Assembly (NCBI GenBank): GCA_965112735.1
Contig: OZ218960.1
Span: 930,001 to 994,000 of the forward strand
Direction of reading: 5' to 3'
From: Phaeosaccion multiseriatum
Taxonomy: Eukaryota; Protista; Ochrophyta, other classes
DNA: 64,000 nucleotides
Below are positions 1 through 64,000 of the stretch, piece after piece. Made by a program: the position numbers and the translations under genes. Position 1 is the first letter of the stretch. Every line of letters begins with the position of its first letter. The notes beneath the pieces were generated by a model. It was not told the DNA's origin, did not search any database, and saw only the letters and a program-made list of their open reading frames with translations.

Positions 1-541
1 AGCAGAGCACAGGGAAGCTTCGGAAGAGGGATGAGAAGATGGTGGGGGAGAAAGGCGGGGAGCGAGGAGGAGAGGAGGGCAGAGCAGAGCAGAGAAGAGG
101 AGACTAGACAAAGAGGAAGGGGACTGAAGAGGAAAGCACATCCCGTCCTTCCCTTACATGGCGGCCCCTCTCCTAAAGTCGCGGTACGCTCCGAGGCAGA
201 TCCAGCGCAGAGTGGCAATGTAGAGAGAGGCGTCACTTCAGAGCGGCAAGGTGGAGAGAGGGGGACAAAGGTGGGTTGGTTGGTTGGGCTCGAGTGCCGT
301 CGTCTGTTGTTTTTTCTACGCAGTCCGATTGATCCCTGGCCACACAGGTAAGCGCGTTGGTCATACGAAAGACGCGAATCTTGGCGCTGGGAGCGGGAGG
401 CCGCAGCCAAAACAAAAACACCACCGTACAACTGCTCGCTCCTTGACCTGCTTGGACCGCTGGCTCCCTCAGATTTAGTGTGATGGGGATAGGACGAACC
501 TGGCGTTGAAAGGGGTCGGCTGAGGGCTACGTCGACCGAGA

Positions 542-1519
542 ATGGAGGCCTTGGAGACACGAGGAGCGGCGGGCGCCACAATCAATGCATCAATGCTGCG
601 GTGGCCTGCTCTTCTTCTCGGAGTGAGCCAGGCCCTACTTCTACTTCCCGGCCTTTCCACCATCGTTGCTGGTACTACAGCAGCAGCAGCAGCAGCAGCG
701 ACAGGAGGAGGAGATAGACACCACATGTTGCACCCTCCCTCGGGATGTTCACTGAGAAGACAGAGGTCCCTGGCATTCTCCCCATCTTGCCAAAGCCACT
801 CTGGTCATTATGCTGTCCACGCAATACCTCCCTGGAATCGGGCCTTAGGGATTGGAAGCAGCTGGAGCTGTAGCACCAGCAGCCCCACAACAGCAAAAAG
901 GGGGGGGAGGAGAGGGGGGAGCGGCAGCATAGCGATGAGTACTCGGGAGCACGGCGCCTCAGATGGTGCACCCTCTCCCTTGGAGGAGGACATCTACCAC
1001 GGCCTCAACTCCGCGCAGTACCGCGCGGTGTCCGCCCCTGTGGGGCCCCTGCGGGTGGTGGCTGGACCGGGCAGTGGCAAGACACGCGTGCTGACGAAGG
1101 TGGGCACATGTGCTGGGGTGTGTGTGTCTATCCGTGTGTGCGCATGTGCCTCTGTATATGTGAGAGGTAGAGAGGGAGAACGAGGCAGATGGAGAGGCAG
1201 ACACCGAGAGAAGGGGGGGTATACACACACAGAGAGAGAACGGATGAACGAGAGAGAGAGAGAGAGAGAGAGAAGAACAAGAAGAAGAAGCCGAGCTCTG
1301 CACGTGTGGCTCCAGTGTAGACTCAGAAGATCCTCCGTCCGCCCCCACTCGGCCCTCTCTGTGCTTCCCCTCTCTCCCCTTACAGCGCATTGCCCACCTC
1401 ATTCGTAAGGAGGCGTCCCCGCCATGGTCAGTCCTCGCAGTGACCTTCACCAACAAGGCAGCTGCTGAGATGAAAGAGCGGCTTGAGGTCATGCTGGGCG
1501 AAGGTGAGTGTGAGAGGGT

Positions 1520-1557
<38 letters not shown>

Positions 1558-4500
1558 GAGTGCAGAGAGGAGAGAGAGACGAGAGAGAGAGAGGAGAGAG
1601 GGGAGTGCAAAGAGAAGGGAGAGGGGAGAGAGAGGAGGGGGAGCCCTTCGGAGCATTTTAACTTTGGCTGCTGCAGTTGCAAGGATGAGTGTATTGCCCT
1701 TCCGTCTTTGGGTCTTCACATTCTTCAGTGAGATGTTCGGCGATGTATTCCTCTTCTCTTCGTCTTCTCCCCTCACCCTCACCCTCACCCTCACCCTCAT
1801 CCCAAAAGACGAAACGAAGCGCGTGAGTGTGGGAACGTTCCACAGCATGTGCGCTCGTCTTTTGCGAAAGTTCGGAGAAGAACTCGCGCTGATGAGGCCC
1901 GGTCTGTCTGGAGCCTTCACCATCTACGACACAAAGGACACCAAGAAGGTTATTCAGGACCTCCTCAAGCAGGTACGTAAGGGTATGTAAGGAACGGGAC
2001 ACATACGTTAGTAGGTGGAGGAAAGCATGGGTGGGGGCGTGCATGGGGCTGTTGGTGCGGAAGGAAGGAAGGAAGGATGTAAAGGAAGTAAGGAAGTGAT
2101 TTAGGTGTCTCTGTGTGCTTCTACCCCAGTCCCTCGCTCGCTCCTTTTCAGGAAGAAAGGCCTCCCTCCTCTCCCTCCTCTCCCTCCTCTCCCTCCTCTC
2201 CCTCCTCTCCCTCCCCTCCCTCCTCTCCATCCCCTCCTCTCCCTCCCCTCCCTCCTCTCCCTCCCCTCCCCTTCCCTCCCGTCCCTCCGCTTCCCAGCTG
2301 AATTCTGATGTAGAGCCGGCTGCGGTGCTCAAAGATATTAGCAAGCTCAAGAGCAAGGGCCTGTTGCCAGAGGATCTCGATCGTCACTTCGGCAGCAGCA
2401 CCAGCGGGGCGGAGGGGCAGGAGGAGGGGCCAAACTACATCGTTCAGGAGGTGCAGTGCGCATTGCTCAGTTAGTAGCAGTGCCAGTGAGTGTTGATGTG
2501 GGTGTGGGTGTGAGCTCTGGACCCGCGTTCAGCAGGGAGGCAGGCAGGCTGGCAGTGAGCCGGACAGCAGTGGCCGTGTGGACTGTGAGTTATGGGCTGT
2601 CAGCAGGGCGGGGGCGGGGCTGGCGGACAGCTGGCTCACTGCCGCACTGCCTCCCTCCCTCCCTCCCTCCGTCCCTCCCTCCCTCCCTCCCTCCCTCCGT
2701 CCGTCCCTCCGCCCCTCCCTTCCTCCCTCCTTCCCTCCCGTCCCCTCCCTCCCTCCCTCCCTCAGCTGTACCCTCTATACCAGACGAACCTCACCCGCAG
2801 CAACGCCATTGACTTCGACGATCTCATCCTCCTCAGCGGCTCACTCCTCACCAAGAACAAGGCCGTGCTCGATGCTGCTGCCTCCACGTGGAGGCACATC
2901 CTTGTGGACGAGTGGCAGGACACCAACGGGCCGCAGTACGATCTTATCAAGGTTGGGGTGTGTGTATCCATGCGTATATATATAGGGGGCCTCCCCTCCG
3001 TCCCTCCCTCCTCCCCTCCCTCGCCTCAAACATATTCTCTCATGCCTCCCGAGGGAAGGCGCCTCCCCACTCCTACTCACCCGCCCCTCAACACGAACAC
3101 TCATCCCCTCTCTCCCTCCCTCCGTCCCTCCGTCCCTCCCTCCGTCCCTCCCTCCGTCCCTCCCTCCGTCCCTCCCTCCGTCCCTCCCTCCGTCCCTCCC
3201 TCCCTCCCTCCCTCCCTTCCTTCCTCCCTCCCTCCCCCCCTCCCTTCCTTCCTCCCTCCCTCCCTCCCTCCTCCCTCCCTGCCTCCCTCCCTCCCTGCGT
3301 GCCTGCCCATCTACCTACCTACCTACCTACCTACCTACAGCTGTTGGTCACGGCCAGTCACAGCCGCGCCCGTGCCCACTATGACGAGCAGCACAGAGAC
3401 GCTCTCACTGCCCCACTGCACGCCCCCCCCCGGCCCAGCGTGTTTGTGGTGGGGGATGCCGATCAAAGCATTTATGCATTCCGTGGGGCCAACTATCAGA
3501 ATCTGCAAAAGTTCTCGGAAGACTTTCCAGACACGTGAGTAGAGGAGTACGGTTTCACGCTCTCATTTTCCTCTCTTGCCTCTCTTTACTGTCATCTCGC
3601 CCCCCTCTGTCTCTCTCTCTCTCCTTCACCTCTTTTTGCTTAGTTCCCAGTTGCCAGTTCCAGTGCCATGACCATCAGTCTCAGTTTGTTGACCTTGATT
3701 TCCCCTCCCTCCCCTCCCCTACACACACCTACCGTTGTTCTCAGCTGATTCCTTTAAGTCAATGAATGTCCCCTCCCCTCCCCTCCTCTCCCTCCCCATA
3801 CGCCTCTAGAGCGAGCATCTTCCTGGAGGAGAACTACCGTAGTACATCCACCATCACTCAGGTACGAGACAAATCGAAATTCTCCTTCCCTTCAGTTCAG
3901 TTTCAGCTCATTTCAGTTTCAGTCCAACCCTCCCCTCTTCAGTTGGGTACTTACTGTACTTATACCATTGTTCAGACCATCATGGATAAGGTATAAACTG
4001 CACCTGCAACTGCAACTGCAACTGCAACTGCAACTCTCCTCCCTCCCTCCCGCCCCCCAGGCGGCGTCTGCGGTGATCAGAAAGGTGTTGGATCGGGAGC
4101 CCAAGAAGCTCATCGCCATGCAGGGCAAGGGGGTCCCCATCCAAGCACAGAGATACTTTAATGCGGAGCAGGAGGCGAGGGTGCGTGTGTGCGTGTGTGT
4201 ATGTGTGCGTGTGTGCGTGTGTGTGTACGTGAGTGTGTGTGCGTGTGTGCGTGCGTGCGTATGACTTCCGTGAGCAGAGCCTTTTGCCTCCCCCCGTCCT
4301 CTGCTCGCTAGCCTCTACCCCTCTCACCCTCTGTCTTCTGCCCTCTGCCCACTCACTCACTCTCTCTCCCACTCAATCACTCACTCAGTGACTCTCTCAC
4401 TAACTCTCTCACTCCCTCACTCACTCTCTCACTCTCTCACACACCCTCTCACTCTCTCACACACCCTCTCACTCACTCACTCACTCACCCACTTACTCTC

Positions 4501-5217
4501 TCACTTACTCACTCACTCACTAACTCTCTCACTCACTCACTCACTCACTCTCTCACTCACTCACTCACCCACTTACTCTCTCACTCACTCTCTCTCATTC
4601 ACTCACTCCCTCACCCGCTCACTCACTCTCACTCACTCATTCACTCACTCTCTCACTCACTCACTGACTCACCCACTCACTCACTCGCTCACTCCCCCAC
4701 TCTCTCACTCAATTTCTTCACCCCTCACTCACTCTCTCACTCACTCACTCACTCACTCTCTTCCTCACCCCCTCCTCAGAGTGTGTCTCAGCGAGCCTGT
4801 AAGTTGTGGACGTCGGGAGAGGCCCCGCTCAAGGAGATTGCAGTAATGTATCGCACCAACGCACAGGTCAGTCAGGCCAGGTCAGGCCAGGCCAGGCCAG
4901 GGGCCGTGTGTTATGTGTTATGTTACGTGAGGGTCTTATGTTGGGGTTCAGGGTGCGTACATAAGGGTCTTACGTACGGGGTCAAGGGTCGCATGTTACG
5001 TAAGTTATAAGGACTTCATCGGATGAGGAAGGAAGAGGAGGGAAGAGGGAAGAAGGTGGATCGGCCTATCGGAGAAACCCCACATGTCACCACGTGTGAC
5101 CTCAACACACATCACCTCACCTTCCTCACTCACGCACGAACACTCACATGCACACACGCACAACACACACACAAACACACACACACAAACACACCCACAC
5201 ACACACACACACACACA

Positions 5218-5253
<36 letters not shown>

Positions 5254-7731
5254 CATACACACACGCACACAACACCCACACACAGAGTCGAGCGATGGAG
5301 GAGGCCTTCCTGCGTGAAGGTGTGCCCTTCAAAGTGGTGGGGGCGCTGCGATTCTTCGACAGAGCGGAGGTGCAGGACTGCATGGCCTACCTCAGGTGGG
5401 AGATGGCAGTGGATGGCAGTGGATGGGTGGGGAGGGAGGGCAGTGAAGGTGCAGGACTGTATGGCCCTCGATACCTCAGGTGGAGGATGGCAGTGGATGG
5501 GGGGTGGGGTAGGTGACGACGGGAGGTGGCCGTGGGTCGGGGAGAAGAGGAGGAGGAGGGAGTACGTCTCTTTCCCTACGAGACGTCTCTCTCCTTACGC
5601 ACCATCTATCTATGCATTACGTGACGCTTACGTACGCCCCACCACCCCTCCCTCCCCATCCACTGCCATCCCCCTAAGACTCGTGGCCAACCCCAGCGAC
5701 GCGGTGGCCCTACGCCGGGCCATCAACTGCCCTCCCCGAGGCATTGGAAAGAGCACGCTCGATCGTCTGCTGGGCCTCGCAGGGGAGGAGCACGTCGACA
5801 GGTGATACTATGCCCATATGCCTCTGACTGTGCTTCTATTACGTCTGCTCTGCTCTGCTCTGCCTTTATGTCTCTCCTCTGCTCTGCTCTGAGAATACAT
5901 GCTCTTTGGCTCCTGCTCTACCCGTATGCCTCTTCTCTACTCTTCCTTCCTCTTATTTACTCTTATTTACTCTTACATCTCCCCCCTTGCGTAACGACAG
6001 GGGCAGTCCGGCGGAGCACCTTCTTGCCCTGCTCGAGGAGGAGGAACTTTCCTCACTCGAGGCCCTTATCAAGGCCGAGGCCACAGCAGTTGGCGATACA
6101 GGCACAGTCACAGATGGCGACGATGGAGACGACATGGGCTTCTCCGAGCCAGAGAAGGTCCGTCACGTGTGGCGTGTGCGGCATGGTTGGCGTAGATGGG
6201 TGTGAGGATGGAGACTCATGTGCGGCATGGTTGGCGTAGATGGGTGTGAGGAAGGGGACTCATCTCCTTTCATCACGCCCCCCCCCCCCCCACGCCCGCG
6301 GCACCGCCGCCGCCTGCCTGTCTCCTGCCTGCCTGTCTGCCTGTCTGCCTACCTGCCTGCCTGCCCGCCTACTTGCCTACCTCCCTGCCTGCTTGCCCAT
6401 ACACATACACATTTACCTTCCCTTACACCTGCCAATGTACCTGCCCACGTGCCTGCCCATATGCCTGCCCATATGCCTCCCGACCTCCCCAGCCGCAGCC
6501 TCTCAGTTGGCCGTCCTGCTCCTTCGAACGCGTGAGACAACTCCGCCCGGTAGTAGCCTCTGGCCTCACCAAGGCTCAGCAGAAGCGCCTGACCGTGTTC
6601 GCTCAGCTGCTTGCAAGCATGCGAACTGCTGCCTCCGAGCTGGAGGTGGAGCCGCTCATGAAGGCCATTCTGAAAGAGGTGAGAGAGGAAGTGCGGGAGG
6701 GGAGGGAGGGAGGGCAAGGAGAGGGGGAGGAGAGGGGGAGAGAGGGCGAGAGGGAGAGCACGAGGAGAGAAGGAGAGAATCGCGTGGTGAATCAGAGGAG
6801 ACGGAAATAATCAGAGGGGGCACGCGGTGATTAGCGGTCTGGAGTCCTCCTCCTCCTCCTCCTCCTCCTCCTCCTCCTCCTCCTCCTCCTCCTCCTCCTC
6901 CTCCTCCTCCTCCTCCTCCTCCTCCTCCTCCTCCTCTTCCTCCTCCTCCTCCACCTCCTCCTCCTCCTCCTCCTCCTCCTCTGATGTGTGTCGTTGCCCT
7001 TTGATGTCCATCCTGTCCATCTACTACCATCACATATTCTGTCCTCTTCATCCACTGCCATCCCTTATCCTATCCTGTCCTGTCCATCCACTGCCATCCA
7101 TTGCCATCCCTTATCCTATCCTGTCCTGTCCTGTCCTGTCCTGTCCTTCCACTGCCATCCCCTGTCCCATGCGCCATGTACATGTCCTGCTGTCGTTACA
7201 GACTGAGATGCGAGAGCACGTGAGCAAGCAGCGCAAGTCCACCCCCTCCGGCTCCGGTGACGGCTTGGACCGATGGGCAAACATCGAGGAGCTGCTCCGG
7301 AGCTGTGCCAAGTGAGTGAGGATGGCAATGGACGGATGCTCTGGGGATGGCAGTGGATGCTTCTCTGCGGCTCATTTCTCTCCCTTTCTGTCTCCCCTCC
7401 TTCCCTCCCTCCCTCCCTCCCTGCCTCCCTCCCTCCCTCCCTCCCAAGATACTCCAACATGACGTCTGCAGAGGGAGGCTTGCACCGTTTCATGACCGAA
7501 GTGGCTCTCATGTCCGGAGAGATGGAGCAGAGTGGCGAGGAGGTGAGGGAGGGAGAAGGGGGAGGAAGGAAGGAAGGAAGCGAGGGTTTCCGACTCGAGG
7601 AGCACGTGCGGGTGGGGTTCATGCCCCACGGCCCCTCTCTCTCTCTCTCTGTGTGTCTCTCTCTCTGTCTCTCTCTCTCTCTCTCTTTCTTTCTCTCTCT
7701 CTTTCTCTCCCTCTTTCTCTCCCTCTTTCTC

Positions 7732-7783
<52 letters not shown>

Positions 7784-10564
7784 GCTCGCTCGCTCTCGGT
7801 CTCCGCCTCCTCTCCCTTTTTCTCTCTGTCACTCTCTCGCTCTCTATTTCTCTATTTTGTCTTGTTGTTGTTGTCTCTCCCCCTCTCTCTCTGTCGCTCT
7901 CTCTATCCACTGCAAACCCTCTCCCTGGCGCCATTCCTCTCCCCTTTCTGCCCCACCTGCTCATACGAGGCCTGCCTACCCTTGTACCCCTCCTCCCCTT
8001 CCTCCTGTCCTCACTCCCCTCATTTGGACAGGACGGGGCTGTGAACCTCATGACCCTTCACAGCTCCAAAGGTCTCGAGTTCGAGGCGGTGTTCCTCGCT
8101 GGGCTGGAGGAAGGTACACTTCCCATGACCCACAGAGGGGGCAAGAAGAAGGTGGGTAGGTGGGTGGGGAGTATGTTACATGGGTGGGTGGACAGTAAGT
8201 CAATGGGTGCGTGGGTGGGTGGGTGGGTGAAGCTCAGGTGGGGGCTATGACAGATCGGGAGAGAGTGAGAGAGGAGGGAGAGAGAGAGAGAGAAAAAGGT
8301 CTGAACCAACGTCTCTTCACCCCCCACCCCCACCCGCCCCCCCTATAACAACAGGTGGAGCCAGGATGGGAGAGCCCCGAGGAGCTGAGGCAGAAGCAGG
8401 AGGAGGATGCTCAAGTGGAGGAGGAGCGTCGACTCATGTACGTAGGGCTGACGAGGGCCAAGAAGCGGCTCTTCTTGTCATGGAGGGAGAACAAATTGGT
8501 AAGTTTGGGGCTGGGGTGCGGGGTTGGGTGGTAGAGAGGGTAAGGTTGGGTAGGGTAGGATAGGATAAAGTAGGGCAGGGTAGGGTAGGGTGGGGTAGGG
8601 TAGGGTAGGGTAGGGTAGGGTAGGGTAGGGTAGGGTAGGGTAGGGTAGGGTAGGGTAGGGTAGGATAGAGTAGGGTAGGGTAGGGTAGGGTAGGGTAGGG
8701 AAGGGTAGGGTAGGGTAGGGTGGGGTAGGGTAGGGTAGGGTAGGGTAGGGAAGGGTAGGGTAGGGTAGGGAAGGGTAGGAAAGGGTAGGGTAGGGAAGGA
8801 TAGGATAGGATGGGTAGAGTAGGGTAGGATAGGGTAGGGTGGGGTAGGGGTGGGGCAAGGTAATCCAAATCGCCTTAATTCTATACGCCTCCATATCATA
8901 TCTCTCCTGTATTCCTCGAAATGTCCTCTATATGCCTCTTATCTCATCCTGTGTGCCTCCTCAAACAACTTCAAGGTGTTCCCGAAGGACGGAGGCCCAA
9001 GCGTGGAGATTAACCCTGACCCGAGCCGCTTCCTCAGAGACCTTCCCCTGCACCTGCTAGAAGGACACGGACGGGCAGACATCGCCAGCAGCAGCAGCAG
9101 CAGCAGTGGTGAGGACTCTTCCTTCTCATCGAGGGGCAGGGCAAGAGGTGAGAGAGATTGAAGGGAGGGGGGGGGGAGGGAGGGGAAGGGTAGAGGGGAA
9201 GGCAGTGGATGGCAGGGAAGGGAAGGGGAGAAGAGGGGAGGAGAGCTTCTTGTCGCTGCTTGTAAGGGGGTATGTTGTGATATTGGTGGTTGTGGTGTTG
9301 CTACTGCTTCTGCTACTGCCTTGTTTGTGAGCATTGCCCCCCTCTCTCTAATACCTTCAATTCTGAACCCCTCCCCTGCCATCCCCTGCCATCCACTGCC
9401 ATCCACTGCCATGGAAGCAGGGCGGAGCTCGTTCAGCAACGAAGTCCCTTACTGGCAGCAGCAGCAGCAGCGGCGCAAGCAGCAGCAGCAGCAGCAACAG
9501 CAGCAGCGATCGGAGCAGATGCGGCAACGGAAACACAAGCAACCCGTCCTCTCGGAGGCGGAGAAGAGGAGGTGAGGGGAGAGTGTCGTTCGTGACGTTG
9601 TTTTGCCATACGTTGGTGGTCGCATCACCAACTGGCGAAGAACCGCTCGCCGCACATGCCCTTGCAGGCCAAAAGACCTCTCCCCCCCCGCCTTGTGGAT
9701 GGCAGTGGATGGCCCAGCCTTGGGTGATGCGCAATGAAGCCCTGCCCCATCTCTGTGGCATCCATCTCGCGCGCTCTCTCTCCCTCCCTCTCTCCCTCCC
9801 TCTCTCCCTCCCTCTCTCCCTCCATCCCTCCCTCTCTCTCTCCTTCCCTCCCTCTCTCCCTCCCTCCCTCGTCCCTCCCTCCCTCTCTCTCTCCATCCCT
9901 CCCTCCCTCCCTCCCTCCTTCTCTCCCACTGTCCCTCCCTCCCTCTCTCCTTCCCTCCCTCTGTCCCTCCCTCCCTTTCTCCCTCCCTCCCTTTCTCCCT
10001 CCCTCCCTCCCTCTCTCCCTCTGGCCTCTCTTCAGTGAGAGACTAGTGACCCCTGCCCCGCCCCTCTCCTTACCCTGCCACTCGACCCTCCTTCCCTCTC
10101 CGCGACTCTGTCCTCTCCCATGTGCTTCCCGCATGCTCTCTGCCTGTCCTGACACCCCCTTCCCTGGGTCCTGACCCCCCCCCCCCCCTCCTCCACAGAG
10201 CGGAGCTATCAACGACGAAGAGGGGTAGAGAGATTCTTGCCCGCCTAGAGGAGCACGAGGAGGCACACAAACAGGAAGGGCAACAGTTGGTGGTACAGCA
10301 GCAGCAGCCGCCGCAGCCGAAAACTCAGCAAGAGAAGGAAAAGGATCTGTATAGGCAACGGCTGGCCAAGCAACGGGCGGAGCAGCAGCAGGAGGAGAAG
10401 CGAGAGAAGCAGCGGCAGCAGTTAGTGATACAGCAGCAGGAGCAGCGGCAACAGCAGCAGCAGCAGCAGCAGGAGGAGGAGGAGGAGCGTGTCCGATTGG
10501 AGGAACAACAACAACATCTACAAATACAACATCAACAACAACAGCAACAACAACGACGACGACG

Positions 10565-10597
<33 letters not shown>

Positions 10598-10890
10598 GCA
10601 ACAACAACAACAGCAGCAGCAACACGCCCCGGACTCTGCAGAGGAGCCACCGAGAGACGAGCCCAGCTTAGCAGCGGCAGCAGTTGGTGATACAGCCATA
10701 GGGGCCCTTGCTGCTTCTTCGCGGCTGCGATCAAGGCGAGCACTGAGCCGAGTGCCCGGGGGGGGCTTGCCCGTCGCCTTGCCCGAGGAGGGGGAGTGGA
10801 GCGTTTCCTTTCCGCTGGACGAGCGCGAGCACGAGGACCTTCAAGGAGCGGTGGGCCTCGGTCATAGCCTTGACCTTGGCGGGCAGGAGG

Positions 10891-10926
<36 letters not shown>

Positions 10927-12336
10927 AATCATCAGCTGCTGTATCACCAACTGTTGTTCGTACTGCTACTGTATCACCAACTGTTGTTGGTGCTGCTGCT
11001 CCTGTGGTGGACCCTCGAGCACGCCTGCCTGAAGCGGCAGGGGCAGGGGAGAGGCAAGCAGGGGAAGGCACAGGGACCCCGGGTGGTCGTGTAGGACCTT
11101 CCTCCCCCTCCTCTGTGGCTGCCTCCAACGCTGCCCATACGACTGCCGATGGCCCCGGTGTGGCCCCTCGGGGCACTCCGGCGGGCCCGCCAGAGCAGCG
11201 GGAACCTTTGCAGAATGGGCCCGTACCCTTCCAAATCTCTTCCTCTTCTCGCGGCGCTTCTCGCCCGGGGGGGGCGCCCTCTGTCCAGGCCAGCAGCAGC
11301 CGTCACATGGGCAGTCATATGGGCAGTCATATGGGCAGCAGTAGCAGTACTTTGGGAAGCACTCGTATGGGGAGCAGGAATTTAACGGCGAGCAAGGTGG
11401 CTGGGAATGAGGACTGGCGGAAACGGATCCCTCCGTTTCTTGCCGGAGGTGAGTGAGTGAGTGAGGGAGTGAGTGAGTGAGTGAGTGAGGGAGGGAGTGA
11501 GTGCGTGAGTGAGTGAGTGAGGGAGGGAGGGAGTGAGTGAGTGAAGCCTTGGAGAGGTCTTGGATGATGAGTCTTTTGTGTTTATTTTTTCTCGTTCGGA
11601 TTTCATTTCGTTGGGCCCTATTTGTTGTGTCTCAAGCAGCTCGGATCGGAAAACACTTCTGTACATGTTTGGAGGTTGCTCTTGCTCATCGCTCTCTTCA
11701 TCTCCCCCTCCTCCTCCCCTATCCCCTGCGTACTTACCCGCGTATATGCCTCCCTCCCTGCCTGCCCTGCCTCCCTCCCTCCCTCCCTCCCTCCCTCCCT
11801 CCTTCCTTCCTTCCTGCCTTCCTTCCTTCCTTCCTTCCCCTCCCACAGGCAAGCGTGTATTACATTCTGTGCACGGCAAGGGCATTGTCGTCGGACACTC
11901 CCCTCCTCGGGCCCTGCGAAACGGTCACTCGGCCAACAGGTGAGGAGAGATGGCAGCGGAAGGAGGAGAGATGGTAGCGGAGTGGGGGGGAGGGAGGGTT
12001 GAGCTGAAGGATGTGTCCGTTTGCTCTTGCCCTCCATTTGCTGCCATCTGCATGTGTGCTGTCTGCCTTTGTCAACCCTCTGCCCCTCCGACCCCTCTCC
12101 TCTTACTCCTCCTCTACACTGCCATCCACTGCCATCCACTGCCATCCACCATCCACCCACCATCCACCTTCCATCCACTGCCATGAATCAGGCGGTCAAT
12201 GGTCAACATCCGAGAGAAGGAGGCAGTGGCCGAGGAGCCTGTGGTGCGTGTGCAGTTCGGTGTGCCCCCCGGGGATTACGTCATCTTGCTTCCTGCGCAC
12301 TCCGGAAAACTTCTTCAAGGCCCGCCCGACCCGTGA
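542..12336 (+). CDS. uvrD: UvrD/PcrA-family (SF1A) DNA helicase, multi-exon, with a polyQ/low-complexity linker and C-terminal Tudor-like domain
   Basis: Spliced exons give the family motifs in order: [24 protein letters not shown] (Q motif/Walker A), [161 protein letters not shown]. These are followed by [23 protein letters not shown] and a TGA at 12334-12336. The start Met (542 vs 593) is uncertain. Confidence 0.93.
8571..8850 (+). repeat. (TAGGG)n pentanucleotide satellite in a helicase intron
   Basis: About 280 bp of slightly degenerate TAGGG units, directly visible. Confidence 0.95.
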
Positions 12337-12683
12337 CAGACTGACAGACGCACCCTGACCAGACACCAGGCACTGGCATTCGCATATGTAGTCGTGGAAA
12401 TCCTTGAATTTATGGCCTGACCTGACACCTGGCACTGCATTCGCTGACATGCGACCTGACACCCGGCACTATATTCACTTGATGACACCTGATAACGATG
12501 GTGGTGGGGCTCCACTGTGCATGTACATAAGATCATACATAAGATTAGCATAAAATGAAAATCGATATATGTCCAATCGATGTCAATCATCCACTTCATC
12601 TCTGACAAAATTGAAGTCTTCCCCGCCGCCGGAGGAGTGTCTCTATACACTGGGCAACGCCAAGGGGTTGTATAATATGACAT

Positions 12684-15514
12684 TCAATCACTTCGTTGCC
12701 TTAGTTGGCCTCTACAGTAGGCGATGCCCAGGTGTATGATTTCCGGGTCGTGATGCAGATGCTCCTCCCGCTGCGCCAGGCTACCCACCCGCCCTTGCTG
12801 CTTCACTAAGGCGAAGAGCAGCTGTGGAACAATGGACGAACAGACGGACGCGCGAAGGGAGGGAGGGCAAAAGGAAAGGCGAAGGAGAAAAGAGTGGGGT
12901 ATGTATGTGTGTATGTGGGGGGGGGGGGCAGAGACGCGTACGTAAGGGTAGCGAAGGGCGTCGCCCCAGCGCCACAGCCTCCCTCCCTCCCTCCCTCCCT
13001 CCCTCCGTCCCTCCGTCCCTCCGTCCCTTCCTCCCTCCCTCCCTCCCTCCCTCCGTCCCTCCGTCCCTTCCTCCCTCCCTCCCTCCCTCCCTCCCTCCGT
13101 CCCTTCCTCCCTCCCTCCCTCCCACCGTCCCTCCGTCCCTCCGTCCCTTCCTCCCTCCCTCACTCCCTCCCTCCCTTCCTCCGTCCCTCCCTCCCTTCCT
13201 CCCTCCCTCCCTCCCGTGCTTACCGGCGCATCCCCCCCCGTGAAGCACACTGAGCTCTGTGGCTCTCTGCTCCACCAGTCTTGTATGAAGCTCTCCAGCC
13301 CTGCCACTAGGCAGTGCACGACACCCGAGTGGATGGCGCCCTCAGTGCTTCTCGCCCACCTCTCCGGGAAACCAGGCTGTGTCTCCAAGTGCTGCTGCTG
13401 CTGCTGCTGTATCGCCGACTGCTGCTGCTGCTGCTGTTGCGAGTCCGCACCCTCCCCGACAGGAAGGGAGCAGGAGGTGGAAGGGTGAGTGTTAGGAAGC
13501 TGGGCAGTGTTGGCATTGAGCGAGAGGCACTGAAGGCGTATCCCCGGCAAGATGGAGCCTCCCACCAAGCTCGCGTGACGATCTGCAGCGGTGAAGGTCA
13601 AAGCGCTGCCGCAGTCCACGACCATCACCGGCCAGCCTCTGACACCAGGTAATGTGAGGCACGGTGGGGTAGCAAGTCAATGGGTGAGGGGCAATAAGTC
13701 AATGGGTGAGGGGCACTAGAGTGGGGGAGAGGTGGGTGGGGCCTCTTTTAGAGGGTAAGGGTGGGAGAGGTTTGGTGTGTTCTATCATACCGCATGCGCA
13801 TACACACACGCACGCACACACGCACACAGAGCGTTTTCAAGAGAGAAGAGCGCGCCTCTGCCCTCTGTTTGCTTCCAACGCGACTACTTGGGGAGAGGCT
13901 TGGCTGGAGTTCAGTACTCACTCGAGCAGACTCAGTGAGGACTCAATTGAGGACTCAGTCACGGCTCAGTCAGGACTCAAGCCAGAAACCAAGTCACAGG
14001 ACTCGACGGCCACATAAGATACCCACAGATGCCCAACGCACCACATCACACGCACCTCTTGACGCCCGCTCCGCGTACAGCCAACGCCCTGTCCACTCCC
14101 AGAGACGCGTACACACCGGCGAGCGCGTCTGCAGATGAGAGGCATCGCAGCGGCTGCAGAAGAGGGGCCGTGTTTGTGTCTGTGTCTATGCCTTTTTGTG
14201 TATGACCAACTGGTGTTCCCGCACCTGTATTACTAACTGCATTGACTATAACCGTATGACCAACTGCGGTGCCTGTATCTATACGTGGGCTCACCACAGG
14301 GCTGTCCTTCGCCCCCCCCGCACCTCCTTGGGCGTGTGCATTCTTGTTTACGCACCCTCCTTCTCGTTGTTGTTGATGGTGATGTTGTGGTTGTGGTTCT
14401 TGTGGTGATGATTGCTGTTGCTGTTGTTGTTGTCGTTGCCCTTCTTCATGTTCTTGTTCTTGCTGTTCTTGTTCTTGACCTTGTCTCTGTGGAGCAGGAG
14501 AGAACCTGCGCTGCCACCGCTGCGTCTCAAGGGGCACAACAGAAGCCACCAGCAGCAGCGAGGGGGCCATCACCAGGTGCCCGCCCAGGCACCCGACAGC
14601 CGTGGGCCTGAGGGGAGAGAGGCAGGAGGACAAGGGCGGGGAGGGTGATTGGAGGCTTTCGGCGCAGAGGCTGCGCGATTTAGGAGGCATCGGAGGGTGT
14701 CCTCGCCTTCACACAAAGGTTCCGTGGTGGCACAACGTGGGTCTTAAAAAAACAACCGATAGAGAGGGGGGGGGGGGGGTATGCTTGCCTGTCCTTGCAC
14801 GCCCTAGCTGCCCCGCTTAGCTATGCATCGCCTTCCATTATTCGTCAGCCTTCTCTCTCTCTCTCTCTCTCTCTCCTCTCCCTATCTTCTCCCCCTCGTA
14901 CGGAGCCAAAGCGTTGAAGCATCCCCACTGCACGCCCTTACCCGTCCGCGTCGTCTCCCCTCGCCCGCAGCAGCAGATTAATGGCTTCTTGCGGTTCCTT
15001 CCCGCCCTCTCTCAGACCCTCCAATACGGCCAGCGGCAGGCCTACGCCTTCCTCCCCAAAGGCTCTTGCCTTGCCCTCGGCGTAGAGCCGTGACAGGTGC
15101 GGCTGCTCGACAGGATGCCCACCGCACGCACACACATACATTCATGCGCCCATACGCATGCAGAGGGCAAGAAAGGGGGATGATCGGTGGTGGTGCCGGC
15201 ACAAGGGCGCAGGGAGGGAGGGGGGGAGGGAGCAAGCGACAGCACAGGTACGTACCGAGTCCCAGGAGAGGAGCGCGAGGGATCCAGACATGATCATCCA
15301 GTGCAAGCGGCTACGGCGAGGGACAGCAAAAGGGGGTCTATGGGTGAGAGAAGCGTTCATTTCTGGAAGGGAAGTCGTCCAGACAAGCCCCTCTTTGGAG
15401 GGAGGGTTTAGAGCAGTCTGAGAGCGCGAGAGTCGTGGTCTCAGTCACATATCACCTGTTGCCGATCATAAGGCTGAGCCAGATGTCATCCGCGCCATCT
15501 GCAGCAACAGCCAT
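12684..15514 (-). CDS. coaX: Type III pantothenate kinase (CoaX-like), multi-exon
   Basis: Exon 1 MAVAADGADDIWLSLMIGNS (ATG at 15514) joins RLHW. Later exons give LLVASVVP, YASLGVDRALAVRGA, VVDCGSALTFT..GGSILPG..SLNANTAQLP, RWARSTEGAIHSGV, VCFTGGDA and DPEIIHLGI, all characteristic of type III PanK. Stop at 12684-12686. Confidence 0.88.
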
Positions 15515-15731
15515 CCCCCGAAAAAGGGTCTCCTGAAGGACAGCGAGGATCGATCAATTAAAAAAAGTGAGTAAGCGTGTTCCTCATTCGAATCCGCCAT
15601 CTGTGTCGACGTCGTTGTGTGTGTGGTGGTTAACATCATTGATACAATTGTAAGATACCTGACTAGATTCATAGGACAGGTGGAGAAGCTCTTTAGATAC
15701 CCACCCTTTCCTCCATTATCAGCACAACTCG
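15515..15731. promoter_or_regulatory. Probable bidirectional promoter between coaX-like (-) and PHGDH (+)
   Basis: Only ~217 bp separates the divergent start codons, and the interval is more AT-rich than the flanking exons. Confidence 0.55.
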
Positions 15732-16817
15732 ATGGCGTTCTCGCGCCGAGCCCTCGACGCGGCCAGCAAAGGGCTGAGAAGACACGTGGGCAGCAGATGC
15801 CAGCAGGGAAAGAGGGCAGCGGGGGCAGAGAGAGCGGGACGAGCAGGACTGAAGAGCGGGAGGAGATCCTTCCACTCCACGCCCGCGGTGGAGGCCCGCA
15901 TCTTGTGCCTGGACAACATTGATCCGGTACGTGTGGCCCTGAACGGGGACAGCGCTCAAGGGACGTTATGCGGAGTCTGATTATGGGAGAGAGGGCCGTC
16001 CTTAGGGGATGTTGGGTCATCAGGAGGGTTGGATTTGTTGCTTTGGCTGCTCTACTCTACAGCGCTTGCTATGCTTTCTTTATGATCTGCTGTAATATAA
16101 GGGTTCGGCAAATCCGAAGGGAACGCAACAGCTTAAGCCCGTTTCCTCTCCTTTCTGTCTCCATTTCCCCCCCTTGTCTCTCAGGTATGTGTGGATATCT
16201 TCCAGGACCGAGGGCACGAGGCGGATGTGCGCAATGGGCTGTCAGAAGAAGAGCTCATTGGCATCATCGGAGACTATGATGGCATGGTGCTTCGCTCAGC
16301 AACCAAGGTGAGGAGTACGTAGGGAAGACTACGAGACCTGAGAGAGAAAAAGGGAGGGAGGGCGAGGGAGAGAGAGAGAGAGCGATGTGGGAAGCTGGGA
16401 CAGCGCAGCCCTTCGACACGTGGGGAAGGGAGGAAGGAAGGGGGGCGAAGAAACAATGATTGTAACACTATTTGGTCTTGCCAGGGTTTGAGTCTCCGCT
16501 TTTCTCTCCTCACGGAGATGATTTGTGTGAAGATTCGCCCAAAGGGGAGACCCTGTATTTGACAGTGAAGAACATTTAGCGACCATACTCTATGAGTTTC
16601 CGGACCCCCCCCCCGCCCTGTGCCTGTATACACTTGTACCACCTCCCTTGTCACATCTGTTGGGCATTCGCTTCTCTGAGGAGGGACTTGGCTAATTCAT
16701 TGCATATCACCTCTTTCTCCTGTCCGCCTGTCCACCCCCGTCCCAACTGTCTTGCGTCTGTCTCTTGTCTCTGTGGCGTGCGCTGCTGCTGGCTGCTGTG
16801 CAACCCCCCTACCATGC

Positions 16818-16848
<31 letters not shown>

Positions 16849-19800
16849 GCACACCCCACAACGAAACCAGGCCACCCCCGCACTCCTCGCGCACGCCACC
16901 AACCTCAAGGTGATTGGGAGGGCAGGAGTGGGCATCGACAACATCAACGTACCCGAGGCCACTCGCAAGGGCATCATGGTCATGAACACGCCCGGAGGCA
17001 ACACCGTGTCCACTGCTCAGCTTGCCCTCACCCTGTTGTGCACGTGTGCGCGTCGCTTGGCCGAGGCCGACATGACGATGAAGGCGGGGCAGTGGGAGCG
17101 AAAGGCGCTTATGGGGACTGAGATGAGCGGCAAGGTGCGTGTGTGTGAGTGTGTGAGTTGTGAGTGTGTGTGAGTGTGTGTGTGAGTGTGTGTGTGAGTG
17201 TGTGGGTGGGTGTGGGTGTGTGTGGGTGTGTGTATGCGAGGGAGGGGACGTGGGAGAAGGAGGCAGGGGGGGGGGTGGGTGGAAACTCAACTCACACCGT
17301 TCCTGTTTTACGTGTTTTAGATGTCCGGAGTACGACAGAGTAAACGCACGCCCGCCATCTCTACTCACGTGTTTGATTGGCCACCCCCTCGCCGACTGCT
17401 CTGTGCCGCTCCTCCCCCTTCCTCCTCTCCTCTCCTCTTCTTCCTCCTCCTCCTCCTCCTCCTCCTCCTCCTCCTCCTCCTCCTCCTCCTCCTCCTCCTC
17501 CTCCTCATCCTCCTTATCATCCTCCTCCTCCTCCTCCTCCTCCTCCTCCTCCTCCTCCTCTATCACCTATTTTGGCAGACGATTGCGATTGTTGGATGCG
17601 GAAGGATAGGGCTGACTTTGGCCAAGTAAGTCTGACAGAAAGAGAGGAAGAGTGAGAGAGAAAGAGAGGGTGGGGGGCTGCTGTACCTGCTTCTTTTGCT
17701 GCGCCGCATGGGGGCATGGAGGCCTGGGGGTGGGTGCCTTGCGGACTAGAAATACACGAGTCTTTTGGGGTTGGGCTGGGTTGGGTTGGGTTCGTGGGTT
17801 GGTTGTGTGCTGGGTCGTGACCACCACCATTCTGTTCCGTTCCGTTCCGTTCGTTTCCCTTATGATGAGCCTGTTGCTAGATACAACGGGTAACACCTAT
17901 GGGTTCTCTGATTCTAATTGATGAGACCTCCATCGCTAGTAGAAACACAAATCTTCTGATGGGGATATGCACGGATAGGTGCGGATGAGTGCGGATGCCC
18001 GGCACTTTTCGAAAACTTCAACTTACGACTGACTAAGAGAAGTGGGGGCGTGTGTGAGTGTGTGCTGCTCTGCACCTCTTCTCACCCTTTCTCCTCTTTC
18101 TGTCTGTTCCACCTTCGACCTCTCCCTCCGCCCCACCCCTCTGCATGTGTATCTACCTACGTACCTGCCTACTTCCCTTCCTCCTTATTACCTACCTACC
18201 TACCAATCTACCTACCCACGTACCTACCTACCTACCTGCCTACCTACCTTCCTACCTACGTACCTACCTACCTACCTGCCTACCTACCTACCTACCTACC
18301 TACCCGCCCACCTGCCTACTTGGCTGCCTACTTGCCTGCAAGGTGGGCGAACGGAATGGGTATGCGTGTGATCGGCTACGATCCCGTCCTGTCCAAGGAG
18401 GCGGCAGATGAGGTGAGTGAATGACTGAGAGACTGAGTGATTCATTGAGTGATTGAGTGATTGAGTGAGTGACTGATTGACTGAGTGAGTGAGTGAGGGA
18501 GGGAGTGAGTGAGTGAGTGAGTGAGTGATTGAGTCACTGGGTGGGTGAGTGATTGAGTGAGTGAGTGAGTGAGTGAATGCGTCAGTCAAGTCATGACTAT
18601 ATAGCTCGGAAGGGCTTTAAAGCTCTAAACCTTCAGGGAGGGGGGAGAGGAAGGGAAGGAGAGGGTTGGGATTACGGTTGTTGGTTGGCGCACGCACTCA
18701 CACTCCTATGTCGACCTCGACTTTCCTCCCGGGACTGTACTTGCTGTATGCCTCCATCCAGATGGACATTGAGCTTGTGGACCTGGAGGACATGTGGCCC
18801 CAAGCGGACTTCATCTCTCTGCACACGCCCCTCACGGACGACACCAGGAACCTCGTCAACGACGACACCATCGCCAAGGTATGTCACGGCACTGTACTGC
18901 ACGGCACTACCCAGTTTGGCACGGCACGGCACTACCCGGTTTGGCACGGCACGGCTCGGTAGTGGCTCGGTATTGGTTCGCTGTTGGCTGGCTCGGTGTT
19001 GGTGTGTTGGGCTCAGGGCTATGGGATGTGGATGCCGCGTTTGTGTCGAGTTTGGCTGTCGTGGGGTGTGGATGCGCTGTTTGGATGAGGCTGTTGGTTG
19101 ACCATGTACCATTTATTCGCTGGCATTAGCCTTTACTCACTCACGCACTCACACGCGCACACTCTGCACGCACCCGCATCAAGTTCATGACTAACGAACA
19201 AACACGCCACCAATCCACTTCCTCTACCTACCATTACGTACCATCACATGTGCATGGAGCAGATGAAGGACAAGGCGATCATTGTCAACTGTGCCCGAGG
19301 GGGCATCATCGAGGAGGCGGCCCTGCTCAGAGGCCTCGAGTCAGGCAAGGTGAGAGAACGGGACTCGACCCGAGAAGAGGGGCTGGGGGGCGCGCTGCCT
19401 GCCCTGTTTCGTTCTGAATTCCGCACAATCACTCTGTCCCCTCACCCCACCCTCCCCTCTCCCTCGCCGCCCGTCCTCCCTCCCTCCCCCTCCCGTCTCC
19501 TCCTCCCAGATCGGCTCAGCGGCTCTGGACGTGTACAGTAAAGAGCCCCCCCCCGAGAGCTCTGCTGAGCTGATCCAGCACCCTCGTCTCGTGTGCACAC
19601 CGCACCTCGGAGCATCCACAGAGGAGGCCCAGGTTAGTTATTACAGGCACAGCAGTTGGTGATACGGCACAACTTTCGTTGACTTCATTGACCACTGTAC
19701 AGAGAGGAGGAGCGGCAGGGATAGTGTAGAATGCGAGCTCTCCCTATCTCCCTCCCTCTCTCTTGGCTGCCGTCTCAATTCTTCCTCCGCATCTCTCTCT

Positions 19801-20535
19801 CCGCCCGAATAAGTGCATCCCCACCCACACACTCACACCCCCGCCCATCCACCCACGTTTGCCCTTCCCTTACGTATGTCGTTACGTACATATGTATGTA
19901 TATAGGTGAATGTGGCGCGTGACGTGGCGGTGCAGATGTGCGACATGCTGGAGGGCAAGGACTACGTTGGAGTGGTGAATGTGTCTTACATGAGCATGGC
20001 CAACGACCCGGAGATCAAACCCTACCTTAAGCTGGCAGAGCTGGTGCGTGATGAGCAGGGGATGGTAGTGGATGGTAGGGGATGGTAGGGGATGGTAGTG
20101 GATGGCATTGGTCACACATTATCTGATCGACGGACTCACTGCCCCTCACTTTGTCTCGTCGTCACTATTCGGAACCGTCTCTGTCCCCCCTCTCCGATGG
20201 CTGTGCTCGTTCAGATCGGCAAGATGGCGAGCCAAACCGCGGAAGGCGATGTGGCGTCGGTGACGCTGCGCACGTACGGAGGAAAGAAGAAGAGCATCGA
20301 GGGAAGTCAGGCACGCCAGGTGCTGCAGGCACAGGTCAGTCACTTGTCACTCAGTCAAAGCAAAGAATTCGGCGGTCAGTCAGGACAGGCAGTCAGTCAC
20401 CCCCCCACCAACCTTCCCAGGTCTTACCCCTTGTTCTGTTGAATGCTTTTATTCTATTGTTACCTGCCTTTGTCCTCATGTCCTGTCCTGTCTGTTCTCT
20501 GTTGTGATCTGTCTGCTGTGCTCTCTCTCTCCCTC

Positions 20536-20582
<47 letters not shown>

Positions 20583-20637
20583 TTTTTCTGTCCTGTTGTG
20601 TCCTCTTGTGTATCGCAATGTTCTCGTTGTGGTATAT

Positions 20638-20676
<39 letters not shown>

Positions 20677-21589
20677 TGCCGTCTGTTCCGTCCTCAGATG
20701 CTCAAGGGTTTCATGCAGCACATCCCCGGGGTGGCCGCGGAGCCCTCCCTCATCAACGCGCCCTTCCTGGCGCAGGTGAGCGCCCTTACTTTAGCCCTTA
20801 CGTAATGGTAGTGGTAGTCTCATGTCAGGCTTCCTTCCCCACCCCACTTCGTTCTCACCTCTAATCCGCACCTCCCCGCCCACCCCTCCTCCCCGTTCCC
20901 TCCACTGCCATCCATCTCTCTGTGAACCCTCTACAGGAGGCCGACATTGAAACGTCTATTGACGACAAAGTCCACTCCAAGCTCCTCTCCTCCCCCTACA
21001 CCAACATCACCACCGTGGACGTGAAGATGCGGGGGGGGGGCAAGCTCAGCATTAGTGGCAGCGTGTTCGGGGACGTACCCACCATTGTTCAGGTCGACAG
21101 TTACAAGGTAAGAAAAGACGCGTATCACCTTGCTTGCTTCTTCCTTGCGTGCTTGCTTGCTTGGGTGGTACGTTTGTCTTTCGTTCGTTCGTTTCCTTTT
21201 TTTGTGTGGAATAAGCTCTGTTTTGCTCGCGTTTTGTTCTTGTGAGCGGACTCCCTCCCACTCCCTCATTTGCTTGCGTATTCCACCCCAACCTAACATA
21301 TTATGCCCCCCACCCCACCTCCACTTTCCCTCAGTCTTTCCCCGCCTTCCAACCGGAGGGCCACCTTCTGACGTTCCGTAACGAAGACCGCCCCGGTGCC
21401 GTCAGTGAGGTACTCAAGCTGCTGGAGGGCTGTGGTGTCAATGTCGGTCGACTGCACATGGGTAGACAGGCCGGCGAGAGGGCCATGTGTCTGCTGGCGT
21501 TGGATGAGCCCCCACCCGATGATGTGGTGAGGGAGCTGCGGGCGCTTGCCTCCCTGGACAACGTCAAAGTGTGCAACCTTGTGGTGTGA
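15732..21589 (+). CDS. serA: D-3-phosphoglycerate dehydrogenase (type I, intervening + ACT domain), multi-exon, with an N-terminal presequence
   Basis: Exons give RILCLDNIDP, DYDGMVLRSATK, LKVIGRAGVGIDNINVPEATRKGIMVMNTPGGNTVSTAQ, IAIVGCGRIG, VIGYDP, ADFISLHTPLTDDT, IIVNCARGGIIEE, AALDVYSKEPP..HPRLVCTPHLGASTEEAQ, and the ACT domain NEDRPGAVSEV..GVNVGRLHMGR. Stop at 21587-21589. Confidence 0.95.
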
Positions 21590-22293
21590 GCACATATCAT
21601 GTATGCATGCATGTGTGTGCGTTACTATGACGGGGCTGAGAGGCAAGGGGGTGAGAACAGGGTGGTGTGTAAGCACGTACAGCATCACATCAAGGAGTGC
21701 CAATCCTCCGCTTGGGTCCGATCGGGGGGGGGGTGAGGGGAGAAGGGGTGGTGGTGACAGCTGTGGGGTGGGCAGGCAGTGGTGGAGTGGGGGTGGCGGG
21801 GCGATTGGGGACGTTGTTCTGTACCTCAGCTCTGTTGAGGCCTTAACATTTTTGTAGGAGAGGCAAGGGTAGGAATAATGCTTGTGAATGTGAAATTTAA
21901 ATTTTTTTGTTACACAGTAAAAGTGGGAGGGAGGATTGGGTGGCGCCCGAGGGAGGGAGGGAGGCAGGAAGAGGGAGAGAAAGGAGGGAACGAGGGGATG
22001 GGGGGAAATGCTCACCGCACGCACGCACGCACGCACGCTCCTCCTTTTACTGCCCTGCTGGATCTGATGGACCCCACAGGGTGACTGGCTCGCCTGATAT
22101 AACAAGTTGGCGGAGAAGTTATACATCTTATCCGGGCCGCGAACAGATGCCCAATATCAGGCCCGACGCAGATATCTTCATCATCTCATCCCCCTTTTTT
22201 TACAGACTGACACTTGCTGCCTCTTCCGTGTACCGCCCAGGCGCTCTCTGAAGTCGCACACAGATGGTGCTTACATCTTTCCTGACTGGCACA

Positions 22294-22363
<70 letters not shown>

Positions 22364-22381
22364 AACACACACACACACTCG

Positions 22382-25049
22382 TGTTTGTTTTTCGACCGTC
22401 TATACAACGTAATGAGGTGAAACTGAATCTGAGCACTTGAATCCCCCCTCAGCCCTACTATCGTACGACGCCTGTCACACGGCGTATGCGAATGCCTATA
22501 GTCATCACATGTCAGGTGACCCAGGAGGGAGGCCGACCCAGAGGGAGAGAGAGAGAGCATACCCATAGTACTATCGAAAACTAGGCCGATACGACACAGC
22601 CAGCCACGTCTGGCTGAGCGGAGTATTCGAGAGGCGTCTCCACTCACGGCTTTTAGTTCACTCTGGGGCGGACGGAGAGCAGGAGCATCAGCAGTGCTGG
22701 CAGGAGCATCAGCAGTGCTGGCACCTGCCAAAGGGAATGTACGCAAGGGGTAGCCAGGGGGGAGGGACAGAGGAGGGCAGGCACACAGCCAGCCACACCC
22801 GCATGCATTGTTGAGATAAATCGATGTCGACACTGATATCGATCTCTATATCGCCGTTACATATCCGATCACTCCTATGCTAACATGGTGTAGCTAATAA
22901 GACGCTTTCCCACAACCCGTGCAAGTACGACGCTAGTCTCCAGAGAGGGAGATATCCCAACACGACAATTGTCGTTGGAAATCTAGTGATCACTAGTGCG
23001 GCAGTGGTCGTAAAACACGTTAACGGGAGCAAGGTCTTTAAGCGCCAGATACTCGGGAACTAGTCTGTCGTGCTACGTTGAGCATGACGGACCGACAGCT
23101 CTCGAGGCAGGAGGCAATCCGTAGAGTACGAGAGATGCAGCTTACGGAACAGAGGATGAAACTTGAGGAGGAAGAAAGGCGGGAGAGGCAAAGGACAGAG
23201 ACTGCTCCTCCGCGTACCTATGACCTGCGTGTGCGGTCTAGGCTTGACTACTCCCAACTTCATCTGAATGGGTCGCGAGGCGCCCCTATGGGGCCCGTGA
23301 CGGATAAACCCCAGCGAGCAGCAGCGGAGTATGTTTCTCCTCCTCGCAGGGGAAGTGATGGTGGTGGCAGGGCATTTTCGCCTGTCACGCCTGGCAAGAT
23401 TTCTATTTCTACTCCTGCGGTAAATCGGAATGATTCGGTGGATACGCTCCTGAGTCACCCAGCGTTAGACGATGCGTCTCGACAGGCTTTGCGGGTTATG
23501 CTCTTGCGTACTACTGTAGCTGCCGAGGAGGAAGAGAATAAGAAGCGCTCAGCAGCTTTTGGCTCTGAGGCTGATGAGTCTGGTGATGATGAGGTTCGGT
23601 CACCGGATTTGACTGGAGTTGGGGGCAGCGGTGTCCCTATAGCGCGTTCGGCAACGGCTGGGCATGAGAGCGATGAGGCACCTGGTGTGACAGCCTCTGC
23701 TCTCGGTGTTGGCCCTGTGTCTGGTGGTGCTGCCGTGGCCGGCGGTGTACAAGAGGAGGAGGAGGACCTCCTTGCTCTGCTCCAGCACGCCCATGCCAAT
23801 GCACATAGTAAGTGGGCTCAGCTGCGGCAGACGGCTTTGAATGGTGGAGCTAAGTTCGAGCTCCGAGGAGATAAACCTACGGCCTTGAACTTTCGTCGGC
23901 ACGAAGATGAGTGGAGCACTTTGCTCAACAGCATCAGCCTTCGGTTCATGCTGGAGGATCCGAAGATGGTACCTACCCTTGCCATGGCAGAGCTCGACGA
24001 CAACTTGAGTAACGTGTATTACCTCTTTTCTCAAGTGGTGCAAAAGGTCATCAAGTCTTTCGGGAGCAAGCCTGTGCAGGAGGCACTGCAGGAGGTTGCC
24101 CGCAACGGAGGGACTCTGCAGGACATCTTCAAGCATGCTCGGGACCGTCTGATCGGAAAGGGGGAAGCTTCGACCGCTAATCGTCTCCAGAAGGAGTACT
24201 TGGACCTGCGGATCACGGATAAGCGCCCCCCCACTCAGCTGTACAAGGAGATGCTACAGTACCGCCTGCTTTTGCAGGAGTACGGTATTGCAATGACTGT
24301 CGGTGCTGTTACTGTCAACTTCCTCGAGCGCCTGCCCGCGGTTCTCTTCCACTTCAAGGAGGCCTGGCGGCGCACAGCGATGGGCATCACGGACCCTACG
24401 GAATTTCAGTCCGACCTCTGGACCACAGAGGAAGCCGCTGCTGAGTCTATTCGACAGGGTGCCGGAGGTGGCGCTCCCCCTATCCTCGCCTTTCCAGGAG
24501 GCAGGGGGGGGGGTGGTGGTGGAGGTGATCCTCCTCGCCCTCCCCCACGTCGCTGCCATCTTTGCGGCAAGTTTGATCACCTCTCTGACAAGTGCCCTAC
24601 CGGCCGTGTCTGCTTCACTTGCGGCTCCTCTGACCACATCTCGACCGATGAGAAGTGTCCCAAGTACGCGGACAGGAAGAAGAAAAGGGGAAAGAAGGCG
24701 CAGCAGAAGAAGCAGCAGACTGAAGAGGAAGGGGGCAACGAAGGTAGTGGTGCCTCTCCTCTGAAGAGCAGCCTCAAGAACGGTGCAGCCGCTCCGGTCA
24801 TGGCCGCCCCTGCCCAGGGGGAGACGGAGGAGCGTGCGGTGAATTGGGGGGCTGTAGGTCTCTGTGGCGTCTGCCTGTCTGTAGCGGCGCCGATAGAGTC
24901 TGATGACTCTACCGAGACGTGGGTGGTGGACAGCGGCGCGTCATGCAATCTTACCAAAGACATCACCGCCGTCCAGAACATCATCGAGCGCACACACGAG
25001 CTTCGAGCTACCGCGGGTGAGGGTTTCGTAACGGTTACAGCCCGTGCAC

Positions 25050-25089
<40 letters not shown>

Positions 25090-25112
25090 TCACCCACACA
25101 CACACACACACA
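22382..25112 (+). mobile_element. 3'-truncated Ty1/Copia LTR retrotransposon (putative 5' LTR ~22382-22885, gag and start of protease)
   Basis: Intronless gag-protease ORF. An upstream segment begins TGTT (~22382) and ends AACA (22885), immediately followed by TGGT (PBS-like). The element is bounded on both sides by (CA)n tracts. There is no integrase, RT or 3' LTR. LTR limits are tentative. Confidence 0.7.
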
Positions 25113-25168
25113 CGCCGAGTATTCTAGACGTTGAGAGCAAGGATTTTAAAAGAGGGGAGGGGGTATAA
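23078..25168 (+). CDS. Copia-type Gag-protease polyprotein fragment
   Basis: 696-aa intronless ORF with two CCHC zinc knuckles (CHLCGKFDHLSDKC, CFTCGSSDHISTDEKC) and the Copia aspartic protease motif WVVDSGASCNLT. The ORF runs into a CA microsatellite at ~25046. Confidence 0.85.
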
Positions 25169-25660
25169 AAAGGTGCCTCTACAGAAACTGCGCGAGACAC
25201 GAATAGTGGTAGTTCTTCACATTCTCGCCGCGTGACTTCGGGTGATGCGGCACACCTGCGGCCCCGTGTTTAACAACCTGTGTTCAACAAGAAGCCCAGA
25301 AGCCACGAGAAAAAATCAATTCGGGGAGGCTTGACTACAAAGAGTCAAAGAGTAGGCCACTGGTTTCCGAGGCCGGGGTCCTCGACAGAATTGAGGTGCC
25401 TCCCGTATTCTCGATATCTATTCCCCCTTCGGGCATGACGGTTTCAGGCCTCTCTATGTCAGATTTCGGGCCTCTCTGTTCATCTTCGCGCCATTTCGCC
25501 AATATATGAGAGTAGGAAGAGGGCTGAGCCAAGATTTCAAGCCTCCAAAAAAAAATTTGATGTTTGCTTTCCCAGCAGCATCCTTCTAAGATGAGGATGA
25601 GGATGTCTACGGCGTTTATCACAACACACTTTAGCGTCTTGACAGCAGCCTATTGCTGTC

Positions 25661-28600
25661 ATGAAATCGTATTCGAGCGTGCTCGCAGCCTCTGTGCTGG
25701 GGGCACTGCCGGCAACCCTCGCCCGCGGCGGCGTCTGGACCAACCAGCCGTCCAAGCCGCAGCCCACTTGCGACCCCAACAAGGACCCAGAGAGGACCTT
25801 CAACCCTGTCGCGGGCTGCCCCGACGTCGTGCCTGATGGCGCCTTCGTGCCAACCGGGTGAGTGAGAGTGAGGGAGGGGGGGAAGGGCGCACACCAGCGA
25901 GGGAGGGAGAGGGCGAGGGGGTTGTTGCGTAGGGCGAGAGAAGGCTTGAACATTCAAGGGTGCTGGGCAACGCTCGTGTCAGGCCTGGCGTAATCTTTGC
26001 CAGCCCCCCCGTCCTCCAATGATGTGTTGGTGCCTGCTGTGGCACCTGCATCCTTGCCCTGTTGCTTATCACATCCTTCTTGCCCCCCTTCCCTCGGGCA
26101 GGTCCTACTGGTACCCCACTGGAGGCGGCGACTCCGATTCCGGCAAGGGAGGCAAGGGAGGCAAGAAGGGAGACAAGGGCAAGGGCAAGAAGGGAGACGA
26201 CAAGGGCAAGGGAGACAAGGGCAAGGGTTTCTCGAAGACGTTCAGCTACTCCTACAAGAACTGGAACAGGGCTCTGAACGGGGAGAGGTCTCTCAGCTAC
26301 AAGTACTACAATAACTACTACTACACCAAGTCCAAAAGTGAGTGTGGGCGCGGGTGGGTCGGTGATGTGTGGGCTGGGCGCAGAGGGGGGGGGATGAGGG
26401 ACATTGCAGATTCGGGGAAAGGGGAGGGGACTGGCCCATGACTGCCTCACTCCCATGGACACGTCATTAAGAATGGCTCACTCACATCGGGTCCTCCTCA
26501 CCCCACCCCTAACCCCGACCTCTACCAGGCAAGGGAGACTCCGATTCCGGCAAGGGAGGCAAGAAGGGAGACGACAAGGGCAAGGGCAAGAAGGGAGACG
26601 ACAAGGGCAAGGGCAAGAAGGGAGACGATAAGGGCAAGGGCAAGAAGGGAGACGACAAGGGCAAGGGCAAGAAGGGAGACGACAAGGGCAAGGGCAAGAA
26701 GGGAGACTCCGATTCCGGCAAGGGAGGCAAGAAGGGAGACAAGGGTACGTGCGGAGGAGTAGGAGCATGCTTGCCTATCTTCTACCCGTCTGTCTCAAGA
26801 GATCATCCCTCTGCTGCCTCATCTGGCCCTCGCACTGTCCCCTCCGGAGCCCTGCACACGCACCCACTCACTCCCCACACTCTCTTTATCCCGTCCCTCC
26901 CCCACTCCTTACAGGCGGAAAGAAGACTGACCCCGAGCCCGAGCCCGAGAACTGCGACCAGCTGGCAGGCTTCGACTACGACATCAGCGGCTTCAACGGC
27001 GACCTCGGCAGCTGCTGCCCCATCAACAACCTGCCTCCCTGCGACTGCGTGCCCGACGGCGATTGCTTCCCCGACTTCGACATCTGTGAGGAGGCTGGCG
27101 CCGTCGACAGCCTCGACTTTGAGATCAGGTGTGTGTGGGGGGGGGTGAATTGGGTGTGTACGCATGCCATTTGTTCGTGTCTGAGTGTGGCCCGAGTGAA
27201 GTGGAGTTGGATGTTTGTGGGGAGCGGGTGAGTGGAGCGAGCTCACCACCCCGCGCTGTGTGGTCACGCCTGCCTTTTACGTGACCCACCCACCCCCACA
27301 CTTACTGAACCCTCCGTTCACACTGCGCCTCCTTGCCTCCTCCTCCGTCTTTATCAGGTGCGACAACACTGGCCTGATGCGCTTCACCGGCACCGGAGGA
27401 TTCTTGAGCGGTGCCGACTACTCCTTCAGCGGCAACGAGTGCGCCGACGCCGACCTCTCCATCAGCGAGGACGGCAACCAAGTGAACATTCAAGTCAGCG
27501 TCGAGGGCGCCGTGGTGCAGGAGGTTGGTATTGTAATTGACTGCACCGCCCCCGTCGTCATCGGAGAGCAGGTCGGATTCGTGTACATCAGCGGTGGAGA
27601 CGGCTTCTCGTGCCCCGAGCCCCCTGTAGGCTTCCCGTGCCCTCCCCCGGCCCCTACACCCGCGGTGAGTTGGACAATACGAAGAGAGAGAGGAAACACA
27701 AGGCGAATATCAGTAGAGAGGGGAAGAGGAGGAAACCCAAGACGAATATCAACAGACAGAGGAGAAGGCAGCAAACTAGCGAAACATCAGACACATAGAT
27801 TGAAATTTCGCATTGGTGTCTTCCTCTTCCCTAAGTGGGGGAGGCGGAAGCTATACTGCGGTGGGACCTGTGGGTTTGCGCACGCGCAACTGGGTCTTGC
27901 TGCCTTTATCCTCATGCTTTGCGCGCTCCATCCCTTACTTTCCTTCTCCTCCTCCTCCCCCTCCTTCCTCTCGTGTGACCTCCTCAGCCCCAGCCTGCCC
28001 CCACCATGGCCACCACCCCCGCCCCCGTCTCCGACTGCGACACTTGCTGCAAGGACGACGTGGAGCTGGACGCCGACGACGCGAGTTTCTGCCGCTTCGC
28101 GCCCGACACCACCGGCGTGTGCGACTCTGACTCTGGTGATGACGCCGATGGCTGCGACGGCGCCCCTGCAGGCTGCCGTGAGCGCGGAACCTACGGTGGT
28201 GTTGAGCTCGAGGACTGCCCCGCTCCCTCAACTCCCGCGGTGAGTGAAACACAAATGGAAATCAAGTCGCTGTGGTATCTCTGTTGTGAGCTTGGCTGGG
28301 GCGTCGTGGGGGCTCTTAAGACGCGCAGCTGTTCCAGCGCTCATCCTCCTCTCCTCCCTCTGACCCTAACCCCGTCCCCCTCTCCTCCTGCCTTGTCATT
28401 TCCTCAGCCTGTTCCGGAGCCCACCCCCGCCCCCGTCTCCGACTGCGACACTTGCTGCAAGGACGACGTAGAGCTGGACGCCAACGACGCGAGTTTCTGC
28501 CGCTTCGCGCCCGACACCACCGGCGTGTGCGACTCTGACTCTGGTGATGACGCCGATGGCTGCGACGGCGCCCCTGCAGGCTGCCGTGAGCGCGGAACCT

Positions 28601-31600
28601 ACGGTGGTGTTGAGCTCGAGGACTGCCCCGCTCCCCCAACTCCCGCGGTGAGTGAAACACAAATGGAAATCAAGTCGCTGTGGTATCTCTGTTGTGAGCT
28701 TGGCTGGGGCGTCGTGGGGGCTGTTAATACGCGCAGCATTTCCAGCGCTCATCCTCCTCTCCTCCCTCTAACCCTAACCCCGTCCCCCTCTCCTCCTGCC
28801 TTGTCATTTCCTCAGCCTGTTCCGGAGCCCACCCCCGCCCCCGTCTCCGACTGCGACACTTGCTGCAAGGACGACGTAGAGCTGGACGCCAACGACGCGA
28901 GTTTCTGCCGCTTCGCGCCCGACACCACCGGCGTGTGCGACTCTGACTCTGGTGATGACGCCGATGGCTGCGACGGCGCCCCTGCAGGCTGCCGTGAGCG
29001 CGGAACCTACGGTGGTGTTGAGCTCGAGGACTGCCCCGCTCCCCCAACTCCCGCGGTGAGTGAAACACAAATGAAATCAAGTCGCTGTGGTATCTTTGTT
29101 GTAAGCTTGGCTGGGGCGTCGTGGGGGCTCGTAAGACGCGTAACTGTTCCAGCACTCATCCTCCCCTCCTCCCTCTAACCCTAACCCCGCCCCCCTCTCC
29201 TCCTGCCTTGTCATTTCCTCAGCCCGTTCCGGAGCCCACCCCCGCCCCCGTCTCCGACTGCGACACTTGCTGCAAGGACGACGTAGAGCTGGACGCCAAC
29301 GACGCGAGTTTCTGCCGCTTCGCGCCCGACACCACCGGCGTGTGCGACTCTGACTCTGGTGATGACGCCGATGGCTGCGACGGCGCCCCTGCAGGCTGCC
29401 GTGAGCGCGGAACCTACGGTGGTGTTGAGCTCGAGGACTGCCCCGCTCCCCCAACTCCCGCGGTGAGTGAAACACAAATGAAATCAAGTCGCTGTGGTAT
29501 CTTTGTTGTAAGCTTGGCTGGGGCGTCGTGGGGGCTCGTAAGACGCGTAACTGTTCCAGCACTCATCCTCCCCTCCTCCCTCTAACCCTAACCCCGCCCC
29601 CCTCTCCTCCTGCCTTGTCATTTCCTCAGCCCGTTCCGGAGCCCACCCCCGCCCCCGTCTCCGACTGCGACACTTGCTGCAAGGACGACGTAGAGCTGGA
29701 CGCCAACGACGCGAGTTTCTGCCGCTTCGCGCCCGACACCACCGGCGTGTGCGACTCTGACTCTGGTGATGACGCCGATGGCTGCGACGGCGCCCCTGCA
29801 GGCTGCCGTGAGCGCGGAACCTACGGTGGTGTTGAGCTCGAGGACTGCCCCGCTCCCCCAACTCCCGCTGTGAGTGAAACACAAATGGAAATCAAGTCGC
29901 TGTGGTATCTCTGTTGTGAGCTTGGCTGGGGCGTCGTGGGGGCTGTTAATACGCGCAGCATTTCCAGCGCTCATCCTCCTCTCCTCCCTCTAACCCTAAC
30001 CCCGCCCCCCTCTCCTCCTGCCTTGTCATTTCCTCAGCCCGTTCCGGAGCCCACCCCCGCCCCCGTCTCCGACTGCGACACTTGCTGCAAGGACGACGTA
30101 GAGCTGGACGAGAACGACGCGAGTTTCTGCCGCTTCGCGCCCGACACCACCGGTGTGTGCGACTCTGACTCTGGTGATGACGTGTCCGATGGCTGCGACG
30201 GCGCCCCTGCAGGCTGCCGTGAGCGCGGAACCTACGGTGGTGTTGAGCTCGAGGACTGCCCCGCCCCCCCAACTCCCGCGGTGAGTGAAACACAAATGAA
30301 ATCAAGTCGCCGTAGCATCTCTGTTGTGAGCTTGGCTGGGGCGTCGTGGGGGCTCTTAAGACGTGCAACTGTTCCAGCGCTCATCCCTCTCTTCGTCCCC
30401 CTCTCCTCCTGCCTTGTCAAATGCTCAGCCCACCATGCCCGCCACCCCCGCCCCCACCTCCGACTGCGAGGATTGCTGCTCAAAGGGCGGGGTGGACGAT
30501 GGTGAGGAATTCTGCCGCTTCGGGTCCGACACCACCGGCGTGTGCGACTCTGACTCTAGCGCCGAGGGCTGCGCGGACGCCCCTGATGGCTGCCGTGTGC
30601 CCGGAACTTACGAAGACCCTATGACTGGACAGGATGTTGAGGTCAAGAACTGCCCGGCCCCCGTGCCTCCTCCCACGGTGAGTGATGAGTGAAGAAAACA
30701 AGAGAGATGGTGGCAAAGAGGGAGTTGGGGATTTGGTGACGAGAGGTGTGTTGCACTCCCGCGTGTGCTTGATTTAGTTAGCGCTCCACATGAGGAGCGA
30801 TCAGTGAAGAAACAAGAGGGAGGGGGGGTGGTGAGCGAAGTGAATTTGTAGTACACCCGCGTGGTCACGGTGTGTGTGATTTAGTAAGCGCGTCTTGCGT
30901 TTGCTGAACTGTGACTTGCGCTCTTGCTTGTGTACTGTCGTGTATACCCTTGCGCTCACCCCCTCCCCCCTATTCTCTGCACACCCTCTTCGCCGACCCG
31001 CCTCCTTCTCCTCCTCTCGCATCCTCAGCCCACGCCGCCTACGCCCACGCCGCCTACGCCCACGCCGCCTACGCCCACGCCGCCTACCCCGACACCGCCT
31101 ACTCCCACGCCTCCTACTCCCACGCCTCCTACTCCCACGCCTCCTACTCCCACGCCGCCTACGCCCACGCCTCCTACGCCCACGCCTCCTACGCCCACGC
31201 CGCCTACCCCCACGCCTCCTACCCCAACGCCGCCTACCCCGACACCGCCTACCCCCACCCCTCCTACGCCCACGCCTCCTACTCCCACGCCTCCTACCCC
31301 CACGCCTCCTACTCCCACGCCTCCTACTCCCACGCCTCCTACGCCCACGCCTCCTACGCCCACGCCTCCTACGCCCACGCCGCCTACCCCCACGCCTCCT
31401 ACCCCAACGCCGCCTACCCCGACACCGCCTACCCCCACCCCTCCTACGCCCACGCCGCCTACGCCCACGCCTCCTACGCCCACGCCGCCTACTCCCACGC
31501 CGCCATCCACGTGCTCGGAATGCTGCGCCCAAGGAGGAATCACCGACGAGACCCCCGGAACGTGCAAGTACGCCCCCGACCTCAGCGGCACGTGCGGCAG

Positions 31601-32420
31601 GGACCCTTCGGCCGCGGGCTGCGACGGTGCTCCCACAGGCTGCCGCCTGGCCGGTGCCCCGATCGACGACAACAACTCTGTCATGGCCTGCGCCGCCGAC
31701 TGCGACACTTGCGCAGCGAATTGCGCTGCGAGCGACATTGTCTGCGACTTGAACAACGAATTCTGCACCGGATTGGAAACTGACCCCAGATGCGGCGCCG
31801 GCGGCCTTGCCAACTGCAAGACCTGCGACAAGGGTGAATGCGACTGCACGATTAGGGAACCCAACACTTGCGAGACCGACCTGGATTGCGTTGTGGACTT
31901 CGACAATACGTTTTTAGAGAAGGAAGGAAAGACGGCATTAGAAGTGCTCGAGAGCTTCGGCAAGTCGCCCAAGTGCTACCCGAACTGTCCCTTCGGCCGC
32001 GACACCAACTACAGGGGCCTGTTCTGCAACTCTTACAACGTCAACTTCAAGTGCGGCAATTGCTGGAATGACGTTGGCAAGGCCACAAATTTCCTCAAGT
32101 CTGACTTCGCCAAGGACCTTGAACTGGACTGCAGCTTGATCCTGCTCTGCGACGAGAGCAAGCGTGGGGAATTCTGCAAAGAGGACGGCCCCGACCCCAA
32201 CGGCGTCTTTGAGGTGGCAACCATGTCTGCTGGTGCCGATGATGCCGAGCGCTCTTCCACTGCTTCCTCCGCGAGCGGTGTGTCCATGGCTGCTGTGGGT
32301 GGCCTCGTGGCTGGTGTTGTGGGCGTTGCTGGTGTGGGCGCTGCCGTGGCCTGGAGGAAGACCACCAACAGGGAGAAGCTCGGTGGAAGGGAGACCCCCG
32401 CCAGCGAGTGGGCCTTTTAA
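25661..32420 (+). CDS. Secreted type-I membrane Cys-rich/Pro-Thr-rich modular surface protein, paralog 1
   Basis: Signal peptide [21 protein letters not shown], then GK-rich repeats and a Cys/acidic domain (26914-27665). Six ~80-aa Cys-rich module exons (27988-28239, 28408-28647, 28816-29055, 29223-29462, 29630-29869, 30038-30280) and a variant module (30429-30677) follow. The final exon (31029-32420) has (PTPPT)n, Cys-rich domains, a TM helix [22 protein letters not shown] and a short basic tail. Confidence 0.85.
27988..30280 (+). repeat. Tandem exon+intron module array (~408 bp unit, 6 exons) in paralog 1
   Basis: Near-identical units of a 240-252 nt phase-0 exon plus a ~168 nt GTGAGT..CCTCAG intron. 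Confidence 0.95.
31029..31505 (+). repeat. 15-bp coding minisatellite encoding the (PTPPT)n stalk
   Basis: About 30 pentapeptide repeats. Equivalent tracts at ~38331-38837 and ~48952-49428 include [10 protein letters not shown] variants. Confidence 0.95.
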
Positions 32421-33110
32421 AGAGAGAGAGAGAAGGCAGGAATAGTCTGGACTGATTTGGGGCGTGGGGGGGGCTTGCGAATGCCGTTCTCTTTCCCTTC
32501 ACCTCCCCCTCTCCCTCTTCTGTTTAGACTAGACTAGTAAGATCGATTTTTTATCTTTTCGTAGCGTAGTGTAGTTGTGTGGCACACCTTGGGCGGAGAA
32601 AGAGCCTCATCAGCAAAAGCTTGCTTCCACTTTGCCAAGCTGACTCTCTCCCTCTTCGACAGGTCGACAATTGCCCACCTTTTTTTTCAATTAATGAATT
32701 TCGATTTCATTTCTAACTCTCCTTGTCTCTGGTTGACGTCATCATGTCATGTCTCGAAGGCCTTCCTCTCTCCTTGCTGTCTCCTTCGGCGTAATCCACC
32801 ACAAAGGTCCTCCTTGCGGGGGAGGAAGATTAGTGCCACACATACACACCGCCACCACGCACACACGCTCGCGCGCGCACACACACACCGAGGCAAGTGT
32901 CAGCGGCGCTTCATAATAAAGAGAGAGAGAGAAAACTTCTGAGCTCGGGCGTGGCTGGAGCAGGGACCAAAAGTGGAGATGGGGGTGGGTGGTCCTTGAC
33001 TTCGTCAGCCTGGCGTTTGCATACCCTTGATCCTTGACTTGGTAAGCATGGGGGTAAGCAGAGCAAAGTCGCAACCCACCTGCGCCTCAATTATTATAAA
33101 TGTTGTACTT

Positions 33111-33272
33111 CTGTGATTTCGCGGTCGAATGGCACTTTGACGCCCCGTGATTTTTTTTTTGACGCCAAATGACGATTACTTTGACCCCCCAAACGTCGTC
33201 AAAGTAATCGTCATTTGGCGTAAAAAAAAATTCACGGGGCGTCAAAAGTGCCACTCAACCGCGAAATCACAG
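33111..33272. mobile_element. Fold-back (hairpin) MITE-like insertion
   Basis: Near-perfect ~75-bp inverted arms (CTGTGATTTCGCGG...CCGCGAAATCACAG) around a ~12-nt loop. It is absent from the homologous site in the paralog 3 flank (~51035-51045). Confidence 0.8.
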
Positions 33273-33451
33273 TTTTATTTTAAAATGAAGTTCAAGTACT
33301 TGATAAATAAATGGGCAATTGCTGAGGATTTCATCGCCTTGTTTTGCTCTTGTGGGGCGCCCCACCCCCCCCATTGCCGCCCTGCGGTCAGCCAGCAGCT
33401 AAGTAGGCTAGAAGCGCCGCGGAGCTGCTGGCTAGGTGGCCTTGCTTCTCA

Positions 33452-33859
<408 letters not shown>

Positions 33860-34055
33860 CTATTTCGGGCCTCTCTCATTCGATTCATCTTCGCCCCATT
33901 TCCCCCTTTTTTTGAGAGTAAGAGGGGGAAGGTCAGGCAAGCCTCGAAGATGGAAAAGTGACCTTTGCTTTTCCAGCAGCACCCTTCTAAGATGAGGGTG
34001 TCTGGGAGTGTGGTCACAACACACTTTAGCGTCTTGACTGCAGCCTATTGCTGTC

Positions 34056-37000
34056 ATGAAATCGTATTCGAGCTTGCTCGCAGCCTCTGTGCTGGGGGCA
34101 CTGCCGGCAACCCTCGCCTCCAAGCAGCCCACTTGCGACCCCAACAAGGACCCAGAGAGGACCTTCAACCCTGTCCCAGGCTGCCCCGACGTCGTGCCTG
34201 ATGGCGCCTTCGTGCCAACCGGGTGAGTGAGAGTGAGGGAGGGGGGCGAGGGCGCGCAAGAAGGAGAGGGCGAGGGGGTTGTTGCGTTGGGCGAGAGTGG
34301 GCTTGTACATTCAAGGGTGCTGGGAAACGCCCGTGTCAGGCCTGGCGTATCTTTGCCAGCTCCCCCCGCCTCCAATGATGTGTTGGTGCCTGCCACCTTC
34401 ATCCTTGTCCTGTTGCTTATCACATCCTTCTCCCCCCACCCACCCACCACCACCTTCGCTCGGGCAGGTCCTACTGGTACCCCCTTGGAGGCGGCGACTC
34501 CAGTTCCTCCGATTCCGGCAAGGGCAAGGGCAAGAAGGGAGACAAGGGCAAGGGCAAGAAGGGAGACAAGGGCAAGGGCAAGGGCAAGAAGGGAGACAAG
34601 GGCAAGGGCAAGAAAGGAGACAAGGGCAAGGGCAAGAAGGGAGACAAGGGCAAGGGCAAGAAGGGAGACAAGGGCAAGAAGGGAGACAAGGGCAAGAAGG
34701 GAGACAAGGGCAAGAAGGGAGACAAGGGCAAGGGCAAGAAGGGAGACAAGGGTACGTGCGAGGAGTAGGAGCATGCCTCCTTCCTTTTTTTCATTTCATC
34801 CAACTGGCTCTCACACCCGTCCCCTCCTGAGCCCCGCACGCACCCACCCACTCCCCCACTCTCATATTCCCTCCCTCCCACACTCCCTACAGGCGGAAAG
34901 GAGACTGACCCCGACCCCGAGCCCGAGAACTGCGACCAGCTGGCAGGCTTCGACTACGACATCAGCGGCTTCAACGGCGACCTCGGCAGCTGCTGCCCCA
35001 TCAACAACCTGCCTCCCTGCGACTGCGTGCCCGACGGCGATTGCTTCCCCGACTTCGACATCTGTGAGGAGGCTGGCGCCATCGACAGCCTCGACTTTGA
35101 GATCAGGTGTGTGTGGGTGTGGGTGAATTGGGTGTGTACGCATGCCATGTGTTTGTGTCTAAGTGTGGCCCGAGCGAAGTGGAGTTGGATGTTTGTGGGG
35201 AGCGGGTGAGTGGAGCGAGCTCACCACCCCGCGCTGTGTGGTCACGCCCTGCCTTTTACTTGCCCCGGCCGACCCCATACACTAACTGAACCCTCCGTTC
35301 ACACTGCGCCTCCTTGCCTCCTCCTCCGTCTTTATCAGGTGCGACAACACTGGCCTGATGCGCTTCAGCGGCGCCGGAGGATTCTTGAGCGGTGCCGACT
35401 ACTCCTTCAGCGGCAACGAGTGCGACAACGCCGACCTCTCCATCTTCGACGAAGGCAACCAAGTGAACGTTCAAGTCAGCGTCGAGGGCGCCGTGGTGCA
35501 GGAGGTTGGTATTGTAATTGACTGCACCGCCCCCGTCGTCATCGGAGAGCAGGTCGGATTCGTGTACATCAGCGGTGGAGACGGCTTCTCATGCCCTGAG
35601 CCCCCTGTAGGCTTCCCGTGCCCTCCCCCGGCCCCTACACCCGCGGTGAGTTGGACAATAAGAACAGAGGGAGGAAACACAAGGCGAATATCACCAGACG
35701 GAGGAGAATGCAGCAAACAATAGCGAAAATCATCAAAACACATGGGGAAGAGGAAGAAAAGTGGGAAATTTCAATCCAAGTGGGGGAGGCGGAAGCAATA
35801 CTGCGTGGGACCCTTCTTTGCTGTTGTGGGTTTGCGCACGGTGAAAAGAAATACTGGGTCTTGCTGCCTTTATCCTCATGCTTCGCGCGCTCCATCACTC
35901 ACTTTCCTTCTTCTCCTCCTCCTCCCCCTCCTTCCTCTCGTGTGACCTCCTCAGCCCCAGCCTGCCCCCACCATGGCCACCACCCCCGCCCCCGTCTCCG
36001 ACTGCGACACTTGCTGCAAGGACGACGTGGAGCTGGACGCCGACGACGCGAGTTTCTGCCGCTTCGCGCCCGACACCACCGGCGTGTGCGACTCTGACTC
36101 TGGTGATGACGTGTCCGATGGCTGCGACGGCGCCCCTGCAGGCTGCCGTGAGCGCGGAACCTACGGTGATGTTGAGCTCGAGGACTGCCCCGCCCCCCCA
36201 ACTCCCGCGGTGAGTGAAACACAAATGAAATCAAGTCGCTGTAGCATCTCTGTTGTGAGCTTGGTTGGGGCGTCGTGGGGGCCCCTTAAGACGCGCAGCT
36301 GCTCTAGCGCTCATCCTCCTCTCCTCCCTCTAACTCTAACCCCGTCCCCCTCTCCTCCTGCCTTGTCATTTCCTCAGCCCGTTGCGGAGCCCACCCCCGC
36401 CCCCGTCTCCGACTGCGACACTTGCTGCAAGGACGACGTGGAGCTGGACGCCGACGACGCGAGTTTCTGCCGCTTCGCGCCCGACACTACCGGCGTGTGC
36501 GACTCTGACTCTGGTGATGACGTGTCCGATGGCTGCGACGGCGCCCCTGCAGGCTGCCGTGAGCGCGGAACGTACGGTGATGTTGAGCTCGAGGACTGCC
36601 CCGCCCCCCCAACTCCCGCGGTGAGTGAAACACAAATGAAATCAAGTCGCTGTAGCATCTCTGTTGTGAGCTTGGTTGGGGCGTCGTGGGGGCTCCTTAA
36701 GACGCGCAGCTGCTCTAGCGCTCATCCTCCTCTCCTCCCTCTAACTCTAACCCCGTCCCCCTCTCCTCCTGCCTTGTCATTTCCTCAGCCCGTTGCGGAG
36801 CCCACCCCCGCCCCCGTCTCCGACTGCGACACTTGCTGCAAGGACGACGTAGAGCTGGACGCCGACGACGCGAGTTTCTGCCGCTTCGCGCCCGACACCA
36901 CCGGCGTGTGCGACTCTGACTCTGGTGATGACGCCGATGGCTGCGACGGCGCCCCTGCAGGCTGCCGTGAGCGCGGAACCTACGGTGATGTTGAGCTCGA

Positions 37001-39779
37001 GGACTGCCCCGCCCCCCCAACTCCCGCGGTGAGTGAAACACAAATGAAATCAAGTCGCTGTAGTATCTCTGTTGTGAGCTTGGTTGGGGTGTCGTGGGGG
37101 CTCTTAAGACGCGTAACTGTTCCAGCACTCATCCTCCTCTCCTCCCTCTAACCCTAACCCCGTCCCCCTCTCCTCCTGCCTTGTCATTTCCTCAGCCCGT
37201 TGCGGAGCCCACCCCCGCCCCCGTCTCCGACTGCGACACTTGCTGCAAGGACGAGGTGGAGCTGGACGCCGACGACGCGAGTTTCTGCCGCTTCGCGCCC
37301 GACACCACCGGCGTGTGCGACTCTGACTCTGGTGATGACGCCGATGGCTGCGACGGCGCCCCTGCAGGCTGCCGTGAGCGCGGAACCTACGGTGATGTTG
37401 AGCTCGAGGACTGCCCCGCCCCCCCAACTCCCGCGGTGAGTGAAACACAAATGAAATCAAGTCGCTGTAGCATCTCTGTTGTGAGCTTGGTTGGGGCGTC
37501 GTGGGGGCTGTTAATACGCGCAACGCTCATCCTCCTCTCCTCCCTCTAACCCTCTCTTCGTCCCCCTCTCCTCCTGCCTTGTCAAATGCTCAGCCCACCA
37601 TGCCCGCCACCCCCGCCCCCACCTCCGACTGCGAGGTTTGCTGCTCGAAGGGCGGGGTGGACGATGGTGAGGAATTCTGCCGCTTCGGGTCCGACACCAC
37701 CGGCGTGTGCGACTCTGACTCTAGCGCCGAGGGCTGCGCGGACGCCCCTGATGGCTGCCGTGTGCCCGGAACTTACGAAGACCCTATGACTGGACAGGAT
37801 GTTGAGGTCAAGAACTGCCCGGCCCCTGTCCCCCCTCCTCCCACGGTGAGTGATGAGTGAAGAAAACAAGAGAGAGGGGGGTGGGGTGGTGGCAAAGACG
37901 GAGTTGGGGATTTGGTGACGAGAGGTGTGTTGCACTCCCGCGTGTGCTTGATTTAGTAGCGCTCCACATGCGGAGCAATCAGTGAAGAATACAAGAGAGA
38001 GGGTGGGGGTGGTGGCAAAGAGGGAGTTGGGGATTTGGTGACGAGAGGTGTGTTGCACTGCCGCGTGTGTTTGATTTAGTTAGCGCTCCACATGCGGAGC
38101 AATCAGTGAAGAATACAAGAGGGAGTTGGGGGGTGGTGAGCGAAGTGGATTTGTAGTACACCGGCGCATGTGTGTGTGTGATTTAGTAAGCGCGTCTGCG
38201 TTTGCTGAACTGTGACTTGCGCTCTTGCTTGTGTACTGTCTTGTTTACCCTTGCGCTCACCCCCTCCCCCCTATTTTCTGCACACCCTCTTCGCCGACCC
38301 GCCTCCTTCTCCTCCTCCTCGCGTCTTCAGCCCGCGCCGCCTACCCCTGCGCCGCCTACGCCCGCGCCGCCAACCCCTGCGCCGCCTACCCCTGCACCGC
38401 CTACCCCTGCACCGCCTACGCCTGCACCGCCTACCCCCGCGCCGCCTACCCCTGCGCCGCCTACGCCCACGCCTCCTACTCCCACGCCGCCTACTCCCAC
38501 GCCTCCTACTCCCACACCTCCTACCCCCACGCCTCCCACCCCCACGCCTCCTACTCCCACGCCGCCTACGCCCACGCCGCCTACTCCCACGCCTCCTACG
38601 CCCACGCCTCCTACCCCGACACCGCCTACCCCCACGCCTCCTACGCCCACGCCGCCTACCCCCACGCCTCCTACCCCCACCCCTCCTACGCCCACGCCGC
38701 CTACCCCCACGCCTCCTACGCCCACGCCGCCTACTCCCACGCCTCCTACCCCCACGCCGCCTACCCCCACGCCGCCTACGCCCACGCCTCCTACCCCCAC
38801 GCCTCCTACTCCCACGCCGCCTACCCCCACGCCGCCATCCACGTGCTCGGACTGCTGCGCCCAAGGAGGAATCACCGACGAGACCCCCGGAACGTGCAAG
38901 TACGCCCCCGACCTCAGCGGCGCCTGCGGTAGGGACCCTTCGGCCGTGGGCTGCGACGGTGCTCCCACAGGCTGCCGCCTGGCCGGCGCCCCGATCGACG
39001 ACAACAACTCTGTCACGGCCTGCGCCGCCGACTGCGACACTTGCGCAGCGACTTGCGCTGCGAGCGACATTGTCTGCGACTTGAACGACGTCTGCGACGG
39101 AGTGTTCGAGGACGACAGATGCGGCGCCGGCGGCCTTGTCAACTGCAAGATCTGCGACCCTAGCAAGGGTGAATGCGACTGCCCGATTAAGGAACCCAAC
39201 ACTTGCCACACCGATCTGGATTGCGTTGTGGACTTCGACAGTACGTTTTTAGACAAGGAAGGAAAGACGGCATTAGAAGTGCTCGAGGGCTTCAGCAAGT
39301 CGCCCAAGTGCTTCCCGAACTGCCCCTTCGGCCACGACCCCGCCTACGCGGGCCTGTTCTGCAACTCTTACAACGTCAACTTCAAGTGCGGCCACTGCTG
39401 GAATGACGTTGAGGCTGCCGAAGATTTCCTCCTTTCTAAATTCGCAATGGATCGTGGCCTGGACTGCACCAAGATCCTGCTCTGCGACGAGAGCAGGCGC
39501 GGAACGCAGTCCGGAAACTTCTGCAATGGCGTTTCTGGCCCCAACCCCGACGACGTCGTTGGCCCCAAGGAGGTGGCAACCATGTCTGCTGGTGCCGATG
39601 ATGCCGAGCGCTCTTCCACTGCTTCCTCCGCGAGCGGTGTGTCCATGGCTGCTGTGGGCGGCCTCGTGGCTGGTGTTGTGGGCGTCGCTGGTGTGGGCGC
39701 TGCCGTGGCCTGGAGGAAGACCACCAACAGGGAGAAGCTCGGTGGAAGGGAGACCCCCGCCAGCGAGTGGGCCTTTTAA
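34056..39779 (+). CDS. Secreted type-I membrane Cys-rich/Pro-Thr-rich modular surface protein, paralog 2
   Basis: ATG at 34056 ([21 protein letters not shown]). Same architecture as paralog 1, with four module exons (starts 35955, 36378, 36789, 37196), a variant module at 37594, and a final exon 38331-39779 ending ETPASEWAF. Confidence 0.85.
35955..37435 (+). repeat. Tandem exon+intron module array (4 exons) in paralog 2
   Basis: ~407-411 bp near-identical units. Confidence 0.95.
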
Positions 39780-40716
39780 AGAGAGAGAGAAGGCAGGGAT
39801 AGTCTGGACTGATTTGGGGCGTGGGGGGGGGCTTGCGAATGCCTTTTTCTTTCCCTTCACCTCCCCCTCTCCCTCTCCCTCTCCCGTTGTAGACTAGTAA
39901 GATCGATTTTTTATCTTTTCGTAGCTAGCGTAGTGTAGTTGTGTGGCACACCTTGGGCGGAGAAAGAGCCTCATCAGCAAAAGCTTGCTTCCACTTTGCC
40001 AAGCTGACTTTCTCCCTCTTCGACAGGTCGACAATTGCCCACCTTTTTTTTTCAATCAATGAATTTCGATTTCATTTCTCAACTCTCCTTGTCTCTGGTT
40101 GGTGTCATCATGTCATGCCTCGAATGCCTTCCTCTCTCCTTGCTGTCTCCTTCGGCGCAATCCACCACAAGCAAATGTCGTCCTTGTGGGGGAGAAAGAT
40201 TAGTGCCACACACAAAAACACACACCAGTCGCCACCAGCCACCACCACCACCAACACACATCAAGGCAAGTGTCAGCGGCGCTTCATAATCACAAGAGAG
40301 AGAGAGAAAACTTTTGAGCTCGGGCGTGGAGCAGGGACCAAAAGTGGAGATGGGGGGTGGCTGGGTGGCTGGTCCTTGATTTCGTCAGCCTGGCGTATGC
40401 ATACCCTTGATCCTTGACTTCGTAAGCGTGGGCGTAGCTAAGCAGAGCGATTTTATAGTTCATTCATTAAATGGGCAATTGCTGAGGATTTCGCCTTGCT
40501 TTGCTCTTGTGGCTGGGGCGCCCCACCCCCCCCATTGCCGCCTTGACTTGCGGTCAGCCAGCAGCTAAGTAGGCTAGAAGCACCGCGGAGCTGCTGGCTG
40601 GGTGGCCTTGCTTCTCAACGTGGATGGCAGTAGACGGCCTTGAGCTCTTGTGGATGACCGTGGATGGATGGATGAAGTCATATCAATGTAGCTATGGATG
40701 AGCTCCTCCTCCCTGC

Positions 40717-40957
<241 letters not shown>

Positions 40958-41071
40958 CTAGGGGGAGGGAGGGAGAGAACGACAAGAGAAAGGGCAAGAA
41001 AGAGAACAAAAGTATGAGGAGAGATGAGAGAGGGAGATAAGAGAGAGAGAGATCGGCCCTGGACAAGGTTA

Positions 41072-42440
41072 CAGTATGCGCCGACCATAATCAGTGATCA
41101 GCCCGGCTAGCGCCGGCCGTAGCTAATCGTCAGTGATAAGCCCGGCTAGCGCCGGCCGTAATCAGTAATCAGGCCGGCTGACTGATCGGCTGGTGGCGCA
41201 CGAGCGAGGCGTACTCTAGCTACGGCCGCTCGACTACTCATCGATGTGCTTCGCCAGCAGTCCCTTTTGTACCCTTGAACCCTTTGCGCATAGCCATGTC
41301 GCCCATCGGCCAGTACTGGACAGCCTCACGAAGCAACAAGCAACATGATGCCGAATACGATTTTACATTTGCTTTAGTAGTACTCCTGGCTACTAGCTAA
41401 TGGATGTCTCGATTCGATGCGTGGCTCTTAGCTAGGGTTAGGGTTAGATGCAAACTATGTGACCACGTGACGTGGGCAATTTGCTGCCCTCACATGGCTG
41501 GCGCTCTGACCCGACCCGATGCAGCCTGCCTGGGCAGCCATAACCAATCTCCCTGTGGCACCTCCGTAAGAGGGGGCTTGAGGACCCGAGGTGGTACTCT
41601 GCAGTACAGCCTTCGCCATCACAGAGTATCGTTGTTTGTCCTGCCAGCCACCTGGTCGATATGGCAGACGGTGCACGCTGTGCCAACCCTTCGCTTCTTG
41701 CCCTTCTTGTGCAGCCATGTCTGCGTAGCTCCCAGGACCCCCTCTCGCTCGCACACGGGATGATGTCGTGGTCACCATGGCTCCCACCCTCTGTTGGTGT
41801 AGCGTGGTTCCTTCTTCGTCATCGCTTTCTGAGGACGGCGCTTCTTCTTCTTCGTCTTCCTCTTCTTCCGCGTCGTCGACTGAGCGTAGGCCTCTACTCT
41901 CCCTGTCGATCCTCTCCCTGCTTGCTGAGCGAATTCACGGCATCGCCCATGGCTACATGCTCCTCGTCAGTAACGGTAAAGCCCATCAAGCGCCTGGTCA
42001 GAAGCGACTGGCTGCTGCTCACATTGCTGGTGCTGTCTTTCTTGCTGCTGCCTGCTGCCTGCGCCGCCCTCTTTTTTTTTTTTTTTGTCTGTTGAAAGTC
42101 AGTATTATGTCAATGGCCCAGGCCCACGCAAAAATTCCCGTTTCACGATTGCTATTACCTTGTCCATGCGTCTCAGGCTGGCTTACATTTTCCTTGTCCA
42201 TGCGTGTAGCTACTCCTGTCCTATATGTGGAGAGCAACGTGACTCTTTACATCTCTCCCTTTCTTCACCTCCAACTGTTTCGCCCAGCCATCATGTGGCC
42301 TTGTTCGAACGTCGCAAAAACTTCGTCCCAGCCCCCCCCGGGCCAAGCAAGGGCACGCAAGGGGGCGAGAAACTGAGACTGGCCGGCTGTGCGACCGTGC
42401 CGAGCGACCATAATCAGGAAACAGGCTGGCTCAGCAATCA
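41072..42440 (-). mobile_element. Decayed insertion (probable transposon remnant) with terminal ~32-bp tandem repeats and a PHD-finger relic
   Basis: Not present at the equivalent junction between paralogs 1 and 2. Repeats TAATCAGTGATCAGCCCGGCTAGCGCCGGCCG lie at 41088-41180, and CGACCATAATCAG recurs at ~42405. The minus strand carries broken coding sequence. Confidence 0.55.
41521..41676 (-). pseudogene. Frameshifted PHD finger (C4HC3) coding relic
   Basis: Pieces CTVC, [15 protein letters not shown] and [13 protein letters not shown] occur in different frames. They can be reconstructed to [48 protein letters not shown]. Confidence 0.8.
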
Positions 42441-42903
42441 GGCCGTCGGCCCCATGCACGCCTAGCGGCCTAGGCCTATTTGGGAAAATGTCCCGGCCTA
42501 GCGAGGGCCGTAGTCTAGGTCCTCGGCCTATTTATATGCCGCCGCCTACTAGGCGGCCTAAGGCAGCCAGACGCCAGCCAACTAGGCGGACACGGTGGGA
42601 GTGCCCAGAGTGCAAAGAGTAGTCAGTTTCATTGCATGGGATTGGAAGGGAGCAGTAGACTTGGTTCGTGTTGTCTCTTCCGCCTCGCTGGCCCTACGAG
42701 GAGTGCAGACCTACAGGTGTGCTGCTACCCAGCCACTGGCTGGGCGGCACCACGCACGCGCCCACGGTCACTGGTGGGAGGCTGCCTAGAGGCGGGCTAT
42801 ATAGGCCGCCTAGGATTGAAAAGTGAGCGGCCTAGAGCGGCCGAAGGCCGAGCGGCCTAGCGGCCTAGAGCAAAACCGCTAGGCGTGCACGGGGCCGAAG
42901 GCC
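42441..42903. mobile_element. Non-autonomous TIR DNA transposon (MITE)
   Basis: 28-bp terminal inverted repeats: GGCCGTCGGCCCCATGCACGCCTAGCGG (42441-42468) and CCGCTAGGCGTGCACGGGGCCGAAGGCC (42876-42903), matching at 26/28. Many subterminal GGCCTAG motifs; no credible coding sequence. Confidence 0.8.
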
Positions 42904-43164
42904 GTCTCCTGGGAAAAGAGGGCTTGCTGAGAGAGACACATTCTTCATTCTTCGTTCTAAATCATATTTCGGGCCTCTCTAATTCGATTCATCTTCGCGC
43001 CATTTCCCCCTTTTTTTCAGCTGCTTTTTTTGAGAGTGAATGTGAAAGCAAACCTCGAAGATGGAAAAGTGACCTTTGCTTTTCCAGCACCCCTTCTAAG
43101 ATGAGGATGTCTGGGAGTGTGGTCACAACACACTTTAGCGTCTTGACAGCAGCCTATTGCTGTC

Positions 43165-46100
43165 ATGAAATCGTATTCGAGCTTGCTCGCAGCCTCTGTG
43201 CTGGGGGCACTGCCGGCAACCCTCGCCTCCAAGCAGCCCACTTGCGACCCCAACAAGGACCCAGAGAGGACCTTCAACCCTGTCCCAGGCTGCCCCGACG
43301 TCGTGCCTGATGGCGCCTTCGTGCCAACCGGGTGAGTGAGAGTGAGGGAGGGGGGCGAGGGCGCGCAAGAAGGAGAGGGCGAGGGGGTTGTTGCGTTGGG
43401 CGAGAGTGGGCTTGTACATTCAAGGGTGCTGGGAAACGCCCGTGTCAGGCCTGGCGTATCTTTGCCAGCTCCCCCCGCCTCCAATGATGTGTTGGTGCCT
43501 GCCACCTTCATCCTTGTCCTGTTGCTTATCACATCCTTCTCCCCCCACCCACCCACCACCACCTTCGCTCGGGCAGGTCCTACTGGTACCCCCTTGGAGG
43601 CGGCGACTCCAGTTCCTCCGATTCCGGCAAGGGCAAGGGCAAGAAGGGAGACAAGGGCAAGGGCAAGAAGGGAGACAAGGGCAAGGGCAAGGGCAAGAAG
43701 GGAGACAAGGGCAAGGGCAAGAAAGGAGACAAGGGCAAGGGCAAGAAGGGAGACAAGGGCAAGGGCAAGAAGGGAGACAAGGGCAAGAAGGGAGACAAGG
43801 GCAAGAAGGGAGACAAGGGCAAGAAGGGAGACAAGGGCAAGGGCAAGAAGGGAGACAAGGGTACGTGCGAGGAGTAGGAGCATGCCTCCTTCCTTTTTTT
43901 CATTTCATCCAACTGGCTCTCACACCCGTCCCCTCCTGAGCCCCGCACGCACCCACCCACTCCCCCACTCTCATATTCCCTCCCTCCCACACTCCCTACA
44001 GGCGGAAAGGAGACTGACCCCGACCCCGAGCCCGAGAACTGCGACCAGCTGGCAGGCTTCGACTACGACATCAGCGGCTTCAACGGCGACCTCGGCAGCT
44101 GCTGCCCCATCAACAACCTGCCTCCCTGCGACTGCGTGCCCGACGGCGATTGCTTCCCCGACTTCGACATCTGTGAGGAGGCTGGCGCCATCGACAGCCT
44201 CGACTTTGAGATCAGGTGTGTGTGGGTGTGGGTGAATTGGGTGTGTACGCATGCCATGTGTTTGTGTCTAAGTGTGGCCCGAGCGAAGTGGAGTTGGATG
44301 TTTGTGGGGAGCGGGTGAGTGGAGCGAGCTCACCACCCCGCGCTGTGTGGTCACGCCCTGCCTTTTACTTGCCCCGGCCGACCCCATACACTAACTGAAC
44401 CCTCCGTTCACACTGCGCCTCCTTGCCTCCTCCTCCGTCTTTATCAGGTGCGACAACACTGGCCTGATGCGCTTCAGCGGCGCCGGAGGATTCTTGAGCG
44501 GTGCCGACTACTCCTTCAGCGGCAACGAGTGCGACAACGCCGACCTCTCCATCTTCGACGAAGGCAACCAAGTGAACGTTCAAGTCAGCGTCGAGGGCGC
44601 CGTGGTGCAGGAGGTTGGTATTGTAATTGACTGCACCGCCCCCGTCGTCATCGGAGAGCAGGTCGGATTCGTGTACATCAGCGGTGGAGACGGCTTCTCA
44701 TGCCCTGAGCCCCCTGTAGGCTTCCCGTGCCCTCCCCCGGCCCCTACACCCGCGGTGAGTTGGACAATAAGAACAGAGGGAGGAAACACAAGGCGAATAT
44801 CACCAGACGGAGGAGAATGCAGCAAACAATAGCGAAAATCATCAAAACACATGGGGAAGAGGAAGAAAAGTGGGAAATTTCAATCCAAGTGGGGGAGGCG
44901 GAAGCAATACTGCGTGGGACCCTTCTTTGCTGTTGTGGGTTTGCGCACGGTGAAAAGAAATACTGGGTCTTGCTGCCTTTATCCTCATGCTTCGCGCGCT
45001 CCATCACTCACTTTCCTTCTTCTCCTCCTCCTCCCCCTCCTTCCTCTCGTGTGACCTCCTCAGCCCCAGCCTGCCCCCACCATGGCCACCACCCCCGCCC
45101 CCGTCTCCGACTGCGACACTTGCTGCAAGGACGACGTGGAGCTGGACGCCGACGACGCGAGTTTCTGCCGCTTCGCGCCCGACACCACCGGCGTGTGCGA
45201 CTCTGACTCTGGTGATGACGTGTCCGATGGCTGCGACGGCGCCCCTGCAGGCTGCCGTGAGCGCGGAACCTACGGTGATGTTGAGCTCGAGGACTGCCCC
45301 GCCCCCCCAACTCCCGCGGTGAGTGAAACACAAATGAAATCAAGTCGCTGTAGCATCTCTGTTGTGAGCTTGGTTGGGGCGTCGTGGGGGCCCCTTAAGA
45401 CGCGCAGCTGCTCTAGCGCTCATCCTCCTCTCCTCCCTCTAACTCTAACCCCGTCCCCCTCTCCTCCTGCCTTGTCATTTCCTCAGCCCGTTGCGGAGCC
45501 CACCCCCGCCCCCGTCTCCGACTGCGACACTTGCTGCAAGGACGACGTGGAGCTGGACGCCGACGACGCGAGTTTCTGCCGCTTCGCGCCCGACACTACC
45601 GGCGTGTGCGACTCTGACTCTGGTGATGACGTGTCCGATGGCTGCGACGGCGCCCCTGCAGGCTGCCGTGAGCGCGGAACGTACGGTGATGTTGAGCTCG
45701 AGGACTGCCCCGCCCCCCCAACTCCCGCGGTGAGTGAAACACAAATGAAATCAAGTCGCTGTAGCATCTCTGTTGTGAGCTTGGTTGGGGCGTCGTGGGG
45801 GCTCCTTAAGACGCGCAGCTGCTCTAGCGCTCATCCTCCTCTCCTCCCTCTAACCCTAACCCCGTCCCCCTCTCCTCCTGCCTTGTCATTTCCTCAGCCC
45901 GTTGCGGAGCCCACCCCCGCCCCCGGCTCCGACTGCGACACTTGCTGCAAGGACGACGTAGAGCTGGACGCCGACGACGCGAGTTTCTGCCGCTTCGCGC
46001 CCGACACCACCGGCGTGTGCGACTCTGACTCTGGTGATGACGCCGATGGCTGCGACGGCGCCCCTGCAGGCTGCCGTGAGCGCGGAACCTACGGTGATGT

Positions 46101-49100
46101 TGAGCTCGAGGACTGCCCCGCCCCCCCAACTCCCGCGGTGAGTGAAACACAAATGGAAATCTGTAGTATCTCTGTTGTGAGCTTGGTTGGGGTGTCGTGG
46201 GGGCTCTTAAGACGCGTAACTGTTCCAGCACTCATCCTCCTCTCCTCCCTCTAACCCTAACCCCGTCCCCCTCTCCTCCTGCCTTGTCATTTCCTCAGCC
46301 CGTTGCGGAGCCCACCCCCGCCCCCGTCTCCGACTGCGACACTTGCTGCAAGGACGACGTGGAGCTTGACGAGAACGACGCGAGTTTCTGCCGCTTCGCG
46401 CCCGACACCACCGGCGTGTGCGACTCTGACTCTGGTGATGACGTGTCCGATGGCTGCGACGGCGCCCCTGCAGGCTGCCGTGAGCGCGGAACCTACGGTG
46501 ATGTTGAGCTCGAGGACTGCCCCGCTCCCCCAACTCCCGCGGTGAGTGAAACACAAATGAAATCAAGTCGCTGTAGTATCTCTGTTGTGAGCTTGGTTGG
46601 GGCGTCGTGGGGGCTGTTAAGACGCGCAGCTGTTCCAGCGCTCATCCTCCTCTCCTCCCTCTAACCCTAACCCCGTCCCCCTCTCCTCCTGCCTTGTCAT
46701 TTCCTCAGCCCGTTGCGGAGCCCACCCCCGCCCCCGTCTCCGACTGCGACACTTGCTGCAAGGACGAGGTGGAGCTTGACGAGAACGACGCGAGTTTCTG
46801 CCGCTTCGCGCCCGACACCACCGGCGTGTGCGACTCTGACTCTGGTGATGACGTGTCCGATGGCTGCGACGGCGCCCCTGCAGGCTGCCGTGAGCGCGGA
46901 ACCTACGGTGATGTTGAGCTCGAGGACTGCCCCGCTCCCCCAACTCCCGCGGTGAGTGAAACACAAATGAAATCAAGTCGCTGTAGTATCTCTGTTGTGA
47001 GCTTGGTTGGGGCGTCGTGGGGGCTGTTAAGACGCGCAGCTGTTCCAGCGCTCATCCTCCTCTCCTCCCTCTAACCCTAACCCCGTCCCCCTCTCCTCCT
47101 GCCTTGTCATTTCCTCAGCCCGTTGCGGAGCCCACCCCCGCCCCCGTCTCCGACTGCGACACTTGCTGCAAGGACGAGGTGGAGCTTGACGAGAACGACG
47201 CGAGTTTCTGCCGCTTCGCGCCCGACACCACCGGCGTGTGCGACTCTGACTCTGGTGATGACGTGTCCGATGGCTGCGACGGCGCCCCTGCAGGCTGCCG
47301 TGAGCGCGGAACCTACGGTGATGTTGAGCTCGAGGACTGCCCCGCTCCCCCAACTCCCGCGGTGAGTGAAACACAAATGAAATCAAGTCGCTGTAGCATC
47401 TCTCTTGTGAGCTTGGTTGGGGCGTCGTGGGGGCTGTTAAGACGCGCAGCTGCTCTAGCGCTCATCCTCCTCTCCTCCCTCTAACTCTAACCCCGTCCCC
47501 CTCTCCTCCTGCCTTGTCATTTCCTCAGCCCGTTGCGGAGCCCACCCCCGCCCCCGTCTCCGACTGCGACACTTGCTGCAAGGACGACGTAGAGCTGGAC
47601 GCCAACGACGCGAGTTTCTGCCGCTTCGCGCCCGACACCACCGGCGTGTGCGACTCTGACTCTGGTGATGACGTGTCCGATGGCTGCGACGGCGCCCCTG
47701 CAGGCTGCCGTGAGCGCGGAACCTACGGTGATGTTGAGCTCGAGGACTGCCCCGCTCCCCCAACTCCCGCGGTGAGTGAAACACAAATGAAATCAAGTCG
47801 CTGTAGCATCTCTCTTGTGAGCTTGGTTGGGGCGTCGTGGGGGCTGTTAAGACGCGCAGCTGCTCTAGCGCTCATCCTCCTCTCCTCCCTCTAACTCTAA
47901 CCCCGTCCCCCTCTCCTCCTGCCTTGTCATTTCCTCAGCCCGTTGCGGAGCCCACCCCCGCCCCCGTCTCCGACTGCGACACTTGCTGCAAGGACGACGT
48001 GGAGCTGGACGAGAACGACGCGAGTTTCTGCCGCTTCGCGCCCGACACCACCGGTGTGTGCGACTCTGACTCTGGTGATGACGTGTCCGATGGCTGCGAC
48101 GGCGCCCCTGCAGGCTGCCGTGAGCGCGGAACCTACGGTGATGTTGAGCTCGAGGACTGCCCCGCTCCCCCAACTCCCGCGGTGAGTGAAACACGAATGA
48201 AATCAAGTCGCTGTGGTATCTCTGATGTGAGCTTGGTTAGGGCGTCGTGGGGGCTGTTAAGACGCGCAACGGTTCCAGCGCTCATCCTCCTCTCGTCCCT
48301 CTAACCCTCTCTTCGTCCCCCTCTCCTCCTGCCTTGTCAAATGCTCAGCCCACCATGCCCGCCACCCCCGCCCCCACCTCCGACTGCGAGGATTGCTGCT
48401 CGAAGGGCGGGGTGGACGATGGTGAGGAATTCTGCCGCTTCGGGTCCGACACCACCGGCGTGTGCGACTCTGACTCTAGCGCCGAGGGCTGCGCGGACGC
48501 CCCTGATGGCTGCCGTGTGCCCGGAACTTACGAAGACCCTATGACTGGACAGGATGTTGAGGTCAAGAACTGCCCGGCCCCTGTCCCCCCTCCTCCCACG
48601 GTGAGTGATGAGTGAAGAAAACAAGAGAGAGGGGGGTGGGGTGGTGGCAAAGACGGAGTTGGGGGTTTGGTGACGAGAGGTGTGTCGCACTATGATTTAG
48701 TAGCGCTGCACATGAGGAGCGATCAGTGAAGAAAACAAGAGGGAGTTGGGGGGTGGTGAGCGAAGTGGATTTGTAGTACACCGGCGCATGTGTGTGTGTA
48801 TGATTTAGTAAGCGCGTCTGCGTTTGCTGAACTGTGACTTGCGCTCTTGCTTTTGACTGTCTTGTTTACCCTTGCGCTCACCCCCTCCCCCCTATTCTCT
48901 GCACACCCTCTTCGCCGACCCGCCTCCTTCTCCTCCTCCTCGCGTCTTCAGCCCGCGCCGCCTACCCCTGCACCGCCTACGCCCGCGCCGCCAACCCCTG
49001 CGCCGCCTACCCCTGCGCCGCCAACCCCTGCACCGCCTACGCCCGCGCCGCCAACCCCTGGACCGCCTACGCCTGCACCGCCTACGCCTGCACCGCCTAC

Positions 49101-50346
49101 GCCCGCGCCGCCAACCCCTGGACCGCCTACGCCTGCACCGCCTACGCCTGCACCGCCTACGCCCGCGCCGCCAACCCCTGCGCCGCCTACGCCTGCGCCG
49201 CCAACCCCTGCACCGCCTACGCCCGCGCCGCCAACCCCTGGACCGCCTACGCCTGCACCTCCTACGCCTGCACCGCCTACGCCCGCGCCGCCAACCCCTG
49301 GACCGCCTACGCCTGCACCGCCTACGCCTGCACCGCCTACGCCCGCGCCGCCTACGCCTGCGCCGCCAACCCCTACGCCGCCAACCCCTGCACCGCCTAC
49401 GCCTACGCCGCCTACCCCCACGCCGCCATCCACTTGCTCGGAGTGCTGCGCCCAAGGAGGAATCACCGACGAGACCCCCGGAACGTGCAAGTACGCCCCC
49501 GACCTCAGCGGCACGTGCGGCAGGGACCCTTCGGCCGTGGGCTGCGACGGTGCTCCCACAGGCTGCCGCCTGGCCGGTGCCCCGATCGACGACAACAACT
49601 CTGTCATGGCCTGCGCCGCCGACTGCGACACTTGCGCAGCGACTTGCGCTGCGAGCGACATTGTCTGCGACTTGAACGACGTCTGCGACGGAGTGTTCGA
49701 GGACGACAGATGCGGCGCCGGCGGCCTTGTCAACTGCAAGATCTGCGACCCTCTCAAGGGTGAATGCGACTGCACGATTAGGGAACCCAACACTTGCGAG
49801 ACCGATCTGGATTGCGTTGTGGACTTCGAAAATACGTTTTTAGAGAAGGAAGGAAAGACGGCATTAGCAGTACTCGAGAGCTTCGGCAAGTCGCCCAAGT
49901 GCTTCCCGAACTGTCCCTTCGGCCGCGACCCCAACTACAAGGGCCTGTTCTGCAACTCGTACAACGTCAACTTCAAGTGCGGCCACTGCTGGAATGAGGT
50001 TGACAAGGCCACAAATTTCCTCAACTCTGACTACGCTGAGGGTCTTGGCCTGGACTGCAGCATGATCCTGCTCTGCGACGAGAGCAAGCGTGAGAAATTC
50101 TGCGATGAGGATGGCCCCGACCCCAACGGCGTCTTTGAGGTGGCAACCATGTCTGCTGGTGCCGATGATGCCGAGCGCTCTTCCACTGCTTCCTCCGCGA
50201 GCGGTGTGTCCATGGCTGCTGTGGGTGGCCTCGTGGCTGGTGTTGTGGGCGTCGCCGGTGTGGGTGCTGCCGTGGCCTGGAGGAAGACCACCAACAGGGA
50301 GAAGCTCGGTGGAAGGGAGACCCCCGCCAGCGAGTGGGCCTTTTAA
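43165..50346 (+). CDS. Secreted type-I membrane Cys-rich/Pro-Thr-rich modular surface protein, paralog 3
   Basis: ATG at 43165. Eight module exons (starts 45064, 45487, 45898, 46299, 46709, 47119, 47529, 47939), a variant module 48349-48600, and a final exon 48952-50346 with the TM helix. Confidence 0.85.
45064..48181 (+). repeat. Tandem exon+intron module array (8 exons) in paralog 3
   Basis: ~401-411 bp near-identical units. Confidence 0.95.
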
Positions 50347-51277
50347 AGAGAGAGAGAGAAGGCAGGAATAGTCTGGACTGATTTGGGGCGTGGGGGGGGC
50401 TTGCGAATGCCGTTCTCTTTCCCTTCACCTCCCCCTCTCCCTCTTCTGTTTAGACTAGACTAGTAAGATCGATTTTTTATCTTTTCGTAGCGTAGTGTAG
50501 TTGTGTGGCACACCTTGGGCGGAGAAAGAGCCTCATCAGCAAAAGCTTGCTTCCACTTTGCCAAGCTGACTTTCTCCCTCTTCGACAGGTCGACAATTGC
50601 CCACCTTTTTTTTTCAATCAATGAATTTCGATTTCATTTCTCAACTCTCCTTGTCTCTGGTTGGTGTCAACATGTCATGCCTCGAAGCCCTTCCTCTCTC
50701 CTTGCTGTCTCCTTCGGCGCAATCCACCACAAGAGTCGTCCTTGTGGGGGAGAAAGATTAGTGCCACACACAAAAACACCCACCAGTCGCCACCACCACC
50801 ACCACCAACACACATCAAGGCAAGTGTCATCGGCGCTTCATAGCCAATCAAGAGAGAGAGAGAAAACTTTTGAGCTCGGGCGTGGCTGGAGCAGGGACCA
50901 AAAGTGGAGATGGGGGTGGGTGGTCCTTGACTTCGTCAGCCTGGCGTATGCATACCCTTGATCCTTGACTTCGTAAGCATGGGCGTAAGCAGAGCAAAGT
51001 CGCAACCCACCTGCGCCTCAATTGTCAAATTTTGTACTTTTAAGTACTTGATTTTAGTTCATTCATTTAAATGGGCAATTGCTGAGGATTTCATCGGCTT
51101 GCTTTGCTCTTGTGGGGCGCCCCACCCCCCCCATTGCCGCCCTGCGGTCAGCCAGCAGCCAAGTAGGCTAGAAGCGCCGCGGAGCTGCTGGCTGGGTGAC
51201 CTTGCTTCTCAACGTGGATGGCAGTAGACGGCCTTGAGCTCTCGTGGATGACCGTGGTTTTAGCTCCTCCTCCCTGC

Positions 51278-56186
<4,909 letters not shown>

Positions 56187-56396
56187 TGTCGTACCTATCC
56201 TGCTCTCTTGTATACAAGGGTTGCTTACGAATGAACTTCCCCTTCTCTCCCGACGCCCGACGAGAGAATGAGAGCTGAAACTCGCATTCACATTTTGGGT
56301 GCTCGATTTTTTTTGTGGCCGGCCGCAACTTTCACATCCTCCTCGCCTCTCTCTTTCCCTCCTCCTGCGTCTTTTCTTTCATCCGACGTCTCAACC
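56187..56396. promoter_or_regulatory. Probable bidirectional promoter between DLD (-) and TCTP (+)
   Basis: 210 bp between divergent ATGs, with a pyrimidine-rich tract ahead of TCTP. Confidence 0.55.
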
Positions 56397-58965
56397 ATGC
56401 TCGTGTACAAAGACATCATCTCGGGGGACGAGCTGTGCACGGATGCCTACGAGCGCAAGCCGCTCGTGTGGGAGGGGGAGGTGGTGGAGGGCTTGATGGA
56501 GGTAAGGGTGATCGCCAACGGGGGCTGTGGTATACTCGTTGCGGCTGTGCCACTTAACCGTGTACCAGTGGCTCTTCAGCTGTGCTGGCAATGTCAGCCG
56601 GCGGCTTAGGCGAACCCTCAGACTGGAGAGACCTTTGGAGCGATTTAGGAGTTTGGATGAAGTGGAGTAGAGGGAGAGAGGGGGGGGAGGGGGGGAGCGT
56701 TGAGAGGGAAATTTGGGGAAGAGAGGTCGAAGGAGCCGAGCGAAAAGAGGGGGTAGTTTCTCTCGAGTGTTGAGCGATGGAGCTCTTCTGTACAGGAAGG
56801 AGGGAGGGGGGGGTGTTTCAATGAAGGACAGCTATGCCATGGCTGTTTTGTCAAGCCAAGCTTAATGAAGTGAGGTGTTGGTTATTTGTGAGAATCTGAT
56901 GTGGCCAGAGATGTAGTTTGACCCATCAGCGCTTACTGCTTGCCAGAGTCTCGCCCCTCACCCACCTGCTCCGCCTGCCTGCTTGCCTGCCTGCCTTCCC
57001 GCCCGCCTGCCCATTGCCCTCTGGCCCCTGCTGGTGCCGTGCCCCCCCCCCCCCCTTGTTGCCTGTTAATCGGGCCACCCACCCACCTGAAATACCCCTC
57101 GCAGATTGAGTCGCGAATGCAGATCAAGGGTGCTGAGAACGTCGACATTGGCTGTGGAGACGCCTTCGGGGGGGGGGGGGAGGACGACGGACCGGAGGGA
57201 GACTCAGTGGAGAAGGTCAACGATGTTATCGAGGCCTTCAAGCTGCAGGAGCTCCCCTTCGACAGCAAGGCACAGTTCAAGGATTACCTCAAGGTTCGTA
57301 TGTTTGGCGTTTCATTACGTAGCATGCGCAGTCAACCGACGGTGCTCCTTCTCACAGGGTTCCCGCATGCTGCTTTAGGCTGCCTTCCTTGGAGCTGTGC
57401 TTGTGTGTTGTGTTGCATGTGGCTCTTCCGGCGGTGTTGGATGAACACATGTGACTGCTTTTGAGTATGTATGTATGAGTGCAACAACAAGTCTGAGAGC
57501 GCGCTTGTGTCTACGCGGGCGAGACACCCATTCACCGCACAGAGTGAGAACTGCCCTCCGCGGAGAGGACGTTAATGTAGGGGCATATGGATATACCCGT
57601 AGCTTATCTTCTCACGCGCCCACGCCCTTGGCCCCGTATGACTGACTGGTGCCGCATGGTCTGACCTGTATGCCTCTGCGCTGACTGCGCAGGACTACGT
57701 CCGGGCTGTGCGCTCTGCTCACAAGGAGAAGGGTACGCCGCAGGAAGAGATCAAGGTAAGCATATGGGTATGGGGAAGGGGAAGGGGAAGGAGAAGGGCA
57801 AAGAAAAGAGGGCCAGGGGTCAGGGGCATGTTTGGAGTAAGGACGCTGTGTACGGTGGAGTGAGTGTGCGTGATGCACTCGCACCAAGAGCCTTTCCTCT
57901 TTTCTTTTCCCTCTCTGTCTCTTCCTTCCTTCCTTCCGTCCTTCCTTCCTTCCTTTCTTCCTTCTGCTTTTGGGCGCTGTTGGGCTCTGAATGAGTTTGT
58001 GCCACGCGCCTGTTGCGCTGTGTCAGCGTGGACAGCCCCGGGCTCAGTGCCTACTGTTCTCTGCGTCTCGCCTTACAAGAGCTAACGAACTCGCCAATGA
58101 TTTATTTTTATTATCGTTGTTGTCGTTGTTGTTGTTGCTGTTGCTGTGTTTGTTTGTTTGTTTGTGTTGTTGTTGCGCTTGCTGCTCTTGTTGCTCCTGT
58201 TCGTGTTTGTCTCTGACCCGTTTGGGTCGGTGGGGTGGTGGGGTGGAGCACAGGCCTTCATGGCGCAAGCACCAGACATTGTAAAGTTCCTCCTCACCAA
58301 CTCCAAGGAGATTGATACATACATGGGAGAATCGATGGACGCAGAAGGAGCCATGGTGTACTCGTATTACAAGGAGGGAGCGCTCACCCCCACCTTCTTT
58401 TACATCAAGTTCGGCCTTCTCGAGGAGAAGGTGAGGGTTCAGGCAGCGGAGGAGGGAGGCAGGGTAGAGAGGGCGGGGGGGTTATCGGTCGGCCATGTGC
58501 GGGCGGGGGGGGGCACGTTTGGGCCTCAAGGGGCCCAAGAGTTGGTTATCCTGACGCGTGTGGGGTGGGTAGGTGCTGTGGTGTGCTGCCTTTCGTTTGT
58601 TTACATCCATCGCTCACAACAACTTCTTTCATTTCGTTTTAGTCTCTGTGGTATGGTGGAGTCTCATGAAATTTCTTCTTATACCTCGCTTCTTAGCCGA
58701 AACGACACTTCGCGGTTGGCTCCGTGGCCCGTCAGTACCCGCCAACGAACTGAAAGCTGACACGACTCACCGCCCCTCTCCCCCTCTCTCCCGCCGTCCC
58801 GTCGTCCGCATGTTACTGCCCTTGCTTACACGGACGCTTCGGACCCATCCATCCCATCTGCTACAACTGTAACTGCTGCCTCTGGACGGGTGGTTGATTG
58901 TCTTTGGGCGCATTTATGCTATTGGTGCAAACTTGCCTCTCTGCCGCTTTTTTCAACAGTTCTAA
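56397..58965 (+). CDS. TCTP: Translationally controlled tumour protein, 5 exons
   Basis: Exons ~56397-56501 (MLVYKDIISGDELCTDAY), 57105-57293 (NVDIGCGDAFGG..VEKVNDVIEAFKLQE..FDSKAQFKDYLK), 57694-57755, 58254-58430 (YMGESMDAEGAMVYSYYKE..PTFFYIKFGLLEEK) and 58960-58965 (TTC TAA). Confidence 0.93.
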
Positions 58966-59477
58966 TTTCGCTCCGCTTTTCTCCGTTAGAACTCTTATAG
59001 CTGTCACCAGTAGAGGGCAGCTCGTTGAAGTGTCGATCCGTCCATAAGTTCAAAAAAACTCATCAAGTAAAACCAAACAACCTTACCCTTGTGAGGGTGT
59101 GGGGAGGAGAGGTAGGGTGAAGTGTGAAGTGGAAATGGAGGAGAAATTTGTTACTATTAGGCAACAGAGATGGCAGCAGAGGGTGAATCAACCGCCGCAC
59201 CGCCAAATTTTTTCTTCCTTCTCTCTTCCCATGCTCCTTCACTGGTGAAGACCTGAGCTTGTGGATCCAACCGTGGCGAGGAATACTTTGGGGAAGACAT
59301 ATTCAGGGAGGACAAGAAGAATCTACCGTGCCACGGCTGCTGATTTCCTTTGCAAATGGTCCCACTTCGCTCCCTCACCTCCTCCCTCCCCTCTCCCTCT
59401 TTAGCTTCTTAACGAATGAATTTTCCCAAGTCGGACCGTGAGCTCGCATCCTTCTCTGCGATTATAAGGAGGCCGCG

Positions 59478-62125
59478 ATGCGGAGGCAGTTGGTAGCGCC
59501 GTCGAGGAGGGAGAGGCGCTTACGGCGCGGGAGGAAGAGCAATGGGAGAGGTGTATCCAGCCGCAGCTACAGGCTTTCAGCGGTGCATGTCATCGTTTCT
59601 GCAGCCACAGCCCTCTTACTAGTGGTACTGCTGAGCGCTCGGTGGAAGGAGGGTATTCCTCCCGCCCCTTTTGTCGCTCCTGCCCCTCCTAACGGAGCTC
59701 GTCGCGATGCAGAGGGTACTGCTGCGGTAGAAAGGACAAGTGGTACAGTAGAAGGGAGTAACGCCAGCAGCAGCAGTGGAGGGGAAAGTGGACATGATGC
59801 CCCTTCCACCGCATTTGCTGCTGCAGCTGCTGTCGGTGGTGGTGCTAGCTTGAAGCCGGGCTTGACGGGTGGCTTTGGCATCGACTTTGGTGACAAGGGG
59901 GATGGTGAGACCAACCGTGCTGAGGCTGATCAGCTGCTGGTCGGAGACAGCAGGAGAGAAGACGGAACCACGGTACGGGCGCGAGTGGAGCTAACCACAG
60001 AGGAGCTGCACCAAATCGTAGAGCGGGAGTTTGGACCTTGGCGGCTGCTCCCCTCTACAGAGAGAGCAGCAGGTGGGGAGGGAGGGGAGGGGGAAGTGCG
60101 AGGGCAAGAAGAGTCCCTCGCCAAGAGCCCGTCATCGTGTGCCAAGAAGCTTCAGTACGGTATTCAGAGCTACCCAGAGAAGGACCTTGCGGACTGCTAC
60201 AGGAAGCAGAGTGCGGCGTACGAGTTCGGCGAGCCCCTCACGCAACTTGACGTGACGGTCAAAGGAGGGGGAAGGTGAGCAAGATGGGCAGTCGAGAGGA
60301 TCAGGTCAAGGGGGGCAGGCTCAGAGAGGGAGAGAGAGGCGTGTGTGTGCTTGCGCAAGGAGAGCAGTTGGTTTACTCCCTCTTCTCCCTCTCTCCCTCT
60401 CCATCTCTCTTTCTCTCTCTGTTTTTTTTTTTCTCTCGGGCGGCAACAGACCTGTAAAGAGAGATCCCCGGGGGGTCATTGTGTTTATGAGCACAAGCTC
60501 GGCGAGTGACATTAAGAACCTGCAGGGCGCCCTCGGATCTCTTACTCAGACCTTGCTCAACCGACACAAGTGAGTGACTGGGGAAGGGAGAGAAAGAGGG
60601 AGGGAGTGGGTGGGTGAGTTACTGAGGGAGGGAGGGAGGGAGGGAGTGGGTGGGTGAGGGATGGAGAGAGTGGGTGGGTCAGCGAGCGAGTGAGTGGGTG
60701 GGTGAGCGAGTGAGTGGGTGGGTGGCAGAAAGGTAGAAAGGAAGGAAGAAAGGAAGGAAGGAAGGAAGGAAGGCAGGCAGGCAGGAAGGGAGGGAGGGAG
60801 GGAGGGAGGAAGGAAGGAAGGCAGGCAGGAAGGGAGGGAGGGAGGGAGTAAAGCAAGTGTCGTCACTCTGTAGTGCTGCATTGTTCTATCCTTCGGTCGG
60901 AGGGCTTCGCTTGCAATAGCATGCCTGCCGGCTACCGGCGTTCTTGCCTGCGTCCCCCCCCGATGTTTGCCTCGCTGCTTACCCAACCACCCCTCGGACC
61001 CCCACCCCACCCTCCTCCTCCCCTCCGTCCTCTCGGCCTGAGCTCAGATACCCCGTGGCCGTTGTGCATGAAGACTTCTCCACCGAGCTGATGGAAACGC
61101 TCTCCTCCCACGTTCCTGTGCCCGTATACTTTGTCAAAGTACAGTTCAAGCTACCCTATTGGCTGGAGCCATTGAAAGACATTGTACCGCTCATGACCAA
61201 GCATTACACAGGCCATCCGTCCTCCCGGCCCCTCAAAGGATTCCACACGCACCTACACGGCTTGGTTCCGTATAACAAGCGAGGTACCTTCGGCTACTAC
61301 CACATGTGCCGCTTCTTCGCCGGAGCCGGCTATATGCTGCCCTTCTTCGATGACTACGACTGGTATATCCGCCTCGACAGCGACTCTCGCTGCGATGGAA
61401 AGAGCTTCGACACAGAGGGTGGTGGCGGTGGTGGGGGAGTGGGGGGTACGGCCCAGCAGGGGGACATTATCGGCCAGATGGTGCAACAGGGGAAGCTCTA
61501 TGCCTACAATAGGCAGTTTCTGGATAGCGCTGACGTGGTGGAAGGCCTGTGGAACTTCGCCCACTCGTACCTCCGCCGCGGATTTCATGGCAACACAGGA
61601 GGCGCTAGTGGCAGTGGTGGTGGTAGTGGTAGTAGGAGGAGCGGCACCGAGGGAGGCCAGCAGCAGGAGGGGGATGCCATCCATCCGAGCTTTCTGTTCA
61701 AACCCAGAGACGGCGGCGGGGGAGGAGGAGGTATCCACACGCCCTTCTCGGCCCTCAAAGACGCGTGGAGCAAGCCCGTATACCCGCGCTGCGCCGACCA
61801 GAGCAAGAACAAGGCCAGTGGCCGTCGGAGTGCCGGCGCGGATAGCGCGGTTTCCGTTTCAGTGCTGCCGGACGGGACCGAGGCGCACCTGCTCGACTGC
61901 GAGGACAATTCCTTCCACCCGGTTCCTTCTTTCTACACCAACTTTGAGGTTGCTAGCCTGGCGTTCTTGAGGGGTCGCGAGTATCAGCACTGGTTCAACG
62001 CGGTGGACCGGCAAGGGCAGATATTCTACCATCGCTGGGGGGACGCCCCGTTGCGCTTCCTCGGCCTGTCGATTCACATGCCTGCGGACAAAATCATCTC
62101 CGTCAAGGGCTGCTTTCACAAGTGA
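59478..62125 (+). CDS. GT15 alpha-1,2-mannosyltransferase (KRE2/KTR-like), type II membrane protein, 3 exons
   Basis: N-terminal TM segment (VHVIVSAATALLLVVLL), then YPVAVVHEDF, GYYHMCRFFAG, YDWYIRLDSD, FYTNFEVASL and IFYHRWGDAPLR, which are GT15 signatures. Confidence 0.88.
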
Positions 62126-62217
62126 TGTTATTGTGGGTGTAGGTGTGCTAAAATTGATTTAAACGACTAAGTACTACGAAGTACCCATCTGGAAAAGTGT
62201 TGGGCTAATTAATTGGG

Positions 62218-64000
62218 CTACTTCAAAGCCCCGTCTTCTTCGTTCGTCGGCCAAACGAAAGTAGCAATGCCCCATTGGCCAATAAGAACACAGCCCAGCA
62301 GCAGCGCAAACACACTGCTTGCTTGACTGATGCGGCGGACGGCGTTGAGCCCTACCCCCGACTGCACCCTCGAGCTCACCAGGGCCACACATGCGGTAAA
62401 GATGGTCATGGCCACGGCGGTTCCGAGGCAGAAGGACAGGAGATAGGACGACACTTGGAACAAGTCCGGCATTGTAAGAGCGGGTATCACCCCGACGAGG
62501 TGCCCTGTACCGCTTAGACCATGCACCACGCCCGTACAGAGGAACGCCCAGGGGGAAAGCTCGCTCGCCACGCCCACTCCCGCACCCGCACCCGCACCCA
62601 CGCCCGTTAGAGTCACACTGGTCCCGTCTGCTTCTCTCCCTCGCCACGTGAGCCTCCTGCTCCATCCCGAGAGCGCACCGCTGCCACTTCCCCTTCTCCG
62701 CCGGCTGCTACGTGCCGTAGGATCAGTTTGCCCACACAGGCAGCAACTACTCTTATTACTACTGCTGCTGCTGTTGTTGTGGTTGACATCGCTCGCAAGG
62801 CCGTTGTCGTTTGTGCCCAGAGAGCACAATTCACACTGTGCTCCCTCGGCCTTTGCCTGCCCCCCCCGCTCAAGGAGAGACATCTCAGTCTCTCTCCTAT
62901 CCCCTACTGCGTCGTGGCACAGCATGTCACTATCGTTTCCACAACTACAGCTACTACAGCTACTGCTAGTGTTACTGCTGCTGCCGTCTCCCACACCAGC
63001 AATGGGGCTGCGCTGCCTTCTCCCACTTGGCTCCCCTCCTCCAACGCTTTCCCCATTCGCCACTGTCCCTTTGCCATTCCGCAGCAGCAGCGGTGCCTCA
63101 TCCCTCGAAACGCTTTCACTTTTAACTCCCCTGCTACCAACATTGCCTCCGACACTCCTGCTGCCCCGGGTCATCCCATCTTGTTGCCTCGAAGAAGAAG
63201 AAGAAAGAGTTGATCGTATGTCCATTAGGCCACGCGCCCCGATAAGTACCAGTGTCAGCCTGGGAGAAGGGGGAGAAAGGATCAGAGAGTAGGCAGCTGA
63301 GGTACGATATGAGATAGGGGTCCTCAGATGGGCAAGAGGAAGAGGGGCCCACCGATGCACTCAGGCGGTAGAAGGGAGGAGGAGGAGGAGGAGGAGGAGG
63401 AGGAGGAGGAGGAGGAGGAGGAGGAGGAGGAGGAGGAGGAGGAGGAGGAGGAGGAGGAGGAGGAGGAGGAGGAGGAGGAGGAGGAGGAGGAGGAGGAGGA
63501 GGAGGAGGAGGAGGAGGAGGAGGAGCAGTGTATCCTCTGTCAGCGAACTCACCCCACCACGAGGTCCATGAACCTCGCAAAGGAGTGCAGCAGGAGGATC
63601 TCTTTGAAGTGGAAGGCTATGAGGCCGAACAAGCTTGCCTGAGGGAGGGAGGGAGGGCGGGTGACACACAGAGGAGAGTCCATAGAAGATAGGAGCAGAT
63701 GAGGTAACCGCACAGACACAGAAAGGAGGACGTAGGGGGCGAGAGAGAGAGAGAGAGGGCTAAAAATGTGCCAGGAGACTAAAGGAGAGCATAAAACCTC
63801 AATCCCCTCTCGGTATCTTTTGGTCTTGCGAAGCTCACCCCAAGGCCGTGCCCGACCCCCCAGCGTGCGCCAGCCTTCCAAGCTTGCTTCATAGGTCTTC
63901 CCACGCAGTAGGGAAGGAGAACAGCCAAATGGTCTGGACCTACAATGGCAACCGGAAAGAGAGGCGACGGCAAAAGTCAAGGGAAACACTTGGCTTTCGT
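62218..64000 (-). CDS. NiCoT/UreH-like (DsbD_2-type) multi-pass membrane protein; 5' end lies beyond the window
   Basis: Exons give GPDHLAVLLPYCVG..AGARWGVGHGLG (~63838-63950), ASLFGLIAF..FMDLVVG (~63553-63638) and LTLVLIGARGL..GVVHGLSGTGHLVGVIPAL..YLLSFCLGTAVAM. The His motifs match the nickel transport/urease accessory TM family. Stop at 62218-62220. Confidence 0.8.
63376..63525 (+). repeat. (GAG)n trinucleotide microsatellite, intronic; similar tracts at ~6846-6980, ~17436-17560 and ~54101-54273
   Basis: Directly visible. On the sense strand each tract reads (CTC)n in the 3' part of an intron. Confidence 0.95.

Follow-up and report, generated by a model that had tools for sequence, protein, structure and literature searches.

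The window analysed here is a stretch of 64,000 nucleotides of Phaeosaccion multiseriatum DNA. Comparison of the window with itself, together with the junctions, delimits a block that is found only in the middle ~9-kb tandem unit and consists of a transposon relic, a MITE and short flanks. The relic is assigned to a family denoted A, whose younger sister family, denoted B, is used throughout for comparison. The features of the block are as follows:

41024-42964: block restricted to the middle tandem unit
41053-41074: terminal inverted repeat of family A (TCGGCCCTGGACAAGGTTACAG), adjoining the 3' end of a gene
41080-41190: subterminal array of a ~35-bp motif (...GCCGGCCGTAATCAGTAATCAGGCCGGCT...)
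41490-42081, minus strand: decayed remnant of the last ORF, with its stop codon at 41490-41492
41521-41675, minus strand: PHD finger remnant (C4HC3), from first to last Cys codon
42082-42445: rest of the relic
42446-42898: MITE, 453 bp

By eye, the inverted repeat is like the 21-bp end of family B (TCGGCCCCTGACAAGGTTCTG), and many Logan contigs diverge immediately before 41053. The subterminal array is very abundant in the genome, having a word depth of 10^4-10^5 as against ~100 for single-copy sequence; a GCCGGCT...CGCCGGCC core can be recognised by eye both in its ~35-bp unit and in the 32-bp arrays located at either end of family B. DNA homology between the window and one close copy of the relic (C10) extends over 41154-42081. 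The ORF remnant covers a region equivalent to approximately residues 205-356 in the intact family-B frame of 359 residues and is recovered by tblastn as pieces in three frames, with the order of the protein kept. The rest of the relic is weakly similar to the 5' region of a family-B-like copy, and a further array-type motif closes it (42400-42445). We looked for a second inverted end of the window relic and found none; since this copy shows neither a second inverted end nor a target duplication, its mode of arrival is one that we infer.

The MITE is flanked by 6-bp target duplications (AGGCCG, at 42440-42445 and 42899-42904), and its ends begin with the same 8 bases as family B (TCGGCCCC), an 8-mer that occurs in the window at 42446 and 42891 only. 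It has at least 40 copies in the genome, and internally it matches the terminal part of a further ORF that closes with a PHD finger. The inserted block is a composite of a front-truncated relic and an adjoining MITE of the same end type.

Families A and B as DNA transposons

Elements of families A and B are ~3.9 kb long, have ends that start with TCG, and show no second gene. In family B, arrays of a 32-bp tandem repeat lie just inside both ends. This family is represented by four copies at 98% identity on four contigs, as well as by older copies. Three of the four have a perfect 21-bp inverted repeat that starts with the same 8 bases as the MITE, and are flanked by 6-bp target duplications (GAACCT, ATCCTT and AGAAGC), while the fourth (C7) is truncated on the right. 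The copies are dispersed, and similarity between them stops exactly at the inverted ends. With terminal inverted repeats, target duplications of fixed length and dispersed copies all present in family B, the element type is that of a cut-and-paste (TIR) DNA transposon.

It should be noted that NHL and PHD domains are frequent in host proteins and that no transposase domain was recognised in the encoded protein (see below), as would also be the case if the PHD sequence were a fragment of a host gene family spread by segmental duplication and not a mobile element. Such an origin is very improbable, however, given four copies at 98% identity on four contigs whose homology ends at perfect 21-bp inverted repeats and 6-bp direct duplications, and given an abundant MITE that matches them in its terminal 8 bases and in the length of its duplication.

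The original prediction held that the block had once encoded a chromatin reader, as some transposons do. Inverted ends, target duplications and multiple copies bear out the transposon origin, but what lies in the window is a front-truncated relic in which approximately the last 150 codons remain, and it is unlikely that this site ever encoded the reader protein in full.

The PHD finger and the protein that carries it

It had been proposed that a PHD finger emerges on the minus strand once three 4-mers are dropped and one G is allowed. The named strings do lie on that strand at this site, the three reading frames break as described, and with these corrections 41521-41675 does read as a C4HC3 PHD finger, its first Cys codon at 41673-41675 and its last at 41521-41523 (plus-strand coordinates). 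When the window sequence is read through with an X at each break, it gives one open frame ending in C-x2-C-x12-C-x4-C-x4-H-x2-C-x17-C-x2-C, in which the codons of the 6th and 7th zinc ligands fall at breaks. This is the ligand order and spacing of PF00628, namely C4-H-C3 as C-x2-C-x(9-21)-C-x(2-4)-C-x(4-5)-H-x2-C-x(12-46)-C-x2-C. In the paralogues these residues are likewise found, spread over two frames, and the finger of family B is intact with a spacing of x13/x4/x4/x2/x17/x2. The X-masked read-through aligns with the intact family-B C-terminus as a single piece over 76 columns, with 52.6% identity and a pairwise E of 4.9e-25.

The window's own pieces, at 14-19 residues, are too short for scanning, and the Pfam scores are those of the C10 copy and of family B. 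Taken alone, the second half of the C10 finger scores 25.6 bits, above the Pfam PHD gathering threshold of 24 bits, and the intact family-B ORF scores 37.8 bits (E 1.9e-9) over the whole PHD model (positions 1-47). The latter ORF also matches the solved PHD fingers of WSTF, KDM5A/B and PHF21A. The finger shares with the PF00628 fingers of these proteins and of CHD4 the order and spacing of its ligands, a Trp two residues before the 7th ligand, and an L-x-PPL...P-x-G-x-W motif, and the HMM scores of its relatives exceed the curated threshold. It differs from them in that the window copy is a pseudogene with seven breaks, and from host chromatin factors in that the finger forms the extreme C-terminus of a transposon-borne propeller protein. 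Judged from its family membership and its likeness to solved histone-reading PHD fingers, it would be expected to bind the histone H3 tail.

The gene of families A and B is predicted to encode a protein of ~1,000 residues containing an NHL beta-propeller, with the PHD finger as its last domain; the joining of two ORFs into one product follows the architecture of relatives. The gene is retained in its entirety in the C10 copy, which has an amino-acid identity of 42-45% with family B, and metagenomic relatives of 1,064-1,072 residues terminate in a PHD finger. A search of the protein atlas with ORF1 gave only a weak lead to NHL, which was later confirmed when the family profile was compared with the PDB and matched NHL propellers (E 2.2e-7). 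The single-sequence structure prediction for ORF1 was too poor for use (mean pLDDT 39.7). A word-based protein search with the family-B PHD ORF returned no match in the length range covered, a result to which the length limits give small weight. Only NHL and PHD were recognised in the protein by sequence and profile searches of Pfam and the PDB, which yielded no RNase-H-like (DDE/D) transposase domain; a P-element-type catalytic domain, sought in Pfam and by sequence and profile comparison with the PDB, was not matched either. In view of this lack of a recognisable transposase domain, the elements may be non-autonomous; alternatively, their protein may represent cargo.

The domain order invites comparison with RAG2, the partner of the transposase-derived RAG1 recombinase, in which a Kelch propeller and an acidic hinge precede an H3K4me3-reading PHD finger at the C-terminus. 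As an analogy only, both have a six-bladed-type propeller, acidic stretches and a terminal PHD finger, in that order and in a transposon setting. The propeller here is of the NHL type, however, and not Kelch, and sequence similarity to RAG2 is absent. Families A and B also have neither the RAG1/Transib-type ends nor the 5-bp duplication.

On this evidence, and with the explanation of its lesions given below, we put at roughly 0.85 the probability that a front-truncated, dead cut-and-paste DNA transposon copy of family A has left its pseudogenised C-terminal PHD finger at 41521-41675 (minus strand).

Lesions in the window copy and their polarity

Seven lesions disrupt the frame of the window copy, namely six 4-bp insertions and a single 1-bp deletion, all given here as read on the minus strand:

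41495-41500, minus strand: +4 insertion CA-GC-CA, just before the stop codon; private to the window (absent from the C10, C3 and C6 copies)
41526-41531, minus strand: +4 insertion AG-GC-AG, within the final C-x2-C; private to the window
41535-41540, minus strand: +4 insertion TG-GC-TG, at the 7th zinc ligand; private to the window; not a plain tandem duplication
41583-41584, minus strand: site of the 1-bp deletion, a G lost from the TGC codon of the 6th ligand; C10, C3 and C6 read GGGTGCCTC
41645-41650, minus strand: +4 insertion TG-GC-TG, between the first C-x2-C and the third Cys; private to the window
41712-41717, minus strand: +4 insertion TG-GC-TG, upstream of the finger; common to the window and C3, absent from C10 and C6; not a plain duplication
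41927-41932, minus strand: +4 insertion TC-GC-TC, farther upstream in the ORF remnant; seen in the alignment of the window with C10 and as a frame change in tblastn

An in-frame duplication of AAG is also present in the window copy, and C10, C3 and C6 have in common a 5-bp insertion, located after the 4th Cys and before the His, that is absent from the window. The three 4-bp insertions and the missing G of the original prediction are all present, but its list was incomplete, with three further 4-bp insertions overlooked. The expectation that homologues would be without the same three 4-mers holds as well: C10, C3 and C6 lack all of them and carry the G, and the intact sister family is in frame. 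A short GT-AG intron upstream of the finger was also considered as a source of the frame change there, and was rejected. Family B is continuous at this site, and the change is therefore a frameshift, namely the 41712 insertion.

Parsimony on the four close copies (window, C10, C3 and C6) is unable to root the window-private events. The reading frame, from which the original prediction had polarised them as insertions, does so once intact, in-frame family B serves as the outgroup: the window 4-mers are derived because the sister family reads straight through. Outgroup and reading frame together constitute an independent polarity test, by which the GC-centred 4-mers are insertions.

We give almost no credence to the alternative that the differences reflect errors of assembly or sequencing, or that the other copies have undergone deletions. 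Apart from the window-private events, which the four close copies by themselves leave unrooted, the point in its favour is that none of the listed Logan contigs matches the window's own version of 41569-41722, which includes the 41645 insertion and the missing G; only paralogue-type contigs are found there, and Logan contigs, according to the tool's own warning, drop rare variants. By contrast, an exact Logan contig of 347 bases (41222-41568), with single-copy-like depth, spans three of the insertions (41495, 41526 and 41535). Furthermore, the intact outgroup family is in frame with the same ligand spacing, and in the MITE family, where polarity was assigned by majority rule over 30 copies, the same class appears as insertions (+4, n=12; -4, n=2).

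The NN-GC-NN insertions and their origin

All six 4-bp insertions in the window copy have the form NN-GC-NN. This is a stereotyped class in which two bases are duplicated around an untemplated GC, and it recurs in other dead DNA of the genome. Among 45 distinct 4-bp indels in 313 kb of repeats, 28 are of this form, with the duplicated pair being TG/CA in 14, TA in 6 and others in 8. Twelve of the 28 are exact duplications of adjacent bases, whereas the remaining 16 are non-duplicative (P ~4e-20); in the PHD relic, the test for plain duplication fails for the insertions at 41535, 41712 and 41927. Indels of 3, 5 and 6 bp have no comparable 2-base core. In the MITE family, +4 events account for 12 of 41 polarised insertions, and the dead tandem unit carries 5 private +4 events. 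No +4 event was found in the 408-bp tandem arrays.

With respect to frequency, NN-GC-NN events in neutral repeats of the genome amount to ~3-6% of the number of substitutions. The rate is ~10 times higher in the 2-kb dead region, and the relic has 6 insertions in 440 bp against ~12 substitutions. Approximately 12 such events lie in the window between 39.9 and 42.8 kb. As a separate observation, the hexamers TGGCTG and TAGCTA are enriched 2.9-fold and 5.3-fold, respectively, in the window; microsatellites inflate all NN-core-NN hexamers, and this enrichment is therefore given little weight. A hairpin-type scar (NNG-C-NNG, a 3-bp duplication plus one palindromic base) was tried as a description and rejected: it accounts for 19 of the 28 events and breaks down wherever a base other than G follows, whereas NN-GC-NN fits all 28. 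A literature search found no description of an insertion signature of this kind.

The exact duplications, about half of the events, raise the question of whether these are ordinary tandem duplications in which the GC centre is incidental, produced by slippage in a tetranucleotide-rich genome or by fill-in of 4-base staggered topoisomerase II breaks. Period-4 microsatellites are indeed plentiful in the window. In yeast, moreover, trapped Top2 reportedly initiates de novo duplications through end joining, according to a preprint (bioRxiv 10.1101/2020.05.03.075358). The insertions resemble the de novo 2-4-bp duplications ascribed to topoisomerase II and end joining in that yeast preprint and in a related paper on human tumours (PMC8795545), in being of at most 4 bp at staggered breaks, with half of those here being exact 4-bp duplications. 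The other half, however, hold a GC that is foreign to the original sequence, which fill-in of a staggered break cannot yield: 16 of the 28 events do not duplicate adjacent sequence, and yet GC is present in every one. Even among the exact duplications, 12 of 12 are GC-centred, where a rough calculation gives ~1/3 for random 4-mers, and the indels of 3, 5 and 6 bp again lack a comparable core. An origin by ordinary tandem duplication is accordingly improbable.

Another candidate source is the excision of a cut-and-paste element that would make a 2-bp duplication when it inserts, have ends beginning with GC and be cut 2 bases inside, so that the GC overhangs pair and leave NN-GC-NN. The known parallel is the excision of Tc1/Tc3, where the cut is staggered by 2 bases inside the element and the footprint is a duplicated TA around 2 leftover terminal bases. 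The events here are similar in their net gain of 4 bp and in having a duplicated dinucleotide around a 2-base core. Excision scars would account for the GC being invariant and self-complementary and for the duplicated 2 bp in 28 of 28 events, and local hopping would explain the clustering between 39.9 and 42.8 kb. Unlike Tc1/Tc3 footprints, however, the core is always GC and the pair, although mostly TG/CA or TA, includes others and is thus not limited to TA. No matching element, with a 2-bp duplication and GC ends, was found among the large insertions in the 313 kb searched. In addition, six scars in 440 bp demand an extreme local insertion rate, and the 41712 event, present in both the window and C3, needs a hot spot or gene conversion. 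We consider such an element a rather unlikely source.

The NN-GC-NN insertions may, though this is less likely than not, come from a dedicated and undescribed process. They might be scars of an unrecognised, very active cut-and-paste element with self-complementary GC overhangs, or products of a break-repair pathway that preferentially hits dead or repeated DNA with frameshifts. The mechanism that we tentatively favour would be a break with a 2-base stagger that is closed via a GC joint, as could be exemplified by the scar of an element leaving complementary GC overhangs.

The relic itself is ordinary, being a dead transposon fragment. Nearly all of the disabling lesions in the window copy are nevertheless of one type, the GC-centred 4-bp insertion, and this pattern, together with the wider count (28 of 45, 16 of them non-duplicative), makes up a sharp mutational signature, possibly the mark of a mobile element or repair pathway as yet unrecognised. 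The finger, in turn, belongs to elements whose protein combines an NHL propeller with a PHD finger at its end. In live copies, it would tie the transposon protein to a particular state of the histone H3 tail and thereby bias where or when the element acts. In three lineages that share their end sequence, the ORF terminates in a PHD finger every time, which suggests that chromatin reading is conserved in the transposition of this group.

Identity of the decayed PHD finger

The window (C11:930001-994000 in an assembly of 67 Mb, 22 contigs and ~58% G+C) contains three tandem units of ~9 kb, as seen by self-comparison, and the relic lies in a block limited to the middle unit. The strings and the three broken frames quoted in the original prediction are present on the minus strand at 41521-41676. 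The uninterrupted pieces of the finger there are 14, 19 and 14 residues long, which is below scannable length.

Further copies of this part of the relic were found on C10 and C3 by genome DNA search, and on C6 by protein search. In a four-way alignment all three copies lack the proposed 4-mers and read GGGTGCCTC where the window has GGGTCCTC, in agreement with three insertions and one missing G. Deleting the two 4-mers near the final C-x2-C makes the window equal to its paralogues there, which is superior to the gap placement chosen by the aligner. With one X per break, the window reads through as a single open frame with the C4HC3 pattern and a stop 9 codons past the last Cys.

In the C10 copy the second half of the finger lies within a single frame, and those 32 residues alone score 25.6 bits, above the Pfam PHD threshold of 24 bits. 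Family B, a younger sister of the transposon family to which the relic belongs (family A), has intact open frames, the longest of 359 residues, which can be aligned lengthwise with those of the window. It matches the entire PHD model (37.8 bits, E 1.9e-9) as well as the solved PHD fingers of WSTF, KDM5A/B, PHF21A, CHD4 and AIRE. The X-masked window aligns with family B in one piece (76 columns, 52.6% identity, E 4.9e-25). The PHD resemblance of the window sequence can hardly be put down to chance, and the canonical C4HC3 finger is confirmed by the read-through pattern, the C10 half-finger and the Pfam scores of family B.

The half-finger is also matched at 50-52% by five other loci (C3:609215, C4:4900269, C8:349466, C13:327695 and C16:2004266), all inside open frames of exactly 485 residues; these probably represent another multi-copy PHD-bearing element.

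The transposon families and the encoded protein

Features of the middle tandem unit (plus-strand coordinates of the window)
39922-40960 region: dead dihydrolipoyl-dehydrogenase-type gene copy; Pyr_redox_dim at 40745-40948, minus strand, 52.7 bits
39922, 40435, 40510, 40739 and 40955: private +4 insertions around this dead gene copy
41024-42964: block limited to the middle unit; units 1 and 3 are homologous up to 41023 and again from 42965
41053-41074: inverted end of family A, matching the family B end; an array of a similar ~35-bp motif comes next
41495-41500: +4 insertion in the ORF remnant, private to the window, directly ahead of the stop
41712-41717: +4 insertion in the ORF remnant, common to the window and the C3 copy only
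41927-41932: +4 insertion in the ORF remnant
42446-42898: 453-bp MITE adjoining the relic, with the duplication AGGCCG at 42440-42445 and 42899-42904

Family B is a 3.9-kb dispersed repeat with four copies at 98% identity on C3, C10, C12 and C7, and older copies at 87-90% identity. Similarity stops at a pair of perfect inverted repeats of 21 bp (TCGGCCCCTGACAAGGTTCTG and its complement), with 6-bp direct duplications outside the ends (GAACCT, ATCCTT and AGAAGC) and 32-bp tandem arrays directly inside both. This organisation is typical of a cut-and-paste DNA transposon and, together with the matching end in the window, bears out the link to transposons that had been proposed. Numerous read contigs diverge immediately ahead of 41053; a search for a second inverted end of the window relic found none. 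By tblastn, the window keeps only residues ~205-356 of the last ORF, while the C10 copy retains the whole gene in decayed form, with 42-45% amino-acid identity to family B. In addition, 42082-42445 bears a weak resemblance to the 5′ region of a family-B-like copy. From the ORF remnant and this 5′-like stretch, the copy in the window is thus a relic that has been truncated or has lost an internal part.

The adjoining MITE begins at its ends with TCGGCCCC, shares its 8 terminal bases with family B and is present in the genome in at least 40 copies. Between bases 147 and 356 it matches the terminal part of a third PHD-ending ORF (L016:2089-2295), whose finger is of the PHD-1st_NSD type (35.6 bits); thus, the MITE has arisen by deletion from a third lineage of PHD-ending elements. 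In all three lineages, which have ends of the same type, the gene finishes with a PHD finger.

When the upstream ORF of family B (570 residues) was searched exhaustively, 44 metagenomic relatives, all unnamed, were recovered. In two of these (1,064 and 1,072 residues) the homologous region lies mid-protein, and a PHD finger closes the protein right at its C-terminus. They support the prediction that the two ORFs of family B are spliced into one protein of ~1,000 residues. A profile of 13 relatives matches six-bladed propellers of the NHL type in the PDB, among them Pizza6, PknD, NHLRC2 and TRIM71 (best E 2.2e-7). No transposase catalytic domain was found in the family A/B protein with Pfam, or with sequence and profile searches against the PDB.

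Several other repeats occur in or near these elements. The ~35-bp motif (...GCCGGCCGTAATCAGTAATCAGGCCGGCT...) is found at 41080-41190 and 42400-42445, and is among the most abundant short repeats of the genome, since its words reach read-contig depths of 10^4-10^5 vs. ~100 for single-copy sequence. The 3′ untranslated part of family A holds two telomere-type CCCTAA units (~41437-41450), present in the C10 copy and absent from those on C3 and C6. The C3 copy of family B holds a 735-bp insertion (C3:3069693-3070429, i.e. L026:3694-4430) with a 3-base junction overlap, CCT, possibly a target duplication. Within the insertion lies most of a 245-residue ORF that has no Pfam match, and more copies of the insertion lie near the C12 copy of family B in opposite orientation.

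A class of insertions centred on GC

The lesions originally listed are correct and incomplete: three more 4-bp insertions (41495-41500, 41712-41717 and 41927-41932) and an in-frame AAG duplication occur in the same ORF remnant. Parsimony on four close copies gives no root for the window-private events, and family B was used instead. It stays in frame throughout, with identical ligand spacing (for example C-x4-C-x4-H), and the differences that break the frame must therefore be derived; the argument that the reading frame marks the 4-mers as insertions is sound. The same argument marks as an insertion a 5-bp difference (GCGGY) common to the C10, C3 and C6 copies between the fourth Cys and the His, because of which these copies are also dead in that stretch. 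Only the window keeps the original junction. Over 255 ungapped ORF columns, the window branch has 5 private substitutions vs. 6-7 indel events.

The read data containing the stretch come from four runs of one sample. An exact 347-base contig of single-copy-like depth covers 41222-41568 and thus three insertions. At 41569-41722 there are paralogue-type contigs only, which are neutral on the window's version and are expected if bubbles between near-identical copies collapsed.

All six 4-bp insertions of the relic follow the pattern NN-GC-NN, in which a dinucleotide is duplicated around GC (minus strand: TG three times; AG, CA and TC once each). In 30 aligned copies of the MITE family, with polarity given by the majority, +4 accounts for 12 of 41 insertion events, vs. 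2 deletions of 4; NN-GC-NN fits 9-10 of the 12, as judged by eye from their sequence contexts. The window MITE carries two such insertions (42561-42566 and 42730-42735). Of the 5 private +4 events in the dead middle unit, 4 fit, and the insertion at 40739-40744 creates a stop codon that ends the dihydrolipoyl-dehydrogenase-type ORF early.

Comparison of 313 kb all-against-all gave 45 distinct 4-bp indels, of which NN-GC-NN fits 28: all 12 exact tandem duplications and 16 of 33 non-duplications (P about 4e-20 under a generous null). Other cores fit at most 5 non-duplications, most being second parses of the same events, and only 4 of the 17 indels outside this form fit another core. No equivalent 2-base core was found for 3-, 5- or 6-bp indels in the 313 kb. 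The duplicated pair is TG/CA in 14 of the 28 events, TA in 6, AG/CT in 3 and others in 5, and the next base is G in 19.

Distribution, origin and meaning of the insertions

The rate of NN-GC-NN is uneven: ~10 events vs. 162 singleton substitutions (~300 differences from consensus) in the MITE family, 5 vs. 95 substitutions in the dead tandem unit, and 6 vs. ~12 in the relic. Both the crowding of insertions in the relic and the occurrence of one event in two copies argue for an insertion hot spot. It should be noted that their concentration in dead, duplicated sequence partly reflects ascertainment, because the insertions are detectable only in duplicated DNA. In contrast to the adjacent dead DNA, no 4-bp insertions are found in three arrays of 408-411-bp repeats (27862-30350, 35829-37505 and 44938-48556), which hold 19 mutually highly similar copies.

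Period-4 microsatellites are numerous in the window. Units 1 and 3 share a TG-GC-TG insertion (32952-32957 and 50883-50888) that unit 2 lacks; they are near-identical there, which suggests gene conversion or a recent copy. Unit 1 alone has a palindromic MITE at 33106-33308 (ends CTGTGATTTCGCGG...CCGCGAAATCACAG), whose arms have more than 100 genome matches, frequently as inverted pairs.

Plain slippage and fill-in of a 4-base stagger cannot make a GC that is absent from the original sequence, and a hairpin-type scar fails wherever a base other than G follows. Exactly the NN-GC-NN product would be expected from a break with a 2-base stagger, the ends of which are joined via a self-complementary GC. 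The simplest such case would be the scar left by an element with GC termini when the cut falls two bases inside them; no element with GC ends and a 2-bp duplication occurs among the large insertions in the 313 kb compared.

Taken together, the observation of a broken PHD finger is confirmed, and its interpretation is supported. By itself, the PHD relic is an ordinary dead transposon fragment; what is unusual is the insertion signature that killed it, along with the group of propeller-PHD transposons of which it is a member.
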